From: an uncultured Ignavibacteriales bacterium
GTDB taxonomy: Bacteria; Zixibacteria; MSB-5A5; GN15; FEB-12
Direction of reading: 5' to 3'
DNA: 64,000 bases
Assembly (NCBI GenBank): GCA_964464605.1
Contig: CAYXJN010000003.1
Location: 186,001 to 250,000 of the forward strand
A program made the position numbers and the translations under genes. This document shows positions 1 to 64,000 of this stretch, piece after piece; positions within the stretch are counted from its first letter, which is position 1, and each line of letters opens with the position of its first letter. The notes below the pieces were generated by a model that ran no database searches, was not told the origin of the DNA, and was given only the letters and a program-made list of their open reading frames with translations.

Positions 1-825
1 GCGGATATCCTTAAAAATCATCATAGCGGCCGCTTCGACAATACGGGTCGTCGGCGCCGTGGTTTCGAATTCCTGACGGTACAACTGCGAAACGCGGATT
101 TTATCTTCCTGTTTGAGCAGTTCTTCAAACGGTTCGACATCCATTGAGTAATTCAAATTTGATATAAGCGTTTTGTAATCGGGCAAAGCGGCTTTAATCA
201 AGTCCCGGTCGTCGATAACCCCGATCATAGTCCCATCTTTATCGAGGACCGGAATGGCGGTCATACGAAATCGAAACATCATATTGGCGGCATCGCGCAA
301 CGTGTTGTCCGGTGTTACAGTCGCGGGAACATGGCGCATGACATCTTTCACCATCAGTTCTTTGTCGACAGTGACGTTGGCATCGGCTACGAGCTTGAGA
401 AAATCCCGCTTGTTGGTGGTCGCTAAAATTTTTTCAAGCGAACCGGGCATACGGGCAAGGCTGGCGAAACCGGATAAGGTTTGTAAATACAGCTTGGCAA
501 TCGTCGCTGGCGTCAACAGCAAGCAGAGGACATGCAGCGGAACGCCATCTGTCGTTTTATCGGTCAGCCCTTTTTTGGAAACGCCGACCAGGATATATAA
601 TTCTGAAACTGCATCTGTTCGCGCGTGCGGAAAGGCAAAGCCGCGGCCGTATGACGTATTTTCGATCTCTTCCCGTTCACGCACCGAAGCTAAAATCGCG
701 TCGAAGTTCAGCTTCAAGCCCTCATCCCGAATCATGTCGACTAATTCCCGAATCGCCTCATCCTTAGTCGTCGCGGCAAGATTCAGATTAACCCTGCGCT
801 CCATGATTAAATTCGCGAGTTTCAT
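1..825 (-). CDS. PTS EIIA (Ntr/Fru-type) domain fused to a CBS pair; 3' end runs off the window
   Basis: Missing from the ORF track, translated by hand. ATG at 825 overlaps the DUF502 stop (ATGA). MKLANLIMERRV...REREEIENTSYGRGFAFPHAR contains the EIIA phospho-His motif, followed by CBS repeats (VKDVMRHVPATVTPDNTLRDAANMM...IPVLDKDGTMIGVI). Confidence 0.85.
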   Translation of the reverse strand, partial: MKLANLIMERRVNLNLAATTKDEAIRELVDMIRDEGLKLNFDAILASVREREEIENTSYGRGFAFPHARTDAVSELYILVGVSKKGLTDKTTDGVPLHVLCLLLTPATIAKLYLQTLSGFASLARMPGSLEKILATTNKRDFLKLVADANVTVDKELMVKDVMRHVPATVTPDNTLRDAANMMFRFRMTAIPVLDKDGTMIGVIDDRDLIKAALPDYKTLISNLNYSMDVEPFEELLKQEDKIRVSQLYRQEFETTAPTTRIVEAAAMMIFKDIR

Positions 826-1499
826 GATACCACCACGCGCGCTCTATCCTCCGTGTAGGGTGTTAACGTAAACTCCTTCGGCGATACAACACCGCCCGAG
901 ACGAGATAATTCACACCTTCCTGAATCGTCATATTCGTTACAACCTGGATCTGCGGTATTGGTGTCAGTACCACGAACCCTGACATCGGTGTTGGCGTGG
1001 AAGGGACAAAGACCGCTATTAATTCATTGTTGTTCATATCCTGTTTTATCTGCACCCGGTTAGTAATAAAACCAAGCGCCCACGTACCCAACCGGGGGTA
1101 TTCAATCATTACCACTTCACTAAACGACTGCGTACTCGGCAGGGCAATCGCCTCCAGCAGTTGTTTAGAAGCAGTATAAATCGGCTTGATTAACGGGACA
1201 TTCACAATCAGCCGTTCCCAGATTTGCACCACATACCGGCCGATAAAATTGTGCGTCAAAATCCCCATTACCAAAACGAGCGCCAGCGTAGCGACAATGC
1301 CTAAACCGGGCAGCGGACGGCCGACTAATTCAATAATAAGCGGCTGGAGAATGCCGTCGACGATATTAAAGAGAAAGCGGAGTACTAAATAGGTGAGAAT
1401 GAGCGGTACGACCACCAGCACACCCGCCAGAAAGTACCGTCGGAGCATCATAAAGAATGAGTTTCGGTCAGACATCTGATTTGGAGGAACCAATTCCAC
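822..1499 (-). CDS. DUF502 family membrane protein
   Basis: RRYFLAGVLVVVPL, P-x-IY..SKQ, VxIEYPR and VFVPSTPTPMSGF motifs. The start may be ATG 1475. Confidence 0.85.
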   Translation of the reverse strand: MELVPPNQMSDRNSFFMMLRRYFLAGVLVVVPLILTYLVLRFLFNIVDGILQPLIIELVGRPLPGLGIVATLALVLVMGILTHNFIGRYVVQIWERLIVNVPLIKPIYTASKQLLEAIALPSTQSFSEVVMIEYPRLGTWALGFITNRVQIKQDMNNNELIAVFVPSTPTPMSGFVVLTPIPQIQVVTNMTIQEGVNYLVSGGVVSPKEFTLTPYTEDRARVVVS

Positions 1500-1553
1500 C
1501 TGTGGACAACATACCGGTTGTAACCGGTAACTGTCAACTTGAAAAGGAACCGG

Positions 1554-1937
1554 TTACAGCATCGCTATAACTTCAATTTCTATTTTGACATCCCGCGGCA
1601 ACCGGGAAACTTCAACCGTCGAACGGGCGGGCGGATCGGCGGTGAAGTAACTTCCGTACACGCCGTTTACCGCTTCGAAATCATTCATGTCTTTCAAAAA
1701 AATCGTCGTTTTCACCACATGCGACAAATCGGTTCCGGCAGCGGCTAATAACCCTTTGATATTTTCCATCACCTTTCGGCACTGCTCACCCGCAGTCGCA
1801 CCGACAATCTCTTTCGTATTTGGATCGAGCGGAATCTGTCCGGAACAAAACAACATTTTTCCGCAGGCAACACGGATCGCCTGCGAGTATGGACCGATAG
1901 CGGCAGGAGCTTCGGTCGTTCTAATAATTTCTCTCAT
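1554..1937 (-). CDS. ridA: RidA/YjgF reactive enamine/imine deaminase
   Basis: APAAIGPYSQA, SGQIPLDP, PPARSTVEV and IEIE motifs. Confidence 0.95.
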   Translation of the reverse strand: MREIIRTTEAPAAIGPYSQAIRVACGKMLFCSGQIPLDPNTKEIVGATAGEQCRKVMENIKGLLAAAGTDLSHVVKTTIFLKDMNDFEAVNGVYGSYFTADPPARSTVEVSRLPRDVKIEIEVIAML

Positions 1938-2039
1938 CTATCGTCACTTTCTCATTCATAGGTTTTCTTGCACGTACGTAAACATAGCACACAACCTATG
2001 CGCTGTTCAAGTCCCTGTTTAGTTGGAGTGAAAGGAGAA

Positions 2040-3011
2040 TCAGGTGTTGATAAGCACCGCTTGCGGGCTCATTAAGTCAACAAAGGCACGGAGAATTTTT
2101 TCATCGTATGCACCGCGATTGTTGAAGAGCACTTTGAGCGCCGGGAAAGTCTGCATAGCGTGCTGGTACACGCGCTCGGTGGTCATGGCGTCAAAGGAAT
2201 CGCAGATAGCAACGATTTTGGAATAGATATGCATTTCATCCAACTGCAATCCGCTCGGGTATCCTTTCCCGCCCCCCCGTTCATGATGCTGCAAAACCGG
2301 ATAATAGGAAGCGGAGGCAATCTCATCAGTTTCGGATAGAATCTCCACACCCCACTTCGGATGTTTCTTCATGATTTCAAATTCAATCGGGCTTAGTTCG
2401 GAGCGTTTGTTTAAAATACGAGTAGAGATTTTTGATTTACCGATATCATGCAACAGTGCGCCGACACCCAACTCATGCAGAAATTCTTCATCGGTAAACC
2501 CAAGCTGCTGCGCCAAAGCAATCGAATACGTGCAAACGTTGACGGAATGGGTATACAGATGATAATCGAACGAGCTGATTTGCATCAAATTCAAAAACCC
2601 TTCCCGCCCCTGCAGGATGTAATCCATTGTCGTACCCACCAGTTCTTTGGAGCGTTGGACATTTTCACCGAGGGTCGGATTTTCCAACACCTCCTGCACC
2701 AAGTTGGTGGAGGTGTCATACAAAATCTCCGCTTTGCGCGTCCCCTCGATAGTCGGGTCTTTGAGTACCACCTGCAGATTTTGCTCGATATAGCGCTGGT
2801 ATGAGGCCCGGTCTTCGGCTGTAATAAACAGGCGATCTACCCGGTTTTCCAACAGCTTCTGCCGGGTCTTTTCGGTAAACGGCATGTTGGGAGAACGGTA
2901 GAGAATCAGATTACCGTTGTTGTTTAGATAGAGCTCAAATTCGAGTACGGAGTCGACCCGAAGCGAGTCCAAAATAATCGGGATAAACTTTTTGTCGGTA
3001 CGCAGTTTCAT
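2040..3011 (-). CDS. HD-GYP domain cyclic-di-nucleotide phosphodiesterase
   Basis: YTHSVNV, LLHDIGK, HP, HHER..GKGYP and DSFDAMTT.RVY motifs. Confidence 0.9.
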   Translation of the reverse strand: MKLRTDKKFIPIILDSLRVDSVLEFELYLNNNGNLILYRSPNMPFTEKTRQKLLENRVDRLFITAEDRASYQRYIEQNLQVVLKDPTIEGTRKAEILYDTSTNLVQEVLENPTLGENVQRSKELVGTTMDYILQGREGFLNLMQISSFDYHLYTHSVNVCTYSIALAQQLGFTDEEFLHELGVGALLHDIGKSKISTRILNKRSELSPIEFEIMKKHPKWGVEILSETDEIASASYYPVLQHHERGGGKGYPSGLQLDEMHIYSKIVAICDSFDAMTTERVYQHAMQTFPALKVLFNNRGAYDEKILRAFVDLMSPQAVLINT

Positions 3012-3072
3012 CGGGTGTCTAAATTTTACCTTTTTTTGGGGCCGGCGGGCATACTACACCCCGGCTCTCCTT

Positions 3073-3099
3073 GTATCGGCAGTTTGGCGGACTTGTTTA
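3073..3099 (-). promoter_or_regulatory. sigma28 (FliA)-type promoter for the HD-GYP gene
   Basis: Minus strand reads TAAA-N15-GCCGATAC against consensus TAAA-N15-GCCGATAA, about 60 bp upstream of ATG 3011. Confidence 0.75.
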
Positions 3100-3129
3100 A
3101 AAAAATTCCCCGGTGGGGAGACCGGGGAA
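3099..3129 (-). terminator. Intrinsic terminator after the 206-aa gene
   Basis: 9-bp perfect stem TTCCCCGGT/ACCGGGGAA with a 6-nt loop, followed by T7 on the minus strand. Confidence 0.75.
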
Positions 3130-3165
3130 CAGAGGAGGGGTATGAGGTATGAAAACGGGAACCGT

Positions 3166-3786
3166 TCAGGTTCCGTAGTTCTTGATCTGCAGTAAAACCG
3201 ACTGCAGTGAATTCGAGATAGTGTTCAACACGCCGGAGTAGCGTTTGAGCAATTCTGAATATTGCCAGCGCATTTGGAACGCCTGCTCCGGAAAGTCAAA
3301 CAATTCTAAAAGAGCTGCTTTATAGATTTCGTCTATGTATTTGATGACGTAGTAGGGGTATTCGGCGATGTTCTGGTCATGCACCTCTCCCTTGCTTAAG
3401 CGTTCCCGGTACACTTCCACTTTTTCAAGCACTACCGTACCGAAACACCAGGGAGTCATAACGACGCCGAAATTCGCGCCGTCTGTATAGAACCTGCGGA
3501 TAGTACGCATGAGCAGATCGACAATGACGGCACGGGCGCGATAATATGACAACAATTCTGCCTGTTCCGGCGCTGTCTGACGAAGTTTGCAATCAAGCTG
3601 TTCCCGTTCCGCTTTGGCACGGTGATAGGTGACTTCAAGGAACTGATAATAGTCCTCAAAATAGACCTTACAGTTCTCTGAAAGAGACATGATATAAAAG
3701 CCCCGCCCATCCTGCTTTACCTTCGGTTCCTGGGTGGAAGCCAGCCGATCCGGCGCAAAACCACGTTGAAAATGTCCGTCTAACAT
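3166..3786 (-). CDS. Hypothetical protein, 206 aa, probably helical
   Basis: Clean ORF with an AAAGGGA RBS, an upstream sigma54-like promoter and a downstream terminator. No family recognised. Confidence 0.75.
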   Translation of the reverse strand: MLDGHFQRGFAPDRLASTQEPKVKQDGRGFYIMSLSENCKVYFEDYYQFLEVTYHRAKAEREQLDCKLRQTAPEQAELLSYYRARAVIVDLLMRTIRRFYTDGANFGVVMTPWCFGTVVLEKVEVYRERLSKGEVHDQNIAEYPYYVIKYIDEIYKAALLELFDFPEQAFQMRWQYSELLKRYSGVLNTISNSLQSVLLQIKNYGT

Positions 3787-3819
3787 CGTGTCCCTTTCTC
3801 TTCGTTCTGAGGGCTAAAA

Positions 3820-3835
3820 AGCAGAGCGTGTGCCG
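3820..3835 (-). promoter_or_regulatory. sigma54 -24/-12 promoter
   Basis: CGGCAC-ACGCT-CTGCT with exact GG-N10-GC spacing. An IHF-like site lies at 3886-3898 and a GCACAC-N9-GTGTGC palindrome at 3950-3970. Confidence 0.6.
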
Positions 3836-4094
3836 TTTCCTTAAAAAAGAAACAGGGAGTCCGATGGCGATATTATCTTATTGCATTTCAATCAGTTATG
3901 GAGACTACACGAAATGAAGCACTTACCTGTATTCATTCGTAAGTGAATTGCACACCACTGTTGAGTGTGCTACGAAATGCATATGCCCAAAGTAAAGCAG
4001 AGAGATATTACTCCGATATACATGACAGAGGATGTGATTCTAACGTGTCAAAACTAACCCACTCATCAATAGCCAGTGTATCAGGAGAGCAACA

Positions 4095-4301
4095 ATGACC
4101 TCGTCCAGAAATCGCGTCGGGTATTCAGTAACGAGCCCGCGCGGCGGAGAATCAGACGATTTGGGTAAAACCAAAGCCCCCAAATGGAAAAGTGCAAAAA
4201 AGAAAAGCACGGAAGCAAAACGGGCCAGTAAAGCGGTTCATGACAAACGTCAGGAACTCAGATTACAGGAAGTTGCGGAATTGGATTTTTACGGAGAGTA
4301 A
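4095..4301 (+). CDS. Small basic hypothetical protein, 68 aa
   Basis: AGGAG RBS at 4083-4087, Lys/Arg-rich sequence, followed by a terminator. Confidence 0.6.
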   Translation: MTSSRNRVGYSVTSPRGGESDDLGKTKAPKWKSAKKKSTEAKRASKAVHDKRQELRLQEVAELDFYGE

Positions 4302-4321
4302 TTCAGACCTATATCGGATAT

Positions 4322-4362
4322 AAAAAACGCAGACAGGAAAACCTGTCTGCGTTTTCTTTTTT
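4322..4362. terminator. Bidirectional intrinsic terminator
   Basis: A6-CGCAGACAGG-AAAA-CCTGTCTGCG-TTTTCTTTTTT between convergent genes. Confidence 0.85.
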
Positions 4363-4374
4363 GAATCTTGCTTG

Positions 4375-5433
4375 TTACTTGGCAATCCAGTCAGCGATAA
4401 AAATATTCGTTTCTCCGCGTACCTTGCCGCGACGGTTTGAGGCAAACACCAATTTGGTGCCGTCGTGAGAGAACATCGGGAATCCATCGAACAAGGGGCA
4501 ATTGGTAATCTGTTCGATCGCCTTTGTTTCTTTGTTCACCACAAACAGATCGAAATTTCTCCCTTTCGGGTCGTTCATATTCGATGCAAATATAATATGC
4601 ACCCCGTCCGGATGAAAATACGGGCCGAAATTCGCTTTTCCGTTGCTGGTTAACTGCATCGGCTTTTTGTCGGCCAGGTTCATTACATAGATTTCCAATT
4701 TGCTCGGACGAACGAGATGCTCTTTCAATAAGGACTGATAATCGGCAAGAGTATCTCCTTGGGGACGTGATGCCCGCCAGCAAATCCACTGGCCGTCCAA
4801 CGAGAAAAATCCGCCGCCGTCATAGCCCGGTTCGTTGGTCAACTGCTCGACATTGCTGCCATCCGGATTCATCATAAATAGTTCCAAATCACCGGTTCGT
4901 ACGGACGTAAACAAAATCTTTTCGCCGTTCGGCGAATAGACACACTCGGCATCATACCCCGGCGTACTGGTAAGCTGTACTAAATTACCACCATTTGTAT
5001 CCGCTTTGAAGATGTCATACCCTTCATGGATCGCCCAAGTGTATCCCTTCGACATGTCCGGTTTGTGTGGGCAGGCTTCTCTGGCCACATGCGTTGAAGC
5101 ATAAATGATCGACTTTCCATCGGGGGAAATAAATGAGCAGGTGGTCGTTCCTTTGCCGGAGGACAGCATATGCACGTGTGAGCCGTCGATATTCATCCGG
5201 TAAATCGCGTCGCACTCCCGCCCTTCAGTAGTTGCCTGAAATATCAGTTCCTTGCCGTCGTGCGAAAAATAGGCTTCGGCATTTTGGCCGCCGAATGTCA
5301 ACTGGCGGATATTGGCGATATATTTTTCTTCGCCGGGAAATAGTAACGTGGTATCCGGCTCGGTTTGCGGTTTTTCCTGCGCATACACGGCCATTGTCAT
5401 TACCAACATGCAAATGAAAATACGAAAATTCAC
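4375..5433 (-). CDS. Secreted TolB-like PD40 (WD40-like) beta-propeller protein
   Basis: Signal peptide; repeated QLT..PGYD...SPDG..I.F.S units; LTFGGQNAEAYFS. Likely GTG start at 5433 after GGAGG (the ORF track extends to 5457). Confidence 0.85.
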   Translation of the reverse strand: MNFRIFICMLVMTMAVYAQEKPQTEPDTTLLFPGEEKYIANIRQLTFGGQNAEAYFSHDGKELIFQATTEGRECDAIYRMNIDGSHVHMLSSGKGTTTCSFISPDGKSIIYASTHVAREACPHKPDMSKGYTWAIHEGYDIFKADTNGGNLVQLTSTPGYDAECVYSPNGEKILFTSVRTGDLELFMMNPDGSNVEQLTNEPGYDGGGFFSLDGQWICWRASRPQGDTLADYQSLLKEHLVRPSKLEIYVMNLADKKPMQLTSNGKANFGPYFHPDGVHIIFASNMNDPKGRNFDLFVVNKETKAIEQITNCPLFDGFPMFSHDGTKLVFASNRRGKVRGETNIFIADWIAK

Positions 5434-5524
5434 TGATCCTCCATGTATCAATTCCAATTGAAAATTACTTTCATTAACAACACAGTTATTATACGAAAGC
5501 AGTGAAGAAAAAAAACAGGGAATT

Positions 5525-8500
5525 TTACGAGGCAGTTACTGTCGAAGAATGCTGGCTGTTCGCCAATGCGGCGGCCAGTGTATCGAAAAGAATACCAAGA
5601 CGGTGCTCTATCTCCGCTTTGGTAACATCGAGATTGATTTGCGTACGCTGCAAAAAGGAAAAATCCATCGGCGATTCAGTCGCTTTGCGCATCCCTTCCA
5701 CTTCCGGACGGGTGAGTGTTCTTCCCTCAGCGAAGAAGAAACTCGCTTTGCCGTTCATCAGTTTGACCTTTTCGATACGCAATTTTGCGGCGGCGATTTT
5801 AACGAGCGCGGCATCAAACAGATTCATCGCCGATTGCGGTAAACGGCCGAACCGGTCGGTGACTTCATCCCGTAAACTACCGACCTGATCGAATTCATTG
5901 GCATCGGCTAAACGACGGTAGATATCAACTTTCTGCTGACGGTCGCTGATATAGTCATCACTTAAGAACAATTCCAAATCGACTTCCAGTTTGGTATCGA
6001 TAGGTGCGGAAAGAATACTTCCTTTCAGTTTGGTGACTGCTTCTTCAAGTAAGCGATTATATAAATCGTATCCGATTTCTTCGATATACCCGGACTGCCT
6101 TGCACCGAGCAATTCACCCGCGCCGCGAATTTCCAAATCACGCATCGCAAGAGCGAATCCTGCCCCTAAGTGAGAATGCGCTTCGATGGCGTGGAGTCGT
6201 TTGACCGCATCAGGCCGCAATTGCTTGACCGGTGGCACCACCATATAGGCGTAGGCGCGTTGGGAGCTTCGACCGACACGCCCGCGAATCTGATATAATT
6301 GTGCCAAACCAAACCGATCGGCTCTGTTAATGATAATCGTGTTGGCGTTCGGAATATCAAGGCCGGATTCAATAATCGAAGTGCACAAGAGCACATCAAA
6401 TTGTCTGGCTAAAAAGGCGAGCATGATTCCTTCAAGCGACCGTTCATGCATCTGCCCATGGGCAATAGCAACCTTTGCTTTGGGAACGAGTGTACCGAGG
6501 TACTCCTTCATCGCTTCGATCGTCTGCACCCGGTTATGCACGAAGAAAACTTGTCCGCCTCGGTCAAGTTCACGCAAAATGGCCGATGACAACACCGCCG
6601 GATCGAACTCTACAATTTCTGTGCTGATCGGCAGGCGATCTTTGGGTGAAGTGGTTATCATGCTCAAATCACGAATACCGCTTAATGCCATTTGCAGGGT
6701 ACGCGGAATCGGCGTAGCCGACATGGCAAGGGTATCGACATCCCGTTTGATTTGGCGGATTCGCTCTTTATGCTTCACACCGAAGCGATGCTCTTCATCG
6801 ACGATAAGCAGACCAAGATTCTTGAATTGGACATCGTTGGATAACAAACGATGAGTGCCGATTACCACTTCCACTTTGCCGATAGCTAAATCACCGAGAG
6901 TCGCCTGCTGCTGTTTGCGGGAGCGGAAACGGGATAATGATTCGACCCGCACCGGATAATCGGCAAAACGATTCGAAAAAGTCAGATAATGCTGCTGCGC
7001 CAGCACCGTTGTCGGCACCAACACGGCGACTTGTTTTCCGTTTTCGACTGCTTTGAACGCGGCGCGAATAGCAACTTCTGTTTTGCCGTAACCGACATCA
7101 CCGCAGATTAAGCGATCCATAGGCAAGGTGGACATTAAATCACGTTTAACATCCAAAATCGCTTTTTGCTGGTCGGGAGTTTCCTCGTATATAAAAGAAG
7201 CTTCCAGCTGCTTCAGCCAGACAGAATCTTCACCGAATGCAAACCCAGGATGAGATTTTCGCTCGGCGTACAACGAAATAAGGTCCTCCGCCATTTCAGC
7301 TATTGCTTTCTTGGTGCGCTCTTTAAGTTTTTCCCATCCTGCGCCTCCAAGCGCAGTCAATTCCGGTGCGGTCTCTTTGCCGGCATATTTGGAAACGCGG
7401 TTGAATTCTTCGATAGGAACAAACAACCGGTCAGTTCCGGCATACTGTAACAACAGACAATCACGGTGCCGTTTATCGACAATGATTGTTTCCAAACCTA
7501 AATACCGCGCGATACCGTAATCAGTGTGCACCACATAATCACCGCGGGTGAGGCTTGAATAATCTGCAATCGCCACACCCTCTTTGAATTTCTTTTTCCG
7601 CATCCGGCGGTGATAGCGTCCGAAAATTTCATGATCTGTCAGCAGCGCAACTGATGCTCCGGCGCAGACAAACCCCTGTTGCAGATCCGCGACTTCCAGG
7701 TAATCGCGCGAGTATTCTCCCACCCGCTCCGCAAGCAAATCACCCAGGCGCGCACGCTGTCCTTCAGTATCAGTCGCAATACATATGTGTGTACCAAGCT
7801 GCTTGAACTGGGTGAGTGTTTCGCCCAACAAATCAAGACGTGAGCCTAACGCGGGATGCGGTTGGCAGGCGAAGTCGATAACATCGGTCCGTGCACCGCG
7901 GAACGGTAGACGGATAATAGATGGATGCTTTGCAATATGCTGTTGAACTTCTGATAACGGACGATAATATGCTTCCGGCTCCGGCAACGAAGTCAGATGC
8001 TGCGACAGGCGGCTTCTGATTTCTCCCGCTTCACCAATCAACTCTTTAACTTCTTCCGCTAAATCATCTTTACCGTCAAAGAAAACGACGGCGTCGTTCG
8101 GGAAATATTCGGTCAGTGTCCCCTGCGGTAAACCGAAAGCGATAGATAACCATTCCAAACCGGGGAGTTCCGGATCATTGTGATATCGCTCCCGCAAATA
8201 CTCGGCGTCTGTTTGGGGAAGTTTCGCTATGTATTCTTCAAGTGTTTCATGTGTAATCGGCGTTTCCCGTCGCGGTAACAACGAAACGGAGTCGAGTTTC
8301 TGCATCGACCGCTGGCTTGATACCTCGAAATGGCGAATGCTCTCTATTTCATCACCGAACAATTCAACGCGCACTGGTGCATCATGTCCCGGTGAAAAGA
8401 AATCAATTAAACCACCGCGGACGGCAAAATCACCGACCTCTTCGACAACCGCTGAACGTCTGAATCCCATACCGAGCAGCCGGTGCACCAGATCATCAAG

Positions 8501-9037
8501 ATCAACTTCTTTCCCTTTTTGTAAAGCAACGCGGCGGGTTTCAAATTCCTTTTTAGTGATAGCCGGTTCTAATAACGCGCGAATATCGGTTACGACAATT
8601 TTGACCGAATTGGATAACAGCCGGTCGAGGGTCGAAATACGCCGTCCGATTATTTCTCCAACCGGCGCTTTGAAATCATACGGTAAAATTTGCCGCGCCG
8701 GATACAGGGCAACGGCGGAATCCCCCAACAGAAACAGCAAGTCTTCATAGATATTCCGGCTTTGGTCGGCACCCGACGATATTACGATAACCGGTTTCTG
8801 CGTTTCCGCAGCAAGCGCATCAATAGTAAAGGCAGTCGATGACCCAATCAGTCCTGTTATTTCCGTTCGCGGCGCTTTTGCGTGAACCGCCTCTATAATG
8901 TGGCGTACCGGCTGATATTGACGAAACCGTGACCGGATGCCATCAATCCGATGACCGGCTGACACTGTACTTGCTGTTGCTTCTATCTTCTTGCTGCTCA
9001 TTTTTGACAAAACAGAAATACCCCGATGAAAATTCAC
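5525..9037 (-). CDS. mfd: Transcription-repair coupling factor Mfd
   Basis: UvrB-homology N-terminus, RID domain, CGDVGYGKTEVA, DEEH, SATPIPRT, LYQIRGRVGRS, DLEIRGAG and TRCF C-terminus. Start uncertain (9037 or 9001). Confidence 0.97.
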   Translation of the reverse strand: MNFHRGISVLSKMSSKKIEATASTVSAGHRIDGIRSRFRQYQPVRHIIEAVHAKAPRTEITGLIGSSTAFTIDALAAETQKPVIVISSGADQSRNIYEDLLFLLGDSAVALYPARQILPYDFKAPVGEIIGRRISTLDRLLSNSVKIVVTDIRALLEPAITKKEFETRRVALQKGKEVDLDDLVHRLLGMGFRRSAVVEEVGDFAVRGGLIDFFSPGHDAPVRVELFGDEIESIRHFEVSSQRSMQKLDSVSLLPRRETPITHETLEEYIAKLPQTDAEYLRERYHNDPELPGLEWLSIAFGLPQGTLTEYFPNDAVVFFDGKDDLAEEVKELIGEAGEIRSRLSQHLTSLPEPEAYYRPLSEVQQHIAKHPSIIRLPFRGARTDVIDFACQPHPALGSRLDLLGETLTQFKQLGTHICIATDTEGQRARLGDLLAERVGEYSRDYLEVADLQQGFVCAGASVALLTDHEIFGRYHRRMRKKKFKEGVAIADYSSLTRGDYVVHTDYGIARYLGLETIIVDKRHRDCLLLQYAGTDRLFVPIEEFNRVSKYAGKETAPELTALGGAGWEKLKERTKKAIAEMAEDLISLYAERKSHPGFAFGEDSVWLKQLEASFIYEETPDQQKAILDVKRDLMSTLPMDRLICGDVGYGKTEVAIRAAFKAVENGKQVAVLVPTTVLAQQHYLTFSNRFADYPVRVESLSRFRSRKQQQATLGDLAIGKVEVVIGTHRLLSNDVQFKNLGLLIVDEEHRFGVKHKERIRQIKRDVDTLAMSATPIPRTLQMALSGIRDLSMITTSPKDRLPISTEIVEFDPAVLSSAILRELDRGGQVFFVHNRVQTIEAMKEYLGTLVPKAKVAIAHGQMHERSLEGIMLAFLARQFDVLLCTSIIESGLDIPNANTIIINRADRFGLAQLYQIRGRVGRSSQRAYAYMVVPPVKQLRPDAVKRLHAIEAHSHLGAGFALAMRDLEIRGAGELLGARQSGYIEEIGYDLYNRLLEEAVTKLKGSILSAPIDTKLEVDLELFLSDDYISDRQQKVDIYRRLADANEFDQVGSLRDEVTDRFGRLPQSAMNLFDAALVKIAAAKLRIEKVKLMNGKASFFFAEGRTLTRPEVEGMRKATESPMDFSFLQRTQINLDVTKAEIEHRLGILFDTLAAALANSQHSSTVTAS

Positions 9038-9109
9038 CGGGGTGCCTACGGCACATTCGTTAATTACGATTGGGAATATACGAATTCTAAACGGGAAAAA
9101 GAAATAAGA

Positions 9110-9979
9110 TTAATTAGTCGAAGCGGTCTGTTCCGCTTCTTTCATCAAGTCAGTGCCGACTTCTATTTGATCGGCTTTTTTATCACGAGCCTGGAACAGT
9201 ACCATCAGGGTAACACGGCGATTACGCGCATCAGCCGGATTCGTAACGATCATCGGGAATTTATCAGCAAATCCCCGTACTTCCCGTACCTGACCGTTGT
9301 AAAGCCCTTCGACTTCCATGAGCTGGCGGGCAGCATTGGCACGATCAGCCGAAAGCTCCCAATTAGTATATTCTTTACTGCCGGTGTCGCCGGAGGAGGT
9401 ATGCCCTTCCATCACGACTCGGTTTGGCAGTTTCCCGAGTTCGCGGGCAATCGTAACCAAAATAATCGCGCTCTTTTGCAGCAGTTTAGCAGAACCCGGT
9501 TCGAAGAAAGCCGGTGAATCTTCTGATTCATTTAAGATAATGCGTAGACCTTCAGAAGTAAGCTCGAGCTTAACGTTATCTCGCAGTTTTTGGAACGCTT
9601 CTTCTTTTTCCAAGTCATTAATAATTTTTTGCGCGGCGAGTTTGAGCGCTTCCTGTTCCTCTTTACCCGGATCTTCTACTTCTTCCTGTTTCAATTCCGG
9701 CGGCGCGGGAGGAGTTAACGTCGGCATAACACCGGCACCACCTTTCATCATTCCGGAGGTCCCTTCTTTCTGGAATTTTCCGGGATCACGGAAGTATCCT
9801 TGCACAGCTTCTTTCACTTCCGGTTTTTGCCCGACGAGCCACATAACCAAAAAAAACGCCATCATCGCTGTCATGAAGTCGGCAAAAGCGACTTTCCATG
9901 CGCCGCCGTGATGCCCGCCATGGCCACGCTTGTTGACCTTCTTAATGATTATGCGTTGTTGATCGGCAGTTTCAGCCAT
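9110..9979 (-). CDS. motB: Flagellar stator MotB with OmpA-like domain
   Basis: GGAWKVAFADFMTAMMAFFLVMW carries the ion-binding Asp; NWELSADRANA and NRRV are present. Confidence 0.93.
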   Translation of the reverse strand: MAETADQQRIIIKKVNKRGHGGHHGGAWKVAFADFMTAMMAFFLVMWLVGQKPEVKEAVQGYFRDPGKFQKEGTSGMMKGGAGVMPTLTPPAPPELKQEEVEDPGKEEQEALKLAAQKIINDLEKEEAFQKLRDNVKLELTSEGLRIILNESEDSPAFFEPGSAKLLQKSAIILVTIARELGKLPNRVVMEGHTSSGDTGSKEYTNWELSADRANAARQLMEVEGLYNGQVREVRGFADKFPMIVTNPADARNRRVTLMVLFQARDKKADQIEVGTDLMKEAEQTASTN

Positions 9980-9987
9980 ACCGGAAA

Positions 9988-10854
9988 CTACTTACCGCGT
10001 TTTTTTGCTTCGTTGCAGGCCTGTTCGAGTTCGATAAAACTCGGACGAACTTCTTCAAACAATGTCCGCCGTGCAAATTCGACTGAGATTACACCGGCGA
10101 CACCTTTGTTGAACGAAAGCAGCGCATGTTTCATGCAGTTGAGATATAAGCCGTTATCGTTGGAGCGATGTTTCAATGAAGCTGCCATCGGCCCGACAAA
10201 TCCGTATGAGCAGAGAATTCCCAAGAATGTTCCGACGAGAGCGGCAGCAACTTTATGCCCGATTTCTTCAGGCGGACCGCCGATTGATTGCATCGTGATA
10301 ACTACACCCAACACCGCTGCTACAATTCCTAATCCCGGAAGTGCATCGGAAACGGAAGAAAGCGCATCGGACGGACGGGCCTCCTCGGCGTGGAGCGCGT
10401 CGATATCGGCATCCATCAGCCCTTCTAAATCATGTGGTTGGACTGAGCCGGAAATAATAACGCGCATGGTATCTGCGAAAAAGGCGAGCGCGTGATGATT
10501 ATGCAGAAACTTCGGATACCGCTTGAAAATGTCGCTGTCTTCCGGATGCTCGATATGATTTTCCAATCCGACGAGACCATCTTTGCGAGCGACATTGAAA
10601 ATTTCGAACATCATTACCAACAGATCGAGATAATCTTTTTTTGCGTAGCTTCCACCGAACATGACCCCTTTGAGCTGGGCGAAAATCCCTTTAATGACGC
10701 TCATCGGCGTCGAAATTAAAAGCGCTCCGATAGCGGCGCCGCCGATAATGAGTACTTCCGAGGGTTGGTTGAGGGCCATAATGACCCCACCGTGCATGGT
10801 GTATCCTGCTAAAACAGAACCAATTACTACGATTATCCCAACAAAAATCATCAT
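9988..10854 (-). CDS. motA: Flagellar stator MotA
   Basis: E..IIGGAAIG, ARKDGL..LE, DALPGLGIVAAVLGV, AAALVGTFLGI and VEFARR motifs. Confidence 0.95.
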   Translation of the reverse strand: MMIFVGIIVVIGSVLAGYTMHGGVIMALNQPSEVLIIGGAAIGALLISTPMSVIKGIFAQLKGVMFGGSYAKKDYLDLLVMMFEIFNVARKDGLVGLENHIEHPEDSDIFKRYPKFLHNHHALAFFADTMRVIISGSVQPHDLEGLMDADIDALHAEEARPSDALSSVSDALPGLGIVAAVLGVVITMQSIGGPPEEIGHKVAAALVGTFLGILCSYGFVGPMAASLKHRSNDNGLYLNCMKHALLSFNKGVAGVISVEFARRTLFEEVRPSFIELEQACNEAKKRGK

Positions 10855-11138
10855 GGTGAGTTTGCTCTTTGTGCCTTGCTTCGGTTAGTATCAAATGTTG
10901 TCTGTTCTTTCCTAATTGTCGTCATAATGAGTGATTTCTGAACTGACTAACTGGCGCAATAATCGGCACTTAATCGGATTTGCGAAAAATGGGGTAAGTT
11001 ATTGCCTGTTCAAATTTTGCACACCGCCGACAACGGTTTATCTTTTTAGAATCAACCTCTCTAAGTATGAGCTTTTGTAACTAGAAACAGGCAATTTTCA
11101 ACTATGTTTTGACGTAATAGCAGATTGTGGGTAAGAGC

Positions 11139-11167
11139 TTGACAGGCAGGTATTCTGGGATTACACT
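11139..11167 (+). promoter_or_regulatory. sigma70 promoter of the tRNA gene
   Basis: TTGACA-N17-TACACT, ending 13 bp before the tRNA 5' end. Confidence 0.8.
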
Positions 11168-11179
11168 GTTAGCCTAATA

Positions 11180-11257
<78 letters not shown>

Positions 11258-11325
11258 AAAACGCGGTTCTCAGATAAACTAAAAGCGTTACACAATTTTA
11301 GGGGCTTCATATACATTGCCAATCA

Positions 11326-12141
11326 ATGGATAAGAAAACGCCGCCAACAACTCTATATAAATTCCGCAGCTGGAATGATCCGCATCATAAAACACTACTG
11401 ACAGAAGGAAAACTTTGGGTACCTACAGCCGCTAGCCTTAATGATCCACTTGATTGCCTTGTTCTCAACAGATATGACTTAATGCCCCACGAAGCTCTTG
11501 TCGAAAGATTCACAGATTTGTTATTAGACAATTTACCAAATCTAAAGATCGAGGAAGCAAGAGCCAAATCGCTTGCGCGAATTGAAGAACTAGGAGTTCT
11601 TGATCCACAACGCAAAGCGAAAGTGCTGAGGGGCTTTGCAAATCACAGCAGAGAAAACTACTGTGTGCTATCATTTGCTACTAACTTCAACAACCCGGTT
11701 CTCTGGTCCCACTATGCAGATAGCCACAAAGGCTTTTGTGTAGGAATAAAACATGAAGTGTTTCACACAACTGTTGAGTCACTTTTTGACAAAACAGGAA
11801 TGCCGTTTTACAACTCTTGGGTCCAGTATGTCTCAGAGCGCCCCGATTTTGTTCCTTCAAATAATGAAAACGCGGAGTTGGAACTATTCTGGTCTCATCT
11901 CACGATGAAAACAATGCACTGGCAATACGAAAATGAATACAGATATCTATTCGGATGTGATCATGCATTTTCAATTACTCTTCTTGCATCCTCAGTAACT
12001 GAGATAATCTTGGGTTCGGGATTGCCAGAAGCAGAACTGAATTCTATTTGCAAGATGGTTGACCTACAATTTCCAGGCGTAAAAATACTCAAAGGTCAGT
12101 TAAAGGGCCTAAGCAATGAAATCGAATTTGTATCATTGTAA
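11326..12141 (+). CDS. DUF2971 domain protein
   Basis: LYKFRS, LNDPLD, LWSHYADSHKGFCVG, V.Y and K..HW.YENEYR motifs. More AT-rich than its neighbours. Confidence 0.85.
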   Translation: MDKKTPPTTLYKFRSWNDPHHKTLLTEGKLWVPTAASLNDPLDCLVLNRYDLMPHEALVERFTDLLLDNLPNLKIEEARAKSLARIEELGVLDPQRKAKVLRGFANHSRENYCVLSFATNFNNPVLWSHYADSHKGFCVGIKHEVFHTTVESLFDKTGMPFYNSWVQYVSERPDFVPSNNENAELELFWSHLTMKTMHWQYENEYRYLFGCDHAFSITLLASSVTEIILGSGLPEAELNSICKMVDLQFPGVKILKGQLKGLSNEIEFVSL

Positions 12142-12169
12142 AGAATTAACGAACAAAAATATATAAACC

Positions 12170-13090
12170 ATGTCCATCCTCTCCACCATTGGTAACACAT
12201 CCATAGTGCAACTTCGCAAAGTTATGCCGCAAGGGAGTGCGCAGATATTTGCCAAACTCGAATGGGAAAATCCGACCGGAAGCATGAAAGACCGCGTCGC
12301 TCAGGCAATGATCTCCCGCGCCGAAGAGGATGGCCGTTTGAAACCGGGTTATTCAATTGTCGAGTACACCGGCGGCAGCACCGGGATATCCCTCGCGTTA
12401 ATCTGTGTGGCAAAAGGGTACCGCATTCAAATTGTGACCTCCGAAGCATTCAGCAAAGAGAAGTTGCTGCACATGACTGCGTTAGGTGCGGAACTCACGC
12501 TCATTCCGAGTGAAGGCGGCATGACGACCAAAAAATTGATTCTCGATATGATCGCTGCCGCCAAAGAAATCAGCCAACAACCCAACACATACTGGACAAA
12601 CCAACTCAGCAATACCGACAGCATAACCGGCTACTACACGCTCGGTGAAGAAATCTGGAAACAGATGGATGGCAAAGTCGATGCTTTTGTTCATTCGGTC
12701 GGCACGGGAGCATCTATACGCGGTGTAGCAACGGTCTTGAAGCGGCACAATCCAAAAATTAAAATCATTGCAGTCGAGCCGGGTGAGTCCCCTGTTCTAT
12801 CAGGCGGGCAACCGGGTCCACACAAGATTGAAGGAGTCGGTATCGGCTACATGCCGCCGTTGTGGGAACCGAGTTTAATCGATGAAATTATTCCCGTCCC
12901 AACCGAAGAAGCCAAAGCGATGGCACGTCGTTTGGCGAAAGAAGAAGGGTTATTCGCGGGGACATCATCAGGCGCAAATGTTGTCGCAGCAATGAAAGTT
13001 GCCGAACGAATGGGACCGAATGCGAGAATTGCGACGCTTATGGTCGACTCCGGCTTGAAATACCTGAGCACGGATGTATTTACAAAATAA
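12170..13090 (+). CDS. cysK: PLP-dependent cysteine synthase family protein
   Basis: IGNT, KLEWENPTGSMKDR (PLP Lys), GTGAS, HKIEGVG, GTSSGAN and DSGLKYLST. The substrate loop is TGGST rather than TSGNT. Confidence 0.85.
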   Translation: MSILSTIGNTSIVQLRKVMPQGSAQIFAKLEWENPTGSMKDRVAQAMISRAEEDGRLKPGYSIVEYTGGSTGISLALICVAKGYRIQIVTSEAFSKEKLLHMTALGAELTLIPSEGGMTTKKLILDMIAAAKEISQQPNTYWTNQLSNTDSITGYYTLGEEIWKQMDGKVDAFVHSVGTGASIRGVATVLKRHNPKIKIIAVEPGESPVLSGGQPGPHKIEGVGIGYMPPLWEPSLIDEIIPVPTEEAKAMARRLAKEEGLFAGTSSGANVVAAMKVAERMGPNARIATLMVDSGLKYLSTDVFTK

Positions 13091-13113
13091 AAGCCCGCGT
13101 GCAAGCGGGCTTT
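13091..13113. terminator. Bidirectional terminator
   Basis: AAAGCCCGC-GTGCAA-GCGGGCTTT between convergent genes. Confidence 0.7.
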
Positions 13114-13133
13114 ATAGTATACACGAGTAATTG

Positions 13134-13511
13134 CTACTTACGCTTCATTTCAACAATCGGCTTAAACCCGCCATAAACCATTCGCTTCATGTCGAAAGGG
13201 AATTTTGTTTTCATTGATTTCATCAGCTTCAACATGCGCGGATCAGTCATCATCTTCTTGTTGGTCTGATCGCGATGTTTCTTATTCCGATACTCCACGA
13301 CCGATGAAATAATTACTTCACCCGACTTGACTTTCACTGCCCGGCCGAATGAAGCGAGCATTTTGTCGTTTACATCGTCAGCAACCCATTCTTTGTAGTA
13401 TACTGCCCCTAAATCTTTGACCACCGCGGCAAATACTTTGGCTATTTTCTTGTACGTTCCGATTTTCTTTTTCGGAATCGAAAGCAGAAAGACGTCTACA
13501 TATCCTTTCAT
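13134..13511 (-). CDS. DUF1428 (YbaA-like) protein
   Basis: YVDVF...P, HRD..N.KMM.DPR and PFDMKRMVYGGF motifs. ATG 13511 follows an AGGAG RBS. Confidence 0.85.
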   Translation of the reverse strand: MKGYVDVFLLSIPKKKIGTYKKIAKVFAAVVKDLGAVYYKEWVADDVNDKMLASFGRAVKVKSGEVIISSVVEYRNKKHRDQTNKKMMTDPRMLKLMKSMKTKFPFDMKRMVYGGFKPIVEMKRK

Positions 13512-13539
13512 GTATCTCCTTTTGAACACCCGGAGGGTG

Positions 13540-13989
13540 CTATCTCATTTTAGATAATTCTGTTTCAAGACGATCGAAGTTCTCTTCGTTTTTCTCAATC
13601 ACAATATGTTTTACTTTTTCATATTCGGCAATTGATTCGAAACGCATGCGAAAGATGACCTTGGTTTTGTCGTCTTGCATGTCGAAAGTTACCGTCACCC
13701 GGAAAATATGCCCGGAAACATGGTCAAACACAAGCCGTTTCGGTTTGACTATCTCGACAAAAATACTTTTGTTCGGATAGTCGGTAGCGTCAGGACCGTG
13801 CATGACAAACTCCCACACGCCACCCGGTTTCAGGTCGAATATATGAAAGGTATTCTGAAACCCGTGCGGACCCCACCATTGCGACAAGTGCTTCGGGTCA
13901 GTCCAAGCTTGCCAGACGAGTTCTCGTGGATAATCGAAAACCCGTGTTGATACGATTTCACGATTATCAGTCGACGTAGTCTCTGCCAT
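13540..13989 (-). CDS. SRPBCC/AHSA1-like (START) domain protein
   Basis: RVFDYPRELVWQAWTDPKHLSQWWGPHGF and MHGPD..DYPN motifs. Confidence 0.9.
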   Translation of the reverse strand: MAETTSTDNREIVSTRVFDYPRELVWQAWTDPKHLSQWWGPHGFQNTFHIFDLKPGGVWEFVMHGPDATDYPNKSIFVEIVKPKRLVFDHVSGHIFRVTVTFDMQDDKTKVIFRMRFESIAEYEKVKHIVIEKNEENFDRLETELSKMR

Positions 13990-13990
13990 A

Positions 13991-14497
13991 CTATTTTACC
14001 TGATCAATATAGGCAGTAAGCTGCTCAAACGTACCGGTCCATCCCATGTTCATGCTGGTATGGTTATCGTCGAAAATCTTTTGTTCAGCCGCGGTTGCCG
14101 CATGAGCCGACCATTTCACGGTGACTTTTGTTTTGCCGTTTTGTTCTTCGAAGAGAACCGTACTCATCATTTCAAGCGGCCAACCCATGTTCATCTGGTG
14201 GCGGGTTGTACCACCCTGTTCATCTGAAAATGAACTGATAAAAACAAGCCGTTCCGGAGCGGTGATTTCTTTGAACAGAAATTTTCCCCACATTTTGTTG
14301 CCATCCGGACCCTCAATGCAATAATGAAACTTCCCGCCCGGCCTTAGATCCATCTTGCTCACGAGTACTTTAAATCCTTTTGGACCCCACCAATGCTTCA
14401 TGTGTTGCTCTTCAGTCCAGACTTTCCAAACCAAATCGCGTGGCGCATCAAGGACACGGCTGATAACAAACTCTGAACCACCTGTTTTCGTTTCCAC
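13991..14497 (-). CDS. SRPBCC/AHSA1-like (START) domain protein
   Basis: RVLDAPRDLVWKVWT..WWGPKGF, DLRPGG and GWTGTFEQL motifs. Confidence 0.9.
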   Translation of the reverse strand: METKTGGSEFVISRVLDAPRDLVWKVWTEEQHMKHWWGPKGFKVLVSKMDLRPGGKFHYCIEGPDGNKMWGKFLFKEITAPERLVFISSFSDEQGGTTRHQMNMGWPLEMMSTVLFEEQNGKTKVTVKWSAHAATAAEQKIFDDNHTSMNMGWTGTFEQLTAYIDQVK

Positions 14498-14514
14498 GAT
14501 ATGTTTCCTTTTCT

Positions 14515-15000
14515 CTACGTAGTCATCTTTGGTAAATATTCAGCAAGACGTCCGATCGTCTGTTTCGCGCCTTCGATTGCGCCGTATGTATCGTTCACTC
14601 TTTTGAGCTCTTCTGCAGAGTCAAATACCGAGCGCATGGTCAGTTTGGTTTTACCGTTTTCCTCTTCAAACGTTACGGTGACATGAAACCTGACCGGTTC
14701 GGTTTCTTCATCACCGGCATGTCGATATACCAGCCGCTCCGGTTTAACTACTTCGATATAGATAATCTTATTGATATAATCGCGACCATCCGGACCATGC
14801 ATGACAAAGCGCCAGGTCCCCTCCGGCCGTACATCCATGCTCTGCGTCGTTGTGGTAAACCCAATCGGTCCCCACCATTGCACAATATGTTTCGGATCAG
14901 TCCATGCTTTCCAGACCAGTTCACGAGGAGCATCGAATGAGCGGGTGACCAGAATTTCCCGGTCTGCCGTGCTTAGAATCGTGTTATGTGTATCATTCAT
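14515..15000 (-). CDS. SRPBCC/AHSA1-like (START) domain protein
   Basis: RSFDAPRELVWKAWTDP..WWGP.GF and GAIEGAKQT motifs. Confidence 0.9.
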   Translation of the reverse strand: MNDTHNTILSTADREILVTRSFDAPRELVWKAWTDPKHIVQWWGPIGFTTTTQSMDVRPEGTWRFVMHGPDGRDYINKIIYIEVVKPERLVYRHAGDEETEPVRFHVTVTFEEENGKTKLTMRSVFDSAEELKRVNDTYGAIEGAKQTIGRLAEYLPKMTT

Positions 15001-15023
15001 ATACGTTCACTTTCAAACTGTTT

Positions 15024-15440
15024 CTAAGCTTGTGATTTTCTCATGGAATCGACGCTCCACATTCCCGCACCGGCAGCGGAGAAATAAAGCCAGATAAAAC
15101 AGAACAATACGGCAGGCGTGCCATGATTGACCGTTGGCCAAAAGCTGGATGGAAAATGAAATTGGAAATACGCTACCGCCATCTCACCTGCCAAAATAAA
15201 CGCGACCGGTCGGGTGAAAAGACCGATCAGCATCAAGCCTCCGCCGACTAATTCGAGTAAACCGCCGATTCCGACTTGCGTCAACAACTCCGCCGTGCTG
15301 TTGTTCGGCGGCATCCCTACCGGGAAGGCGAAAAGTTTTGAAGTACCTGACAGTAAAAAAACGAATGCCGACACAATTCGCAGTATACTGTGAAAATACG
15401 GCGTCAACCCCGACCACTTTGCTCCTATGGATTTACTCAT
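15024..15440 (-). CDS. DoxX family membrane protein
   Basis: LRIV...KLF, ELVGG...GLFTRPVAFILAGEMAVAYF and GAG.WSVD. Start is 15440 (ATG) or 15452 (GTG). Confidence 0.88.
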   Translation of the reverse strand: MSKSIGAKWSGLTPYFHSILRIVSAFVFLLSGTSKLFAFPVGMPPNNSTAELLTQVGIGGLLELVGGGLMLIGLFTRPVAFILAGEMAVAYFQFHFPSSFWPTVNHGTPAVLFCFIWLYFSAAGAGMWSVDSMRKSQA

Positions 15441-15448
15441 GCGCTTCC

Positions 15449-15832
15449 TCACTTTCGTTTATTTCGAGACGGTGCATGTGCGCTTTTTTTACGGGCTCGC
15501 TGCTTTTCCTTCATCTGCAAAACTCGCAGGTAGCCATCCAGTCGGTCAAAGCTTTCTTCCCAAAAGCGACGATATTCTTCAATCCAGCCGAAAACATCCT
15601 TTAATGGAGCCGCTTTGAGCCGGCACGGTCGCCATTGTGCTTCTCGGCTCCGCTCAATCAATCCGGCTTTTTCCAGTACCTTAAGATGCTTAGATATTGC
15701 CGGAAGGGTCATGGCAAACGGCTGAGCCAGTTCATTGACCGAGGCTTCACCCCTGGTAAGACTTGCGAGAATAGCCCGCCGAGTCGGATCAGCGAGGGCG
15801 GCAAAGGTCATGGAAAGCCGGTCAGGTGTCAT
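15449..15832 (-). CDS. ArsR/SmtB family transcriptional repressor
   Basis: FAALADPTRRAIL, AISKHLKVLEKAGLI and AQWRPCRL motifs. Confidence 0.92.
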   Translation of the reverse strand: MTPDRLSMTFAALADPTRRAILASLTRGEASVNELAQPFAMTLPAISKHLKVLEKAGLIERSREAQWRPCRLKAAPLKDVFGWIEEYRRFWEESFDRLDGYLRVLQMKEKQRARKKSAHAPSRNKRK

Positions 15833-15853
15833 ACGTATCTATGTATCGAGCCT

Positions 15854-15913
15854 TATTTTACCTATTAGCTAATTAACTAATAGGTAAAATATAGAATCCT
15901 CTGGTTTTGTCAA
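15854..15913 (-). promoter_or_regulatory. ArsR operator palindrome overlapping a sigma70 promoter
   Basis: TATTTTACCTATTAG-N8-CTAATAGGTAAAATA (15854-15891). The minus strand also has TTGACA-N16-TATTTT. Confidence 0.8.
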
Positions 15914-15939
15914 GAAGGTAAACTGAGAATTGTTAAGAA

Positions 15940-17829
15940 TTATGCGTGTGCTGGTTCTTTGCGGCCGTCCAGCACTTCCCGAAGTGCTGAAGAAAGTAAT
16001 GGTAAATCTAGTGGCTTGGACAAAAACTTGGTAATTCCCAACTCTTGTGTCAGTTCGGCTGAGAGTAGTTCAACCGTGCCGGACATCAGTATTCCTTTTT
16101 GATCCGGCCGCCGTCTGAAAACCTGCTTGAAGGTTTCGATACCGTCGAATTGGCCGGGCAAAACCGTATCCATTAAAATGAGATCTACTTCATTTTTCTC
16201 AAGAAAGGCGAGCGCTTCTTCCCCGTTGGCTGTGCTGTAGACCGTGTAACGAATAGAACGAAGCAACGTCGTGAGCACTTCTCGCTGCATGGCATCATCA
16301 TCTACAATTAATATTTTTTCTGTGCCCTGCAGGACAGTTCGGGTATGCGCTTCATCTATCGTATCGGACGCAGGCGGAAAATAGAGATCGAACCGGGTTC
16401 CCCGGCCAATTTCACTTTGGACATCTATATATCCTTTGTGATCTTTTATAACGGAGTAGACGACACTGAGTCCCAATCCGGAACCGCGTTTATCATTCGC
16501 CTTTTTTGTGGAGAAGAACGGATCCATGATTTTCGGCAGCACGTCCGGCGGAATTCCGGTACCGGTGTCGCTGATACTCAACACGACGTATTCCCCGTCC
16601 GGAATATTTCCGAATGAACCGTGCTTGCCGCTCACTGATACCCTTTGGGTCGAAAGAGTTATCGTGCCTCCGGCAGGCATGGCATCGGCAGCATTCGCAA
16701 TCAAATTAACGATTGTCCGGGTCAACTGTGATTGGCCACCGTTGATTTTCGGAACTCCCGGTTGGAAGTCAGTAACAAACAAAATATGCTCATGCAGACG
16801 GCTGAACTGATCGATGAGTTTCTCGCATACTTTTGCCAGCTCCAGCGCTTTGACGGTGAAATGTCCGCGACGACCGAGCGTCAGTAGATCCTGATTGATA
16901 TCTGATATTTGCCGCGCGGAGTATTCGATAGTTTCGATATACGGGATAACCGGATGTTCCGGAGGCAGCTTTCGCTTGATTAATTCCGGATAGGCAACAA
17001 GCGGCGAAAGCAGATTGTTAAAGTCGTGAGCAATCTGCCCTGCCACCCTGCCGGCTTCATCCAGGCGCTCTGCCCGCTGGGCAAGTTCCTGCATACGCTT
17101 TAGTTCAGTGAGATCGGTAATAGTACCGAAAACACCTTCAAAGTTTCCGTCGGTGTCAAATTTACGCGCTGCCGATACCAAAATCGATTTCTTATTCTTT
17201 TTCGCGGTGATAATTTCGATTTCGTAGGATGAAAAATCTCCCGCTTTTCTATCAACAGTTTTCTCTTTCGCCTGTTCAAATGCTTCGGGAGTCAAAAACT
17301 GGGAAAGATTAACTCCGATTAACGATTCTGCGGAATCTACTTCAAAAATATGCGCGTAGGCGGGATTACAGAATCGGACAGTCTCGTCCGAGTCGACAAA
17401 TCCAACCCCTTGCGTCATATTCATGAACATTTCTTTGTAGCGTTGATCTGATTTATTAAATTGTTCGCGAGTACGCTCGTTGTCGATAAGAGTTTGTTGG
17501 AGTTGCGAAACAGTTTGCGTCAGTTCTTTGGTTCTTTGTTTGACTATTTCATCCAGCGTTTCATTCTGCCTTGCTAATTCTGCCTGGATCCGCTTTCGTT
17601 CTTTGATTTCCTGCTGAACATCAGCTAACCGACGAAATGAGAAAACGAGCGAGCCTATAGCAAAAAGAACCAGTACGAGCGCAAGCTCATCGATTTCGTA
17701 TGCTTCGTGGGAAATGAAAAAAGCGCTTATGTCTTCGTAGACTTCAAAAACATGGCACACAACAGCGATGCCAAATGTAACGCTCAAAAGAATAATGAGA
17801 TCGATTTGTGCGCGCCGCCTGGTATACAT
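15940..17829 (-). CDS. Membrane hybrid sensor kinase (2TM-PAS-HisKA-HATPase-REC)
   Basis: IAHDFNNLL, NLIANAADAM, DTGTG, PFFSTK, GSGLGL, and a C-terminal receiver (ILIVDDD...LMD...KP). Confidence 0.92.
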   Translation of the reverse strand: MYTRRRAQIDLIILLSVTFGIAVVCHVFEVYEDISAFFISHEAYEIDELALVLVLFAIGSLVFSFRRLADVQQEIKERKRIQAELARQNETLDEIVKQRTKELTQTVSQLQQTLIDNERTREQFNKSDQRYKEMFMNMTQGVGFVDSDETVRFCNPAYAHIFEVDSAESLIGVNLSQFLTPEAFEQAKEKTVDRKAGDFSSYEIEIITAKKNKKSILVSAARKFDTDGNFEGVFGTITDLTELKRMQELAQRAERLDEAGRVAGQIAHDFNNLLSPLVAYPELIKRKLPPEHPVIPYIETIEYSARQISDINQDLLTLGRRGHFTVKALELAKVCEKLIDQFSRLHEHILFVTDFQPGVPKINGGQSQLTRTIVNLIANAADAMPAGGTITLSTQRVSVSGKHGSFGNIPDGEYVVLSISDTGTGIPPDVLPKIMDPFFSTKKANDKRGSGLGLSVVYSVIKDHKGYIDVQSEIGRGTRFDLYFPPASDTIDEAHTRTVLQGTEKILIVDDDAMQREVLTTLLRSIRYTVYSTANGEEALAFLEKNEVDLILMDTVLPGQFDGIETFKQVFRRRPDQKGILMSGTVELLSAELTQELGITKFLSKPLDLPLLSSALREVLDGRKEPAHA

Positions 17830-18164
17830 AAGGACTTCTGATTTTGTGTTGCCAGTTACTCTTTACATAAAGGAAGTGTAGTTCTCACTCCGTTACTTTG
17901 CCTGTCCATACGACAGTTGTTACTAAACTATCGGTCAGAGCGCTGACTTCCTTGAGGAAAGGGAAAGTGTTCAAAAAATGAACAGTAAATTTCTCCCTCC
18001 CGATGTCAGGCCTAACAGAGCCCTAATATTCTAAATTGACACCCAAAACGGCAGGGGTATATTTTGGTCTGTCGCCCTCAAGAGACGATGCAGGTCGCCT
18101 CCGGATGGCGGATTTCCGTCTCGAAATTCAATAATTTGACCTACATACTTTAGGAGATGACCGT

Positions 18165-20609
18165 ATGGCCCGCTTCATCCGCACTTCTTTGCTCTTGATG
18201 GTGGTGAGTCTTGCTTTGACCGCCAGCCAGGCCTTAGCCGCTTACGGAACGATGAACTACCAGGGAAAACTTACCACCGCGGCTGACGTGGCAGTGCCGG
18301 ACGGCGCCTACCCGGCTCAATTTACGCTTTGGACCGATTCCCTCCTTGGTACACAGGTTTGGCTGGAGCAACAGGATATCAATGTTTCGAAGGGATTGTT
18401 TACAGCCGAACTAGGGAAAATCGTCAGTCTGGCCGATGTTTTCTCCCAGTACCCGAGTACCGACCTTTACTTGCAGGTTCAGGTTACAATAAGCGGATCA
18501 GCCCAAATACTACGTCCACGTATGCGGATTGCGACGGTACCCCATGCGCAGCTCAGCCGACGGTTGGTTGATGATACCATTACAACTACCGGGACTGCAA
18601 TCGTAGCAGGCGCCGCTCCTGACAGCGCAACGCGATTAGTTATGAGTACAGAAGATTTTGGAGATACGGATAGCCTGGTGCTTTCCACCGAACGAAAATC
18701 TGGATCGGTTATACTCACCGACAGAATGGGTCAGGAAGTGATGCGCACCGGGATGCACGTTGACGGTGAAGGGGATTCGATTCTCTTCGATCAATCAGTT
18801 TTGGATAATGGTTCTTTAGTATCCGGGTATAGTGCCAAAACCGGAAAAACCGGTTCGACCAAACGGCTCGTTTTCGTTTCCGGTAGTTCCGGATCGTCAT
18901 CACGCGAATATGCAAACGCTGATTCTGCCGGATCAGAGTCGCAAGCAAAAGAAGGAACGGTAACGGTCAAATATACGGCCAAAGCCGGCAAAACCGGATC
19001 AACAAAGCGCATGATATATCAGGATGGTGGCGATGAGGCGTCTTCGTCGGAAAGTGCAGACGCCGATTCAGTTGTATTTGAACAGTCGTATAAAACTGCT
19101 ACAACAGAGATAAAATACAAAGCGAAACAGGGAACAACCGGTTCCGCCAAACGGGAATCCGCGTCAAGCGGCGGCGATTCGTCCTCATCCGATGAATTTA
19201 CTGATCCGGATTCTCTTGTCAGTGCCGACACGATCAAACAAAACGGTGATGTTCTGGTAGTGTATAAAGCTACGACGGGCAAAACCGGCAAAGCAATATC
19301 ATCGTTGCGTGTTATTCCCGGTACCGGTTCTGAATCTGAAACGAACGAATTTGAATCAGCCGATTCCGCGGTATCCGAAGAAACCTATGATGTGAACGGA
19401 CAACAATTAGCGTTGTACAAAGCCAAACAAGGGAAAAGCGGAAGCGCGTCCGGTAAGCGGCTTATCGGCGGCGGCTCTTCTTCATCTTCCGATGATACAC
19501 ATACCCCTGATTCAATTGCGCATGCTGATTCAATCTCGAACGGTAGTGATTTATCTTCATCCGCATCAACACTTACAGGCGCCAAATTGGCTATAAAACT
19601 TAACTTTGGTCGTACGGGAAGCAGCTCTATTTCAACAAGACAGCAAACCGTTGACTCAACCGTCTCTTCAGATTCAGTTTCAAGCGGCGCACAATACTTG
19701 ACATACAAAGCAAAACAGGGGAAAACCGGAAGCGCCAAACAATCCAGAATTGTTGATGACAACGACGAATCTTCTTCTTCCGAGCGCATGACCGCCGATT
19801 CGATTATTACGGTTCATTCTGTTAATGACAATGCTGGTTCCTATGCGACATACACCGCAAAAACCGGCAAGACCGGAAAAACCAAAGATTGCAAGATCGT
19901 TGATAATGACGATGAATCCTCCTCATCCGAACGCATGGCAGTTGATTCGATTGTCCATGAAGAGAATTCCATTGTTAACGGCATTGTCGTAACCCAGTAC
20001 ACCGCGAAACAGGGCAGTACCGGCAGAACAAAGCGGACAATGCAAAACTCCGGCGGACATGAGTACGCATCTGTCGAAGAAGTCGACAACAACGGTTCTC
20101 GGTTGTATCTGACAACTGACAACGGCGGCGGTACACCGCTGGATACTGGATTCTATGCCGATGACAATGGTACCGTATATGCCGGCGCAAAGGTCGGTAT
20201 TGGCGTCAGTACGCCGACCCATCCGCTCCAGTTGAGTTCCGGAGCGCATTGCACGGCTGGCGGTACGTTTACCAACGCCTCAGATGTAAACTTGAAAGAA
20301 AATTTCCAGCCGGTCGATGAAGCTGCGTTACTTGATAAAGTCGAGCAGCTCCCCATTACTCAGTGGAACTATAAAAATGAAGGTGACAACGTCACCCACA
20401 TCGGCCCTACCGCTCAGGATTTCAAGGCGATCTTCGGCGTTGGTGACAACGACAAATCAATCTCTACCATCGATCCGGCCGGTATCGCTCTTGCCGCTAT
20501 CAAAGAACTGCGTAAAGAAAACCGGGATTTAAAGAGCGAAAACGCTGAACTGAAGAAGCGGCTGGATGATTTACAGAAAATGGTCGAAGCCTTAGCTGCC
20601 AAAAGATAG
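18165..20609 (+). CDS. Secreted repeat fibre protein with C-terminal peptidase S74 intramolecular chaperone
   Basis: Signal peptide; N-terminal MNYQGKLT...GLFTAELG domain; ~48-aa repeats; KVGIGVSTP; ASDVNLKEN autocleavage motif; WNYK, HIGPTAQDF and a C-terminal coiled coil. AGGAG RBS. Confidence 0.85.
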   Translation: MARFIRTSLLLMVVSLALTASQALAAYGTMNYQGKLTTAADVAVPDGAYPAQFTLWTDSLLGTQVWLEQQDINVSKGLFTAELGKIVSLADVFSQYPSTDLYLQVQVTISGSAQILRPRMRIATVPHAQLSRRLVDDTITTTGTAIVAGAAPDSATRLVMSTEDFGDTDSLVLSTERKSGSVILTDRMGQEVMRTGMHVDGEGDSILFDQSVLDNGSLVSGYSAKTGKTGSTKRLVFVSGSSGSSSREYANADSAGSESQAKEGTVTVKYTAKAGKTGSTKRMIYQDGGDEASSSESADADSVVFEQSYKTATTEIKYKAKQGTTGSAKRESASSGGDSSSSDEFTDPDSLVSADTIKQNGDVLVVYKATTGKTGKAISSLRVIPGTGSESETNEFESADSAVSEETYDVNGQQLALYKAKQGKSGSASGKRLIGGGSSSSSDDTHTPDSIAHADSISNGSDLSSSASTLTGAKLAIKLNFGRTGSSSISTRQQTVDSTVSSDSVSSGAQYLTYKAKQGKTGSAKQSRIVDDNDESSSSERMTADSIITVHSVNDNAGSYATYTAKTGKTGKTKDCKIVDNDDESSSSERMAVDSIVHEENSIVNGIVVTQYTAKQGSTGRTKRTMQNSGGHEYASVEEVDNNGSRLYLTTDNGGGTPLDTGFYADDNGTVYAGAKVGIGVSTPTHPLQLSSGAHCTAGGTFTNASDVNLKENFQPVDEAALLDKVEQLPITQWNYKNEGDNVTHIGPTAQDFKAIFGVGDNDKSISTIDPAGIALAAIKELRKENRDLKSENAELKKRLDDLQKMVEALAAKR
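18828..20045 (+). repeat. Tandem 48-51-aa protein repeats, eight clear and one degenerate
   Basis: Y[KTS]A[KT]xG[KTS][TS]G cores start at 18828, 18972, 19116, 19263, 19416, 19704, 19851 and 19998. Steps are 144-153 nt, with one 288-nt double step. Confidence 0.85.
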
Positions 20610-20625
20610 CCATACGTTTCACGGT

Positions 20626-20659
20626 AAAAAAAGAGCGAGTGCAAACTCGCTCTTTTTTT
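20626..20659. terminator. Bidirectional terminator
   Basis: A7-GAGCGAGT-GCAA-ACTCGCTC-T7. Confidence 0.9.
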
Positions 20660-20669
20660 GCGCACACTT

Positions 20670-22541
20670 TTATGAGCCGAGATGATCCTGTATCACGCTG
20701 GGAGGCAAGGCAGCGCGCAACGCATTAAAGACGGCGGCGACATCGATGATTTCCTGCGCGATAGCGCCACCGACCGGATTCAAAAAGCCAAAAGCCGCGA
20801 AAAGCATGCCGATCACGCTTAACGACATCCCGCCTACTGCGCTTTGCAATGCAATAGTCCGCATCCGGCGACTGATATGCATGCACTCATCCACTTTAGC
20901 AAGCGAATTGTCCATAACGACTGCTCCGGCTGCTTCGGAAGTCACTTCACTTTTTCCGCCGATAGCAATGCCGACCGTAGCCGCCATCATCGCAGGAGCG
21001 TCATTGATCCCGTCTCCTACATAGAGCGTATTCGCTTTTTCCGTTTCAGCCCGAACGATACTTAGTTTTTCTTCCGGCGTCTTTTGTGCGTAGATTTCAT
21101 TGATACCGACTTGATCAGCCAGATAACGCACTTCCGATTCCCGGTCACCGGAAACAATTATGACACGCTGGAACTCATGTTTCGGTTTAAGATGCTGAAT
21201 GAACGACTTACTCTCACCCCGGGCGGCATCACGAAAGCGCAAGGTAGCTGCATAGGTATCGTTGATAAGCATAATGCACTCCAACCCGCTGCTGTGTTCG
21301 GGAAGCTGCGCGATATTGACTATCTGCCTCCCCTTCAATTTTCCTCTGCCGGTAATTTCGATAGTTTGTTCTTTAACTTTTCCGCGAAGTCCGTGACCGG
21401 GCGGTTCATTGACTTCGCTTGCATCCATGAGTTCAATTTGCTGTTCTTCCGCTTTTGTGAGTACTGCTTGTGCCAGAGGATGTTTTGAATACCGCTCCAG
21501 CGTTGCGGCAAAAGCTAAAACTTCCGACTGCTGAAATCCGGTTGCGGTAACAATCTCAGTGAGTTTTGGTTCACCGGTTGTCAGGGTTCCGGTTTTATCG
21601 AAGATCGCTGTTCGGCATTTGGAAATACGCTCAAGTACAATAGGGCTTTTAATGATAATCGCGCGCCGTGCACACAAGGAAATCGATCCGATAATGGCCA
21701 CCGGAATAGCAATCAATAACGGGCACGGAGTTGCAACAACCAGTACAGCCAAAAACCGGGTTGCTTCGCCGCTTACACTCCACGCAATCAATGCTAACGC
21801 AACCGCCAGCGGCGTGTACCATGCGCCTAATTGGTCCCCCAGCCGACGGAGCCGCGGTCGCATCTGTTCCGACTCATGCATGACCGCCATTATTTTTGCG
21901 TAGCGTGAATCGGCCGCTTTTTCCGTTGCTGTAATGACCAAAACTGAATCTCCGTTGATCGCCCCGGAAATTACCGTTGTACCCGCCGTTTTGGTCAATT
22001 TGAACGGTTCACCGGTGAGGTATGATTCATCCATCACACCATGCCCTTCGATCACGATGCCATCCACGGGACAGGTTTCATGCGGATACACAATGATCGT
22101 GTCACCGACCATGATATCAGTAACGGCAACATCGGCAATGCCGGATCCGATTCGGCGGTGCGCCGTTGACGGCATACGTTTGGCCAGTGCGCGCAGCACC
22201 GATGACGCGCTGTGCAGGGCATACCGCTCCAGCGCTTCCCCGCCGGAAAGCATTAACACCACAATCGACCCGGCCAAATACTCGCCAAGAATAACCGACG
22301 TAACAATCGATATCCCCGCCAGCAAATCGGAGCCAAATTGTCGTCTTACGAGTTTGATCGCTAACTCGCCGACAAGCGGAATACCGCCAAACACGAGAAC
22401 GATATACAACGGGATGTTGGAAGTATCAGTCGCGTAATAAAACGCGTAACGCAGCAAAAGCGATATGGCAATACCAAGCAGAGAAACAACGGCTATAATG
22501 CCGTCTCTCTGTCGGTGAATCTGGCTAATCAGCGTTTTCAT
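20670..22541 (-). CDS. Heavy-metal translocating P1B-type ATPase (P1B-5-like)
   Basis: LTGEP, VVATPCPL, DKTGTLT, SKHP, GDGINDAP and QEIID motifs. No N-terminal HMA domain. Confidence 0.92.
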   Translation of the reverse strand: MKTLISQIHRQRDGIIAVVSLLGIAISLLLRYAFYYATDTSNIPLYIVLVFGGIPLVGELAIKLVRRQFGSDLLAGISIVTSVILGEYLAGSIVVLMLSGGEALERYALHSASSVLRALAKRMPSTAHRRIGSGIADVAVTDIMVGDTIIVYPHETCPVDGIVIEGHGVMDESYLTGEPFKLTKTAGTTVISGAINGDSVLVITATEKAADSRYAKIMAVMHESEQMRPRLRRLGDQLGAWYTPLAVALALIAWSVSGEATRFLAVLVVATPCPLLIAIPVAIIGSISLCARRAIIIKSPIVLERISKCRTAIFDKTGTLTTGEPKLTEIVTATGFQQSEVLAFAATLERYSKHPLAQAVLTKAEEQQIELMDASEVNEPPGHGLRGKVKEQTIEITGRGKLKGRQIVNIAQLPEHSSGLECIMLINDTYAATLRFRDAARGESKSFIQHLKPKHEFQRVIIVSGDRESEVRYLADQVGINEIYAQKTPEEKLSIVRAETEKANTLYVGDGINDAPAMMAATVGIAIGGKSEVTSEAAGAVVMDNSLAKVDECMHISRRMRTIALQSAVGGMSLSVIGMLFAAFGFLNPVGGAIAQEIIDVAAVFNALRAALPPSVIQDHLGS

Positions 22542-22614
22542 ATTGTCGGTACCTGAAACAGGTAACGCAAAATGGAAAACGAGTCAACGTAATTTTCTGC
22601 AGGAATGGGGCGGG

Positions 22615-23718
22615 TTAATTTTTTCGGAATGTTTTCGTTAAAACCGAGCTGACCGCCAGTAATGCGGCGCGTGTTTGGTCAGTCGCGCAATTAGCAACGA
22701 CGAGGGTAGCAAGGTTTCTCTCTTTTTGTACCACCATTACGGCATAACAGATGTTCGATACATTCCCGAAATGAAACGAGGTGTGCGTACTGTCGCTATT
22801 GACCTGATTGTACCAGCCGAGGGAATAGTTTGGTAATCCATAATGCATCAACTCGAAACTCTGTTGGTCGAGCGTTTTGATTTTACCCTGTAACCCTCTC
22901 AATTGAACCTGCAGGTAATTGGCGAAATCCGGAACGGTGAGATTAACATTCCCACCTGCCGCCAAGAATACCGGCAGCATATGCGCGCCGTATTGCACGT
23001 CATCTGCGGACAACGGTTTCAAACTTTCGGGGGTGTGACACCAGGGCTGCAAACTGTCTTTTATGTTCGGGAACGAAAACCCGGCGGAAATACCGAAATT
23101 TTCATAGAGCGTTGTTTCGACCAACACCTCCCACGGCTTACCACTCACTTTTTCGAGCATGAGCGCGGCCAATGTGTATCCAGCATTGGAATATTGAAAC
23201 GAATCAGCTACCGGTTCCAAAGTCAGAACAAATTGGGCAAACGGAACTGTTGCTGTCGGATCAAAAAGACCGATTTCTCTCGGTATCTTTGCTAATTCAT
23301 CCCCCGACTCAAACGGCTGTATCCGTGCGCGATGCGACAAGAGCTGTTGCAGGGTGATATCCGCATACTCCGGTCGGCTGGTTTCTTTGAGTTTTGGGTA
23401 TAGGTCAAAAAACTTCGTGTCCCAACTTATCTGTTTTTTCTGAACTAACATTGCGGCCATGAGGGCGGTGACTGATTTGGTGCATGAGCCGATCATAAAC
23501 CGGTCGTTCATGGTGGCACGATGTTTGTCGGAACCCCATCGCTGCACCCCGACCACTCCGGCGCGGAACATGGAGTCGGCACTGACGATCGCATACCCAA
23601 TTTCGGGGATGTTATTGGCGATCCGTATGGAATCAACCCTGCTGTGCAGGTCATCAGCGGAGACGGAAGCGGAAATCAATAAGGCTGTTATAAAAAGCAG
23701 AATGCGAAACCGTTTCAT
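22615..23718 (-). CDS. Secreted serine hydrolase, beta-lactamase/class C-like family
   Basis: Signal peptide; FxIGSCTK (SxxK), LLSHR, YSNAGY and HFG motifs. Confidence 0.88.
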   Translation of the reverse strand: MKRFRILLFITALLISASVSADDLHSRVDSIRIANNIPEIGYAIVSADSMFRAGVVGVQRWGSDKHRATMNDRFMIGSCTKSVTALMAAMLVQKKQISWDTKFFDLYPKLKETSRPEYADITLQQLLSHRARIQPFESGDELAKIPREIGLFDPTATVPFAQFVLTLEPVADSFQYSNAGYTLAALMLEKVSGKPWEVLVETTLYENFGISAGFSFPNIKDSLQPWCHTPESLKPLSADDVQYGAHMLPVFLAAGGNVNLTVPDFANYLQVQLRGLQGKIKTLDQQSFELMHYGLPNYSLGWYNQVNSDSTHTSFHFGNVSNICYAVMVVQKERNLATLVVANCATDQTRAALLAVSSVLTKTFRKN

Positions 23719-23985
23719 GCAAGAAAGGTATGCTTATTTTTTGTAAAAACAAGCCTGGCAATAAAGACACAAAATGTTGGTTGGAGAAACTTGAAAGAGA
23801 TGAAAAGCGAAACAAGACTTACCTGTTAACTTATTCGGGCGGCATGTTCCAGGCGAGATTGGACATGCATCGTACAACTGCAGGGCGAGAGACTTTCCAG
23901 ACAAATGTACAGACGAGATAACCTGGAATAAGCCCCACAATAATCCACGCTACTGATAACATGACTGGTTCCTTTCAGGGTAGTT

Positions 23986-24016
23986 AAAGAGGAGGCCCGG
24001 ATGTGCTCCGGACCTC
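23986..24016 (-). terminator. Probable terminator after the RRM gene
   Basis: Minus-strand stem GAGGUCCGGA/UCCGGGCCUC followed by CTCTTT. Confidence 0.55.
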
Positions 24017-24034
24017 AACGTAGATTTCAGAATA

Positions 24035-24331
24035 CTAATTATTCTTGGTCTCAACGGTCGGTGCCGACGTCGGCGCCGGTGAAGCATCGGATTTACCTTT
24101 TGCTTCATTAACATTAAGTGTACGTCCGCCCAGGTCTTTGCCGTGCATACCGGCTATCGCCGCTTCTGCTTGCGCCTGAGTAGGCATTTCGACAAATCCA
24201 AATCCCTTTGGCTTGCCGTCAGCTTTGTCCATGATAATGTTGACCCGGGTAACTTCGCCGAATTTTTCAAACGAAGTACGCAGTTCCGGTTCCGTTGTCG
24301 CGTGCGCGAGGTTTCCTACGTAAATATTCAT
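24035..24331 (-). CDS. RNA-binding protein (RRM/RNP-1)
   Basis: RNP2 IYVGNL, RNP1 KGFGFVEM and GRTLNVNEA. AAGGAG RBS. Confidence 0.95.
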   Translation of the reverse strand: MNIYVGNLAHATTEPELRTSFEKFGEVTRVNIIMDKADGKPKGFGFVEMPTQAQAEAAIAGMHGKDLGGRTLNVNEAKGKSDASPAPTSAPTVETKNN

Positions 24332-24647
24332 ACCAGTCTCCTTTCGTCTATTGACACCGCCCGCGCTTCCTTTGCAGCATGAACGATCTCAATAACGTGG
24401 TTCTTGGCGCAAGATAGCGCCATGGTCACCAGATTAACGATTTGACAAGGATTGGTGTGCTAATTACAAGACTTGCGAAACAATCAATAACGTGACAGTT
24501 ATTCTTACTCTATATACATACAGTATCGGCAAATGACTACATATATCTCGTTAAAACCAATAATAAGACTGAATAAAGCATGCAATAGAGAGGTAAGTGG
24601 GGTGTGGGTGGGTGGTTAAGAGGAAAGTGTATACAAAAAAGTAATTC

Positions 24648-24675
24648 TTGACAGCTGACCTATGTAGGTTAGTTT
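24648..24675 (+). promoter_or_regulatory. Putative sigma70 promoter for the nucleotidyltransferase locus
   Basis: TTGACA-N16-TAGTTT. Confidence 0.5.
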
Positions 24676-24734
24676 TTAGCTCATGGGCAAGTTTCTTCTA
24701 CGAATAACCTGGGGCAACTTCATAAATCTTAGAG

Positions 24735-26129
24735 ATGTTCATGATTGAAAAAGATGAAATACGATTAAAAGCAAAGGAGTTTGAAACTCATGAAGCCAAC
24801 GTCGAACGTGATTATGTGTATGGTTGGGTTTTAGCAGGAATTTATAGTATTAGTGATCTACAATTTCAGTTCATTCTTAAAGGAGGTAATTGTTTAAGAA
24901 AAGGATATTTTGAAAATACACGCTTTTCAAATGACTTAGATTTTTCAATTTCGTCTTCTATAGACCAAAGCAAATTAATTATAGCTTTAAACCAAGTATG
25001 CGATTGGATACAGGAACAAAGCGGCATAGAATTTCTCAAAGATCGTAACATTATAAAAGCTAAGTCAGTTGCCTTTTCTCATAAAACAATTTACGAAGCT
25101 AAATTATATTTTAAGGACTTTTACGGCAACCCCAATTCAATTACTATTAGCATTCGACTCGACATTACCGAATTGGAGAAAATTTATCTCCCCATTCAAG
25201 AACGATTCATTATTCACCCATATTCTGACGCAAACCAGCTTCACATCCCAATCAAGTGTATGAAACTTGAAGAAATTTTAGCAAACAAATTGATTTGCAT
25301 GCTTCAAAGACGTCAAACTCAAGATTTATATGATTTTGTTTTTTCATTTGTTATGAATAATTCGATAGAGATTAATCGCTCGGAAATTGTTACGACTTTC
25401 TTAAAAAAGACAATTTTCGAACCAAGTCCGGGGGTAGTACGAAACCTGCTAGTTGAATTACCGATTGAAGTATTGAACTCAGTATGGAATAAGTATATAG
25501 CTTGTCCTATAGCAGGGGTTATCACTTTCAGTGATGCAGTATTGCAATTTCGAACAGTTGCAGAAGCACTCTTTGGTGGTCTTCCTGCAGGAAGATCGCA
25601 GCTCTCATATTTTCCTTCTGCATTGAGAACACCAATTATGGATGCAGGGCGGGACATGAAATTACTTTCGCTAACTTATGATGGGGTGACCAGAAAAGTT
25701 GAACCTTATTCTCTCGTTTTTAAACGAAGACAAGACGGAGAGGCACATGAATATTTCTACGGATATGACCAGACGGGAGGACGCAATAGCGGCCCGGATA
25801 TAAAATCCTTTTTTCACTACAAAATTCAAAATCTAGTGATTTTAGATGAAAAATTTGAACCGAGATACGAAATTGAGTTATCTAAGGCTGGAGAGCTTGG
25901 AGATAAAACATATTTTAGTCGTCCGTTTTCAAGAAAAGGTAATCCAACTTCTTCATTTCGACTAAGAGCGTCAAGGCAGCGCAATCGCTATAGCTCTGGC
26001 ACTATCTATAGAATCAAATGCATAGTATGCGGGAAAACTTTTACGAGAAGTACATATTCAACAAGAATCAATAAACATAAAGATCAATACGGCAACTACT
26101 GTTTGGGGCGAACTGGCTATTTGACTTGA
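24735..26129 (+). CDS. AbiEii/MenT-type nucleotidyltransferase fused to a WYL domain and a C-terminal Zn-finger
   Basis: N-terminus has ERDY, LKGGNCLRK, RFSNDLDFS and EEILANK..QDLYD. WYL-like LSLTYDGVTRKVEPYSL...YFYGYD...KSFFHYKIQNL at ~25630-25860. C-x2-C-x15-H-x7-C at 26019-26102. Markedly AT-rich. Start is 24735 or 24741. Confidence 0.85.
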   Translation: MFMIEKDEIRLKAKEFETHEANVERDYVYGWVLAGIYSISDLQFQFILKGGNCLRKGYFENTRFSNDLDFSISSSIDQSKLIIALNQVCDWIQEQSGIEFLKDRNIIKAKSVAFSHKTIYEAKLYFKDFYGNPNSITISIRLDITELEKIYLPIQERFIIHPYSDANQLHIPIKCMKLEEILANKLICMLQRRQTQDLYDFVFSFVMNNSIEINRSEIVTTFLKKTIFEPSPGVVRNLLVELPIEVLNSVWNKYIACPIAGVITFSDAVLQFRTVAEALFGGLPAGRSQLSYFPSALRTPIMDAGRDMKLLSLTYDGVTRKVEPYSLVFKRRQDGEAHEYFYGYDQTGGRNSGPDIKSFFHYKIQNLVILDEKFEPRYEIELSKAGELGDKTYFSRPFSRKGNPTSSFRLRASRQRNRYSSGTIYRIKCIVCGKTFTRSTYSTRINKHKDQYGNYCLGRTGYLT

Positions 26130-26248
26130 TAGATCAAACATATCAAGAAAACTTCATCTCCCCTCTTCCCCACCCCCTCATCTTTTTTGTATCTTAGGTG
26201 TATATACAGTACGAAACGAGTGTATGAAGCGAGTATGAAAGACTATCT

Positions 26249-27565
26249 ATGAAAAAGCGAGTGCTCATGTACTCCGCCGCCCTTATCGTGGCGTTGGCAG
26301 GGGTATATTTTCTGTTTTTCGGGCGGGGAAACTCAGCAGCAGTTCAGTATGAATTCGCCACTATCAGCCGGGGGGATATCCAAAGCACCATTTCTGCCAC
26401 CGGTACCCTGGCGCCTGTTGCCTCGGTTGAAGTAGGTACGCAGGTTTCGGGCACTGTTGATACGGTCTATGTTGATTTTAATGACAAAGTAAAAGAGAAC
26501 CAGCTTATCGCCATACTCGACACCTCGCTTTTGAAGGCAACCGTTCAGGATGCCGAGGCTGCCATGGAGCGGGCCGAAGCCCAGCTTGAAGGAGCACAGG
26601 CCGATTATGATCGCAACAAAGCGCTGTTGGAACGGAACCTGATATCGAAAGAAACCTTTCAGCCGTTTGAAATAAACCTGAAAAGCCAGCGGGCTGCGTT
26701 GCAGTCGGCGGATGCCGCGGTCGAACGAGCGCGAAGAAACCTCGAATACGCAGTAATACGTTCCCCTATATCCGGTATTGTCATTTCCCGCAGTGTTGAA
26801 CCGGGACAAACGGTCGCGGCCAGTCTGTCTGCGCCGGTGCTGTTTATCATTGCCAAAGATTTATCGAAAATGGAAATCCTTGCCGCAGTGGATGAAAGCG
26901 ATATCGGACAAATCAGTGTCGGGCAAGCGGTGAGTTTTGAAGTCGCCGCGCATAGCGGAAAAGAATTCAAGGGGACAGTCCAGCAGGTTCGCCTGCAGCC
27001 GACCACGGTTTCCAATGTCGTGACCTACACAGTCGTCGTCGAAGCGGAAAATGAAAACGATCTCTTGTTACCCGGCATGACCGCAACGCTCGATTTCATT
27101 ATCGATCAGCGTACTGATGTCCTTACGGTCCCGAACAAAGCACTCCGGTTTAAACCGAGTGATGATGAAGTCGCGGCTGCCCGCGCCCGGATGCCGCAGC
27201 GTCCGCAGGGTGAACGTGCGGAACGTGAAAACGGTGAACGCGCCGAACGTCCGCGTGAAGGTGGCGACAGCGCTCGCGGCGGCGGTATGCGAATGGGTGG
27301 ACCGCCCAGTGATTCCGCCCGTGCCCGGTGGAGAAACAATGCGAATATGGTTTGGTATTTGGATTCACTCGGCCAACTTGCTTTTGCCCCGTTCCAACCG
27401 GGACTGAGTGACGGCACCAACACTGAAATCGCCATGAGTCGCACATTAAAAGAAGGCATGCAGATAATCGCCGGTATCAAAGATAACAGCGTAGCGACTA
27501 CCAATAGAAGCGCTTCCCCATTGAGCGGACAACAACCGGGCGGCGGAATGCGTCGCGGATTCTAA
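26249..27565 (+). CDS. MacA-like efflux periplasmic adaptor subunit
   Basis: N-terminal TM, VEVGTQVSG, IRSPISG.V..R.VEPGQTVAAS, VDESDIG and LLPGMTA. Confidence 0.9.
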   Translation: MKKRVLMYSAALIVALAGVYFLFFGRGNSAAVQYEFATISRGDIQSTISATGTLAPVASVEVGTQVSGTVDTVYVDFNDKVKENQLIAILDTSLLKATVQDAEAAMERAEAQLEGAQADYDRNKALLERNLISKETFQPFEINLKSQRAALQSADAAVERARRNLEYAVIRSPISGIVISRSVEPGQTVAASLSAPVLFIIAKDLSKMEILAAVDESDIGQISVGQAVSFEVAAHSGKEFKGTVQQVRLQPTTVSNVVTYTVVVEAENENDLLLPGMTATLDFIIDQRTDVLTVPNKALRFKPSDDEVAAARARMPQRPQGERAERENGERAERPREGGDSARGGGMRMGGPPSDSARARWRNNANMVWYLDSLGQLAFAPFQPGLSDGTNTEIAMSRTLKEGMQIIAGIKDNSVATTNRSASPLSGQQPGGGMRRGF

Positions 27566-27584
27566 CAGGCGTCGCCTGTTTATT

Positions 27585-28333
<749 letters not shown>

Positions 28334-28337
<4 letters not shown>

Positions 28338-29551
28338 ATTTTCTTCGTCTTATCCGCGCCGCGTTCAAAAGTATTTTTCGTAATCGACTACGGAGTATTT
28401 TGACTTCGCTCGGGATTATCATCGGTGTCAGCGCCGTTATTATCATGGTTGGTATCGGCGAAGGATCGCAGGCGGTAATCGAACAAAACATCAATTCTCT
28501 CGGTACTAATTTATTGATCGTCTTCCCCGGCAGCTCCAACACGGCCGGTGTTCGCGGTGGCGCAGGAAGCAATAACCGGTTTACTTTCGATGATGTCGAA
28601 AAAATCAAAAAGGAATCGGTATTACTTGATGGCGTCTCTCCTGTCGTGCGAGCCGGCGGGCAAGTTGTCGGCGGTACGGGTAACTGGTCGACAACTATTT
28701 ACGGTGTCACCCCCGATTATTTCAAAATCCGCAGTTGGCAGATACAGTATGGGGATTTCTTTACGGACAAGGATATCGCCGGAAGCCGCAAAGTTGTATT
28801 GCTCGGCAAAACGGTAGCAGATCAATTATTCCCCGGCCAAGACCCTACCGGACAAACCATCCGCGTTCGCAACACACCGGTTACCGTGATCGGCGTTTTG
28901 AAAGCCAAAGGGCAAAGCGGAATGGGACAGGATCAGGACGATGTTATTTTAGCCCCTTCCACCACCGTGCTGTATCGTCTTAAAGGTGGGCAATGGATCG
29001 ACATGATAAACGCCAGCGGTGTTTCTGCTGCGCGTTTACCGGAAGCAATCGAAGAACTCAAACTGATTTTACGTAGTGCACACAAATTACAGCCGGGTGA
29101 AGATGATGATTTCACCATTCGCAGTCAGGCGGAACTGAGTGAAGCGATGACGGCAACTTCGGAAACGTTAACGTTATTACTCGCATCGATTGCCGCGGTC
29201 AGCTTGGTAGTCGGTGGTATCGGTATTATGAACATCATGCTCGTATCGGTCACTGAGCGCACCCGCGAAATCGGTATCCGTCTTTCGGTCGGCGCGCGTG
29301 AGAGTGATATTCTGGTTCAGTTTCTTACCGAAGCAGTGGTATTAAGTGTCAGCGGTGGCGTTATCGGTATTACTCTTTCGGCAATAGTAGTGGCAGGATT
29401 GAATAAATGGTCGGACTTACAGCCGATTATTACCCCTGAGATAGTTGTTATTTCATTTCTGTTCTCGGCGGTTGTCGGTGTTTTTTTCGGTTTTTATCCG
29501 GCCTGGAAAGCCGCCGCGCTCGACCCGATCGATGCTTTACGCCATGAATAA
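28334..29551 (+). CDS. ABC transporter permease (MacB/FtsX-like)
   Basis: RSILTSLGIIIGV, GGIGIMNIMLVSVTERTREIG and PIDALRHE motifs. Confidence 0.95.
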
Positions 29552-29566
29552 CGCAAGGATAGCACT

Positions 29567-30394
29567 ATGAAAATGTCTCACTCACTGTTTTTACTTTTCT
29601 GCATAGCAATTGCTTCTTCTGCTTTTGCCGGTGATTTGAAATGTTCGTGGACAACACAAGCTGTGCGGGTCGACGGAAAATCGGATGAATGGTCAGGTGC
29701 CGCCAGTGCATTTTTTGAAGATCAAAGCGCTGTCGTTATGGCCAGCAGCGACAGCGCCTTTCTGTACATTTTGTTTCGCACCAACGATATCAAATCAGTT
29801 CGCGCCATTAAGGGAACCGGAATCACGCTCTTTTTGGATGCAAAAGCAGGCAAGAAAAAAGATTTTTCATTGAAATTCCGCGGCGGACCATCGATGGAAC
29901 AACTGAAACCCAGGCAGAATGAAATACAAACGATGGATCGTCAAGCATCCTCCGGTATGAAAACACAGCAGTTTCCTGATTCAATGCACCTGCCGACCGT
30001 TCTTCTTTGCAATATCGACAAATGGCTTATCGACAAAGAACTATCATTGGACGGTGCTCATGGCCCTATGGCGGCGTTTGACACTTCACAGGGATTTTAC
30101 ACTTATGAATTTCGCGTACCGTTAGCTGAAGCAACGGCACAGTATTATGGCATCAACGCAAAGCCGGGACAGAAAATTGCTATTGGCGCGGTTTGGGGTG
30201 GTATGGCAAAGGATGAATCGATGAAACCGGAAATGGAAGCAGGCTTCGGCGATTTCGGCGGCGGCAGCGGTGGTATTGAGGGAGGGAGTATGCGGGACCG
30301 CGCGAGAAAGAATCGACCATATCAGAGTGAGATGACAAAAGGGAAAAAACAGGAAATTTGGGTCAAAGCTATCTTAGCGAATCAGACGAAGTAA
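29567..30394 (+). CDS. Secreted hypothetical protein (weakly DOMON/CBM9-like)
   Basis: Signal peptide; VDGKSDEW and YEFRVPL; Gly-rich C-terminal segment. Co-oriented with the ABC operon. Confidence 0.6.
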   Translation: MKMSHSLFLLFCIAIASSAFAGDLKCSWTTQAVRVDGKSDEWSGAASAFFEDQSAVVMASSDSAFLYILFRTNDIKSVRAIKGTGITLFLDAKAGKKKDFSLKFRGGPSMEQLKPRQNEIQTMDRQASSGMKTQQFPDSMHLPTVLLCNIDKWLIDKELSLDGAHGPMAAFDTSQGFYTYEFRVPLAEATAQYYGINAKPGQKIAIGAVWGGMAKDESMKPEMEAGFGDFGGGSGGIEGGSMRDRARKNRPYQSEMTKGKKQEIWVKAILANQTK

Positions 30395-30422
30395 CCTGAC
30401 CCAAACTCCCTTCCCGTTTCAC

Positions 30423-30896
30423 TTACGGATGGCGCGTCGGCGTCACAGAGGAATTACGGCCAATCGCCGCTTCATTTAACAGCAGCCAATACAGCCCTAA
30501 GTTACGAACCGCTTCGGTAAACTGTGCAAAATCGACCGGTTTGCGAATGTAACTATTGGCGCCCAGATTATAGCCGTTGATTACATCCTGATCTTCGTTT
30601 GATGACGTCAAAATGACGACTGGTAGAAACTTGGTTTTCTTATCAGCGCGAAGCCGACGGAGCACTTCCAAACCATCTATTTTGGGTAATTTGAGATCGA
30701 GCAGAGTAACCTGCGGAAGTATACTCGGATCGCGGTCGGAGAATGATCCGGTGCAGAAAAGAAAATCCAATGCCTCGACGCCGTCTTTGGCGACGATAAT
30801 TTCATTGGTGATATTATTCTGCTTGAGCGCTCGCAAGGTCAGCTGTACGTCGTCGGGATTGTCCTCGACCAGTAGAATCACCTTGTTGTTGTCCAT
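30423..30896 (-). CDS. Single-domain response regulator (Rcp1-like)
   Basis: ILLVEDNPDD, LLDLKLPKIDG, LTSS and GANSYIRKPVDF. Confidence 0.92.
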   Translation of the reverse strand: MDNNKVILLVEDNPDDVQLTLRALKQNNITNEIIVAKDGVEALDFLFCTGSFSDRDPSILPQVTLLDLKLPKIDGLEVLRRLRADKKTKFLPVVILTSSNEDQDVINGYNLGANSYIRKPVDFAQFTEAVRNLGLYWLLLNEAAIGRNSSVTPTRHP

Positions 30897-33018
30897 GACT
30901 ACCTCCTCTTGTTCCTATGAGTCCGATGGTGAAATAAAAAGTAGCGCCGGAGCCCACCGTGCTTTCTGCCCAAATATCGCCTCCATGGCGACGGATAATT
31001 CGGTGTACCGTCGCTAAACCAACACCAGTTCCCTCAAATTCATCCGGTGCATGCAGACGTTCGAAGGCACCGAACAGTTTTCCGGCAAAGGCCATATCAA
31101 ACCCTACGCCATTGTCGCGAACATAATATGTTTGCCCCGGTTTGTCCATTGCAACACCGAACTCGATTATTGCTTCATCCTCCCGTGAGGAGTATTTCCA
31201 GGCATTGCCCAGAAGATTCTGCATAGCAACCTGGAGTAACCTGGGGTCACCGTATGCCCACAGGTTATCCTGAATGGAAACAGTTACTTTCCGATGCGGG
31301 TTTTGCATTTTGAGTTCATCGATGACAGTCCGGGCAATATCGCTCAAATTCGTTTCCTGCTGTCTGATCTCCGCGCGGGTGATTCGCGATAACTGAAGCA
31401 GGTCATCGATTAAATTCGACATCCGCTGGGCCGCGGCCCTAACCCGGCGCAGATAATCGCGGCCGGTGTCATCAAGATTTTGCGCATAATCATCCAGCAG
31501 CGCCTGGCTGAATCCGTCAATACTCCGTAGCGGTGTCCGTAAATCATGCGAAACGGAATAACTGAATGCCTCAAGTTCCTTATTTGATGAAGAAAGCGCG
31601 GCGGCGCGGTGCAGCAGCGTTTCATTCAGAATCGAAATTTCCTGTTCTGTCCGTTTGCGGTCTGTAATATCATGGGCAACGGCATAAATTGCGCCATCGG
31701 AAAGTGATGGTGATGCATTCCACAGCAGCGTACGGTAGGATCCATCTTTACATAAATACCGGTTTTCAAAGGAGTGTACCGTACCACCGCTTGACAGTTT
31801 CGACATTTCGGCAAGCGTTGCTTCACGGTCATCCGGATGCACAAACTCGATAAACAGCTTTTGTGTAAGTTCCGCTTCCGTGTAACCGAGTACTTTTTCC
31901 CAAGAGGGATTAAGTTTCAGGAAATAGCCACTCTGACTGGCAATGCAGAGCAGATCGACGGATAATTCAAAAAACCGGTTGATCTGCGATTCAGCTTTTT
32001 TCTGCTCGGTAATGTCTTCAGAAATACCCAGAAGAAATTTCGGCCTGCCGTCAAGACCTAAGACTGGAATCTTTTTTGTATGGAGAATCCGTGTACCATT
32101 GACACGGGTCTCAATTTGCTCTTCCGGAATATCGAGTAAGGTGCCGTTTTCAATAACTTTTCTATCGTGCGAGACAAAGAAATCGGCCTGATCTTTGGCA
32201 AAGAAATCATAGTCAGATTTCCCTATCAATTCCTCTTCTGACATCCCTAACAACTCCTCACCCGCTTTATTGAACCGGACAAAGCGAAGATCTTCGGCAT
32301 CTTTTACGAAGATCATATTGGGGATATTTTCAACGACGGAATCCAAAAAGTTCAACCCATCCTGCAGCGCTTGTTCGGCCTGTTTACGACGTTTCATGTC
32401 GCGGTGAATCGAAAAGCCGGCATAGACAACCACGAATATTGCGATCACATTACCGAGCAAGATAAACAAAAGCTGGAATTGATTGTGGGTGTGCTCCTCT
32501 CGTAATCTGGCCGCAAGCAACACCGCTTCGTTTTCACGCAATGTTTTTACCAGCGAACGAATCTGCCGCATGGTCGCATTGCCGCCCTCAATCATTTTCT
32601 GGTAATACCGGTCAAGCGACATTCCGGACCGTTTGGTATCGATACCATCCTGCGTACCGATTATTTTTTGCCGGATCAGCGATTCGAGGGTGTCAAGATA
32701 TGCGACTTGCTGCGGATTATCTAAAAGCAGTAATTTTAAGGTAGTGAATTCTGAATCGGCAATGGCAATACCGGATTCGAACGGATATAAAAATCGTTCA
32801 TCACCAGTCATGACAAATCCACGTCCGCCCGTTTCAATGTCAATTGCGGCGGCAAGAACGGCGTCAAGCCGCTGGATAACCTGATAGGTGTGCTCAACCC
32901 ATTTGCTGGCTTCCTGTTGTCTGGCTGTATTTCGAAACGCACCAATAGCAACAGCGCACATAATAACGAGCGCGATGGTGAATCCTGCCCAAATTTTCGT
33001 TTCGATGGTGTGCTTCAT
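30814..33018 (-). CDS. CHASE3-PAS-PAS sensor histidine kinase
   Basis: WVEHTYQV..ETGGRGF..TGDERFL (CHASE3), two PAS domains, FSYSVSHDLRTPLR, GNAWKY and FEGTGVGLA. Confidence 0.92.
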   Translation of the reverse strand: MKHTIETKIWAGFTIALVIMCAVAIGAFRNTARQQEASKWVEHTYQVIQRLDAVLAAAIDIETGGRGFVMTGDERFLYPFESGIAIADSEFTTLKLLLLDNPQQVAYLDTLESLIRQKIIGTQDGIDTKRSGMSLDRYYQKMIEGGNATMRQIRSLVKTLRENEAVLLAARLREEHTHNQFQLLFILLGNVIAIFVVVYAGFSIHRDMKRRKQAEQALQDGLNFLDSVVENIPNMIFVKDAEDLRFVRFNKAGEELLGMSEEELIGKSDYDFFAKDQADFFVSHDRKVIENGTLLDIPEEQIETRVNGTRILHTKKIPVLGLDGRPKFLLGISEDITEQKKAESQINRFFELSVDLLCIASQSGYFLKLNPSWEKVLGYTEAELTQKLFIEFVHPDDREATLAEMSKLSSGGTVHSFENRYLCKDGSYRTLLWNASPSLSDGAIYAVAHDITDRKRTEQEISILNETLLHRAAALSSSNKELEAFSYSVSHDLRTPLRSIDGFSQALLDDYAQNLDDTGRDYLRRVRAAAQRMSNLIDDLLQLSRITRAEIRQQETNLSDIARTVIDELKMQNPHRKVTVSIQDNLWAYGDPRLLQVAMQNLLGNAWKYSSREDEAIIEFGVAMDKPGQTYYVRDNGVGFDMAFAGKLFGAFERLHAPDEFEGTGVGLATVHRIIRRHGGDIWAESTVGSGATFYFTIGLIGTRGGSHGQQQGDSTGRGQSRRRTADLASAQAE

Positions 33019-33089
33019 AAACCTAACTTATGCTGGCTGTCAGTCAACGCAAGGATAAAAAACGGCATGCCCCCCGGTTACCTGCCAGC

Positions 33090-34241
33090 TTACCGCGTTG
33101 GCGCCACAAGCTGATCCGGAGTAGTTGCGCTGGCAGGGATATCCGTGCTGTTCCGCGGAAGCGTCAAGGTAAATCGGGTGCCTGCTCCCTGATATGACTC
33201 TACTGAAATTATACCGCCGTGACGTTCAACGATATTCTTGGTGATACAAAGGCCTAAACCGGTACCGTGCGACTTACCGTGGGAAACAAACGGATCAAAC
33301 ACTTTTTCTAAAACCGACTCGGCAATACCGGGACCGGTATCCTCTACTGAGATCGATGCTTCAGAACTTCCGATAGTGAGAAATACTTTGATGGCTCCAC
33401 CTATCGGCGTTGCACTGCAGGCATTGTCCAGAAGATTGACTAACCCGCGAACGATCTTTGTCCGATCGATATTGAACATTGGAGATGCCTGATCAAGTGT
33501 CCGTTCCGCAAACTGCAGCGAGATTCGTTTCTGTTCCGAAAGCACACGGAAATTGTTTGTCACGCTAAGTAGTAACGCGCTAAGGTCGATTTCTTCCGGC
33601 GATAACCGCATTTGTCCTTTGGCAAAGTCGAGTACTTCGTGGGTAATTTCAACCATCCGCTCAACCTGCTCACCGATAATCCGGAGATACTTGGCGTGTT
33701 CATCGGGCGGCAGTTCGATACTTTGTAAAAGTTCGGTGCAGCTTGAAATAACCTGGAGTGGATTTTTCAAATCATGTAAAACTGATGCAGCCGCTTCACC
33801 CAGAGCGCGAAGCCGTTCGCTTGATTTGAGCTGCGCTTCAGCATGTGCGCGGGCGCGGCGGATTTTAGCATCTTCAAGTTCACGCAGAATTGCCGGCACC
33901 AGGCGCGCCGGTTTATCTTTCATGACATAGTCATGCGCACCGGCTTTCATCGCTTTGACAGCGATTTCTTCACCGATTGAACCGGAAACGATAATAAACG
34001 GTATGCCGTTGTAATCTTCTTCTTTAGCAAGCGCAAGCGCCTCGGCAGCGCTGAATTTGGGCATATTGTAATCGCAGAGAATAATATCCCAATTCCCCTC
34101 GGCCATCGCTGCTATCATATGCTCCCGCTCATCGACCCGTTTCCAGTCGACCGAAATACCCGCCTTTTCCAAAAGATGTAATACCAGGATCACATCGCTT
34201 TCTGAATCTTCAACAAATAGTACCCGTAAATGTGTACTCAT
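33090..34241 (-). CDS. REC-HisKA-HATPase hybrid kinase
   Basis: VLFVEDSESD, LCDYNMP, LHDLKNPL, DTGPG and GTGLGL. Confidence 0.9.
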   Translation of the reverse strand: MSTHLRVLFVEDSESDVILVLHLLEKAGISVDWKRVDEREHMIAAMAEGNWDIILCDYNMPKFSAAEALALAKEEDYNGIPFIIVSGSIGEEIAVKAMKAGAHDYVMKDKPARLVPAILRELEDAKIRRARAHAEAQLKSSERLRALGEAAASVLHDLKNPLQVISSCTELLQSIELPPDEHAKYLRIIGEQVERMVEITHEVLDFAKGQMRLSPEEIDLSALLLSVTNNFRVLSEQKRISLQFAERTLDQASPMFNIDRTKIVRGLVNLLDNACSATPIGGAIKVFLTIGSSEASISVEDTGPGIAESVLEKVFDPFVSHGKSHGTGLGLCITKNIVERHGGIISVESYQGAGTRFTLTLPRNSTDIPASATTPDQLVAPTR

Positions 34242-34684
34242 ACTTTCACCTCGTGGTGAGGAACTTCATTTAATAAGAGCCAATACACACCCATCTGCCG
34301 CACCGCTTCGACAAAAGCGGTGAAATCGACCGGTTTGCGGATATAACTATTGGCGCCGTACGTATAGCTGGTTACTAAGTCCTGTTCTTCCTGCGAAGAT
34401 GTCAGCATTACTATCGGAATAAAACGTGTCTGCTCATCTTCACGAATCCTGCGTAACACAGTTAAGCCATCTATTTTAGGAAGTTTGATATCCAAGAGAA
34501 TCAACTGCGGCAATGCGATAAGCTTTTCCTGACCGTTGCGACCACCAAACAAAAGTTGCAGTGCTTCGTCGCCGTCACTTGCCACGACCACATGATTGGC
34601 GATATTGTTCCGCTCTAAGGCGCGAAGCGTTAATTCGACGTCGTTCTGATTATCTTCAACGAGCAGTATGGGCTGCTTCAGCAT
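34238..34684 (-). CDS. Single-domain response regulator (Rcp1-like)
   Basis: ILLVEDNQND, LLDIKLPKIDG and GANSYIRKPVDF. ATG 34684 follows GGAGG (the ORF track extends to 34729). Confidence 0.9.
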   Translation of the reverse strand: MLKQPILLVEDNQNDVELTLRALERNNIANHVVVASDGDEALQLLFGGRNGQEKLIALPQLILLDIKLPKIDGLTVLRRIREDEQTRFIPIVMLTSSQEEQDLVTSYTYGANSYIRKPVDFTAFVEAVRQMGVYWLLLNEVPHHEVKV

Positions 34685-36872
34685 ATGCCGGTACCTCCGA
34701 GTGTGGTAGTGTGAAATAAAAGACCGCACCTTTATCTACTGTAGCTTCAGCCCAAACCTTACCACCATGTCGACGGATAATCCGCTGGACGGTGGCAAGT
34801 CCGATGCCTGTTCCTTCAAATTCGCTGGCATGATGCAGCCGCTGAAACGCACCGAACAACTTATTGATATACTGCATATCAAATCCGGCCCCGTTATCGC
34901 GTACGAAAAAGATCGTTTCATCCGACTTTCGGGTTGCATCAAACACAATTTCTGCCCGCTCACGCTTACCCGAATATTTCCATGCATTGTGTAACAAGTT
35001 TTGAAGCACGAGTCGCAACAGATGGCGATCACCAGTTACCTGCAATGATGGCGCGATAATGACATCCACATACCGTGACGGTTCAGTTTTTCTCAGTTCT
35101 GTAATTACTTCTTCTGCCAGCTCACTTAGATTGACCGGCATGACCTGCATTTCCCGGCGGGTGACACGGGACAGCGAAAGTATATCATCGATTAAGATTC
35201 CCATATCATCGGCGGCTTTTTTTATCCGTTTGAAAAAGTCCTGACCTTTTTCATCCAGTTGATTGGCGTAGTCTTCCTGAATGACCTGACTGAATCCGGT
35301 GATCGCCCGAAGCGGCGCGCGCAAATCATGTGAAACTGTATAGCTGAATGATTCCAACTCTTTATTGGTCGATTCCAGCGCTTCTGTCTGTAAAGTCAGT
35401 GTATGGTTCAATGAAGAAATTCGCTCTTCAGCCGCCTTCAATTCTCTGATATCCATAACAACACCGCCAACGCCGTACGACGTATCCGACGTATCACTTG
35501 GTGCAAACAGATGCGTGAGATAATAATAGGTACCATCTGGCTGATCAAAGACATCCTCGAACTGCATCGAGGTTCCCGTGGATAACACGACTTCATCGCG
35601 TGATTTGAATCGTTCGGCAACTTCAGGAGGGAAGAAATCAAAATCTGTTTTCCCGAGCATGCTTCCCGGCGCTACGTTCAATAATGCTTCAAAGCGTCGG
35701 TTTACCGTCAGGTATCTTCCATCCCGGTCTTTAAGAAACACGACAGCCGGGGTGTTATCCATTATTGCATCCAGACGAGACTGAATAATCTGCCGTTCGC
35801 GCTCATGGAGTTTTCGCGGAGAAATATCGCGGCAAATTCCGGTCAGAGCGTACACTTTACCGGTTTCATCTGCAAGCGGAAAGGCACTTACCTCAACGTC
35901 GATTGGATACCCGTTTTTATGCTTGAGCAAAACTTCAAGACCCTGAATCGTTCCGCCGCGCAGCAAGTACATATGATTTTTCCGCTGTTGCTCGTAGGTA
36001 TCTCCATACGAAATCAATTTCCAGCTTTTCCCTTTTGCCTCTTCCGCAGTGTAACCGAAAATCCGTTCTGCTCCGTCATTCCACATGGTAATGGCATCAT
36101 CCGGCGTAATACTGATAATGGCATCATTGGACGCTTTTACCAGTGAGGCAAGAAATGTAGTTGCCGCCAGCACCTTCCTGCGTTCGGAAATTTCATACCC
36201 GATTGCCAAAAGTAACATACCTACCCCTAATGCGGTAAAGGACATCGAAGTATTTAAAGCCATCGGAACAGCGAGTCCGCGATAATCCAATGGAGCGCGA
36301 TAGGCGTATCCAAGCAGGAAAACAAGCGGAATAGCTACCATCGCTATTGCCAGCCCGGTTGCAAGATGCCGTTTCCATTTTATGGTTTTGGTGCGGGTCA
36401 AAAGGATGATACTGGTCCCACCCATGACAAAGCAGGCTGCCGTGGCAAGCGCCATTCGTCCAGGGGGAACAGCTATAACTGATTTGGTCGCGAGCGGTAA
36501 TAATTGCTCAAGAAATCCATCTGCAATTCCTAACGAGTGTTCCACCATACGGGAGCCAGCCAGCGCAATACCAAATAGGCCGAGTATTTGAGCAAATCGG
36601 TTCATTCTCGGGGTAGGAACGGTAAGCGAGAAAAGTGCCGCACTGAAACAGAGAAAAACCAGAATAGTCCGCGGCGCCATCGGGTAAAATGATTCCCCGA
36701 ATGCATTGAGTACGGGACTATTGATCACCCAGCCGATTGCCGCGGCTAATGCAATGAGAAACGAAGTTCCGGATAAAACCTGAACGGAAAGAACGATTCG
36801 CCCGGGGGGCATCAAGAGTTCATTGCTTCCCGCTGGTAGAGTATTCGATGTTGCTTGCCCTGCCTCTGACAT
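34656..36872 (-). CDS. Multi-TM PAS-PAS sensor histidine kinase
   Basis: About 6 TM helices, two PAS domains, FSYTVSHDLRAPLR, NAWKY and FEGTGIGLA. Confidence 0.92.
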   Translation of the reverse strand: MSEAGQATSNTLPAGSNELLMPPGRIVLSVQVLSGTSFLIALAAAIGWVINSPVLNAFGESFYPMAPRTILVFLCFSAALFSLTVPTPRMNRFAQILGLFGIALAGSRMVEHSLGIADGFLEQLLPLATKSVIAVPPGRMALATAACFVMGGTSIILLTRTKTIKWKRHLATGLAIAMVAIPLVFLLGYAYRAPLDYRGLAVPMALNTSMSFTALGVGMLLLAIGYEISERRKVLAATTFLASLVKASNDAIISITPDDAITMWNDGAERIFGYTAEEAKGKSWKLISYGDTYEQQRKNHMYLLRGGTIQGLEVLLKHKNGYPIDVEVSAFPLADETGKVYALTGICRDISPRKLHERERQIIQSRLDAIMDNTPAVVFLKDRDGRYLTVNRRFEALLNVAPGSMLGKTDFDFFPPEVAERFKSRDEVVLSTGTSMQFEDVFDQPDGTYYYLTHLFAPSDTSDTSYGVGGVVMDIRELKAAEERISSLNHTLTLQTEALESTNKELESFSYTVSHDLRAPLRAITGFSQVIQEDYANQLDEKGQDFFKRIKKAADDMGILIDDILSLSRVTRREMQVMPVNLSELAEEVITELRKTEPSRYVDVIIAPSLQVTGDRHLLRLVLQNLLHNAWKYSGKRERAEIVFDATRKSDETIFFVRDNGAGFDMQYINKLFGAFQRLHHASEFEGTGIGLATVQRIIRRHGGKVWAEATVDKGAVFYFTLPHSEVPAYAEAAHTAR

Positions 36873-37036
36873 ATTGCCCTTTAAACTATTGAGCTAATTC
36901 ACCTCTTGTTGATGTAATCGACAGTAGTTGTCATTGATTAACCTCTGTTTCAAAAGTTTTTTCGTTCCATAAAAGCATGTGCACTTTTTGCGCAAATGAT
37001 TGTCCCACTTCCACAACCGTACATTCCCTTATCATC

Positions 37037-37063
37037 TCAAGGTTAGCGCATGACTGCCGATAG
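37037..37063 (+). promoter_or_regulatory. sigma28-type promoter
   Basis: TCAA(G)-N15-GCCGATAG. It overlaps the ORF-track ATG at 37050. Confidence 0.7.
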
Positions 37064-37073
37064 TGAGAAAATA

Positions 37074-38834
37074 ATGGTGTATATTCCCGGGCAGACCATA
37101 AGCAACAGTGAGCCGGATCAGGGCAAGCAGACCGGTAACAAACAGCAGATTCCCCGTAGTTTGTTCTCAATATTAGTTATTGATGATGACAAGCATTTAG
37201 CCACTACCCTGAGTAAGGTGCTGACTGCCGCCGGATATGCCTGCTCGTTCTCCTTTGATCCAACCGAAGCGCTAACGCTGACCGATTCCCGACCGTTCGA
37301 TCTCATTATTACCGACATTCATATGCCCGGTATGTCCGGCGTCGATTTCGCGCAGACTATCCAACAGCGGGCGGTTTCCTCCATGATTATTTTCATGACC
37401 GCCGATGCGGAACTACAACTTATCTCCCGTGCCATGACGCTTGAACCATTCGGCTATTTAGAAAAACCGTTCAAGCATGACAAACTTCTGGAATTAGTCG
37501 CAAAAGCATATGAACGGTTTTGTACGGTCATTTCCGGTGAATCAGAACGAACCAGACTGACAACCGCCGTTCAGAAACAGAAGCAGGAACTGAAATCGCA
37601 ATATGAACAGCGGCTGGCGGAAAAAGAGTTGCTGCAAGGGATCGTCACACATGCCAATTTCGGATTGATAGCAGTTGACATGCATTTAACCGTTTCACTG
37701 GTGAATCAAGTCGCCTGCACATTGTTATCGCAACAGGCGCAGGATCGGTCTGTCTTTGTCGGTGCGCCGCTGATTCGCCTATTGCCGGTCTCCTGCCGGT
37801 CACAAATTCTTGCTTTATGTCAGTCGGTCCAGCGAACACATCAACCGCAGGAACGAACTTTTACCAACCCGGTCAATCAACGGCTGTTACACGCGACCTC
37901 CTATCCGATTTTCCACAACAATGAACTGTATGCGGTCGTATTGTTGATTCATGACAATACCGAAAAAGAATTACTGCAAAAAAGTCTGCTGCAATCGGCG
38001 AAGTTAGCCTCGATCGGCTCGCTCGCTGCCGGCGTGGCGCACGAAATCAATAACCCGCTCGGATTTGTTATCAGTAACATTAACACGATGTCAAAATTTG
38101 CCGCTTCACTTTCCGATTTTGCGCGGACAGTTTCAACCTACGCCGATGACCCGCGCATTCCCAAAGCATGTCAGGATGAACTGAAGCAGCAGGCGAAAGC
38201 GCTTGATTTGGAATATGTGCTCAGTGAAACCGGAACGCTGCTTACAGAAACCGATGACGGTCTCAAACGGATGGCGCGTATCGTTAAAGACCTTAAATCA
38301 TTCGCGCATGAGGACAGCGAAGTCCCCGATTCGGCTCAGGTGAATGAACTGATCGAAAAGGGACTCAACCTGGTTCGCAATGAAATCAAATATAAGCTCG
38401 AAGTGGAAAAATCATTAGGGGAGTTGCCCAAGATTCTCTGCTTCCCTTCCCGTTTAGTGCAGGTGTTTACCAATCTGTTTATCAACGCCGCGCAGGCGAC
38501 TGAACAAAACGGCAAATTGATTATCCGTACGTCAGTCTATCGAGACGCGGTCGAAGTCCGTATCAAGGATACCGGCCATGGCATTGAACCGCAGCATATG
38601 CAGCGGATATTCGAGCCTTTCTTCACAACCAAACCGATGGGGGTCGGCATGGGGATGGGATTAAGTATCTGTTATGCCATTATTCAGCGACATAACGGCA
38701 CGATTACGTTCTGGAGCGAAGTCAACAAGGGAACCGAGTTTGTTATCACGTTGCCGATTAAAAACAGTTTAAAACAAAGCAAAGAAGATAGTACCGAAAT
38801 GTCCACGGAATTACCGGAGGTGTTACAGCAATGA
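37074..38834 (+). CDS. REC-PAS-HisKA-HATPase (NtrB-type) sensor kinase
   Basis: ILVIDDD, ITDIHMP, AGVAHEINNPL, FFTTK and GMGMGL. Start moved downstream of the sigma28 motif (the track gives 37050). Confidence 0.88.
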   Translation: MVYIPGQTISNSEPDQGKQTGNKQQIPRSLFSILVIDDDKHLATTLSKVLTAAGYACSFSFDPTEALTLTDSRPFDLIITDIHMPGMSGVDFAQTIQQRAVSSMIIFMTADAELQLISRAMTLEPFGYLEKPFKHDKLLELVAKAYERFCTVISGESERTRLTTAVQKQKQELKSQYEQRLAEKELLQGIVTHANFGLIAVDMHLTVSLVNQVACTLLSQQAQDRSVFVGAPLIRLLPVSCRSQILALCQSVQRTHQPQERTFTNPVNQRLLHATSYPIFHNNELYAVVLLIHDNTEKELLQKSLLQSAKLASIGSLAAGVAHEINNPLGFVISNINTMSKFAASLSDFARTVSTYADDPRIPKACQDELKQQAKALDLEYVLSETGTLLTETDDGLKRMARIVKDLKSFAHEDSEVPDSAQVNELIEKGLNLVRNEIKYKLEVEKSLGELPKILCFPSRLVQVFTNLFINAAQATEQNGKLIIRTSVYRDAVEVRIKDTGHGIEPQHMQRIFEPFFTTKPMGVGMGMGLSICYAIIQRHNGTITFWSEVNKGTEFVITLPIKNSLKQSKEDSTEMSTELPEVLQQ

Positions 38835-40216
38835 ACCAACCGAACGATTCCACATACGATGCAAAAGCAGCTGATCACCAGCTGCATACGCAAATTCTCT
38901 TCATTGATGACGAAGTTCCGATATTAAATGCGCTCAAACGGCTGTTTCATGGCAACCCGAATCTTACCTGCCATTTCGCACCGTCACCGCTTGAAGCGCT
39001 GGAAATACTATCGCGCATCCAAATCGACGTTATCGTATCAGATTACCGTATGCCGCAAATGACCGGCACCGACTTGCTTGCAAAAATAAAAGATAAGCGT
39101 CCTAAAGCGGTCCGAATGATGATTACCGGCCAGGCCGATCTGGCGGCTGTGCAAAAAGCGATTAATGAAGGGGGAATTTTCCGCTTTATTCTAAAGCCCT
39201 GGGATGACGAAGAATTAGTGCAGGCAGTAAACCAGGCCGCAGAATATTATCACCGTAAATCAGACGCCGAACACCGCAGCGAGGCAACCCGCCGACAGAA
39301 TGTCACGCTCGGGCAAATCAATGCCAAGCTGGAAGAACAAGTAACATCACGCACCCGCCAGCTTGCTGACGCACTCCACACTGCCCGTTCACTCACCCAG
39401 AAAATGGATGAGACGCTTTACCACACTACCAAGATGTTGTTCGGGTTCATTAAATTCTTGAATCCTGAATTAGGCAGTCACTCGCAGAGGGTGGCTGAAC
39501 ATGCGGTTAACATAGGCCGGAGAATGAATTGTACGATGGAGGAATTACGGGAACTTGAAATCGCGGCGCTGTTACATGATATCGGTATGCTGTACCTCCC
39601 GTCTGAGATGGCCAGGAAGAATCCGACAGCATATTCAGCCGAAGAAATCGAAATCTATCACCGTCACCCCATTACCGCCAAAGAACTGCTTGGTACAGTT
39701 CCGCACTTTGCCCGAGTCGGTGAATTGATAGCCGGACATCATGAGCGGTATGACGGCACCGGATTCCCGAACGGGAAATCCAAATCTGAACTGCCGATCG
39801 AGTGCTATATCATCGGGGTTGCCGATCTGTATGACCATCTGATTATGGAAACTGAAGGCAGCGCGGAAGAGAAACATGAAACCGCCCATAAGACTGTTTC
39901 CGGATTATCCGACAGCCAATTTCCAGCCAAACTTGTTCAGTCTGCATTGTATCATTTCGAACAGATGCATGAACTCGCCAACGCCGCCGAAATCCTTGAC
40001 CTCGGAATGTCGGAATTGATACCGAACATGATTCTGGTTCGAGATGTTTATGCCTCAAGCGGGGCACTCGTGCTCATGGCCGGAACGATGCTCAGTCCGC
40101 AACATATTTCACATATCCGCATGATGCATCGACTCGACCCGATTAGCGGTAATTTCCCGGTATTACGTAAGCGGCCGGCAACGCCTCATCCGACGGAAAA
40201 CATGGTCAAATCGTAA
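38831..40216 (+). CDS. Response regulator with HD-GYP output domain (RpfG-like)
   Basis: ILFIDDE, SDYRMP and KPW, then HSQRVA, LLHDIG, HHERYDGTGFP and VADLYD. ATGA overlap with the kinase. Confidence 0.9.
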   Translation: MNQPNDSTYDAKAADHQLHTQILFIDDEVPILNALKRLFHGNPNLTCHFAPSPLEALEILSRIQIDVIVSDYRMPQMTGTDLLAKIKDKRPKAVRMMITGQADLAAVQKAINEGGIFRFILKPWDDEELVQAVNQAAEYYHRKSDAEHRSEATRRQNVTLGQINAKLEEQVTSRTRQLADALHTARSLTQKMDETLYHTTKMLFGFIKFLNPELGSHSQRVAEHAVNIGRRMNCTMEELRELEIAALLHDIGMLYLPSEMARKNPTAYSAEEIEIYHRHPITAKELLGTVPHFARVGELIAGHHERYDGTGFPNGKSKSELPIECYIIGVADLYDHLIMETEGSAEEKHETAHKTVSGLSDSQFPAKLVQSALYHFEQMHELANAAEILDLGMSELIPNMILVRDVYASSGALVLMAGTMLSPQHISHIRMMHRLDPISGNFPVLRKRPATPHPTENMVKS

Positions 40217-40230
40217 GATTCGACCTTAGA

Positions 40231-40269
40231 TTGACTTCTTTCTAAAATATCCTATACTCCGGTCGATAT
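40231..40269 (+). promoter_or_regulatory. Overlapping sigma70-like and sigma28-like promoters for the RND operon
   Basis: TTGACT-N16-TATACT (40231-40258) and TAAA-N15-GTCGATAT (40243-40269). Confidence 0.55.
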
Positions 40270-40309
40270 GACTGGAACTTCTTATCCCTTCAATTGTTAC
40301 AAACAGTCT

Positions 40310-41374
40310 ATGAAAGCTTGCTCATTCTCGTTAACTGGTTATTTTCTGACTCCCTTAACCCTTTCCTTTTTATTTGTTACTGGCTGCGGCAATGGTGAAA
40401 TCAAACCCGCTGCACGAACCGGCCCGGCGGCTATCCCGGTCGAAGCGATGGTTATCCAACCCCGACTTTTAGAAAACAAGATTTATACCACCGGAACAGT
40501 GTTAGCGAATGAGGAAGTGGAACTCCACCCGGAGATCAGCGGTCGGATTATTGGGGTGCATTTCGAAGAAGGAAAGCGCATCAAAAAAGGGGAGTTGATG
40601 ATCAAAATCAACGACGCCGAACTGCAAGCCGACTTAAAAGCGAAAGAACCAGAAGCAAGGCAAGCCGCTGAAGAAGAGCGACGCAAACGGGGTCTTTTCG
40701 AAGTCAAGGCGATCAGCCAGGAAGAATATGATAAATCCCTCAGTAATTCTAAAATGCTCGAGGCGGAACGACAGGCTATTGAATCCCAACTGCGTGAAAC
40801 CGAAATTCGCGCACCGTTCGACGGTGTCGTAGGACTGCGTTATGTCAGCGAAGGGGACTACGCCTCCCCCTCATTATTAGTTGCCACGATTCAGGATATC
40901 GACCCGATAAAAGCCGAGTTTTCCGTACCGGAAAAATATGCACATCAATTGAAAGAAGGGGTCAAAGTTCTGGTTCGTATCGGTGAATCACAGGATGAGC
41001 ATATCGGCATCGTCTATGCGGTTGAGGCAAAGATTGATCCGGGAACCCGTACTATTAAAGCTCGCGCCCGTGTCCCGAACCCAAACGGAACTATTATTCC
41101 CGGCTCATTTGCCAAAATTGAACTGACGTTAGAGCAGATATCGAATGCTATCGTCGTTCCGGCCGGAGCCATTATTCCGGAAATGAGCGGCGTGAAGGTA
41201 TACGTAAATGTCGACGGTAAAGCGAAAGCTGTTCCGGTGAAAACCGGTATTCGCACCGACAGGGATGTACAGATAACCGAAGGGCTGAATATCAATGATA
41301 CTCTCATTGTTACCGGCATGCTTCAGTTGGGTGAAGGCAAAGGAGTAACCATAACGGGTTATAAGACTGAATGA
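40310..41374 (+). CDS. RND efflux periplasmic adaptor subunit (lipoprotein)
   Basis: Lipobox-like VTGC, IRAPFDGVVG, IDPGTRT and PGSFA. Start at 40310 preferred (the track gives 40268). Confidence 0.88.
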   Translation: MKACSFSLTGYFLTPLTLSFLFVTGCGNGEIKPAARTGPAAIPVEAMVIQPRLLENKIYTTGTVLANEEVELHPEISGRIIGVHFEEGKRIKKGELMIKINDAELQADLKAKEPEARQAAEEERRKRGLFEVKAISQEEYDKSLSNSKMLEAERQAIESQLRETEIRAPFDGVVGLRYVSEGDYASPSLLVATIQDIDPIKAEFSVPEKYAHQLKEGVKVLVRIGESQDEHIGIVYAVEAKIDPGTRTIKARARVPNPNGTIIPGSFAKIELTLEQISNAIVVPAGAIIPEMSGVKVYVNVDGKAKAVPVKTGIRTDRDVQITEGLNINDTLIVTGMLQLGEGKGVTITGYKTE

Positions 41375-41384
41375 GCAATTTGCT

Positions 41385-44300
41385 ATGAATATTTCTTCCG
41401 TCAGCATCACCCGCCCCGTTTTTACGATCGTACTCTCCATTCTCATTGTTCTCTTTGGTATCATCAGTTTCATCTTCTTAGGCATTCGTGAATACCCCAG
41501 CGTCGATCCCCCCATTGTCACCGTAACAACCAATTACACCGGTGCGAATGCTGATGTTATTGAATCGCAAATCACCGAACCGCTGGAAGAATCGATTAAC
41601 GGTATCGCCGGCATTAAATCGCTTACTTCCACCAGCAGTGATGGCCGCAGCACTATCCGTGTTGAATTTGAACTCGGTATCGATATGGATGATGCCGCTA
41701 ATGATGTCCGTGACCGCGTTTCCCGCGCTATCCGCAATCTCCCACCCGACATCGACCCCCCGGTAATCGCAAAATCAGATGCCGACTCCAGCCCGATTCT
41801 TTCTCTGACAATCCAGAGCGACAAGCGCTCACTATTGGAACTCTCTGCAATAGCCAATGATATTTTCAAAGAACGCTTACAAACTATTCCCGGCGTCAGC
41901 GAAATACGAATTTGGGGTGAAAAGAAATACGCCATGCGTTTGCTCATCGACCCGGCTCGATTGGCGGCACATAACTTGACACCGTTAGATGTACGCAACG
42001 CACTCAACAGGGAAAACATCGAACTTCCCTCCGGCCGTATCGAAGGGTACAGCACCGAACTTTCTATCCGCACCTTCGGTCGTTTGACCAGTGTCGATGA
42101 ATTCAACGACCTGATTATCAAGGAAACCGCAGGTTCAGTGGTAAAACTCAAAGATATCGGTCAGGCTGTCTTAGCTCCGGAGAACGAACGCACGATATTA
42201 CGCGGCAACGGCGGCATTCCGATGGTCGGGGTAGCCATTACTCCTCAACCGGGTGCCAACCATATCGCGATCGCGGATGAATTCTATAAGCGAAGTGAAC
42301 AGATCAAAAGGGAAATGCCGGAAGATCTGAGATTCAGTATCGCGATGGATACAACACAGAATATCCGTAAAGCGATCACTGAAGTTATCGAAACGATTAT
42401 CATCGCATTCTTATTGGTGCTCTTAGTAATATTTGCTTTCCTTCGGCACTGGCGTACAACACTTATTCCGATGCTTGCCATTCCGATTTCCCTCATCGGT
42501 GCATTCTTTATCATGTACTTCGCCGGGTTTTCGATCAACATTCTGACGCTATTAGGCATCGTGCTCGCAACCGGAATCGTGGTTGACGACGCTATTGTTG
42601 TCCTTGAAAACATTTATAGCAAAATCGAGCAGGGTGTCGAGCCAATGGAAGCGGGGCACAGCGGCGCAAAAGAAATCTATTTCGCCATTATTTCGACCAC
42701 TATCACTCTTGCGGCTGTTTTCCTGCCGATTATTTTCTTGCAGGGTCTCACCGGCCGTTTGTTCCGCGAATTCGGTATCGTGGTCGCCGGATCGGTGTTA
42801 ATATCCGCATTTGTTTCATTGACCCTTACTCCCATGATGAGCGCTCGCACCCTTCGCAAGCGTGACCATGAAAACAAGGCATTCGAATGGAGTGAGCGGG
42901 TATTCAATCGGATGACCGAAGTATACCATCGCTCCTTACGCGCTTTCGTTGAACGTCGCTGGCTGGCGCCGATTATCATGGCGGCCGCAGTCGCGATCAT
43001 TCTTGGTATCGGCGCGCTTATCCCCTCAGAAATGGCGCCGATGGAAGACAAAAGCCGTTTCACCATAAACTCCACCGCACCCGAAGGTACATCGTACGAA
43101 GCAATGGAGAATTACATCGGTGAGATTATCAAACTTGTCGATACCTTACCGGAAAAAAATGTTATTGTATCGGTTACTGCTCCCGGATTCGGCTCAAGCT
43201 CTGCAGTCAATGCCGGATTCGTTCGTATCACACTCAAACCACCGGATGAGCGTGAACGCAGCCAGCAGCAGCTTGCCGATATGCTCAACGCGAAAATTCG
43301 ACACTTCTCCTTTGCCCGATCATTCGTTGTACAGGAGCAAACTATCAACACGGGCGGAGGTGGCGGTAGTCGCAGCCTGCCGATTCAATTTGTTATTCAG
43401 GCGCCGACTCTTGAAAAACTGAAAGAAGTGCTGCCGACCTTTTTAGATAAAGCGCAGTCCGATCCGGCCTTTCAGGTTGTCGATCTCGATCTGAAGTTTA
43501 CCAAACCGGAAATGACGATCGAAATCGACCGCGACCGCGCTCGTTCACTTGGTATTACTGTCCGTGATATCGCCGAAACACTGCAACTCTATTTCAGCGG
43601 CCAGCGATATGGTTTTTTTATTCTGAATGGAAAGCAATACTCAGTTATCGCGCAGGCGGATCGCGGTAACCGTGATGAACCGATCGATCTCAGTTCAGTC
43701 TATATCCGCAACGACAAAGATGAACTCTTGCAGCTTGATAATGTGGTCAAACTCTCCTATCGCAGCAGCCCGCCGCAGTTATTCCGGTTCAACCGGTATG
43801 TATCGGCAACTGTAAGCGCATCCTCCGCGCCGGGGTACACGCTCGGCGACGGTATAAGCGCGATGGATAGAATCGCCGATGAAGTACTCGATGAAACTTT
43901 TTCGACCAGCTTGTCGGGTGCATCGCAGGAATACGCTGAAAGCTCCAATACACTTCTGTTCGCGTTCTTATTAGCATTGATATTGGTCTACTTGATTCTC
44001 TCCGCCCAATTCGAAAGTTTCCGCGACCCGCTTACTATTATGTTCACCGTGCCGTTAGCTTTGGCTGGTGCAGTGTTATCGCTCTGGGCGTTTGGGCAGA
44101 CATTCAACATTTTTAGTCAGATCGGTATTATCGCGTTGGTCGGTATCGTGACCAAGAACGGTATTTTGATTGTTGAGTTCGCCAATCAGCGCAAAGAACA
44201 GGGACTGACAATCAAAGAAGCGGTTATTGATGCCGCCGCGCAGCGGTTCCGCCCGATTCTGATGACCAGCCTTGCCACGGTATTCGGTGTATTGCCGATT

Positions 44301-44483
44301 GCATTAGCATTGGGCGCTGCCGCGCAGAGCCGTGTGTCGATGGGTATCGTGATTATCGGCGGCTTGATGTTCTCCCTCGTACTGACTCTCTATGTCATCC
44401 CTGCGCTCTACACTTACCTGACGACCGAAAAGCCGCACACACCTGCTGCCGCACCCAAACCGGTCGAAGCGGGTCATGTGTAA
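41385..44483 (+). CDS. RND efflux permease (AcrB/MdtB family)
   Basis: SITRPV, IREYP.VDPP, GIVVDDAIVVLEN, KNGILIVEFAN and RFRPILMT. 1032 aa. Confidence 0.96.
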   Translation: MNISSVSITRPVFTIVLSILIVLFGIISFIFLGIREYPSVDPPIVTVTTNYTGANADVIESQITEPLEESINGIAGIKSLTSTSSDGRSTIRVEFELGIDMDDAANDVRDRVSRAIRNLPPDIDPPVIAKSDADSSPILSLTIQSDKRSLLELSAIANDIFKERLQTIPGVSEIRIWGEKKYAMRLLIDPARLAAHNLTPLDVRNALNRENIELPSGRIEGYSTELSIRTFGRLTSVDEFNDLIIKETAGSVVKLKDIGQAVLAPENERTILRGNGGIPMVGVAITPQPGANHIAIADEFYKRSEQIKREMPEDLRFSIAMDTTQNIRKAITEVIETIIIAFLLVLLVIFAFLRHWRTTLIPMLAIPISLIGAFFIMYFAGFSINILTLLGIVLATGIVVDDAIVVLENIYSKIEQGVEPMEAGHSGAKEIYFAIISTTITLAAVFLPIIFLQGLTGRLFREFGIVVAGSVLISAFVSLTLTPMMSARTLRKRDHENKAFEWSERVFNRMTEVYHRSLRAFVERRWLAPIIMAAAVAIILGIGALIPSEMAPMEDKSRFTINSTAPEGTSYEAMENYIGEIIKLVDTLPEKNVIVSVTAPGFGSSSAVNAGFVRITLKPPDERERSQQQLADMLNAKIRHFSFARSFVVQEQTINTGGGGGSRSLPIQFVIQAPTLEKLKEVLPTFLDKAQSDPAFQVVDLDLKFTKPEMTIEIDRDRARSLGITVRDIAETLQLYFSGQRYGFFILNGKQYSVIAQADRGNRDEPIDLSSVYIRNDKDELLQLDNVVKLSYRSSPPQLFRFNRYVSATVSASSAPGYTLGDGISAMDRIADEVLDETFSTSLSGASQEYAESSNTLLFAFLLALILVYLILSAQFESFRDPLTIMFTVPLALAGAVLSLWAFGQTFNIFSQIGIIALVGIVTKNGILIVEFANQRKEQGLTIKEAVIDAAAQRFRPILMTSLATVFGVLPIALALGAAAQSRVSMGIVIIGGLMFSLVLTLYVIPALYTYLTTEKPHTPAAAPKPVEAGHV

Positions 44484-44521
44484 GCATTGCGGCTTTTTAC
44501 TAATTTCTATATATTTCCCTC

Positions 44522-44905
44522 ATGCCGAAAACCACTCCCCCGCTTAAAGAGATTTGTGCCAGTATTAAAAAATTACTCAAGATGTATGAACCGCAGTTTG
44601 TCGCTAAAAATGAGTTTGAAACCCGGTATGAACTCTGGACCAACAAGCCGGTAGTAATCGCCGGAAGAAAACATGATGAAATCTATTTTGCCGGAATGAT
44701 CGTGCAAAGTTCGTATGTCGGTTTTTACTACATGCCTGTCTATATCAACACCGCGCTGAAAAAAGAGATCGGCTCCGACCTTTTGAAAGCGCTCAAAGGA
44801 AAAAGCTGTTTTCATATTAAAACCGACGACCCGAACATGATGAAACAGATCAAGCAGGCGCTCGAACTCGGCTACAAGTGCTATAAAAAATCCGGCTGGC
44901 TTTGA
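44522..44905 (+). CDS. DUF1801/YdhG-like hypothetical protein
   Basis: YVGFYYMPVY...LKGKSCFHI motif. Confidence 0.65.
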   Translation: MPKTTPPLKEICASIKKLLKMYEPQFVAKNEFETRYELWTNKPVVIAGRKHDEIYFAGMIVQSSYVGFYYMPVYINTALKKEIGSDLLKALKGKSCFHIKTDDPNMMKQIKQALELGYKCYKKSGWL

Positions 44906-44982
44906 TTTTCCTGTTTCGTTATCCCCGACAGTTCAGATAACAATTGTATTGGCCGATTCATGCCGACTATTATACTACCGGT

Positions 44983-46122
44983 ATGAACGCTGATATGTTT
45001 TCCCGCTTTTTCAAAACCCGCAAAGGATGGGCAATCCTAATCGGGCTGTGGTCGATTCCGGCCGTGCTTGAAGCTATTTTAGCCCATGCCCGGATGACCC
45101 ACCTGAATGAACCCTCTACGTTCATGGTCTGGCTTTTGGATTCACTGGTCGAGTGGTATGTCTGGGCCGCCTTTACCCCCTACATATTTTCACTCGCGCT
45201 AAGATACCCAATTAACCAACCACCCCGACTTAAAAAAGTCATGCTACTGCTCGTGTATGGAATAGTAATCGTTTCGGTACACGGCCTCATAAAGATCACG
45301 GCTTCATACCGGCTTTTCAATGATCCAATTACCGTCGACACAATGCTTCGCGGTATGGGCTCATACTATTCCTGGAACAGCCCGATTTCGCTCTTGCTCT
45401 ACGCGGGCATTATCGCCGGCGCGACTGCATTTATGGCGCAGATGCAGCTCAGGGACAATCAACTCAAAGCAAGCCAACTCGAAACCCAGTTCACCCGCGC
45501 GCAGTTAGATACTTTACAACGGCAGCTCGAACCGCATTTTCTGTTCAATACACTCAATTCTGTTTCTGTACTCATGCAAAAGGGGGATATCCAGCGGGCG
45601 AACCAAACGCTCAATGATTTAAGCGATCTGCTGCGCTATGTGCTCCAGCAACAGCGCACCCAAAAAGTAACATTGCACGAGGAGATGGAATTAGTGCGTC
45701 GGTATGTCGGTATCGAACAAACCCGGTTCGGCGACCGTCTGCATGTGCATATGGATATCCCGACCGATTTGCTAATGATTCCGGTGCCGAATTTTGTCGT
45801 CCAGCTTTGTGTCGAGAACGCGATTAAACATGGCGTGACGCAAAAAATAGGTGAGGCGAATGTATCGGTGCGCGCCAGACGGGAAAACGGATATTTAGCG
45901 ATACGAATCGAAGATGACGGTATCGGTTTGCAGGCGCCGGAAAACGGTAAACCGGAAGGTATCGGCGTAAGCAACGCAAAAAAACGACTCACCCTTTTGT
46001 ATGGGGACAATCATTCCTTTACACTACAAAACGGCCGTGACAAGGGTGCAGTCGCCGAACTGCGGATTCCGATAGAATCAATCGAGACACAATCTTCAGC
46101 GCAGGAAACCGAGCAGGCATGA
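44983..46122 (+). CDS. LytS/YehU-type sensor histidine kinase
   Basis: N-terminal TMs, QLEPHFLFNTLN, RFGDRL, VENAIKHG and GIGVSN. Start is ATG 44983 or nearby. Confidence 0.92.
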   Translation: MNADMFSRFFKTRKGWAILIGLWSIPAVLEAILAHARMTHLNEPSTFMVWLLDSLVEWYVWAAFTPYIFSLALRYPINQPPRLKKVMLLLVYGIVIVSVHGLIKITASYRLFNDPITVDTMLRGMGSYYSWNSPISLLLYAGIIAGATAFMAQMQLRDNQLKASQLETQFTRAQLDTLQRQLEPHFLFNTLNSVSVLMQKGDIQRANQTLNDLSDLLRYVLQQQRTQKVTLHEEMELVRRYVGIEQTRFGDRLHVHMDIPTDLLMIPVPNFVVQLCVENAIKHGVTQKIGEANVSVRARRENGYLAIRIEDDGIGLQAPENGKPEGIGVSNAKKRLTLLYGDNHSFTLQNGRDKGAVAELRIPIESIETQSSAQETEQA

Positions 46123-46886
46123 TTACAACGATTATAGTCGATGATGAACCGTTAGCCCGTGAAGGCATTCGTTTGCTGTTGGCTGAAGACCCGGAATTTC
46201 AGGTTGTCGCCGAGTGTGAAAATGGGCAAACAGCGCTTGAGCAGATTGCGCTTTTGCAGCCGCAGGTTTTGTTTCTCGATATTCAGATGCCGGAAATGAG
46301 CGGGTTCGATGTTGTCCGTTCATTCGACCCTGAAGATATGCCGCTGTTCGTATTCGTTACCGCCTATGATGCCTTCGCGCTCGCTGCATTCGAGGCCCAC
46401 GCGCTCGATTATGTATTAAAACCAGTCGATCAAAAGCGTTTCGCTCGCACCTGTGAATGGATTAAACGACGGATTCAGGAAAAACAACTTAGCGACCTCC
46501 CTGCCAAGTTACTGAATATTGTGCATCAACAGCCAGCGGCAGCGATGTCGACCTACCCTGACCGTATTCCCATCCGCACCGGCGAACGAATCTATTTTGT
46601 CGGAGTCGATGAAATCGACTGGATCGAAGCAGCCGATTATTATGTTATTTTACACACCGGCAAAAAAACTCATCTGTTGCGGGAAAGCTTAAGTTCTCTT
46701 ACCGCCCGACTTGACCCCCGCAAGTTCCGGCGGATTCATCGCTCGACCATTGTCAGCCTCGCCCAAATACAGGAACTGCGTCCACATTTTCAACAGGAAC
46801 ATCAGGTAATCCTCAAAGACGGCACCGCTCTTAAACTTGGCCCTTCGTACAAAGACGCTCTTTCCGATATTCTAAACCGCCAATAA
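46119..46886 (+). CDS. LytTR family response regulator
   Basis: VDDEPLAR, LDIQMP, TAYD, DWIEAADYYV and RIHRSTIV. Confidence 0.95.
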   Translation: MITTIIVDDEPLAREGIRLLLAEDPEFQVVAECENGQTALEQIALLQPQVLFLDIQMPEMSGFDVVRSFDPEDMPLFVFVTAYDAFALAAFEAHALDYVLKPVDQKRFARTCEWIKRRIQEKQLSDLPAKLLNIVHQQPAAAMSTYPDRIPIRTGERIYFVGVDEIDWIEAADYYVILHTGKKTHLLRESLSSLTARLDPRKFRRIHRSTIVSLAQIQELRPHFQQEHQVILKDGTALKLGPSYKDALSDILNRQ

Positions 46887-46889
46887 GCA

Positions 46890-46944
46890 GCGCTTCCCTG
46901 CACCAAATTGCCGGTTCACTGCAAAACTGACCAGTTTGGCGGCA
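46890..46944 (+). promoter_or_regulatory. Candidate LytTR-binding direct repeats, three copies at 21-bp period
   Basis: GCGCTTCCCTGCA / CCGGTTCACTGCA / CAGTTTGGCGGCA, ending at 46902, 46923 and 46944. Confidence 0.6.
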
Positions 46945-47044
46945 TTTTCATTTTAAATCCCCGCTTTTCGATTACGTTTTCTCACGGGTAACCTCACGTC
47001 CCGCTGATTTTGTAAACATTTTCCTGTACATAAAGGAGTCGATT

Positions 47045-48937
47045 ATGCCCAATGTTAATTGCCTCAAACAACCAACAGCAGTTGCTCTGATTTCACTCGT
47101 GACACTGCTTCTTTTTGTGGTAGCGGCACCGACCGCTTCTGCGATTACCTTCACCAAAGTCAGTACCGGCCCGGTGGCCACCGACAGCGGTGATTCCCGA
47201 AGTGTCAACTTCATAGACTACGACAATGACGGGAACCTCGATCTACACATCACCAACGGTCCGCAGCTTGGTGCAAAGGCATTTTTGTACCGCGGTAACG
47301 GAGATGGAACGTTTACTAAAATCACCAATGACACCTTAGTCAATACGGTTGCTGCCGCCGACGGCGCAACCTGGGCTGATTACGATAACGATGGTGATAT
47401 GGATTGTTTCGTTGCTACCTGGTGGAATCAGAAGAACCCATTTTTTACCAACAACGGCGACGGCACCTTCAGCCGTGTAGGCACCGGAACGATAGCTACG
47501 GAAAATACCTATTCAGAAGCTGCCTCATGGGGGGATTACGATCAGGATGGGTTTTTAGATATTTACATTTGCAACAGTGCTGCCGTTTTACAAAACCCGT
47601 TTTATCGCAACAACGGGGATGGCACTTTCACTAAGATTACTACCGGGCCACAGTCAACCGACGGCGGTAAGTCCCGTGTCGGAATCTGGGGAGATTATGA
47701 CGGCGACAATGATATCGACCTGTTCGTTGCCAACGAAGACAATCAAAACGACAACTTTTACCGAAACGAAGGGGACGGCACCTTTTTTAAAATAACCGGG
47801 ATGCCGCCGGCGAATGGCGGTCGGAGTTCTTTCAGCGCCAGTTGGGGGGATATTGATAATGATCTCGATCTTGATTTGTTAGTCGCTAACTGGGGACAGG
47901 ATGAACAGCTCTACATCAACAATGGTGACGGCACTTTCACTCCGCGCAGCAGCGGCGACCCGATTGATGATGCCGGATTTTCCGTCAGCAGTTCATTCGC
48001 CGATATCGACAATGACGGCGATCTCGACCTGTTCATCACTAACGCATTCAATGACCAATTTGATTTTGATTTTCTTTATTATAATGATGGCGCCGGAAAC
48101 TTTACGCGCGACGTGACCGATACAGTCACGACCGATCCGGGCTGGTCATACGGATGCGCCTTCGGTGATATCGACAAGGATGGTGATTTAGATCTTGCCG
48201 TCGCTAAATGCTTCAATGCGAATGAAAAAAACTCACTTTTCATTAATAACGGCAACAGCAACCACTGGATTAGCATTACCTGCCGCGGCGTGCAAAGCAA
48301 CCGCTCCGGTATCGGTGCTGTCGTGAAAGTCAAAGCGGCAATTGATGGTGTTACTCCAATCTGGCAGATGCGGCAGATTACCAGCCAATCAGGATATGCC
48401 GGACAGAATAGTATCGATGCACATTTCGGCCTGGGTCTTGCGACAAGCGTAGATTCAATGATTATCACCTGGCCGAGCGGGTACGTGACGACTCAGGCTA
48501 ATATGAGCGTTGATTCCTTCTTTACTATCGACGAATGTCCAAACGTTGATCCGGATGGGGACGGCAAAATCTGTATCGACAACTGCCCGTCCGTAGCCAA
48601 CCCGAACCAGGCGGATACCGATCTTGACGGTGTCGGCGATCTCTGCGACAACTGTCCGGATGACCCGAACCCGGGGCAGGAAGATTCAGATTTTGATAAC
48701 ATTGGTGACGCCTGCGAATCCTGCTGCGTCGGCACCCGCGGCAATGCGAATGGAATCGGCAATATTACCGTCGCAGATTTGACTTTCTTAGTTCAATTCT
48801 TATTCAATGGCGGCCCCACTCCACCATGTTTGGAAGAAGCAAACATAAACGGCATTGGCGGTATAACGGTGCAGGACCTTGTCTACCTGGTCAGCCATTT
48901 ATTCAATAGCGGCCCTACCCCGCCAGCCTGCCCGTGA
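47045..48937 (+). CDS. Secreted FG-GAP/CRTAC1 (ASPIC-UnbV) protein with TSP3 repeats and a dockerin-like C-terminal tag
   Basis: Signal peptide; seven D[YI]DxDG/NxDL blades; [13 protein letters not shown] (UnbV); DNCP...NP.Q.D.D.D..GD repeats; [11 protein letters not shown]...LF.GGP.P.C. AAGGAG RBS. Confidence 0.9.
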
Positions 48938-48976
48938 TAACACGTATTTGATATTACCTTTACCGCTCTGAGATAG

Positions 48977-49009
48977 AAAAAGTAAGCAACTTAGTTGCTT
49001 ACTTTTTTT
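48977..49009. terminator. Bidirectional terminator overlapping the 3' end of the symporter gene
   Basis: AAAAAGTAAGCAAC-TTA-GTTGCTTACTTTTT. The symporter stop codon forms the loop. Confidence 0.75.
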
Positions 49010-50364
49010 GTAAAGAATCCGACCGCAACAAAAGCGACAAACGCCGCCGCAACCGAGCTTAAAAACGGCGCATCAAGCTCCATGAATTGTTCACCTGCAA
49101 TAAGCATGACCACACCACCTATCAAAGCAGCAAGCGCTGCCCACTGACCGCCGAATCGGGTGAACAGACCGAACATCGTAATCACTAACACACCCGATCC
49201 ACCAAGGCTTGATGCAAATTCGACGAGAGAAAGAATACTGTCGGATGAAATCGCGACGAAAAAGGCTATGCCACCCGCGATAGCGACGCACAATCGCGCT
49301 AACCGAACTTTTCCCATTTCTGAAGTTATCCGTATCATTGGACTGATAACATTGTGCGAGGCCAATGACCCAACCGCAAGCAATGCGCTGTCGACTGTAG
49401 AAAGCATTGCCGACACCAATGCACCCGCAAAGAGAACATATAAGAAGGTATGCAAGTGCTGGCGTGCGATAGCCGGAAGCAATTGCTCCGGATCTTCAAG
49501 TCCCGGGACTAACTGCGGACCGATAAGACCGAGCAAAAGCGGCAGTGTGCCGACGAGCAGATACATCAAGGCAGCTACAAGCGAAGCATTACGGGCAACG
49601 GCAGGAGAACGTGAAGACATTACCCGCGATGCCAGCTCCTGCGAAACAAGCGACCCCATAATCGGTATCATCCAGGCATTCAGCTGCGTCCAGATACTTC
49701 TGTCTTCCGATGAAGCAAAGCTGAGCCGTTCCGGGGAAATCATGTCGATCGTTGCCGAAACGCCGCCTAAACTGACTACGGTTATGACAAGTAATAATCC
49801 CAATCCAATAATGATTGCAATCCCCTGAACAAAATCAGTGATAACATCGGCACGTAACCCGCCAACAACCGTGTAGGCAATAACGATAAAAGCTGCGATT
49901 CCCATCGCCGTAGCAGCGGTCATGTCCGATGAAGCTGCAATCACCTGTCCGAATGCGCGGATCTGCGCGGCCGCCCAAATAAGCGAGGTGGGAATCATCA
50001 GGATTGCCGCTGCCCGCTCAACGTTGTTTCCGAAACGCTGGCGGAATAAATCAGCGAGGGTGACATAGCCCCCTTTCCACAATGGTGCCGCCAAAATCAA
50101 TCCGGCAAGAATCAAACAAATCGTATACCCAAACGGATCGGAACGGCTGCCGGCAAGCCCTTCACTATATATTGCGCCGGACGAACCCAAACAGGTTTCG
50201 GCACCGAACCAAGTAGCGAAGACTGAAAAGGTAGCCATCGTCATGCCGAAACTGCGACCAGCGAGAAAATAATCCTCCTCGTTTCGGATTTTTCTAACGA
50301 GTACCGCGCCGATGACAAACTGAAAGACGATATAACCGAAAATACCGACTAATTCCCAATTCAT
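48991..50364 (-). CDS. Sodium:solute symporter family protein
   Basis: DYFLAGRS, ATWFGAE, YTVVGGLRADVITDFVQ and SAMLSTVDS. About 13 TM helices. Confidence 0.93.
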   Translation of the reverse strand: MNWELVGIFGYIVFQFVIGAVLVRKIRNEEDYFLAGRSFGMTMATFSVFATWFGAETCLGSSGAIYSEGLAGSRSDPFGYTICLILAGLILAAPLWKGGYVTLADLFRQRFGNNVERAAAILMIPTSLIWAAAQIRAFGQVIAASSDMTAATAMGIAAFIVIAYTVVGGLRADVITDFVQGIAIIIGLGLLLVITVVSLGGVSATIDMISPERLSFASSEDRSIWTQLNAWMIPIMGSLVSQELASRVMSSRSPAVARNASLVAALMYLLVGTLPLLLGLIGPQLVPGLEDPEQLLPAIARQHLHTFLYVLFAGALVSAMLSTVDSALLAVGSLASHNVISPMIRITSEMGKVRLARLCVAIAGGIAFFVAISSDSILSLVEFASSLGGSGVLVITMFGLFTRFGGQWAALAALIGGVVMLIAGEQFMELDAPFLSSVAAAFVAFVAVGFFTKKVSN

Positions 50365-50420
50365 GGGACAATGATGCTATGATAAACGGTGAGTTGTAAA
50401 GTTTGAGTAATCGAGCAGGA

Positions 50421-51155
50421 TTACAAACGTGCAAATTTAGTGAAAATCGGAAACTCAACGAGTCGTGTTGTCTCCGGCTTCCCCCACGCTTTCGCTAAAT
50501 CTGCGGCAATAATAGCGACCGGGTGGCTCCCATGCTGTTTTTCATACACAGTGGCTGGAGAAAAACTGCGGAAAAAACCGATCAAGTTTTCAAGCTGCCA
50601 TTCCATCCGACACGCGAAAACCGGAGTCTGGATTTCCGTAAACGGAAACAGCAATGTTCGATAGTTACAACGGCCATGATACGTTTCCGGCGACCAATAC
50701 TTGTCAAGAATATCAAAATAATACCGTTTTACCAGTTCATCGATCGTCGGATTGATAGTCGGCACATAGTACGCCCAAATCGCAATCGCTCCACCCGGCC
50801 GTATAACTCTGCGAACCTCGGTATAAAATTTCTCCGTAGCAAACCAATGTGCGGCTGTTGCAACTGTTACTAAATTGATTGCCTTATCCGGCAAGCCGGA
50901 TGATTCTGCAGGAGCGGCATAGTAGGTGATGTTTGGCCTGGTAATCGCGTGTTCTATCTGCTGCGGGCTGACATCTGTTGCCGTTACCTGCTTGAAATAC
51001 CCGGCGAGTTTAACCGCTGCCTGCCCGTTGCCAGTGCCGACATCAAGAGCGTGGTCATGCTCATGTACTAATCCGGCAACGTAGGCAAACAACTCATCCG
51101 GATAGTCCGGGCGATATTTGCGATACGTTTCAGCAATGCTTGAAAAAAGACTCAT
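50421..51155 (-). CDS. Class I SAM-dependent methyltransferase
   Basis: YRKYRPDYP, LDVGTGNGQ and ATAAHWF. ATG at 51155. Confidence 0.9.
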   Translation of the reverse strand: MSLFSSIAETYRKYRPDYPDELFAYVAGLVHEHDHALDVGTGNGQAAVKLAGYFKQVTATDVSPQQIEHAITRPNITYYAAPAESSGLPDKAINLVTVATAAHWFATEKFYTEVRRVIRPGGAIAIWAYYVPTINPTIDELVKRYYFDILDKYWSPETYHGRCNYRTLLFPFTEIQTPVFACRMEWQLENLIGFFRSFSPATVYEKQHGSHPVAIIAADLAKAWGKPETTRLVEFPIFTKFARL

Positions 51156-51165
51156 AGTCTGTGTA

Positions 51166-51876
51166 TTACACACCACCGTACACCGGCACCGTCGCGCCGG
51201 AAATATCTTTGGAGGCATCTGACGAAAGAAAGAGAATCGTCTGCGCTAATGATTCCGGTTTCACCCATTTGGAAAAATCGGCTTTGGGCATAGCAGCTCG
51301 GTTTGCTTCGGTATCGATTGTACTTGGAACAATGACATTGGCGCGAACGTGATGCTTTTTCCCCTCCTCCGCGGCTGCATGCGTGAGATTAATCAATGCC
51401 GCTTTTGAGGCACCATATGCCGTAAAATTCCCGCCTCCTTTAAGGCCCAGCGTCGAACCGATAGTGACAATACTGCCGCCGTTTTGTTTTAACAACGGCA
51501 TCGCTTGTTGAATACAATAGTAGGCAGACTTGCAATTAAGGGTGAACATTTTGTCCCATTCCGTTTCCGGAGTTTCCTCTACCGCATGACCGCCGGCAAA
51601 TCCACCGGCTAAACAGACAAGGCTATCCAGACGCCCATGATTCTTTTTTACCCGTTCGAACAACCCAGCAACTTCTTTAGACGAGAACAGATCGACTTTT
51701 TCAAACGTGCAGGCAGTGCTGTTGACGACCTGCTCGACTTTTTTTCGTTCTTCTTCTATAATGTACGTTACTATTACCTTGGCGCCGGATTTGACGAATG
51801 CTGCAGTTACTGCTGTACCAAGCGCGCCGGTACCACCGGTTATTACTACTGTTTTACTGAACAAATCGTTACTCAT
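51166..51876 (-). CDS. Short-chain dehydrogenase/reductase
   Basis: ITGGTGALG, YGASK and PSTIDT. Confidence 0.92.
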   Translation of the reverse strand: MSNDLFSKTVVITGGTGALGTAVTAAFVKSGAKVIVTYIIEEERKKVEQVVNSTACTFEKVDLFSSKEVAGLFERVKKNHGRLDSLVCLAGGFAGGHAVEETPETEWDKMFTLNCKSAYYCIQQAMPLLKQNGGSIVTIGSTLGLKGGGNFTAYGASKAALINLTHAAAEEGKKHHVRANVIVPSTIDTEANRAAMPKADFSKWVKPESLAQTILFLSSDASKDISGATVPVYGGV

Positions 51877-51887
51877 ACCGTATTCCT

Positions 51888-52712
51888 TTACTCAATATCA
51901 AATATCTGCTGAATTTGTGGTGCGCCATATTCCGCCCGGGCGCCATACGCTTTTATATTGGGCGTGATTGCCTTCTCTCCGGAGCTATGGGTATGTCCGT
52001 ACAATACGGTCAGTTGTCGGTTAGGGTAGTTTTCCATAATCCGCTTTAACATATCCCCAACAACCTGACTGGCAAAATGGGGCAGGAAATCATCATTGGT
52101 CATCATCCCCTTAAACCAGCAGGCTTCTTTAAATGGAGGAACATGAGTCACGACAATTACGTGCTCAAACTTTTCGAGCGCAGAGGGAAGCACCCGCTCA
52201 AAATGCGCCGCCGCTTCTCCGGCTAATCGCTGCATAACTGACAGACGGTATTCTTTCGATTTGACCGATAACCGATCACCGTCGATAGCTGACGGATAAA
52301 ACTCTTCAATCAATAAATGATCGTTCATCAACACTGGTGATACCGCATAATTACCAAACCGCCCATCCGCCCACCCGTCATGGCCGATGATTGCCGTAGT
52401 TTTAGTCAGTGGGATTTCATTAACCGAACTCAAATAAACCAATTTGCTGTTATCGGTGAATGATGCCAATTGTGTGCGTAGTCCGGCCACGGAACCGTGA
52501 TAATAATCATGATTTCCCAGCACGAAAAAGATCGGACGTTCAACTGCTTGTGATAAGGTTTGTAAATACCCGGCAACTGTAGGAGCCTCGCCGATATCCC
52601 CGCTGATAACAAGTAAATCCGGTTGGGCGGCAACCAACTCGTTATAAAACGCAGTTAACTGCTCTCCCCCCAGAAAATTCAGATGAATATCGCTCAACCA
52701 CAAAAGACGCAT
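51888..52712 (-). CDS. Calcineurin-like metallophosphoesterase
   Basis: SDIH, SGDI, GNHD, THVPP and GHTH. ATG at 52712. Confidence 0.9.
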   Translation of the reverse strand: MRLLWLSDIHLNFLGGEQLTAFYNELVAAQPDLLVISGDIGEAPTVAGYLQTLSQAVERPIFFVLGNHDYYHGSVAGLRTQLASFTDNSKLVYLSSVNEIPLTKTTAIIGHDGWADGRFGNYAVSPVLMNDHLLIEEFYPSAIDGDRLSVKSKEYRLSVMQRLAGEAAAHFERVLPSALEKFEHVIVVTHVPPFKEACWFKGMMTNDDFLPHFASQVVGDMLKRIMENYPNRQLTVLYGHTHSSGEKAITPNIKAYGARAEYGAPQIQQIFDIE

Positions 52713-52808
52713 GTACCCAATGGTACAATAATTTCTCCGGGCAGGCAACCGGTTGAAATCGTCGAAACATACGAGCTAAGCCCCGTTTGAAACTTTTTTT
52801 ACACAACC

Positions 52809-52834
52809 TGCACAGGGCCGGGAAGATTGGCGTC
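52809..52834 (+). promoter_or_regulatory. ECF-sigma-type promoter, copy 1
   Basis: TGCACA-N16-CGTC. The same architecture recurs at 55023-55048. Confidence 0.6.
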
Positions 52835-52894
52835 GTTCTATTGTACTGACTGCAGAAGCTCTATACGGATGAACCAGAAACGGAGGAGGCATCT

Positions 52895-54907
52895 ATGCTT
52901 TCCAAGGTAACCAGTATGTTAACGTCGTTGGTGGTGCTCTTAACCCTACTCACCATCGGGACAACCACTCTCACCTCTCCCTCAACAGGAACACTCACCG
53001 GTCGAGTCACCGATCATGCCACCGGAGAACCGATTTTGGGAGCCTCGGTAATGGTTGTCGGTACAGCACTTGGCGCAAAAACGGACCATAACGGAGAATA
53101 CACTATCAAGAACGTTCCGATAGGGACGTACACGGTAAAAATTACCTATATCGGCTATCAATCCATCGAAGCTGCCTCTGTGCATGTTGGCGCAGATGAA
53201 ACCACCGAACTCAGAAGCTCGATGAAAAAGGGTGATGCTATCGACACTGGTAAGTCAGTTACGGTAAAAGGAACGAAAGATATTATCGACAAATTCGCGA
53301 CTAACAATGAAAAAGCGGTTGCGGCTGAAACAATCAAAAAACAATCCACCACAACTGTCGATCAACTTCTCGAACAAGTTGCCGGAGTGAAAAATGGCAA
53401 GGTAGTGAACGTTAGTCCTAGTCGCGCTCCTGAGACAAATCCACAACCGGCCGATGCCTTACAGCGGAACGAACGCGATAAAAGAGCAGCGCAATCGTAT
53501 GTTTATGAACCGCCGTCTTACTATCACTATCCACCGGATGCCATGTACTTCAAACACTATGGTGAAAACGCTTTTATCAATACGGATGAAGATAATCAAT
53601 CGACCTTTGCGGCCGATGTCGATGATGCCTCTTTCTCGATCACCAAAGGCTATTTGGAAAATGGCGAAATGCCTCCCGATGCCGCAGTGCGCGTGGAAGA
53701 ATTCATCAACCATTTCGATTATCGTTACAAAAACAACGGTGCAAAACCGTTCGGCGTGCATTTGGAAGCAGCTCCATCCCGTTTCGGTAATGGCTTTTTG
53801 CTTCGCGTAGGCATTGCCGGACAAACCATTCCGGAGCAGAAACGAAAACCGGCGAACTTAGTGTTTGTTATCGACGTTTCCGGCTCTATGGAATGGGGTG
53901 GTCGCCTTGAAATGGTTAAGGACGCGCTCCGTTATTTAGTAAATGAACTGACTACGGAAGATGTCGTCGGTATTGTCACCTATAATGACGTCGCAAGAAC
54001 TCGTTTGGAACCGACTTCGGTTGCCAACCGCAGACGTATCCTGCAGGCTATCGATCAACTGAGACCGGGCGGTTCAACCAACGCCGCGGCCGGTATCCGT
54101 ATGGGTTATCAGATGGCGGATGAACAGTTTCAATCAGGGTACACCAACCGCGTTATTCTTTGCTCTGATGGTGTTGCCAATGTCGGCGTAACGGATGCTG
54201 ATGGTATTCTTGCTTCGGTAAAACCGTACATCAAAAAGGGTATTACCATGACTTCCGTCGGCATCGGTATGGGTAACTACAATGACGTTCTTTTAGAACA
54301 ACTGGGTGACAAGGCGAACGGTCATTATGCCTATATCAATACGCTCGACGATGCCCGTAAAATCTTTGTCGAAAATTTGACCGGTACGCTTCAAGTCATC
54401 GCCCGTGATGTCAAAATCCAGCTTGAGTTCAATCCAGCAGTGGTAAGCAGCTATCGCTTGTTAGGATATGAAAACCGGGATGTGGCCGATGAAGATTTCC
54501 GCAATAACAAAGTCGATGGCGGCGAGATAGGCAGCGGACATACCGTTACTGCACTCTACGAGATCAAACTGTACAGCCGTCGCGCAAAAGATGCCGAACT
54601 CGGCCAGTTGGCGATTCGGTACAAACACCCGGAAACAAAACAGGTTGTTGAAATCAGCGAACCGATCGATGAATCGATTATCCACAGCCGATTCAAACAA
54701 AGCAGCGACATGTTCAAACTGGCCGCCTATGCTGCCGAGTTCAGTGAAATTCTTCGCGGTTCATACTGGGCACGTGGGTCATCATTGGATAATCTCCATG
54801 CCGACGTTCTTGCACTAGCAAGCCGAACGGAAGATCCGCAAATAGAAGAACTTGCGACCATGATCGAAATGGCTGACCGAGTTAACTCCGCTCTGGCTGA
54901 ACGATAG
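52895..54907 (+). CDS. Secreted VWA domain protein (YfbK-like) with N-terminal carboxypeptidase-regulatory-like domain
   Basis: GTLTGRVTD..TGEPILGASV; STFAADVDDAS..VRVEEFINHF; MIDAS DVSGS; GSTN; CSDG; YRLLGYENR; DGGEIGSGH. GGAGG RBS. Confidence 0.9.
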   Translation: MLSKVTSMLTSLVVLLTLLTIGTTTLTSPSTGTLTGRVTDHATGEPILGASVMVVGTALGAKTDHNGEYTIKNVPIGTYTVKITYIGYQSIEAASVHVGADETTELRSSMKKGDAIDTGKSVTVKGTKDIIDKFATNNEKAVAAETIKKQSTTTVDQLLEQVAGVKNGKVVNVSPSRAPETNPQPADALQRNERDKRAAQSYVYEPPSYYHYPPDAMYFKHYGENAFINTDEDNQSTFAADVDDASFSITKGYLENGEMPPDAAVRVEEFINHFDYRYKNNGAKPFGVHLEAAPSRFGNGFLLRVGIAGQTIPEQKRKPANLVFVIDVSGSMEWGGRLEMVKDALRYLVNELTTEDVVGIVTYNDVARTRLEPTSVANRRRILQAIDQLRPGGSTNAAAGIRMGYQMADEQFQSGYTNRVILCSDGVANVGVTDADGILASVKPYIKKGITMTSVGIGMGNYNDVLLEQLGDKANGHYAYINTLDDARKIFVENLTGTLQVIARDVKIQLEFNPAVVSSYRLLGYENRDVADEDFRNNKVDGGEIGSGHTVTALYEIKLYSRRAKDAELGQLAIRYKHPETKQVVEISEPIDESIIHSRFKQSSDMFKLAAYAAEFSEILRGSYWARGSSLDNLHADVLALASRTEDPQIEELATMIEMADRVNSALAER

Positions 54908-54938
54908 CCGGACATATAGTTCTCCTTTCAACTCTCTC

Positions 54939-54970
54939 GAAAATGCGGCTTCGGCCGCATTTTCAATTTT
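54939..54970 (+). terminator. Intrinsic terminator
   Basis: GAAAATGCGGC-TTCG-GCCGCATTTTC (cUUCGg loop) followed by a T-rich tail. Confidence 0.8.
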
Positions 54971-55022
54971 TGTCGTATACATATACGAGCTTGCACCCAC
55001 CTTGAGTTTTTTCAAATAATCA

Positions 55023-55048
55023 TGCACATTAGCAGCAAGCGGGTCGTC
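55023..55048 (+). promoter_or_regulatory. ECF-sigma-type promoter, copy 2
   Basis: TGCACA-N16-CGTC, about 50 bp upstream of the TTG start at 55098. Confidence 0.6.
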
Positions 55049-55097
55049 TGAGATATACGGCAATAAACATATCGCGGGAAAAGAGGCATACCACGTC

Positions 55098-56600
55098 TTG
55101 AAACATTTACCTACTAACTTATTTCTGGCAGCAGCTATCTGCTCTGTAGCAATAGGCGCAGCGACGTATGCCTCCCCTAAAACCGGAACAATCACCGGAT
55201 TCATAACGGACTCGGCGACAGGTCAACCGATTTACGGAGCTTCAGTTATTGTACTCGGTAAACCGATAGGCGCCAAAACGGACATAACCGGCATGTACTA
55301 TATCAAAAAAGTTCCGTTAGGTACTTATTCGCTAAAAGCCACCTATATCGGGTACATTTCGGCGACAATAGATTCAGTAACTGTGGATACAAGCAATACA
55401 ATAATACCGAGCACGATGCTGAGAAAAAGCCCTTCAATTTATCCAGAGACAACCATTGTGATTTCATGTAGAAACTACCCAATCGACCGAATCGATTCCG
55501 GTACAAATGATACGGCATTTGATGTATCGATTCCACCGAAGCCAATTAAAACCGTAAATGAATTATGGGAAGAAGTCAAAAAGACAGTCGATGAATCGAA
55601 AAGAAAAATACTGCTCCGCGGCGGCGACACCAGTGAAGTTGCGTACATTCTTTATTTCCCCTTTCCCTACAATCCTGTTGCTGGGTTAGGTGAACAAGTG
55701 CCCGGAGATACCGGAACTATCACCGGATTTGTAACCGATTCGGCCACGGGAAAACCGATTTTCGGTGCATCAGTTATCGTCCTCGGTAAGCCGATGGGGG
55801 CGAAAACGGATATAACCGGTATGTATCATATCAAAAGAGTTCCTTTAGGTACCTATTCGCTAAAAGCCACCTACATTGGGTACCAATCAGCGACAATAGA
55901 TACAGTAACTGTTGCTTCCGATTCGATTGTATCGATCAACATAGCACTGCTCAAAAGCCAAAGTGATAGCGGCAAACTGATCATTTTACGCGGGAAAGCA
56001 GGACGCGAATTCATATACGGTCCAGACTACGAGTTTAAGAAGCCACTTTCATTACCGATACAGCCGAAACATGTAACAACGGTTGACGAACTGTTAACGC
56101 AGATAACTGGCGCCGTTCCGAATGCACCGGGACAAGTATTTGTTCGTGGTAACAAAGCAGGTGAAGTTGCCTACATTATTATCGACAGCCCCTATGCTGG
56201 TTTTCCTTATCCCCTTGGCGGATTTGGAGAACAAGTGGATGCAGGTAAATCCTTAGAAGCAACCCCAGCCAATCTTGGTCCAACAGGTACAATTACCGGG
56301 ACAATAACCGATTCTGCGAATGGAACACCGATTGTTGGCGCGCATGTCTGCGTGTTAGATGCCGCCTTAGGCGGCAAAACCGACTCTTTAGGATTGTATG
56401 TTATTCCGAATGTACCCATCGGCACATATCGCCTTATAGTCGGTACTCCGGATTATGCTGTTTTTGATATGCCCTCTGTTACTGTTGTCAAAGACAGCAC
56501 TATCACTGTTTCCAAAAAACTGCTTAAACGGATGATCGATAACAACACTTTGTTCAAAATCAAAACGATTCCTGATTCTGCAGATACATCATTTCGTTGA
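55098..56600 (+). CDS. Secreted protein with three carboxypeptidase-regulatory-like domains and TonB-plug-like fragments, no beta-barrel
   Basis: Three TGTITG.[IV]TDSA.G.PI.GA.V modules; two LRGG..SEVAYI / VRGN..GEVAYI plug-like motifs; signal peptide. Confidence 0.75.
   Translation: MKHLPTNLFLAAAICSVAIGAATYASPKTGTITGFITDSATGQPIYGASVIVLGKPIGAKTDITGMYYIKKVPLGTYSLKATYIGYISATIDSVTVDTSNTIIPSTMLRKSPSIYPETTIVISCRNYPIDRIDSGTNDTAFDVSIPPKPIKTVNELWEEVKKTVDESKRKILLRGGDTSEVAYILYFPFPYNPVAGLGEQVPGDTGTITGFVTDSATGKPIFGASVIVLGKPMGAKTDITGMYHIKRVPLGTYSLKATYIGYQSATIDTVTVASDSIVSINIALLKSQSDSGKLIILRGKAGREFIYGPDYEFKKPLSLPIQPKHVTTVDELLTQITGAVPNAPGQVFVRGNKAGEVAYIIIDSPYAGFPYPLGGFGEQVDAGKSLEATPANLGPTGTITGTITDSANGTPIVGAHVCVLDAALGGKTDSLGLYVIPNVPIGTYRLIVGTPDYAVFDMPSVTVVKDSTITVSKKLLKRMIDNNTLFKIKTIPDSADTSFR
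55182..55913 (+). repeat. Intragenic direct duplication of ~200 bp, 528-nt offset
   Basis: 55182-55385 and 55710-55913 encode near-identical domains and share e.g. TATTCGCTAAAAGCCACCTA. Confidence 0.85.
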
Positions 56601-56720
56601 CAAAAAAGATCACGAAGTGCTTTCCTGCGAGAAACAAATTATATATATTCTCGCTGTCAGTTATCGTTCACTCGTGCCGGGGATTTAATCAGGGTAGCAC
56701 GTACAACGGAGGAGATTACT

Positions 56721-58955
56721 ATGCGATTAGTAATTATTTCAAACCGTCTCCCGTTTACGGTTTCGCAGGAAAAAGAAAGGATCACGTTTTCGCCGAGCGT
56801 CGGCGGTCTCGCTACCGGCATTCGCACGTATCTTGATGGCTACGGAGACAAGGCACCACCGGGAACACCACCACTCTGGATTGGATGGCCCGGAATTACC
56901 GGATCGGCCGCCCAACAATCAGAAATTTCAGCGCTCGCGCTTCGCGACCATTCTGCCTTCCCTGTTTTCATTCCGAAACATACCATGGACAAATTTTATC
57001 ACGGGTTCTGCAACAAGACCATCTGGCCTTTGTTTCACTATTTTCCCTCTCTCACCGTTTATGATCCCGAATTATGGGAACAGTATAAACAGGTGAACCT
57101 GCTTTTTTTCGAAGCGGCACTGCAAGTCATACAGCCGGATGACACAATTTGGGTTCACGATTATCAAATGATGCTATTACCCGCGTTGCTGCATAAGCGA
57201 TACCCAAAGCTGGCTATCGGCTTCTTTCTACACATTCCCTTTCCGTCTTTTGAATTGTTTCGACAGTTACCGAAAGCATGGAGAACTGAATTGTTGAACG
57301 GCATACTTGGCGCCGATCTTGTCGGATTCCACACGTACGATTACACGCAGTATTTCCTGCGATGCGTCACCCGTATTCTGGGGCATGAGCATAACTTGGG
57401 TAGAGTGGTAACCCAAAGAAAAGTCACGCGTGTCGACACCTTTCCGATGGGAATAGATTTCGATCGTTTCGCCGCATCAACGGATATTCCCGAAGTTGTA
57501 AAAGCAAGAACCCGGTTTTCCCGAAGCGTTGGAAATACCAAAAGCATTCTCTCGGTCGATCGTCTCGATTACTCCAAAGGAATAGCTAACCGGCTGCTCG
57601 GATTCGACCGTTTTCTAGCCACGCATAAGCAATGGCACGGACGTATATCGCTCATCATGATTGTTGTGCCTTCGCGCGAAGCGGTCGACAAGTACCAGAA
57701 TATGAAACGACAGATCGATGAATTGGTCGGAGAAATAAATGGAAAATACGGTACATTGGACTGGTCACCGGTAAAATACCAGTATCGTTCCCTTCCATTC
57801 TCCAACTTAGTAGCGCTGTACAGCATGAGCGATATCGCGCTGGTTACGCCGCTTCGGGACGGGATGAATCTGGTTGCGAAAGAATATCTGGCATCGCGCA
57901 CTGATAACACCGGAGTTTTGATTCTCAGCGAAATGGCCGGCGTATCCCGTGAATTGGGAGAAGCGATACTCATCAACCCGAACAGTATTCAGGAAATTGC
58001 CGATGCGATTGCCGCTGCGCTTGATATGCCGATAGAGGAGCAAATTCAACGCAATACGGCCATGCGAACACGATTGCATCAGTATACGGTCAGCAGGTGG
58101 GCAGGTGAATTTTTAACCGAACTTGCGGAAACCAGAAATGAGCAGAACGATTTCGAACTGCAAATATTGACTGTGGACAAACGTTCGCGTATCGTTCGCG
58201 CGTTTCACGAAGCGCAACGGGCATTGTTGCTGCTCGATTATGACGGTACACTCGCGCCGTTCACCGATGCAGCCCATTTAGCTGCTCCGTCTGATTTTGT
58301 TGTAAGTCTTCTGAGGAAACTCAGCTCCGACACGCACTGTGAGATCTGTATTATCAGCGGTCGAGACCGACAGACGCTTCAGCGCTGGCTTGGCGACCTT
58401 CCAGTCGGTCTGGTTGCCGAACATGGTGCATGGAGTATGTTCAAAAATGAGGACTGGCAGCTTGCCCAGCAGATACGCAGCGACTGGAAAGTGAAGATCC
58501 TGCCCATACTCGATCGGTTCGTCAACCGACTCACCGGCTCATACATCGAAGAAAAGGAGTATTCACTCGTTTGGCATTATCGCCCGTGTGACCCGGATCT
58601 CGCCGCACTACGGGCAGCCGAGCTGGCCGACAGCCTTGTACAATTGACTGCAAACATAAACCTGCAGGTAGTCCCTGGAAATAAAGTTGTTGAAGTACGT
58701 ATTTCAGGGGTCAACAAGGGAATGGCTGCTACCCAATGGATTCGCAGAGAACCGTTTGATTTCATCATGGCCGTCGGTGATGACTGGACCGATGAAGATA
58801 TGTTTGACGTGCTACCAGCTGACGCATTCAGTATCCGCGTCGGTATGTCCCGAACACGGGCAAAATTCAATGTCCCCTTGCAGAGCGACATCATTTCACT
58901 GCTATCGGCCATGACCGGTACGGCCGCGCCATTACCAATGAAGGAGAATCGATGA
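56721..58955 (+). CDS. otsAB: Bifunctional trehalose-6-phosphate synthase/phosphatase
   Basis: SNRLP, GGLA, WIGWPG, WVHDY, FLHIPFP, VDRLDYSKG and RDGMNLVAKEY, plus HAD motifs LDYDGTL and GDDWTDEDMF. Confidence 0.95.
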   Translation: MRLVIISNRLPFTVSQEKERITFSPSVGGLATGIRTYLDGYGDKAPPGTPPLWIGWPGITGSAAQQSEISALALRDHSAFPVFIPKHTMDKFYHGFCNKTIWPLFHYFPSLTVYDPELWEQYKQVNLLFFEAALQVIQPDDTIWVHDYQMMLLPALLHKRYPKLAIGFFLHIPFPSFELFRQLPKAWRTELLNGILGADLVGFHTYDYTQYFLRCVTRILGHEHNLGRVVTQRKVTRVDTFPMGIDFDRFAASTDIPEVVKARTRFSRSVGNTKSILSVDRLDYSKGIANRLLGFDRFLATHKQWHGRISLIMIVVPSREAVDKYQNMKRQIDELVGEINGKYGTLDWSPVKYQYRSLPFSNLVALYSMSDIALVTPLRDGMNLVAKEYLASRTDNTGVLILSEMAGVSRELGEAILINPNSIQEIADAIAAALDMPIEEQIQRNTAMRTRLHQYTVSRWAGEFLTELAETRNEQNDFELQILTVDKRSRIVRAFHEAQRALLLLDYDGTLAPFTDAAHLAAPSDFVVSLLRKLSSDTHCEICIISGRDRQTLQRWLGDLPVGLVAEHGAWSMFKNEDWQLAQQIRSDWKVKILPILDRFVNRLTGSYIEEKEYSLVWHYRPCDPDLAALRAAELADSLVQLTANINLQVVPGNKVVEVRISGVNKGMAATQWIRREPFDFIMAVGDDWTDEDMFDVLPADAFSIRVGMSRTRAKFNVPLQSDIISLLSAMTGTAAPLPMKENR

Positions 58956-60025
58956 TGACTGAATTCACGACTGCACCTGGCAATTGGTTCCTGTTTCTCT
59001 CTACTGTATCGATCATTACAGTCGTTATTTGGGTTTTGCGTACAGTCGGTAGTCGATATCTGGCGGCGCTGGCAACAAGAACCGAAACTGAACTTGACGA
59101 CCTGCTGATTCGTACCCTCAACAAAACTCACATGGGACTTGTCCTGTTGATCGCTGTCGCGATCGGGCTGCGGTGGCTGGAATTACCCCCTCTGGCCCAC
59201 CAAATTGCGGCAATTGGCCTGAAACTCGCACTGTTCGCGCAAATCGCTATCTGGGTGCACCTGCTTTTGAATACGGCGATAGTCCGCCTGCTTCATCAAG
59301 ACGATGCTCAACGGGACCCAACCCAAATACCCGGGCTTCGCGCTGTTTCTTTCATATCACGATTAATCGTCTGGTCATTGTTGCTCCTGTTCGCACTCGA
59401 TAATCTCGGTGTCAATGTCGGTACCATGATCGCTGGACTCGGTATTGGCGGTATCGCTATTGCTCTTGCGCTGCAAAATACGCTGAGCGATTTGTTTTGC
59501 TTCGTATCGATCTTGCTGGACAAACCGTTCACGATTGGAGATTTCGTGATTGTAGGGGACTACATGGGTACCGTTGAACATGTCGGCATCAAAACCACCC
59601 GAATCAAATCGCTGCATGGTGAACAGATTATCGTGTCTAACAATGACATGGTCAGCAGCCGGATAAAAAACTACAAACGGATGGAAGAACGGCGGGTTTC
59701 GTTTACAATCGGTGTCGTATACGATACGGCAGCCGATAAACTTGCCCGGATTCCGGATATGATTAAACAGATTATTCAGACCGCGCCACACACAAGACTT
59801 GACCGGGTTCACTTTGCCCGATTCGGTGATTTCAGTCTTAATTTCGAATGTGTGTATTATGTGCTGACAAGCGACTACAATGCCTACATGGACATCCAGC
59901 AAAGTATCAATTATGCAACCTTCCGGAAGTTTGAAGCCGAAAGTATCGAATTTGCGTTTCCGACACAGACCCTGCATGTCAATTCACCGGTCAAAAACGC
60001 AGCGGAAAGCAAACCCCTGGCATAA
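58952..60025 (+). CDS. mscS: Small-conductance mechanosensitive channel
   Basis: AGLGIGGIAIALALQ, DKPF.IGDF, G.VE.VG.KTTRI and IEFAFPTQT. Confidence 0.93.
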   Translation: MMTEFTTAPGNWFLFLSTVSIITVVIWVLRTVGSRYLAALATRTETELDDLLIRTLNKTHMGLVLLIAVAIGLRWLELPPLAHQIAAIGLKLALFAQIAIWVHLLLNTAIVRLLHQDDAQRDPTQIPGLRAVSFISRLIVWSLLLLFALDNLGVNVGTMIAGLGIGGIAIALALQNTLSDLFCFVSILLDKPFTIGDFVIVGDYMGTVEHVGIKTTRIKSLHGEQIIVSNNDMVSSRIKNYKRMEERRVSFTIGVVYDTAADKLARIPDMIKQIIQTAPHTRLDRVHFARFGDFSLNFECVYYVLTSDYNAYMDIQQSINYATFRKFEAESIEFAFPTQTLHVNSPVKNAAESKPLA

Positions 60026-60047
60026 GCAATGTGTACGGTCATACCGT

Positions 60048-61289
60048 TTATCCGGCGACCAGACGATGCTGTAAACCGCTCTTGAGACCGAACAATAATG
60101 TCAGATACTCTCGTAAATGCCGGGTGAGCAGAAAATTTTCTTTCACAAATTGGTGAGCTGTTTTTCCCATTGCCCGACGCTTTTCCGGCAGCCGGAGCAA
60201 TTCACGCAGTCGCAGGGCCGCACCTTCCGGTGAATCGACCAGAAAGCCGGTGTAGTGATTGTGTACCTGAAGCCGAATACCGCCGGTGTTTCCCCCGATA
60301 ACCGGTTTGAATTTCCAAAGCGCTTCGGTGACAGTCAGGCCGAATCCCTCCTGAAGCGATTTTTGCACGATAACGGTCGATGCCCGTTGCAACGCATTGA
60401 TGGTGCGATGGGCATCATTAGGAAGCAGCAGGATAAAAATCCTCGGTACATCGGCGCTTGCATCTTTCACTTCACGGTACATCGCAGCTCCCTCAGGGTC
60501 ATCTGAGGCATCACCGCCGACAAGCATTAGTTGGGCGTTGGTACGCTGTCCCAGTAACTTAAACGCCTTGATAACTCCCACAGGATCCTTAAACCGATCG
60601 AATCGGGAAACCTGTGTGATTATCGGAATCGACATATCAACACCAAGCTCGGTAACGATTTTCTGGACATCACTTTCTGGCAGATTAACATTCTTCGAAC
60701 TCAATGGATCGATACTCGGGGCGATGATAAATTGCGGATGCGGAAGCGGCTGTGCGAATTGCGGCATGGAAAACACACTGGCATCGAATCCAACTACTCT
60801 ATCACGAACGAAATTCCAGATAGACCGCTCCGGATGACTGACATCGATATGGCAGCGCCAAACCCATTTCCCCTTTCGTCCTGAGCATAGGCGCAGCAAC
60901 CCGGCAGGCTGCGGATCATGTATAAACACAAAATCGGCATCTTCAAGATTTGGGCGCAATTTCTCCGCATTCTGCATCTGAATGTCGTCGTAATGTGTAT
61001 ATTGACGGGTTGTCAATGAAACCGACATACCCTGCAGCCCATTGTGAAATGATTTGGTAACAGCGAAAAACGGATCATCTCCTTCAATCACCTCCCATGA
61101 TGCATCAATATCTAAAGCCCGTAGTAACGGCACCATCCAGGCAAGAATTTCCGCAACACCTCCCCCTTTCCGCGTAGAATTGACATGAACTATCCGCTTT
61201 CCTTTAAGCGGAGCTGCCAACTGGCGTAACTGCGCAATCGCTTCTTCTCCGACAATCTGCGCATACTCGGTCAGGTCATGATGATTCAC
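60048..61289 (-). CDS. treT: TreT-like trehalose glycosyltransferring synthase (GT4)
   Basis: VHVNST..GGGVAEIL, FF.VTK.FHN.LQG, HDPQP, WRCHID, QVSRFDRFKDP and EGFGLTVTEA. Confidence 0.9.
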   Translation of the reverse strand: MNHHDLTEYAQIVGEEAIAQLRQLAAPLKGKRIVHVNSTRKGGGVAEILAWMVPLLRALDIDASWEVIEGDDPFFAVTKSFHNGLQGMSVSLTTRQYTHYDDIQMQNAEKLRPNLEDADFVFIHDPQPAGLLRLCSGRKGKWVWRCHIDVSHPERSIWNFVRDRVVGFDASVFSMPQFAQPLPHPQFIIAPSIDPLSSKNVNLPESDVQKIVTELGVDMSIPIITQVSRFDRFKDPVGVIKAFKLLGQRTNAQLMLVGGDASDDPEGAAMYREVKDASADVPRIFILLLPNDAHRTINALQRASTVIVQKSLQEGFGLTVTEALWKFKPVIGGNTGGIRLQVHNHYTGFLVDSPEGAALRLRELLRLPEKRRAMGKTAHQFVKENFLLTRHLREYLTLLFGLKSGLQHRLVAG

Positions 61290-61957
61290 GCGACACTCCG
61301 GCGTATGCGGGTGATGATTTCCTGTTTCAGTTCGGGAAGGGTAAGAAAATAAAAATCGATCAATTGTAATTCCTGCACAGCCCTGGCGTAGTTGTCACCG
61401 AATCGGGATAACCAGAAAGAAAAATCATCGGTACCAACCGGTTTTCGTCGATATGCCTCCACAAAATGATAGTAAATCGCGCTCAACGTCAGTTTTGGCA
61501 AAGCATCCTGTAACTGATCCGGTGATGCAATCCTGATGCCGCTGTCAAACACGACCGTGTACGCCTTCATAAACTGCAATTCCTGACCTCGTGGTGCCCA
61601 TGGGATCATGTTCAATTCGCTCAGACGAGTTTCGATAATATCGCAGGTATAGGTTCGAAGTTCTTCGAGATCTGTGAACTCGTACGGATTAATTGCACCA
61701 AGACGTTCCGCGAGCGCACGATCCCTGAGTACACGGCCTACCCACGCGGCAAAGTCATTCCTGAATTCCGGATCGTCGAATGAAGGACGCAGCACAGTTT
61801 CAAAAAAATGGTGAAACAAGCACTCCTGCTGACAGATTTGTACGCGGTGCAAAAGTTCCCGCAAATTCATAGCCGGTTGCACATTTCCCATTGAAGCAAT
61901 AAGCGCACAGTCGCAGACAACAAAGGGGGATACTTCTTTTGATTGCTGAACATTCAT
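61286..61957 (-). CDS. DUF5752 family protein (TreT-associated, OrfY-like)
   Basis: Two internal repeats (LFHHF...NDFAAWV and IYYHF...DDFSFWL); ATGA coupling to treT; ATG 61957 follows GAGG. Confidence 0.8.
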   Translation of the reverse strand: MNVQQSKEVSPFVVCDCALIASMGNVQPAMNLRELLHRVQICQQECLFHHFFETVLRPSFDDPEFRNDFAAWVGRVLRDRALAERLGAINPYEFTDLEELRTYTCDIIETRLSELNMIPWAPRGQELQFMKAYTVVFDSGIRIASPDQLQDALPKLTLSAIYYHFVEAYRRKPVGTDDFSFWLSRFGDNYARAVQELQLIDFYFLTLPELKQEIITRIRRSVA

Positions 61958-62204
61958 ACACACAAACCTCACACTACTATACGACAGAACGAACGATACA
62001 CGTGCCTGTCAAGCTTTTTCCGTACTGACATCTATTGTACCCGCTTACTGACAGTTGTTATTCAATTTCTTGATTAAAATTTTTGCCTCCGTCGTCCGGT
62101 ATCAATGATTTCGACCGTCTGTATACTACAAGACAAACGATTGAAAAGGTCTTCTTGACAATTTCATTCGACAATTGATAGGTTTATTCCAAAAGGAGAT
62201 TCAG

Positions 62205-62543
62205 ATGCCGGAATTTATGCTGCTCATTAAAGGTGGGGACTACGAGGGGATGTCCGCCGAGGAAAGCCAGAAAGTAGTCGAAAAATATATCGCCTGGGCA
62301 AGACAGCTTCGCGCCGATAACCGGATGAAAGGTGGGGATGAACTGCAATCCAATGGCCGGATACTTTCGGTACAAAACGGCGCGATTGTCGATGGGCCGT
62401 TTATCGAGTCCAAAGAATCGGTCGGCGGTTATTTTCTGATTGAGGCAGACAATTACAACCACGCCGTTGAAATCAGCAAGGGATGCCCAAGTCTATTGAA
62501 CAACGGAACAGTGGAAATTCGCCAGATAAGCGATTACAAATGA
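62205..62543 (+). CDS. YCII-related (DGPF) protein
   Basis: FMLLI, VDGPFIESKESVGGYFLI, CP and VEIR. AAGGAG RBS before ATG 62205. Confidence 0.92.
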   Translation: MPEFMLLIKGGDYEGMSAEESQKVVEKYIAWARQLRADNRMKGGDELQSNGRILSVQNGAIVDGPFIESKESVGGYFLIEADNYNHAVEISKGCPSLLNNGTVEIRQISDYK

Positions 62544-62555
62544 CAACAGGGCGGA

Positions 62556-63833
62556 ATGACTGAATCCTTTGACCGTTCAGTGCCGGAGTTGGTGGAAGGG
62601 GTCTTCCGCCGCTCGGTCGGTCAACTGACCGCGACACTGACCCGCGCAGTCGGGCATGACAAAATCGATCTGGTTGAGGAAGCAATTCAGGATGCGATTG
62701 TGTCTGCCTTAAAAACTTGGCCGCTTAAAGGAATTCCGGAAAAACCGGAAGCATGGTTATTCACTACCGCACGAAATCGGTTAATTGATATGTTTCGCCA
62801 ACGGTCGTCGACTGTTTCATTGGAAGAGATTGAACAATCTCTATTGTTTGGACGCTCAGCAAACATAACAGATGCAGAGACGCTGCCGCCGCTTTTACAA
62901 GATGATTTACATCGTTGTATCTTTGCCTGCTGCTACCCTTCTCTGCCGCGGGAAGCGCAAGCGACCCTGACTTTGCGATTGGTCTGCGGGTTCAGCGCGG
63001 CGGAAACAGCGCGGATGCTTCTGTTAAATGAAGAAACCGTTACCCGTCGAATCACTCGAGCGAAAGAAACATTCCGCAAAACAACGGAAACCGGATCGCT
63101 TTTTGAAATCGCTTCGGTAACTGAACGGCTCTATCCGGTTTTGGACGTTATCTATTTTCTGTTGAATGCCGGCCACACCGCACCGGAAGGAAATGAACTC
63201 ACCCGTCCCGATCTTGCTGAAGAAGCCCGCTATTTAGCGATGACTCTGGCAAACCATGATGCAACAGCCAAACCGGAACTATTCGCACTCTTGGCGTTGA
63301 TTCATTTCCATATCTCCCGCCTGCCTGCCCGGTTACATCAAAACGGGGAGTTATTGACACTTGAAGAACAGGATCGTGACAGATGGGACCAAACTGCCAT
63401 TGCAACAGGTATCGCGTATCTTGACAAGGCGGCCACCGGAATAAAATTAACCGAGTATCATCTGCAAGCCGGAATCGCGGCAGAACATGCGAAAGCAAAA
63501 TCATTCACGCAAACCAACTGGAAGCAGATTATCGAGTATTACGATATGCTTGGTGAAATCAACAATTCGCCGATTGTAACATTGAACAGAGCGGTTGCCT
63601 ATGCGATGTATGTTTCCCCTCAGGAAGCGCTAAAACAAGTAGATGGGCTGACTGCTCATCCGCAAATCAACAGGTATTATCTCTACCATGCCGTCCGTGC
63701 CGATTTATTGCGCCGCGATAATGAATGGAGCAAAGCAATTAGCGCTTATGCGCGTGCGATAGGATTAGTGAGTAATGATGTCGAGCGAAAATACTTAGAA
63801 CGGCGAATAGCCGAATGTCGAGCGCAAATATGA
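62556..63833 (+). CDS. ECF sigma factor with C-terminal TPR extension (ECF42/DUF6596-type)
   Basis: EEAIQDA..ALKTWP..GIP..PEAWL..ARNRLID, IFACCYP, LRLVCG, L.EQDR.RWD, YHLQAGIAA.H and LNRAVA. Confidence 0.92.
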   Translation: MTESFDRSVPELVEGVFRRSVGQLTATLTRAVGHDKIDLVEEAIQDAIVSALKTWPLKGIPEKPEAWLFTTARNRLIDMFRQRSSTVSLEEIEQSLLFGRSANITDAETLPPLLQDDLHRCIFACCYPSLPREAQATLTLRLVCGFSAAETARMLLLNEETVTRRITRAKETFRKTTETGSLFEIASVTERLYPVLDVIYFLLNAGHTAPEGNELTRPDLAEEARYLAMTLANHDATAKPELFALLALIHFHISRLPARLHQNGELLTLEEQDRDRWDQTAIATGIAYLDKAATGIKLTEYHLQAGIAAEHAKAKSFTQTNWKQIIEYYDMLGEINNSPIVTLNRAVAYAMYVSPQEALKQVDGLTAHPQINRYYLYHAVRADLLRRDNEWSKAISAYARAIGLVSNDVERKYLERRIAECRAQI

Positions 63834-64000
63834 TTACTTTTTCGCTAATGCTACTTTGAGCGCGAACGGCGTTACGAGTGTCGTGATAATTACCATGATA
63901 ACAATGGCGGAAAAGATGCCATCATCGATTACATGAAGCTGCCGTCCGATTCCTGCAAAAATCAACCCAACCTCCCCGCGTGGTATCATTCCTAATCCGA
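63834..64000 (-). CDS. 3' end of a cation:proton antiporter (CPA2); partial
   Basis: Hand translation GLGMIPRGEVGLIFAGIG...SAIVIMVIITTLVTPFALK* contains the GMxPRGE motif. Confidence 0.85.
   Translation of the reverse strand, partial: GLGMIPRGEVGLIFAGIGRQLHVIDDGIFSAIVIMVIITTLVTPFALKVALAKK

Follow-up and report, generated by a model that had tools for sequence, protein, structure and literature searches.

An AbiEii-type nucleotidyltransferase fused to a WYL domain and a zinc finger without an AbiEi partner: a possible self-regulating one-gene stress or phage-defence switch

The window, which is the whole stretch of 64,000 nucleotides analysed here, contains a gene that joins an AbiEii/MenT-type (DUF1814) nucleotidyltransferase, a WYL domain and a zinc finger in one polypeptide. 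The clade to which this gene belongs has lost the antitoxin AbiEi, which is retained in a sister clade of identical domain make-up. We consider it about an even chance (probability roughly 0.5) that the protein is a self-contained, horizontally mobile sensor-effector or toxin from the AbiE/MenAT family that is gated by ssDNA or RNA. The gene may act as a self-regulating switch in stress or phage defence.

The gene and its surroundings

The gene and its flanks comprise the following features.

24035..24331, minus strand: RRM-type RNA-binding protein, upstream neighbour
24480..26215, no strand: low-GC islet with the AbiEii-WYL-zinc-finger gene as its sole gene
24502..24518 and 26199..26215, no strand: marginal 17-nt inverted repeat bounding the islet
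24735..26129, plus strand: AbiEii-WYL-zinc-finger coding sequence
26249..27565, plus strand: HlyD/MacA-type membrane-fusion protein, downstream neighbour

The open reading frame (ORF) has no internal stops and encodes 464 aa from its first ATG. A database protein with 100% identity to this ORF comprises 462 aa, and the homologues in the family alignment begin at the residue aligned to M3. For these reasons the true start is probably at 24741, giving a protein of 462 aa.

The initial annotation, made from the sequence alone, had described an AT-rich ORF between an RRM gene and a MacAB-like operon, and all parts of this description were recovered. The GC content of the ORF was 35.9%, with a GC3 of 29.2%, against 48.5% GC in the remaining window and a GC3 of 54.9% in the neighbouring HlyD gene. 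The islet around it had a GC content of 36.1%. The upstream neighbour matched Pfam RRM_1 (E=6.7e-23) and the downstream neighbour matched HlyD_D23 (E=2.3e-21). The HlyD gene opens an ABC efflux operon, in which the ORFs of an ABC ATPase and a permease come next on the plus strand. These RRM and HlyD genes are context outside the AbiEii-WYL-finger system; the window copy is flanked by genes of housekeeping type, with no defence island there.

The inverted repeat at the edges of the islet is 88% complementary. Its alignment score of 24 is weak in comparison with shuffled sequences (maximum 23, mean 17.2, sd 2.2), and because it lies just above them we do not claim the repeat as the end of a mobile element. 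The HlyD orthologues of relatives had no RRM gene within their 1.5 kb upstream flank, so that the boundaries of an insertion are not definable by synteny.

The 403-nt spacer upstream of the gene wholly contains only ORFs of at most 33 aa and gave no match in an Rfam search. No tRNA genes were found in a scan of positions 20000-30000, and scans of the flanks for promoters and terminators gave nothing above expectation. In one small RNA run, reads within the stretch covered only 24306-24440, where the RRM gene begins, together with its upstream DNA. No transcript of the AbiEii-WYL-finger gene was seen in this run, which is evidence neither for nor against its expression.

Domain composition of the protein

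The coding sequence is divided as follows.

24741..25547, plus strand: AbiEii/MenT-type (DUF1814) nucleotidyltransferase domain, residues 3-271
24879..24896, plus strand: motif I KGGNCL, residues 49-54
24921..24944, plus strand: RFSNDLDF with the catalytic DxD motif, residues 63-70
25287..25334, plus strand: motif IV, K185-LICMLQRRQTQ-D197-LY-D200
25617..25889, plus strand: WYL domain with Sm-like beta-barrel, residues ~295-385
25920..25994, plus strand: disordered Arg/Ser/Lys-rich linker, residues 396-420
26004..26126, plus strand: C2HC zinc finger module, residues 424-464

The nucleotidyltransferase domain was recognised by sequence profiles and by fold. The PADLOC AbiEii profile PDLC02304 matched residues 3-271 (E=6.7e-50) and Pfam AbiEii (PF08843) matched residues 32-222 (E=1e-22; 81.7 bits with a cut-off of 22.5). 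An NCBIfam search gave no match. The full-length predicted model had a pLDDT of 85, and its Foldseek matches included MenT4 (6y56, 1.9e-9), JHP933 (4o8s, 2.4e-7), TglT/MenT3 (6j7q, 2.7e-7) and 8an4 (5e-3). Pol-beta-type motifs reportedly consist, following work by Dy and colleagues from 2014, of GG or GS, DxD, a third acidic residue and K...R...D..D. This set is complete in the window protein (GG, DxD, D143 and K...R...D..D), and the AbiEii motifs quoted in the initial annotation are all present.

The catalytic residues are strongly conserved. Among 35 homologues with 50-59% identity, G50, G51, S65, D67, D69, D143, K185, R192, D197 and D200 were invariant, as were K49 and N52 in motif I and L198 and Y199 in motif IV; R193 was nearly so. 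This invariance indicates purifying selection on an active nucleotidyltransferase. It had been suggested that the unusual QTQDLYD ending of motif IV reflects attenuated activity, but residues 194-196 are variable in the family (consensus QRRHSFDLYD), two homologues (P0005 and P0060) share QRRQTQDLYD with the window copy, and K185, R192, D197 and D200 around them are invariant, with R193 nearly so; the suggestion finds no support here. According to Arrowsmith et al. (2026), T65 of AbiEii, S65 of SanaT and T71 of RlegT are phospho-acceptors. Judged from its position only, S65 of the window protein would be the counterpart of the phospho-acceptor in AbiEii, SanaT and MenT.

These data bear on the explanation that the gene is a functionless remnant, decayed or domesticated, of an AbiE pair. 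Such a remnant would agree with the gene's being an orphan toxin in an AT-rich islet, with no transcript detected, and with a few split or truncated copies among the homologues (L034, L039, L055 and L175). Against this, the frame is intact, full-length identity amounts to 42-59% across phyla, and the catalytic, WYL-motif and metal-ligand positions show no variation or almost none. Moreover, the gene is kept intact in a strain that is ~2% diverged and comes from a different study. We regard decay as very improbable.

WYL domains are best known from transcription factors, which they drive as sensors of ssDNA. A WYL-like module had been proposed at residues ~300-375, and this part of the proposal stood. 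The motifs LTYDGVTRKVEPYSL (residues 313-327), EYFYGYD (339-345) and DIKSFFHYKI (355-364) are present. By sequence the assignment is weak: PADLOC WYL matched the window copy at E=2.2e-4, and Pfam WYL (PF13280) remained below its cut-off (13.5 bits versus 21.8; E=0.073). Across the family, Pfam WYL matched 24 of the 57 members at E<=1, with a best value of 3e-6. When the PDB was searched by sequence, using the C-terminal profile or the WYL segment, WYL proteins were not among the matches, which were weak C2H2 fingers and a single chance hit.

By fold, as judged from the predicted model, the assignment is clear. An AF2 model of residues 280-464 (pLDDT 81.7) was compared with known structures by VIA-align, and all top 10 matches were WYL proteins (Z 7.1-10.1). 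The first nine, from DriD, PafBC, BrxR and CapW, had Z scores of 8.3-10.1 and covered model residues ~9-100; they were followed by 6oaw (Z 7.1) and then by Hfq/Sm proteins with Z <=6.0. The best Foldseek match of the same model was the ssDNA-bound WYL domain of DriD (E=1.1e-4, probability 1.00, 22-24% identity). Binding of ssDNA has been published for the WYL domains of DriD, CapW and PafBC, which sense ssDNA by this domain (PMC9186387, PMC11662680, PMC11804915). The ssDNA-contact residues given for DriD are Y168, R176, R178, Y192, K202 and R204 (PMC9186387). In the window's family, Y315, R320, Y325, Y340, K357 and F359 are invariant and lie at WYL motif positions, a correspondence at the level of motifs.

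The Arg/Ser-rich linker and the pattern C-x2-C-x15-H-x7-C noticed earlier were likewise found. The Arg/Ser-rich stretch spans residues 396-423, of which residues 396-420 had a pLDDT <50 in the full model; its length and sequence vary across homologues, and its basic character is kept. The finger module had a pLDDT of 85-92. Its putative ligands are C429, C432, H448 and C456 (C429-x2-C432-x15-H448-x7-C456). C429 was invariant and the other three nearly so in the 35 homologues, and the three Cys were all invariant in a set of 57 sequences. All matches to Pfam zinc-finger profiles (zf-BED, zf_Tbcl_Rhp7, zf-C2H2) were below their cut-offs, and a PDB profile search reached E ~0.02 to eukaryotic C2H2 fingers. 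DSSP assigned short strands and no helix to the finger model.

AbiEi in the two clades and control of the enzyme

AbiE and MenAT are two-gene toxin-antitoxin systems of type IV, now proposed as type VII. The initial annotation had noted that no AbiEi-sized ORF lies on either side of the gene, and this absence extends to the whole clade. None of 77 upstream neighbours, 76 downstream neighbours and 106 second neighbours of >=100 aa was identified as AbiEi; among the upstream neighbours, one sub-threshold AbiEi_4 match lay on the opposite strand. The gene's own genome (100% complete) gave one AbiEii match and none to AbiEi_4, AbiEi_1, AbiEi_2 or AbiEi_3, with positive controls that worked for AbiEi_4 and AbiEi_2 and no such controls for AbiEi_1 and AbiEi_3.

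In contrast, the sister clade, whose toxins consist of these three domains as well, has an overlapping upstream AbiEi of ~270 aa in 58 of the 71 loci scanned, for example on plasmid pCB3090_2 of Rhizobium sp. CB3090 (WP_283060973/WP_283060974). Its toxin is alignable end to end with the window protein (29% identity, E=6e-51), keeps the same finger pattern and matches both Pfam AbiEii and Pfam WYL above cut-off (WYL 27.5 bits). In the tree, the two clades fall on separate branches (98* for the sister clade, 97* for the window's clade). The sister clade is a bona fide AbiEi-paired version, and on this tree the loss of AbiEi is a later event specific to the window's clade. The question raised earlier, whether homologues are mostly paired with AbiEi, has a different answer in each clade: no for the window's clade and yes for its sister. 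Motif IV differs as well, since the sister clade has the canonical R-P-R-D-L-Y-D, which the window's clade lacks.

It had been proposed that the WYL domain and the finger replace the antitoxin. As an account of their origin this fails, because the fusion coexists with AbiEi in the sister clade; the two domains were not originally an antitoxin substitute, and the antitoxin was lost later. According to the sister clade, they do not by themselves make the antitoxin dispensable. The other half of the proposal, control of the enzyme in cis, is possible, as we infer below.

The upstream neighbours were also considered as candidates for an antitoxin of another kind, in a two-component system whose partner escapes recognition. 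The partner could be a small upstream peptide or RNA, one of the varied upstream ORFs with translational coupling, or an unlinked factor of the host, such as a Ser/Thr kinase or phosphatase acting on S65. An upstream ORF on the same strand overlaps by 4-8 nt or abuts the gene in many homologues (e.g. L003, L008, L009, L015, L028, L061, L072 and L073), and Pfam recognises nothing in ~45 of the 77 upstream ORFs. Furthermore, the Ser at the phospho-acceptor position is invariant, and published work reports that phosphorylation of AbiEii was reversed in vitro by a host phosphatase. However, the upstream ORFs are mutually unrelated by blastp and phmmer, and the most frequent neighbour family recurs in at most 9 of 79 loci. 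Those that can be named belong to other systems (a TIR effector, NOV_C, Vut_1, a racemase and peptidases), and the window's own spacer offers neither a contained ORF above 33 aa nor an Rfam match. A gene that moves alone between phyla, moreover, cannot rely on a specific antitoxin of its host. We consider such a hidden partner improbable.

Another explanation is that the enzyme is targeted to its substrate rather than switched. The WYL domain and the finger would then bind the substrate and guide the nucleotidyltransferase to single-stranded 3' ends that are free to be tailed or capped, for example those of ssDNA from phages or plasmids, of replication intermediates or of damaged RNA. An antitoxin would be needless, since healthy cells would be without substrate. 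The same domain architecture data fit this explanation, and the clade-wide loss of AbiEi is most simply explained if the enzyme is not toxic to its host. The WYL domain of DriD contacts ssDNA without base specificity (PMC9186387). Neighbours of two loci process RNA or DNA ends, namely a PNKP ligase (L020) and a 3'-5' exonuclease (L036), but these are single cases in 76-79 loci. Moreover, all characterised DUF1814 enzymes target tRNA acceptor ends according to the introduction of Arrowsmith et al. (2026), and the sister clade with the same domains still needs AbiEi, an argument for intrinsic toxicity of the three-domain enzyme. We hold this explanation to be unlikely, though the strongest of the alternatives. 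If foreign ssDNA or RNA were tailed, it would be a new activity for the AbiEii/DUF1814 family.

In our preferred reading, the N-terminal nucleotidyltransferase would be the effector and would add nucleotides to tRNA 3' ends, thus halting translation, on the model of MenT1/3/4 and S. agalactiae AbiEii. The WYL domain would provide the input by binding ssDNA and, less well, ssRNA, as DriD, CapW and PafBC suggest, and its ligand would arise in phage replication or DNA damage. A second contact with nucleic acid, be it the ligand or the substrate, may come from the basic linker and the C2HC finger. Because AbiEi was lost in the window's clade, the enzyme would have to be kept off by default within the polypeptide, and the ligand would turn it on. 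In this reading we infer that the protein is toxic, that tRNA is its target and ssDNA its ligand, that ligand binding switches it on allosterically, and that it takes part in phage defence. The AbiEii fold guarantees no defence phenotype, since S. agalactiae AbiE expressed in E. coli gave no protection against 32 coliphages (Arrowsmith et al. 2026).

A more specific version, which we consider doubtful, holds that the WYL-linker-finger part took over the job of AbiEi, so that the protein would derive from a type VII toxin-antitoxin system that has become a single polypeptide. Without ligand, this part would hold the enzyme in a conformation that auto-phosphorylates S65, or would occlude the active site; the enzyme would be freed once the WYL domain and the finger have bound ssDNA or RNA. 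The sister clade would represent a preserved intermediate in which fusion and antitoxin occur together. If true, this would provide a natural series from a two-gene toxin-antitoxin system to an immune effector that is encoded by one gene, gated by a ligand and able to pass between phyla by itself.

The AbiEi-paired and orphan clades form a natural experiment on a toxin losing its antitoxin, and they bear on the origin of single-gene effectors of abortive infection or stress. Should the orphan protein prove to be gated by a ligand, it would offer a compact, reconstitutable system for WYL allostery on an enzymatic output, and also a model for control of DUF1814 toxins by auto-phosphorylation.

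Relation to known systems and spread of the family

The window protein shares the DUF1814 fold and all four catalytic motifs with AbiE of Lactococcus lactis and Streptococcus agalactiae and with the MenAT systems (MenT1/3/4, TglT-TakA), and it also has the Ser at the phospho-acceptor position, two residues before DxD. It differs from them in having no AbiEi/MenA gene adjacent or elsewhere in the genome, in its ~190 extra C-terminal residues, which make up the WYL domain and the zinc finger, and in lacking an Arg directly before D197.

The initial annotation knew of no characterised system with this architecture. Our literature search likewise found no paper that characterises the protein, but the architecture itself had already been listed. 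The main text of Makarova et al. (2014) mentions WYL fused to an 'AbiGII-like nucleotidyltransferase (DUF1814)' (PMC4012209). Supplementary File 6 of the same paper (Makarova, Anantharaman, Grishin, Koonin and Aravind 2014) contains the class 'AbiGII-like-nucleotidyltransferase+WYL+C2H2', with the same domain string as here, e.g. 'DUF1814+WYL+zf-C2H2' in a protein of 486 aa from Afipia sp. 1NLS2 (PMC4012209). This class is a catalogue entry of five proteins, and the entry makes no mention of an antitoxin, clades or a mechanism (PMC4012209).

The closest structural match of the beta-barrel is found in the wHTH-WYL-WCX factors DriD, CapW, BrxR and PafBC. Unlike in these factors, the output of the window protein would be an enzyme rather than transcription, and neither of the accompanying domains was detected. 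No HTH family matched for an N-terminal winged HTH, the N-terminus being the nucleotidyltransferase, and WCX is absent from the model, where the WYL barrel is followed only by a short segment, the disordered linker and the finger. Fusions of WYL with enzymes listed in 2014 include Cas3-WYL, an exoRNase, an Mrr-like REase, HNH and an SF-I helicase (PMC4012209). These fusions, and the Cas13d accessory protein WYL1 (6oaw), resemble the window protein in that a WYL sensor is joined to, or works with, a nucleic-acid-targeting enzyme. In contrast to these other fusions, the effector here is a toxin-type nucleotidyltransferase with antitoxin-controlled relatives, and the WYL domain would be wired directly to an enzyme that, by analogy, blocks translation.

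Annotation pipelines label such genes only as 'AbiEii/AbiGii toxin family', and PADLOC-type rules that require AbiEi would miss the genes of the orphan clade.

Full-length members of this large family are scattered over bacterial phyla and some archaea. The gene is carried by roughly 200 genomes, with ~211 genome loci for the window's clade and 571 loci for the sister clade, and there are also representatives of ~385-400 aa that lack the finger. Members of the window's clade were found in at least 10 bacterial phyla and in three archaeal MAGs, with a taxonomy that is scrambled on the tree; relatives on genome contigs were found by an alignment-based scan, whereas a single-sequence scan gave none. 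Among 40 genomes related to that of the window, none had an orthologue. The gene is horizontally transferred, and its distribution is patchy.

Co-location with defence islands, which the initial annotation had proposed to score, was frequent by eye. One copy sits between HsdM and HsdR (L075), another directly follows a SMODS + 4TM CBASS pair (L016), and some adjoin Shedu, TIR, PD-T7-4 or OLD/Gabija-like genes. PADLOC was positive for 27 of the 146 direct neighbours of homologues, which is barely above the 7 of 51 control ORFs, a crude control that consists of the ORFs of a single genome window, our own, which itself has some PADLOC-positive genes. Enrichment in defence islands is thus not demonstrated. 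A search of the INPHARED phage collection gave no match. Some copies are on conjugative plasmids, and one copy lies beside a Toprim/VapE primase on an IMG/VR contig.

The gene and its predicted domains

The gene under study lies in an islet of low GC content (36.1%, versus 48.5% in the rest of the window), and its GC3 is 29.2%, versus 54.9% in the next gene. The locus comprises the following features:

24735-26129, plus strand: uninterrupted open reading frame (ORF) of 464 aa, the gene under study
24741, plus strand: probable true translation start
24480-26215: low-GC islet, made up of the gene plus roughly 250 nt of the spacer on its 5' side
24502-24518 and 26199-26215: 17-nt inverted repeat, 88% complementary
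Upstream neighbour, opposite strand: RRM_1 protein
Downstream neighbours: HlyD-type membrane-fusion gene, then ABC ATPase and permease ORFs

The probable start was assigned because the identical database copy of the protein has 462 aa, and every homologue begins at the residue aligned to M3. The flanking genes are ordinary cellular genes. All motifs quoted in the initial annotation were located in the translation at their reported positions. ORFs lying wholly inside the 403-nt upstream spacer were all ≤33 aa, an Rfam scan of this spacer matched no family, and a tRNA gene search of window 20000-30000 returned none. The inverted repeat brackets the islet almost exactly. Its score of 24 barely exceeds the maximum of 23 in shuffled controls, and the repeat may represent the edge of an insertion or a chance match.

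The gene is the sole AbiEii match in its own genome, which is 100% complete and comprises 2.8 Mb in 18 contigs. Near-identical DNA was found in 20 runs from 8 studies among the matches listed, and a strain diverged by about 2% retained the whole stretch on one contig, with 70 differences and one gap in 3801 nt. In this strain (run X14), 12 listed substitutions cluster within 62 nt of the upstream spacer (24550-24611) and four fall inside the 1395-nt ORF; 42 further differences are unlisted, so that no rate is derivable from these counts.

The nucleotidyltransferase spans residues 3-271 (PADLOC AbiEii, E=6.7e-50; Pfam AbiEii, E=1e-22). A full-length AlphaFold2 model built from 35 homologues (pLDDT 85, pTM 0.76) gave MenT4 (6y56, 1.9e-9), JHP933 (4o8s, 2.4e-7) and TglT/MenT3 (6j7q, 2.7e-7) as top Foldseek matches. 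By sequence, WYL was weak in the window copy (Pfam E=0.073, under the cut-off; PADLOC E=2.2e-4), and Pfam WYL matched 24 of the 57 family C-terminal regions at E≤1 (best 3e-6). The predicted fold of residues 280-464 has pLDDT 81.7. In a structural search of this model against all representatives, nine WYL proteins (DriD, PafBC, BrxR, CapW) scored Z 8.3-10.1 and WYL1 (6oaw) Z 7.1, versus Z ≤6.0 for generic SH3, Hfq and Sm barrels. Foldseek ranked the ssDNA-bound C-domain of DriD first (E=1.1e-4, 22-24% identity). Because WYL proteins lead the structural search and Foldseek agrees, the model upholds the initial assignment of the region around residues 300-375 as a WYL domain.

The linker (residues 396-420) is predicted to be disordered (pLDDT <50), and is rich in Arg, Ser and Lys in every homologue while its sequence varies. 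The C-terminal 40 residues contain the finger C429-x2-C432-x15-H448-x7-C456. C429 was invariant and C432, H448 and C456 were ≥90% conserved in 35 sequences; all three cysteines were invariant in 57 sequences. Matches of the C-terminus to C2H2, BED and treble-clef finger models were all sub-threshold, and we classify the module as a putative C2HC finger by its ligand pattern only.

Relatives with and without an AbiEi partner

At E≤1e-3, a word-indexed search yielded 1529 relatives from 6741 candidates. Own copy aside, the 120 best are 449-520 aa long and share 51-59% identity over 96-100% of the window protein. An exhaustive search of 50%-identity cluster representatives returned 2254 relatives at E≤1e-3, of which 139 reached E≤1e-30; finger-less forms of about 385-400 aa that match residues 3-381 of the window protein are among them. 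In a scan of one genome per species, 211 of the 241 pattern matches encoded a relative. The best 80 of these 211 loci belong to Acidobacteriota, Chloroflexota, Planctomycetota, Verrucomicrobiota, Bacillota, Actinomycetota, Bacteroidota, Pseudomonadota, Bdellovibrionota, many Patescibacteria and three archaeal MAGs. No orthologue was found in 40 genomes of the same family or order; two of them encode a classical AbiEii of about 280 aa at 26% identity, and in two others the matches were partial and weak (E=1.5e-4 and 5e-4).

Neighbours were obtained by greedy ORF calls at these best 80 loci and scanned for the antitoxin AbiEi. It was found in none of the 77 upstream neighbours at the AbiEi cut-off, none of the 76 downstream neighbours, and none of the 106 second neighbours (ORFs ≥100 aa; near-duplicate loci L047, L078 and L079 left out). 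A lone sub-threshold AbiEi_4 match (locus L021; E=5.7e-4, 20.4 bits) lies on the opposite strand, with HTH_17 as the better fit. AbiEi was also absent from the finger-less genome loci L015, L045, L048, L050 and L067. The window's own genome had no match to AbiEi_4 or AbiEi_2, for which positive controls were detected, or to AbiEi_1 or AbiEi_3, scanned without positive control. Since AbiEi is missing among the neighbours of all scanned loci, the orphan state characterises the clade as a whole. The missing partner described for the window is thus borne out for its close homologues, and the idea that they nearly always carry AbiEi fails. An all-against-all comparison (blastp and phmmer) of three ORFs per side placed the commonest neighbour family, generic Xre-type HTH proteins in varying positions, in at most 9 of 79 loci. 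That an antitoxin is present but unrecognised seems to us quite improbable.

A plasmid search revealed a Rhizobium protein of 474 aa that can be aligned with the window protein over the full length (29% identity, E=6e-51). It shares the finger, matches Pfam AbiEii at 7e-37 and exceeds the Pfam WYL cut-off (27.5 bits). Its gene is preceded by an AbiEi gene, with an 8-nt overlap. Distant representatives from the exhaustive search share this architecture and have the canonical motif IV R-P-R-D-L-Y-D; an alignment of 12 of them recovered at least 571 relatives among the 597 metagenome pattern matches listed. We kept 80 of these sister-clade loci; an upstream ORF could be called in 75, and 71 were scanned after removal of four duplicates. 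AbiEi_4 and/or AbiEi_1 matched the upstream ORF at E≤0.01 in 58 of the 71 loci, 56 of them exceeding the curated cut-off. The typical partner is a same-strand ORF of about 270 aa, either overlapping the toxin gene by 4-8 nt or abutting it. Among the 13 other loci, four have an ORF that is truncated by the end of a contig or lies close to one (L103, L111, L112, L121), L175 has a toxin fragment upstream, L167 has a same-strand ORF of about 279 aa without a Pfam match, and the remaining seven have a short or opposite-strand upstream ORF.

Split or truncated copies occur at genome loci L034, L039 and L055 and at metagenome locus L175; in L039, and likewise in L175, a 140-aa N-terminal AbiEii fragment forms a separate ORF. 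Occasional decay thus occurs in both clades.

A tree of 74 rows, built with FastTree, took as outgroup two classical AbiEii proteins encoded by relatives of the window's genome; the gene of one has AbiEi_4 upstream, that of the other a 274-aa ORF without a Pfam match. The AbiEi-paired clade forms one branch (support 98) and the window's clade another (97), the latter within a superclade (99) that includes finger-less representatives. The most economical order of events is that WYL fused to an AbiEi-paired toxin, the clades split, and AbiEi was lost on the stem of the window's clade. Given the quick tree method and an outgroup of two rows, we consider this order likely rather than proven. About a dozen sister-clade loci encode forms of about 400-425 aa, apparently without a zinc finger (L103, L108, L115, L120, L123, L129, L142, L154, L161, L169, L180). 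Finger-less and finger-bearing forms interleave on the tree, and hence the finger seems to have been gained or lost repeatedly in the sister clade.

A candidate single-gene system

The domain combination itself is not new. A 2014 catalogue (PMC4012209) states in its main text that WYL domains combine with an AbiGII-like nucleotidyltransferase (DUF1814), and its Supplementary File 6 lists a class 'AbiGII-like-nucleotidyltransferase+WYL+C2H2' with 5 proteins. Outside subscription journals, that paper alone mentioned DUF1814 together with WYL in full text, and none of the titles and abstracts listed described a characterised member of the WYL-AbiEii fusion. The initial view of an architecture without a characterised example therefore stands for this literature, but the domain string had been catalogued. 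The apparent novelty lies in the division into two clades, one paired with AbiEi and the other widespread and lacking the antitoxin; this second clade is therefore a candidate single-gene system.

Arrowsmith et al. (2026, bioRxiv) describe MenT toxins as enzymes that extend the 3'-CCA end of tRNAs by nucleotides, and S. agalactiae AbiEii as using UTP or CTP to modify tRNA. Binding of AbiEi induces auto-phosphorylation of AbiEii at T65 (equivalent to SanaT S65 and RlegT T71), which abolishes activity, and AbiE was therefore proposed as a type VII system. The WYL domain of DriD binds ssDNA via Tyr, Arg and Lys without base specificity, and ssRNA more weakly (PMC9186387); CapW and PafBC sense ssDNA as well (PMC11662680, PMC11804915). 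By analogy, the nucleotidyltransferase would be the effector, gated by a WYL sensor that the basic linker and finger may assist. As an antitoxin is absent, the off-state would be intramolecular. Auto-phosphorylation of S65, induced in cis, is an attractive candidate route, because this invariant residue, two positions before the DxD motif, occupies the phospho-acceptor position of the characterised toxins. A tailing enzyme targeted to a substrate, leaving the host unharmed, is a rather doubtful alternative to such a gated toxin.

In 35 homologues, the catalytic residues G50, G51, D67, D69, D143, K185, R192, D197 and D200 are invariant, as are S65 and the WYL-motif residues Y315, R320, E323, Y325, Y340, D345, K357 and F359. 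This conservation argues against a functionless remnant, which we consider unlikely. The initial concern that QTQDLYD might indicate attenuated activity was unfounded: positions 194-196 of motif IV differ between family members (consensus HSF), and QRRQTQDLYD is found in two others.

Genomic neighbourhoods

Homologues in the window's clade have varied neighbours, many of them from defence, toxin-antitoxin or mobile-element families:

Neighbours of homologues in the window's clade
L075: gammaproteobacterial MAG; homologue (4904-6304) inserted between HsdM/S and HsdR of a type I restriction-modification operon (2616-4889 and 6277-9228); YgjP-like metallopeptidase downstream, serine recombinase upstream
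L016: Crocinitomicaceae MAG; homologue (6001-7347) 5 nt after a SMODS cyclase and 4TM CBASS effector (4208-5077 and 5105-5992), as if appended to the CBASS operon
L004, L029: Shedu SduA
L073: CAP12/Pycsar-type TIR
L068: PD-T7-4
L072: PDC-S36
L020: OLD/Gabija-like ATPase
L032, L035: DarT1-associated NADAR antitoxin
Other families: PemK, HigB and HipA-like toxins; Mrr; AbiU2
Mobile elements: serine and tyrosine recombinases; TraG; relaxase genes

A defence, toxin-antitoxin or mobile-type gene lies within two ORFs at about 44 of 76 loci, in a subjective tally by family names. Of 146 direct neighbours, 27 matched a PADLOC model at E≤1e-8, and these came from 24 of the 76 loci (own-gene fragment left out); for the ORFs of the window, used as control, the count was 7 of 51. 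This count is less persuasive than the tally by eye; as the control comes from one window, with PADLOC-positive genes of its own, and raw counts were compared, we claim no enrichment.

Relatives also occur on conjugative and other large plasmids, with 3 clade-like records among 29 plasmid matches. The search of INPHARED phage genomes did not find the gene, and IMG/VR contained a single relative (L099), flanked by a DUF7146-Toprim-VapE primase and a ParB-N6/N4 methyltransferase (165-2300 and 7758-9161), a context typical of satellites or prophage-like elements.

Several other ORFs of the window deserve mention:

1557-1937, minus strand: 127 aa, PADLOC PD-T4-2_B (E=3.5e-41), covering the C-terminal part of the model
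11326-12138, plus strand: 271 aa, PADLOC candidate defence family PDC-S31 (E=3.4e-51)
15452-15832, minus strand: 127 aa, PADLOC Csa3 models (E=8.3e-19), in a run of small same-strand ORFs (13137-15832)
18165-20609, plus strand: 814 aa, secreted-looking in translation, with many Y-[KT]-A-K-x-G-K-T-G-S-x-K repeats and a coiled-coil-like C-terminal tail
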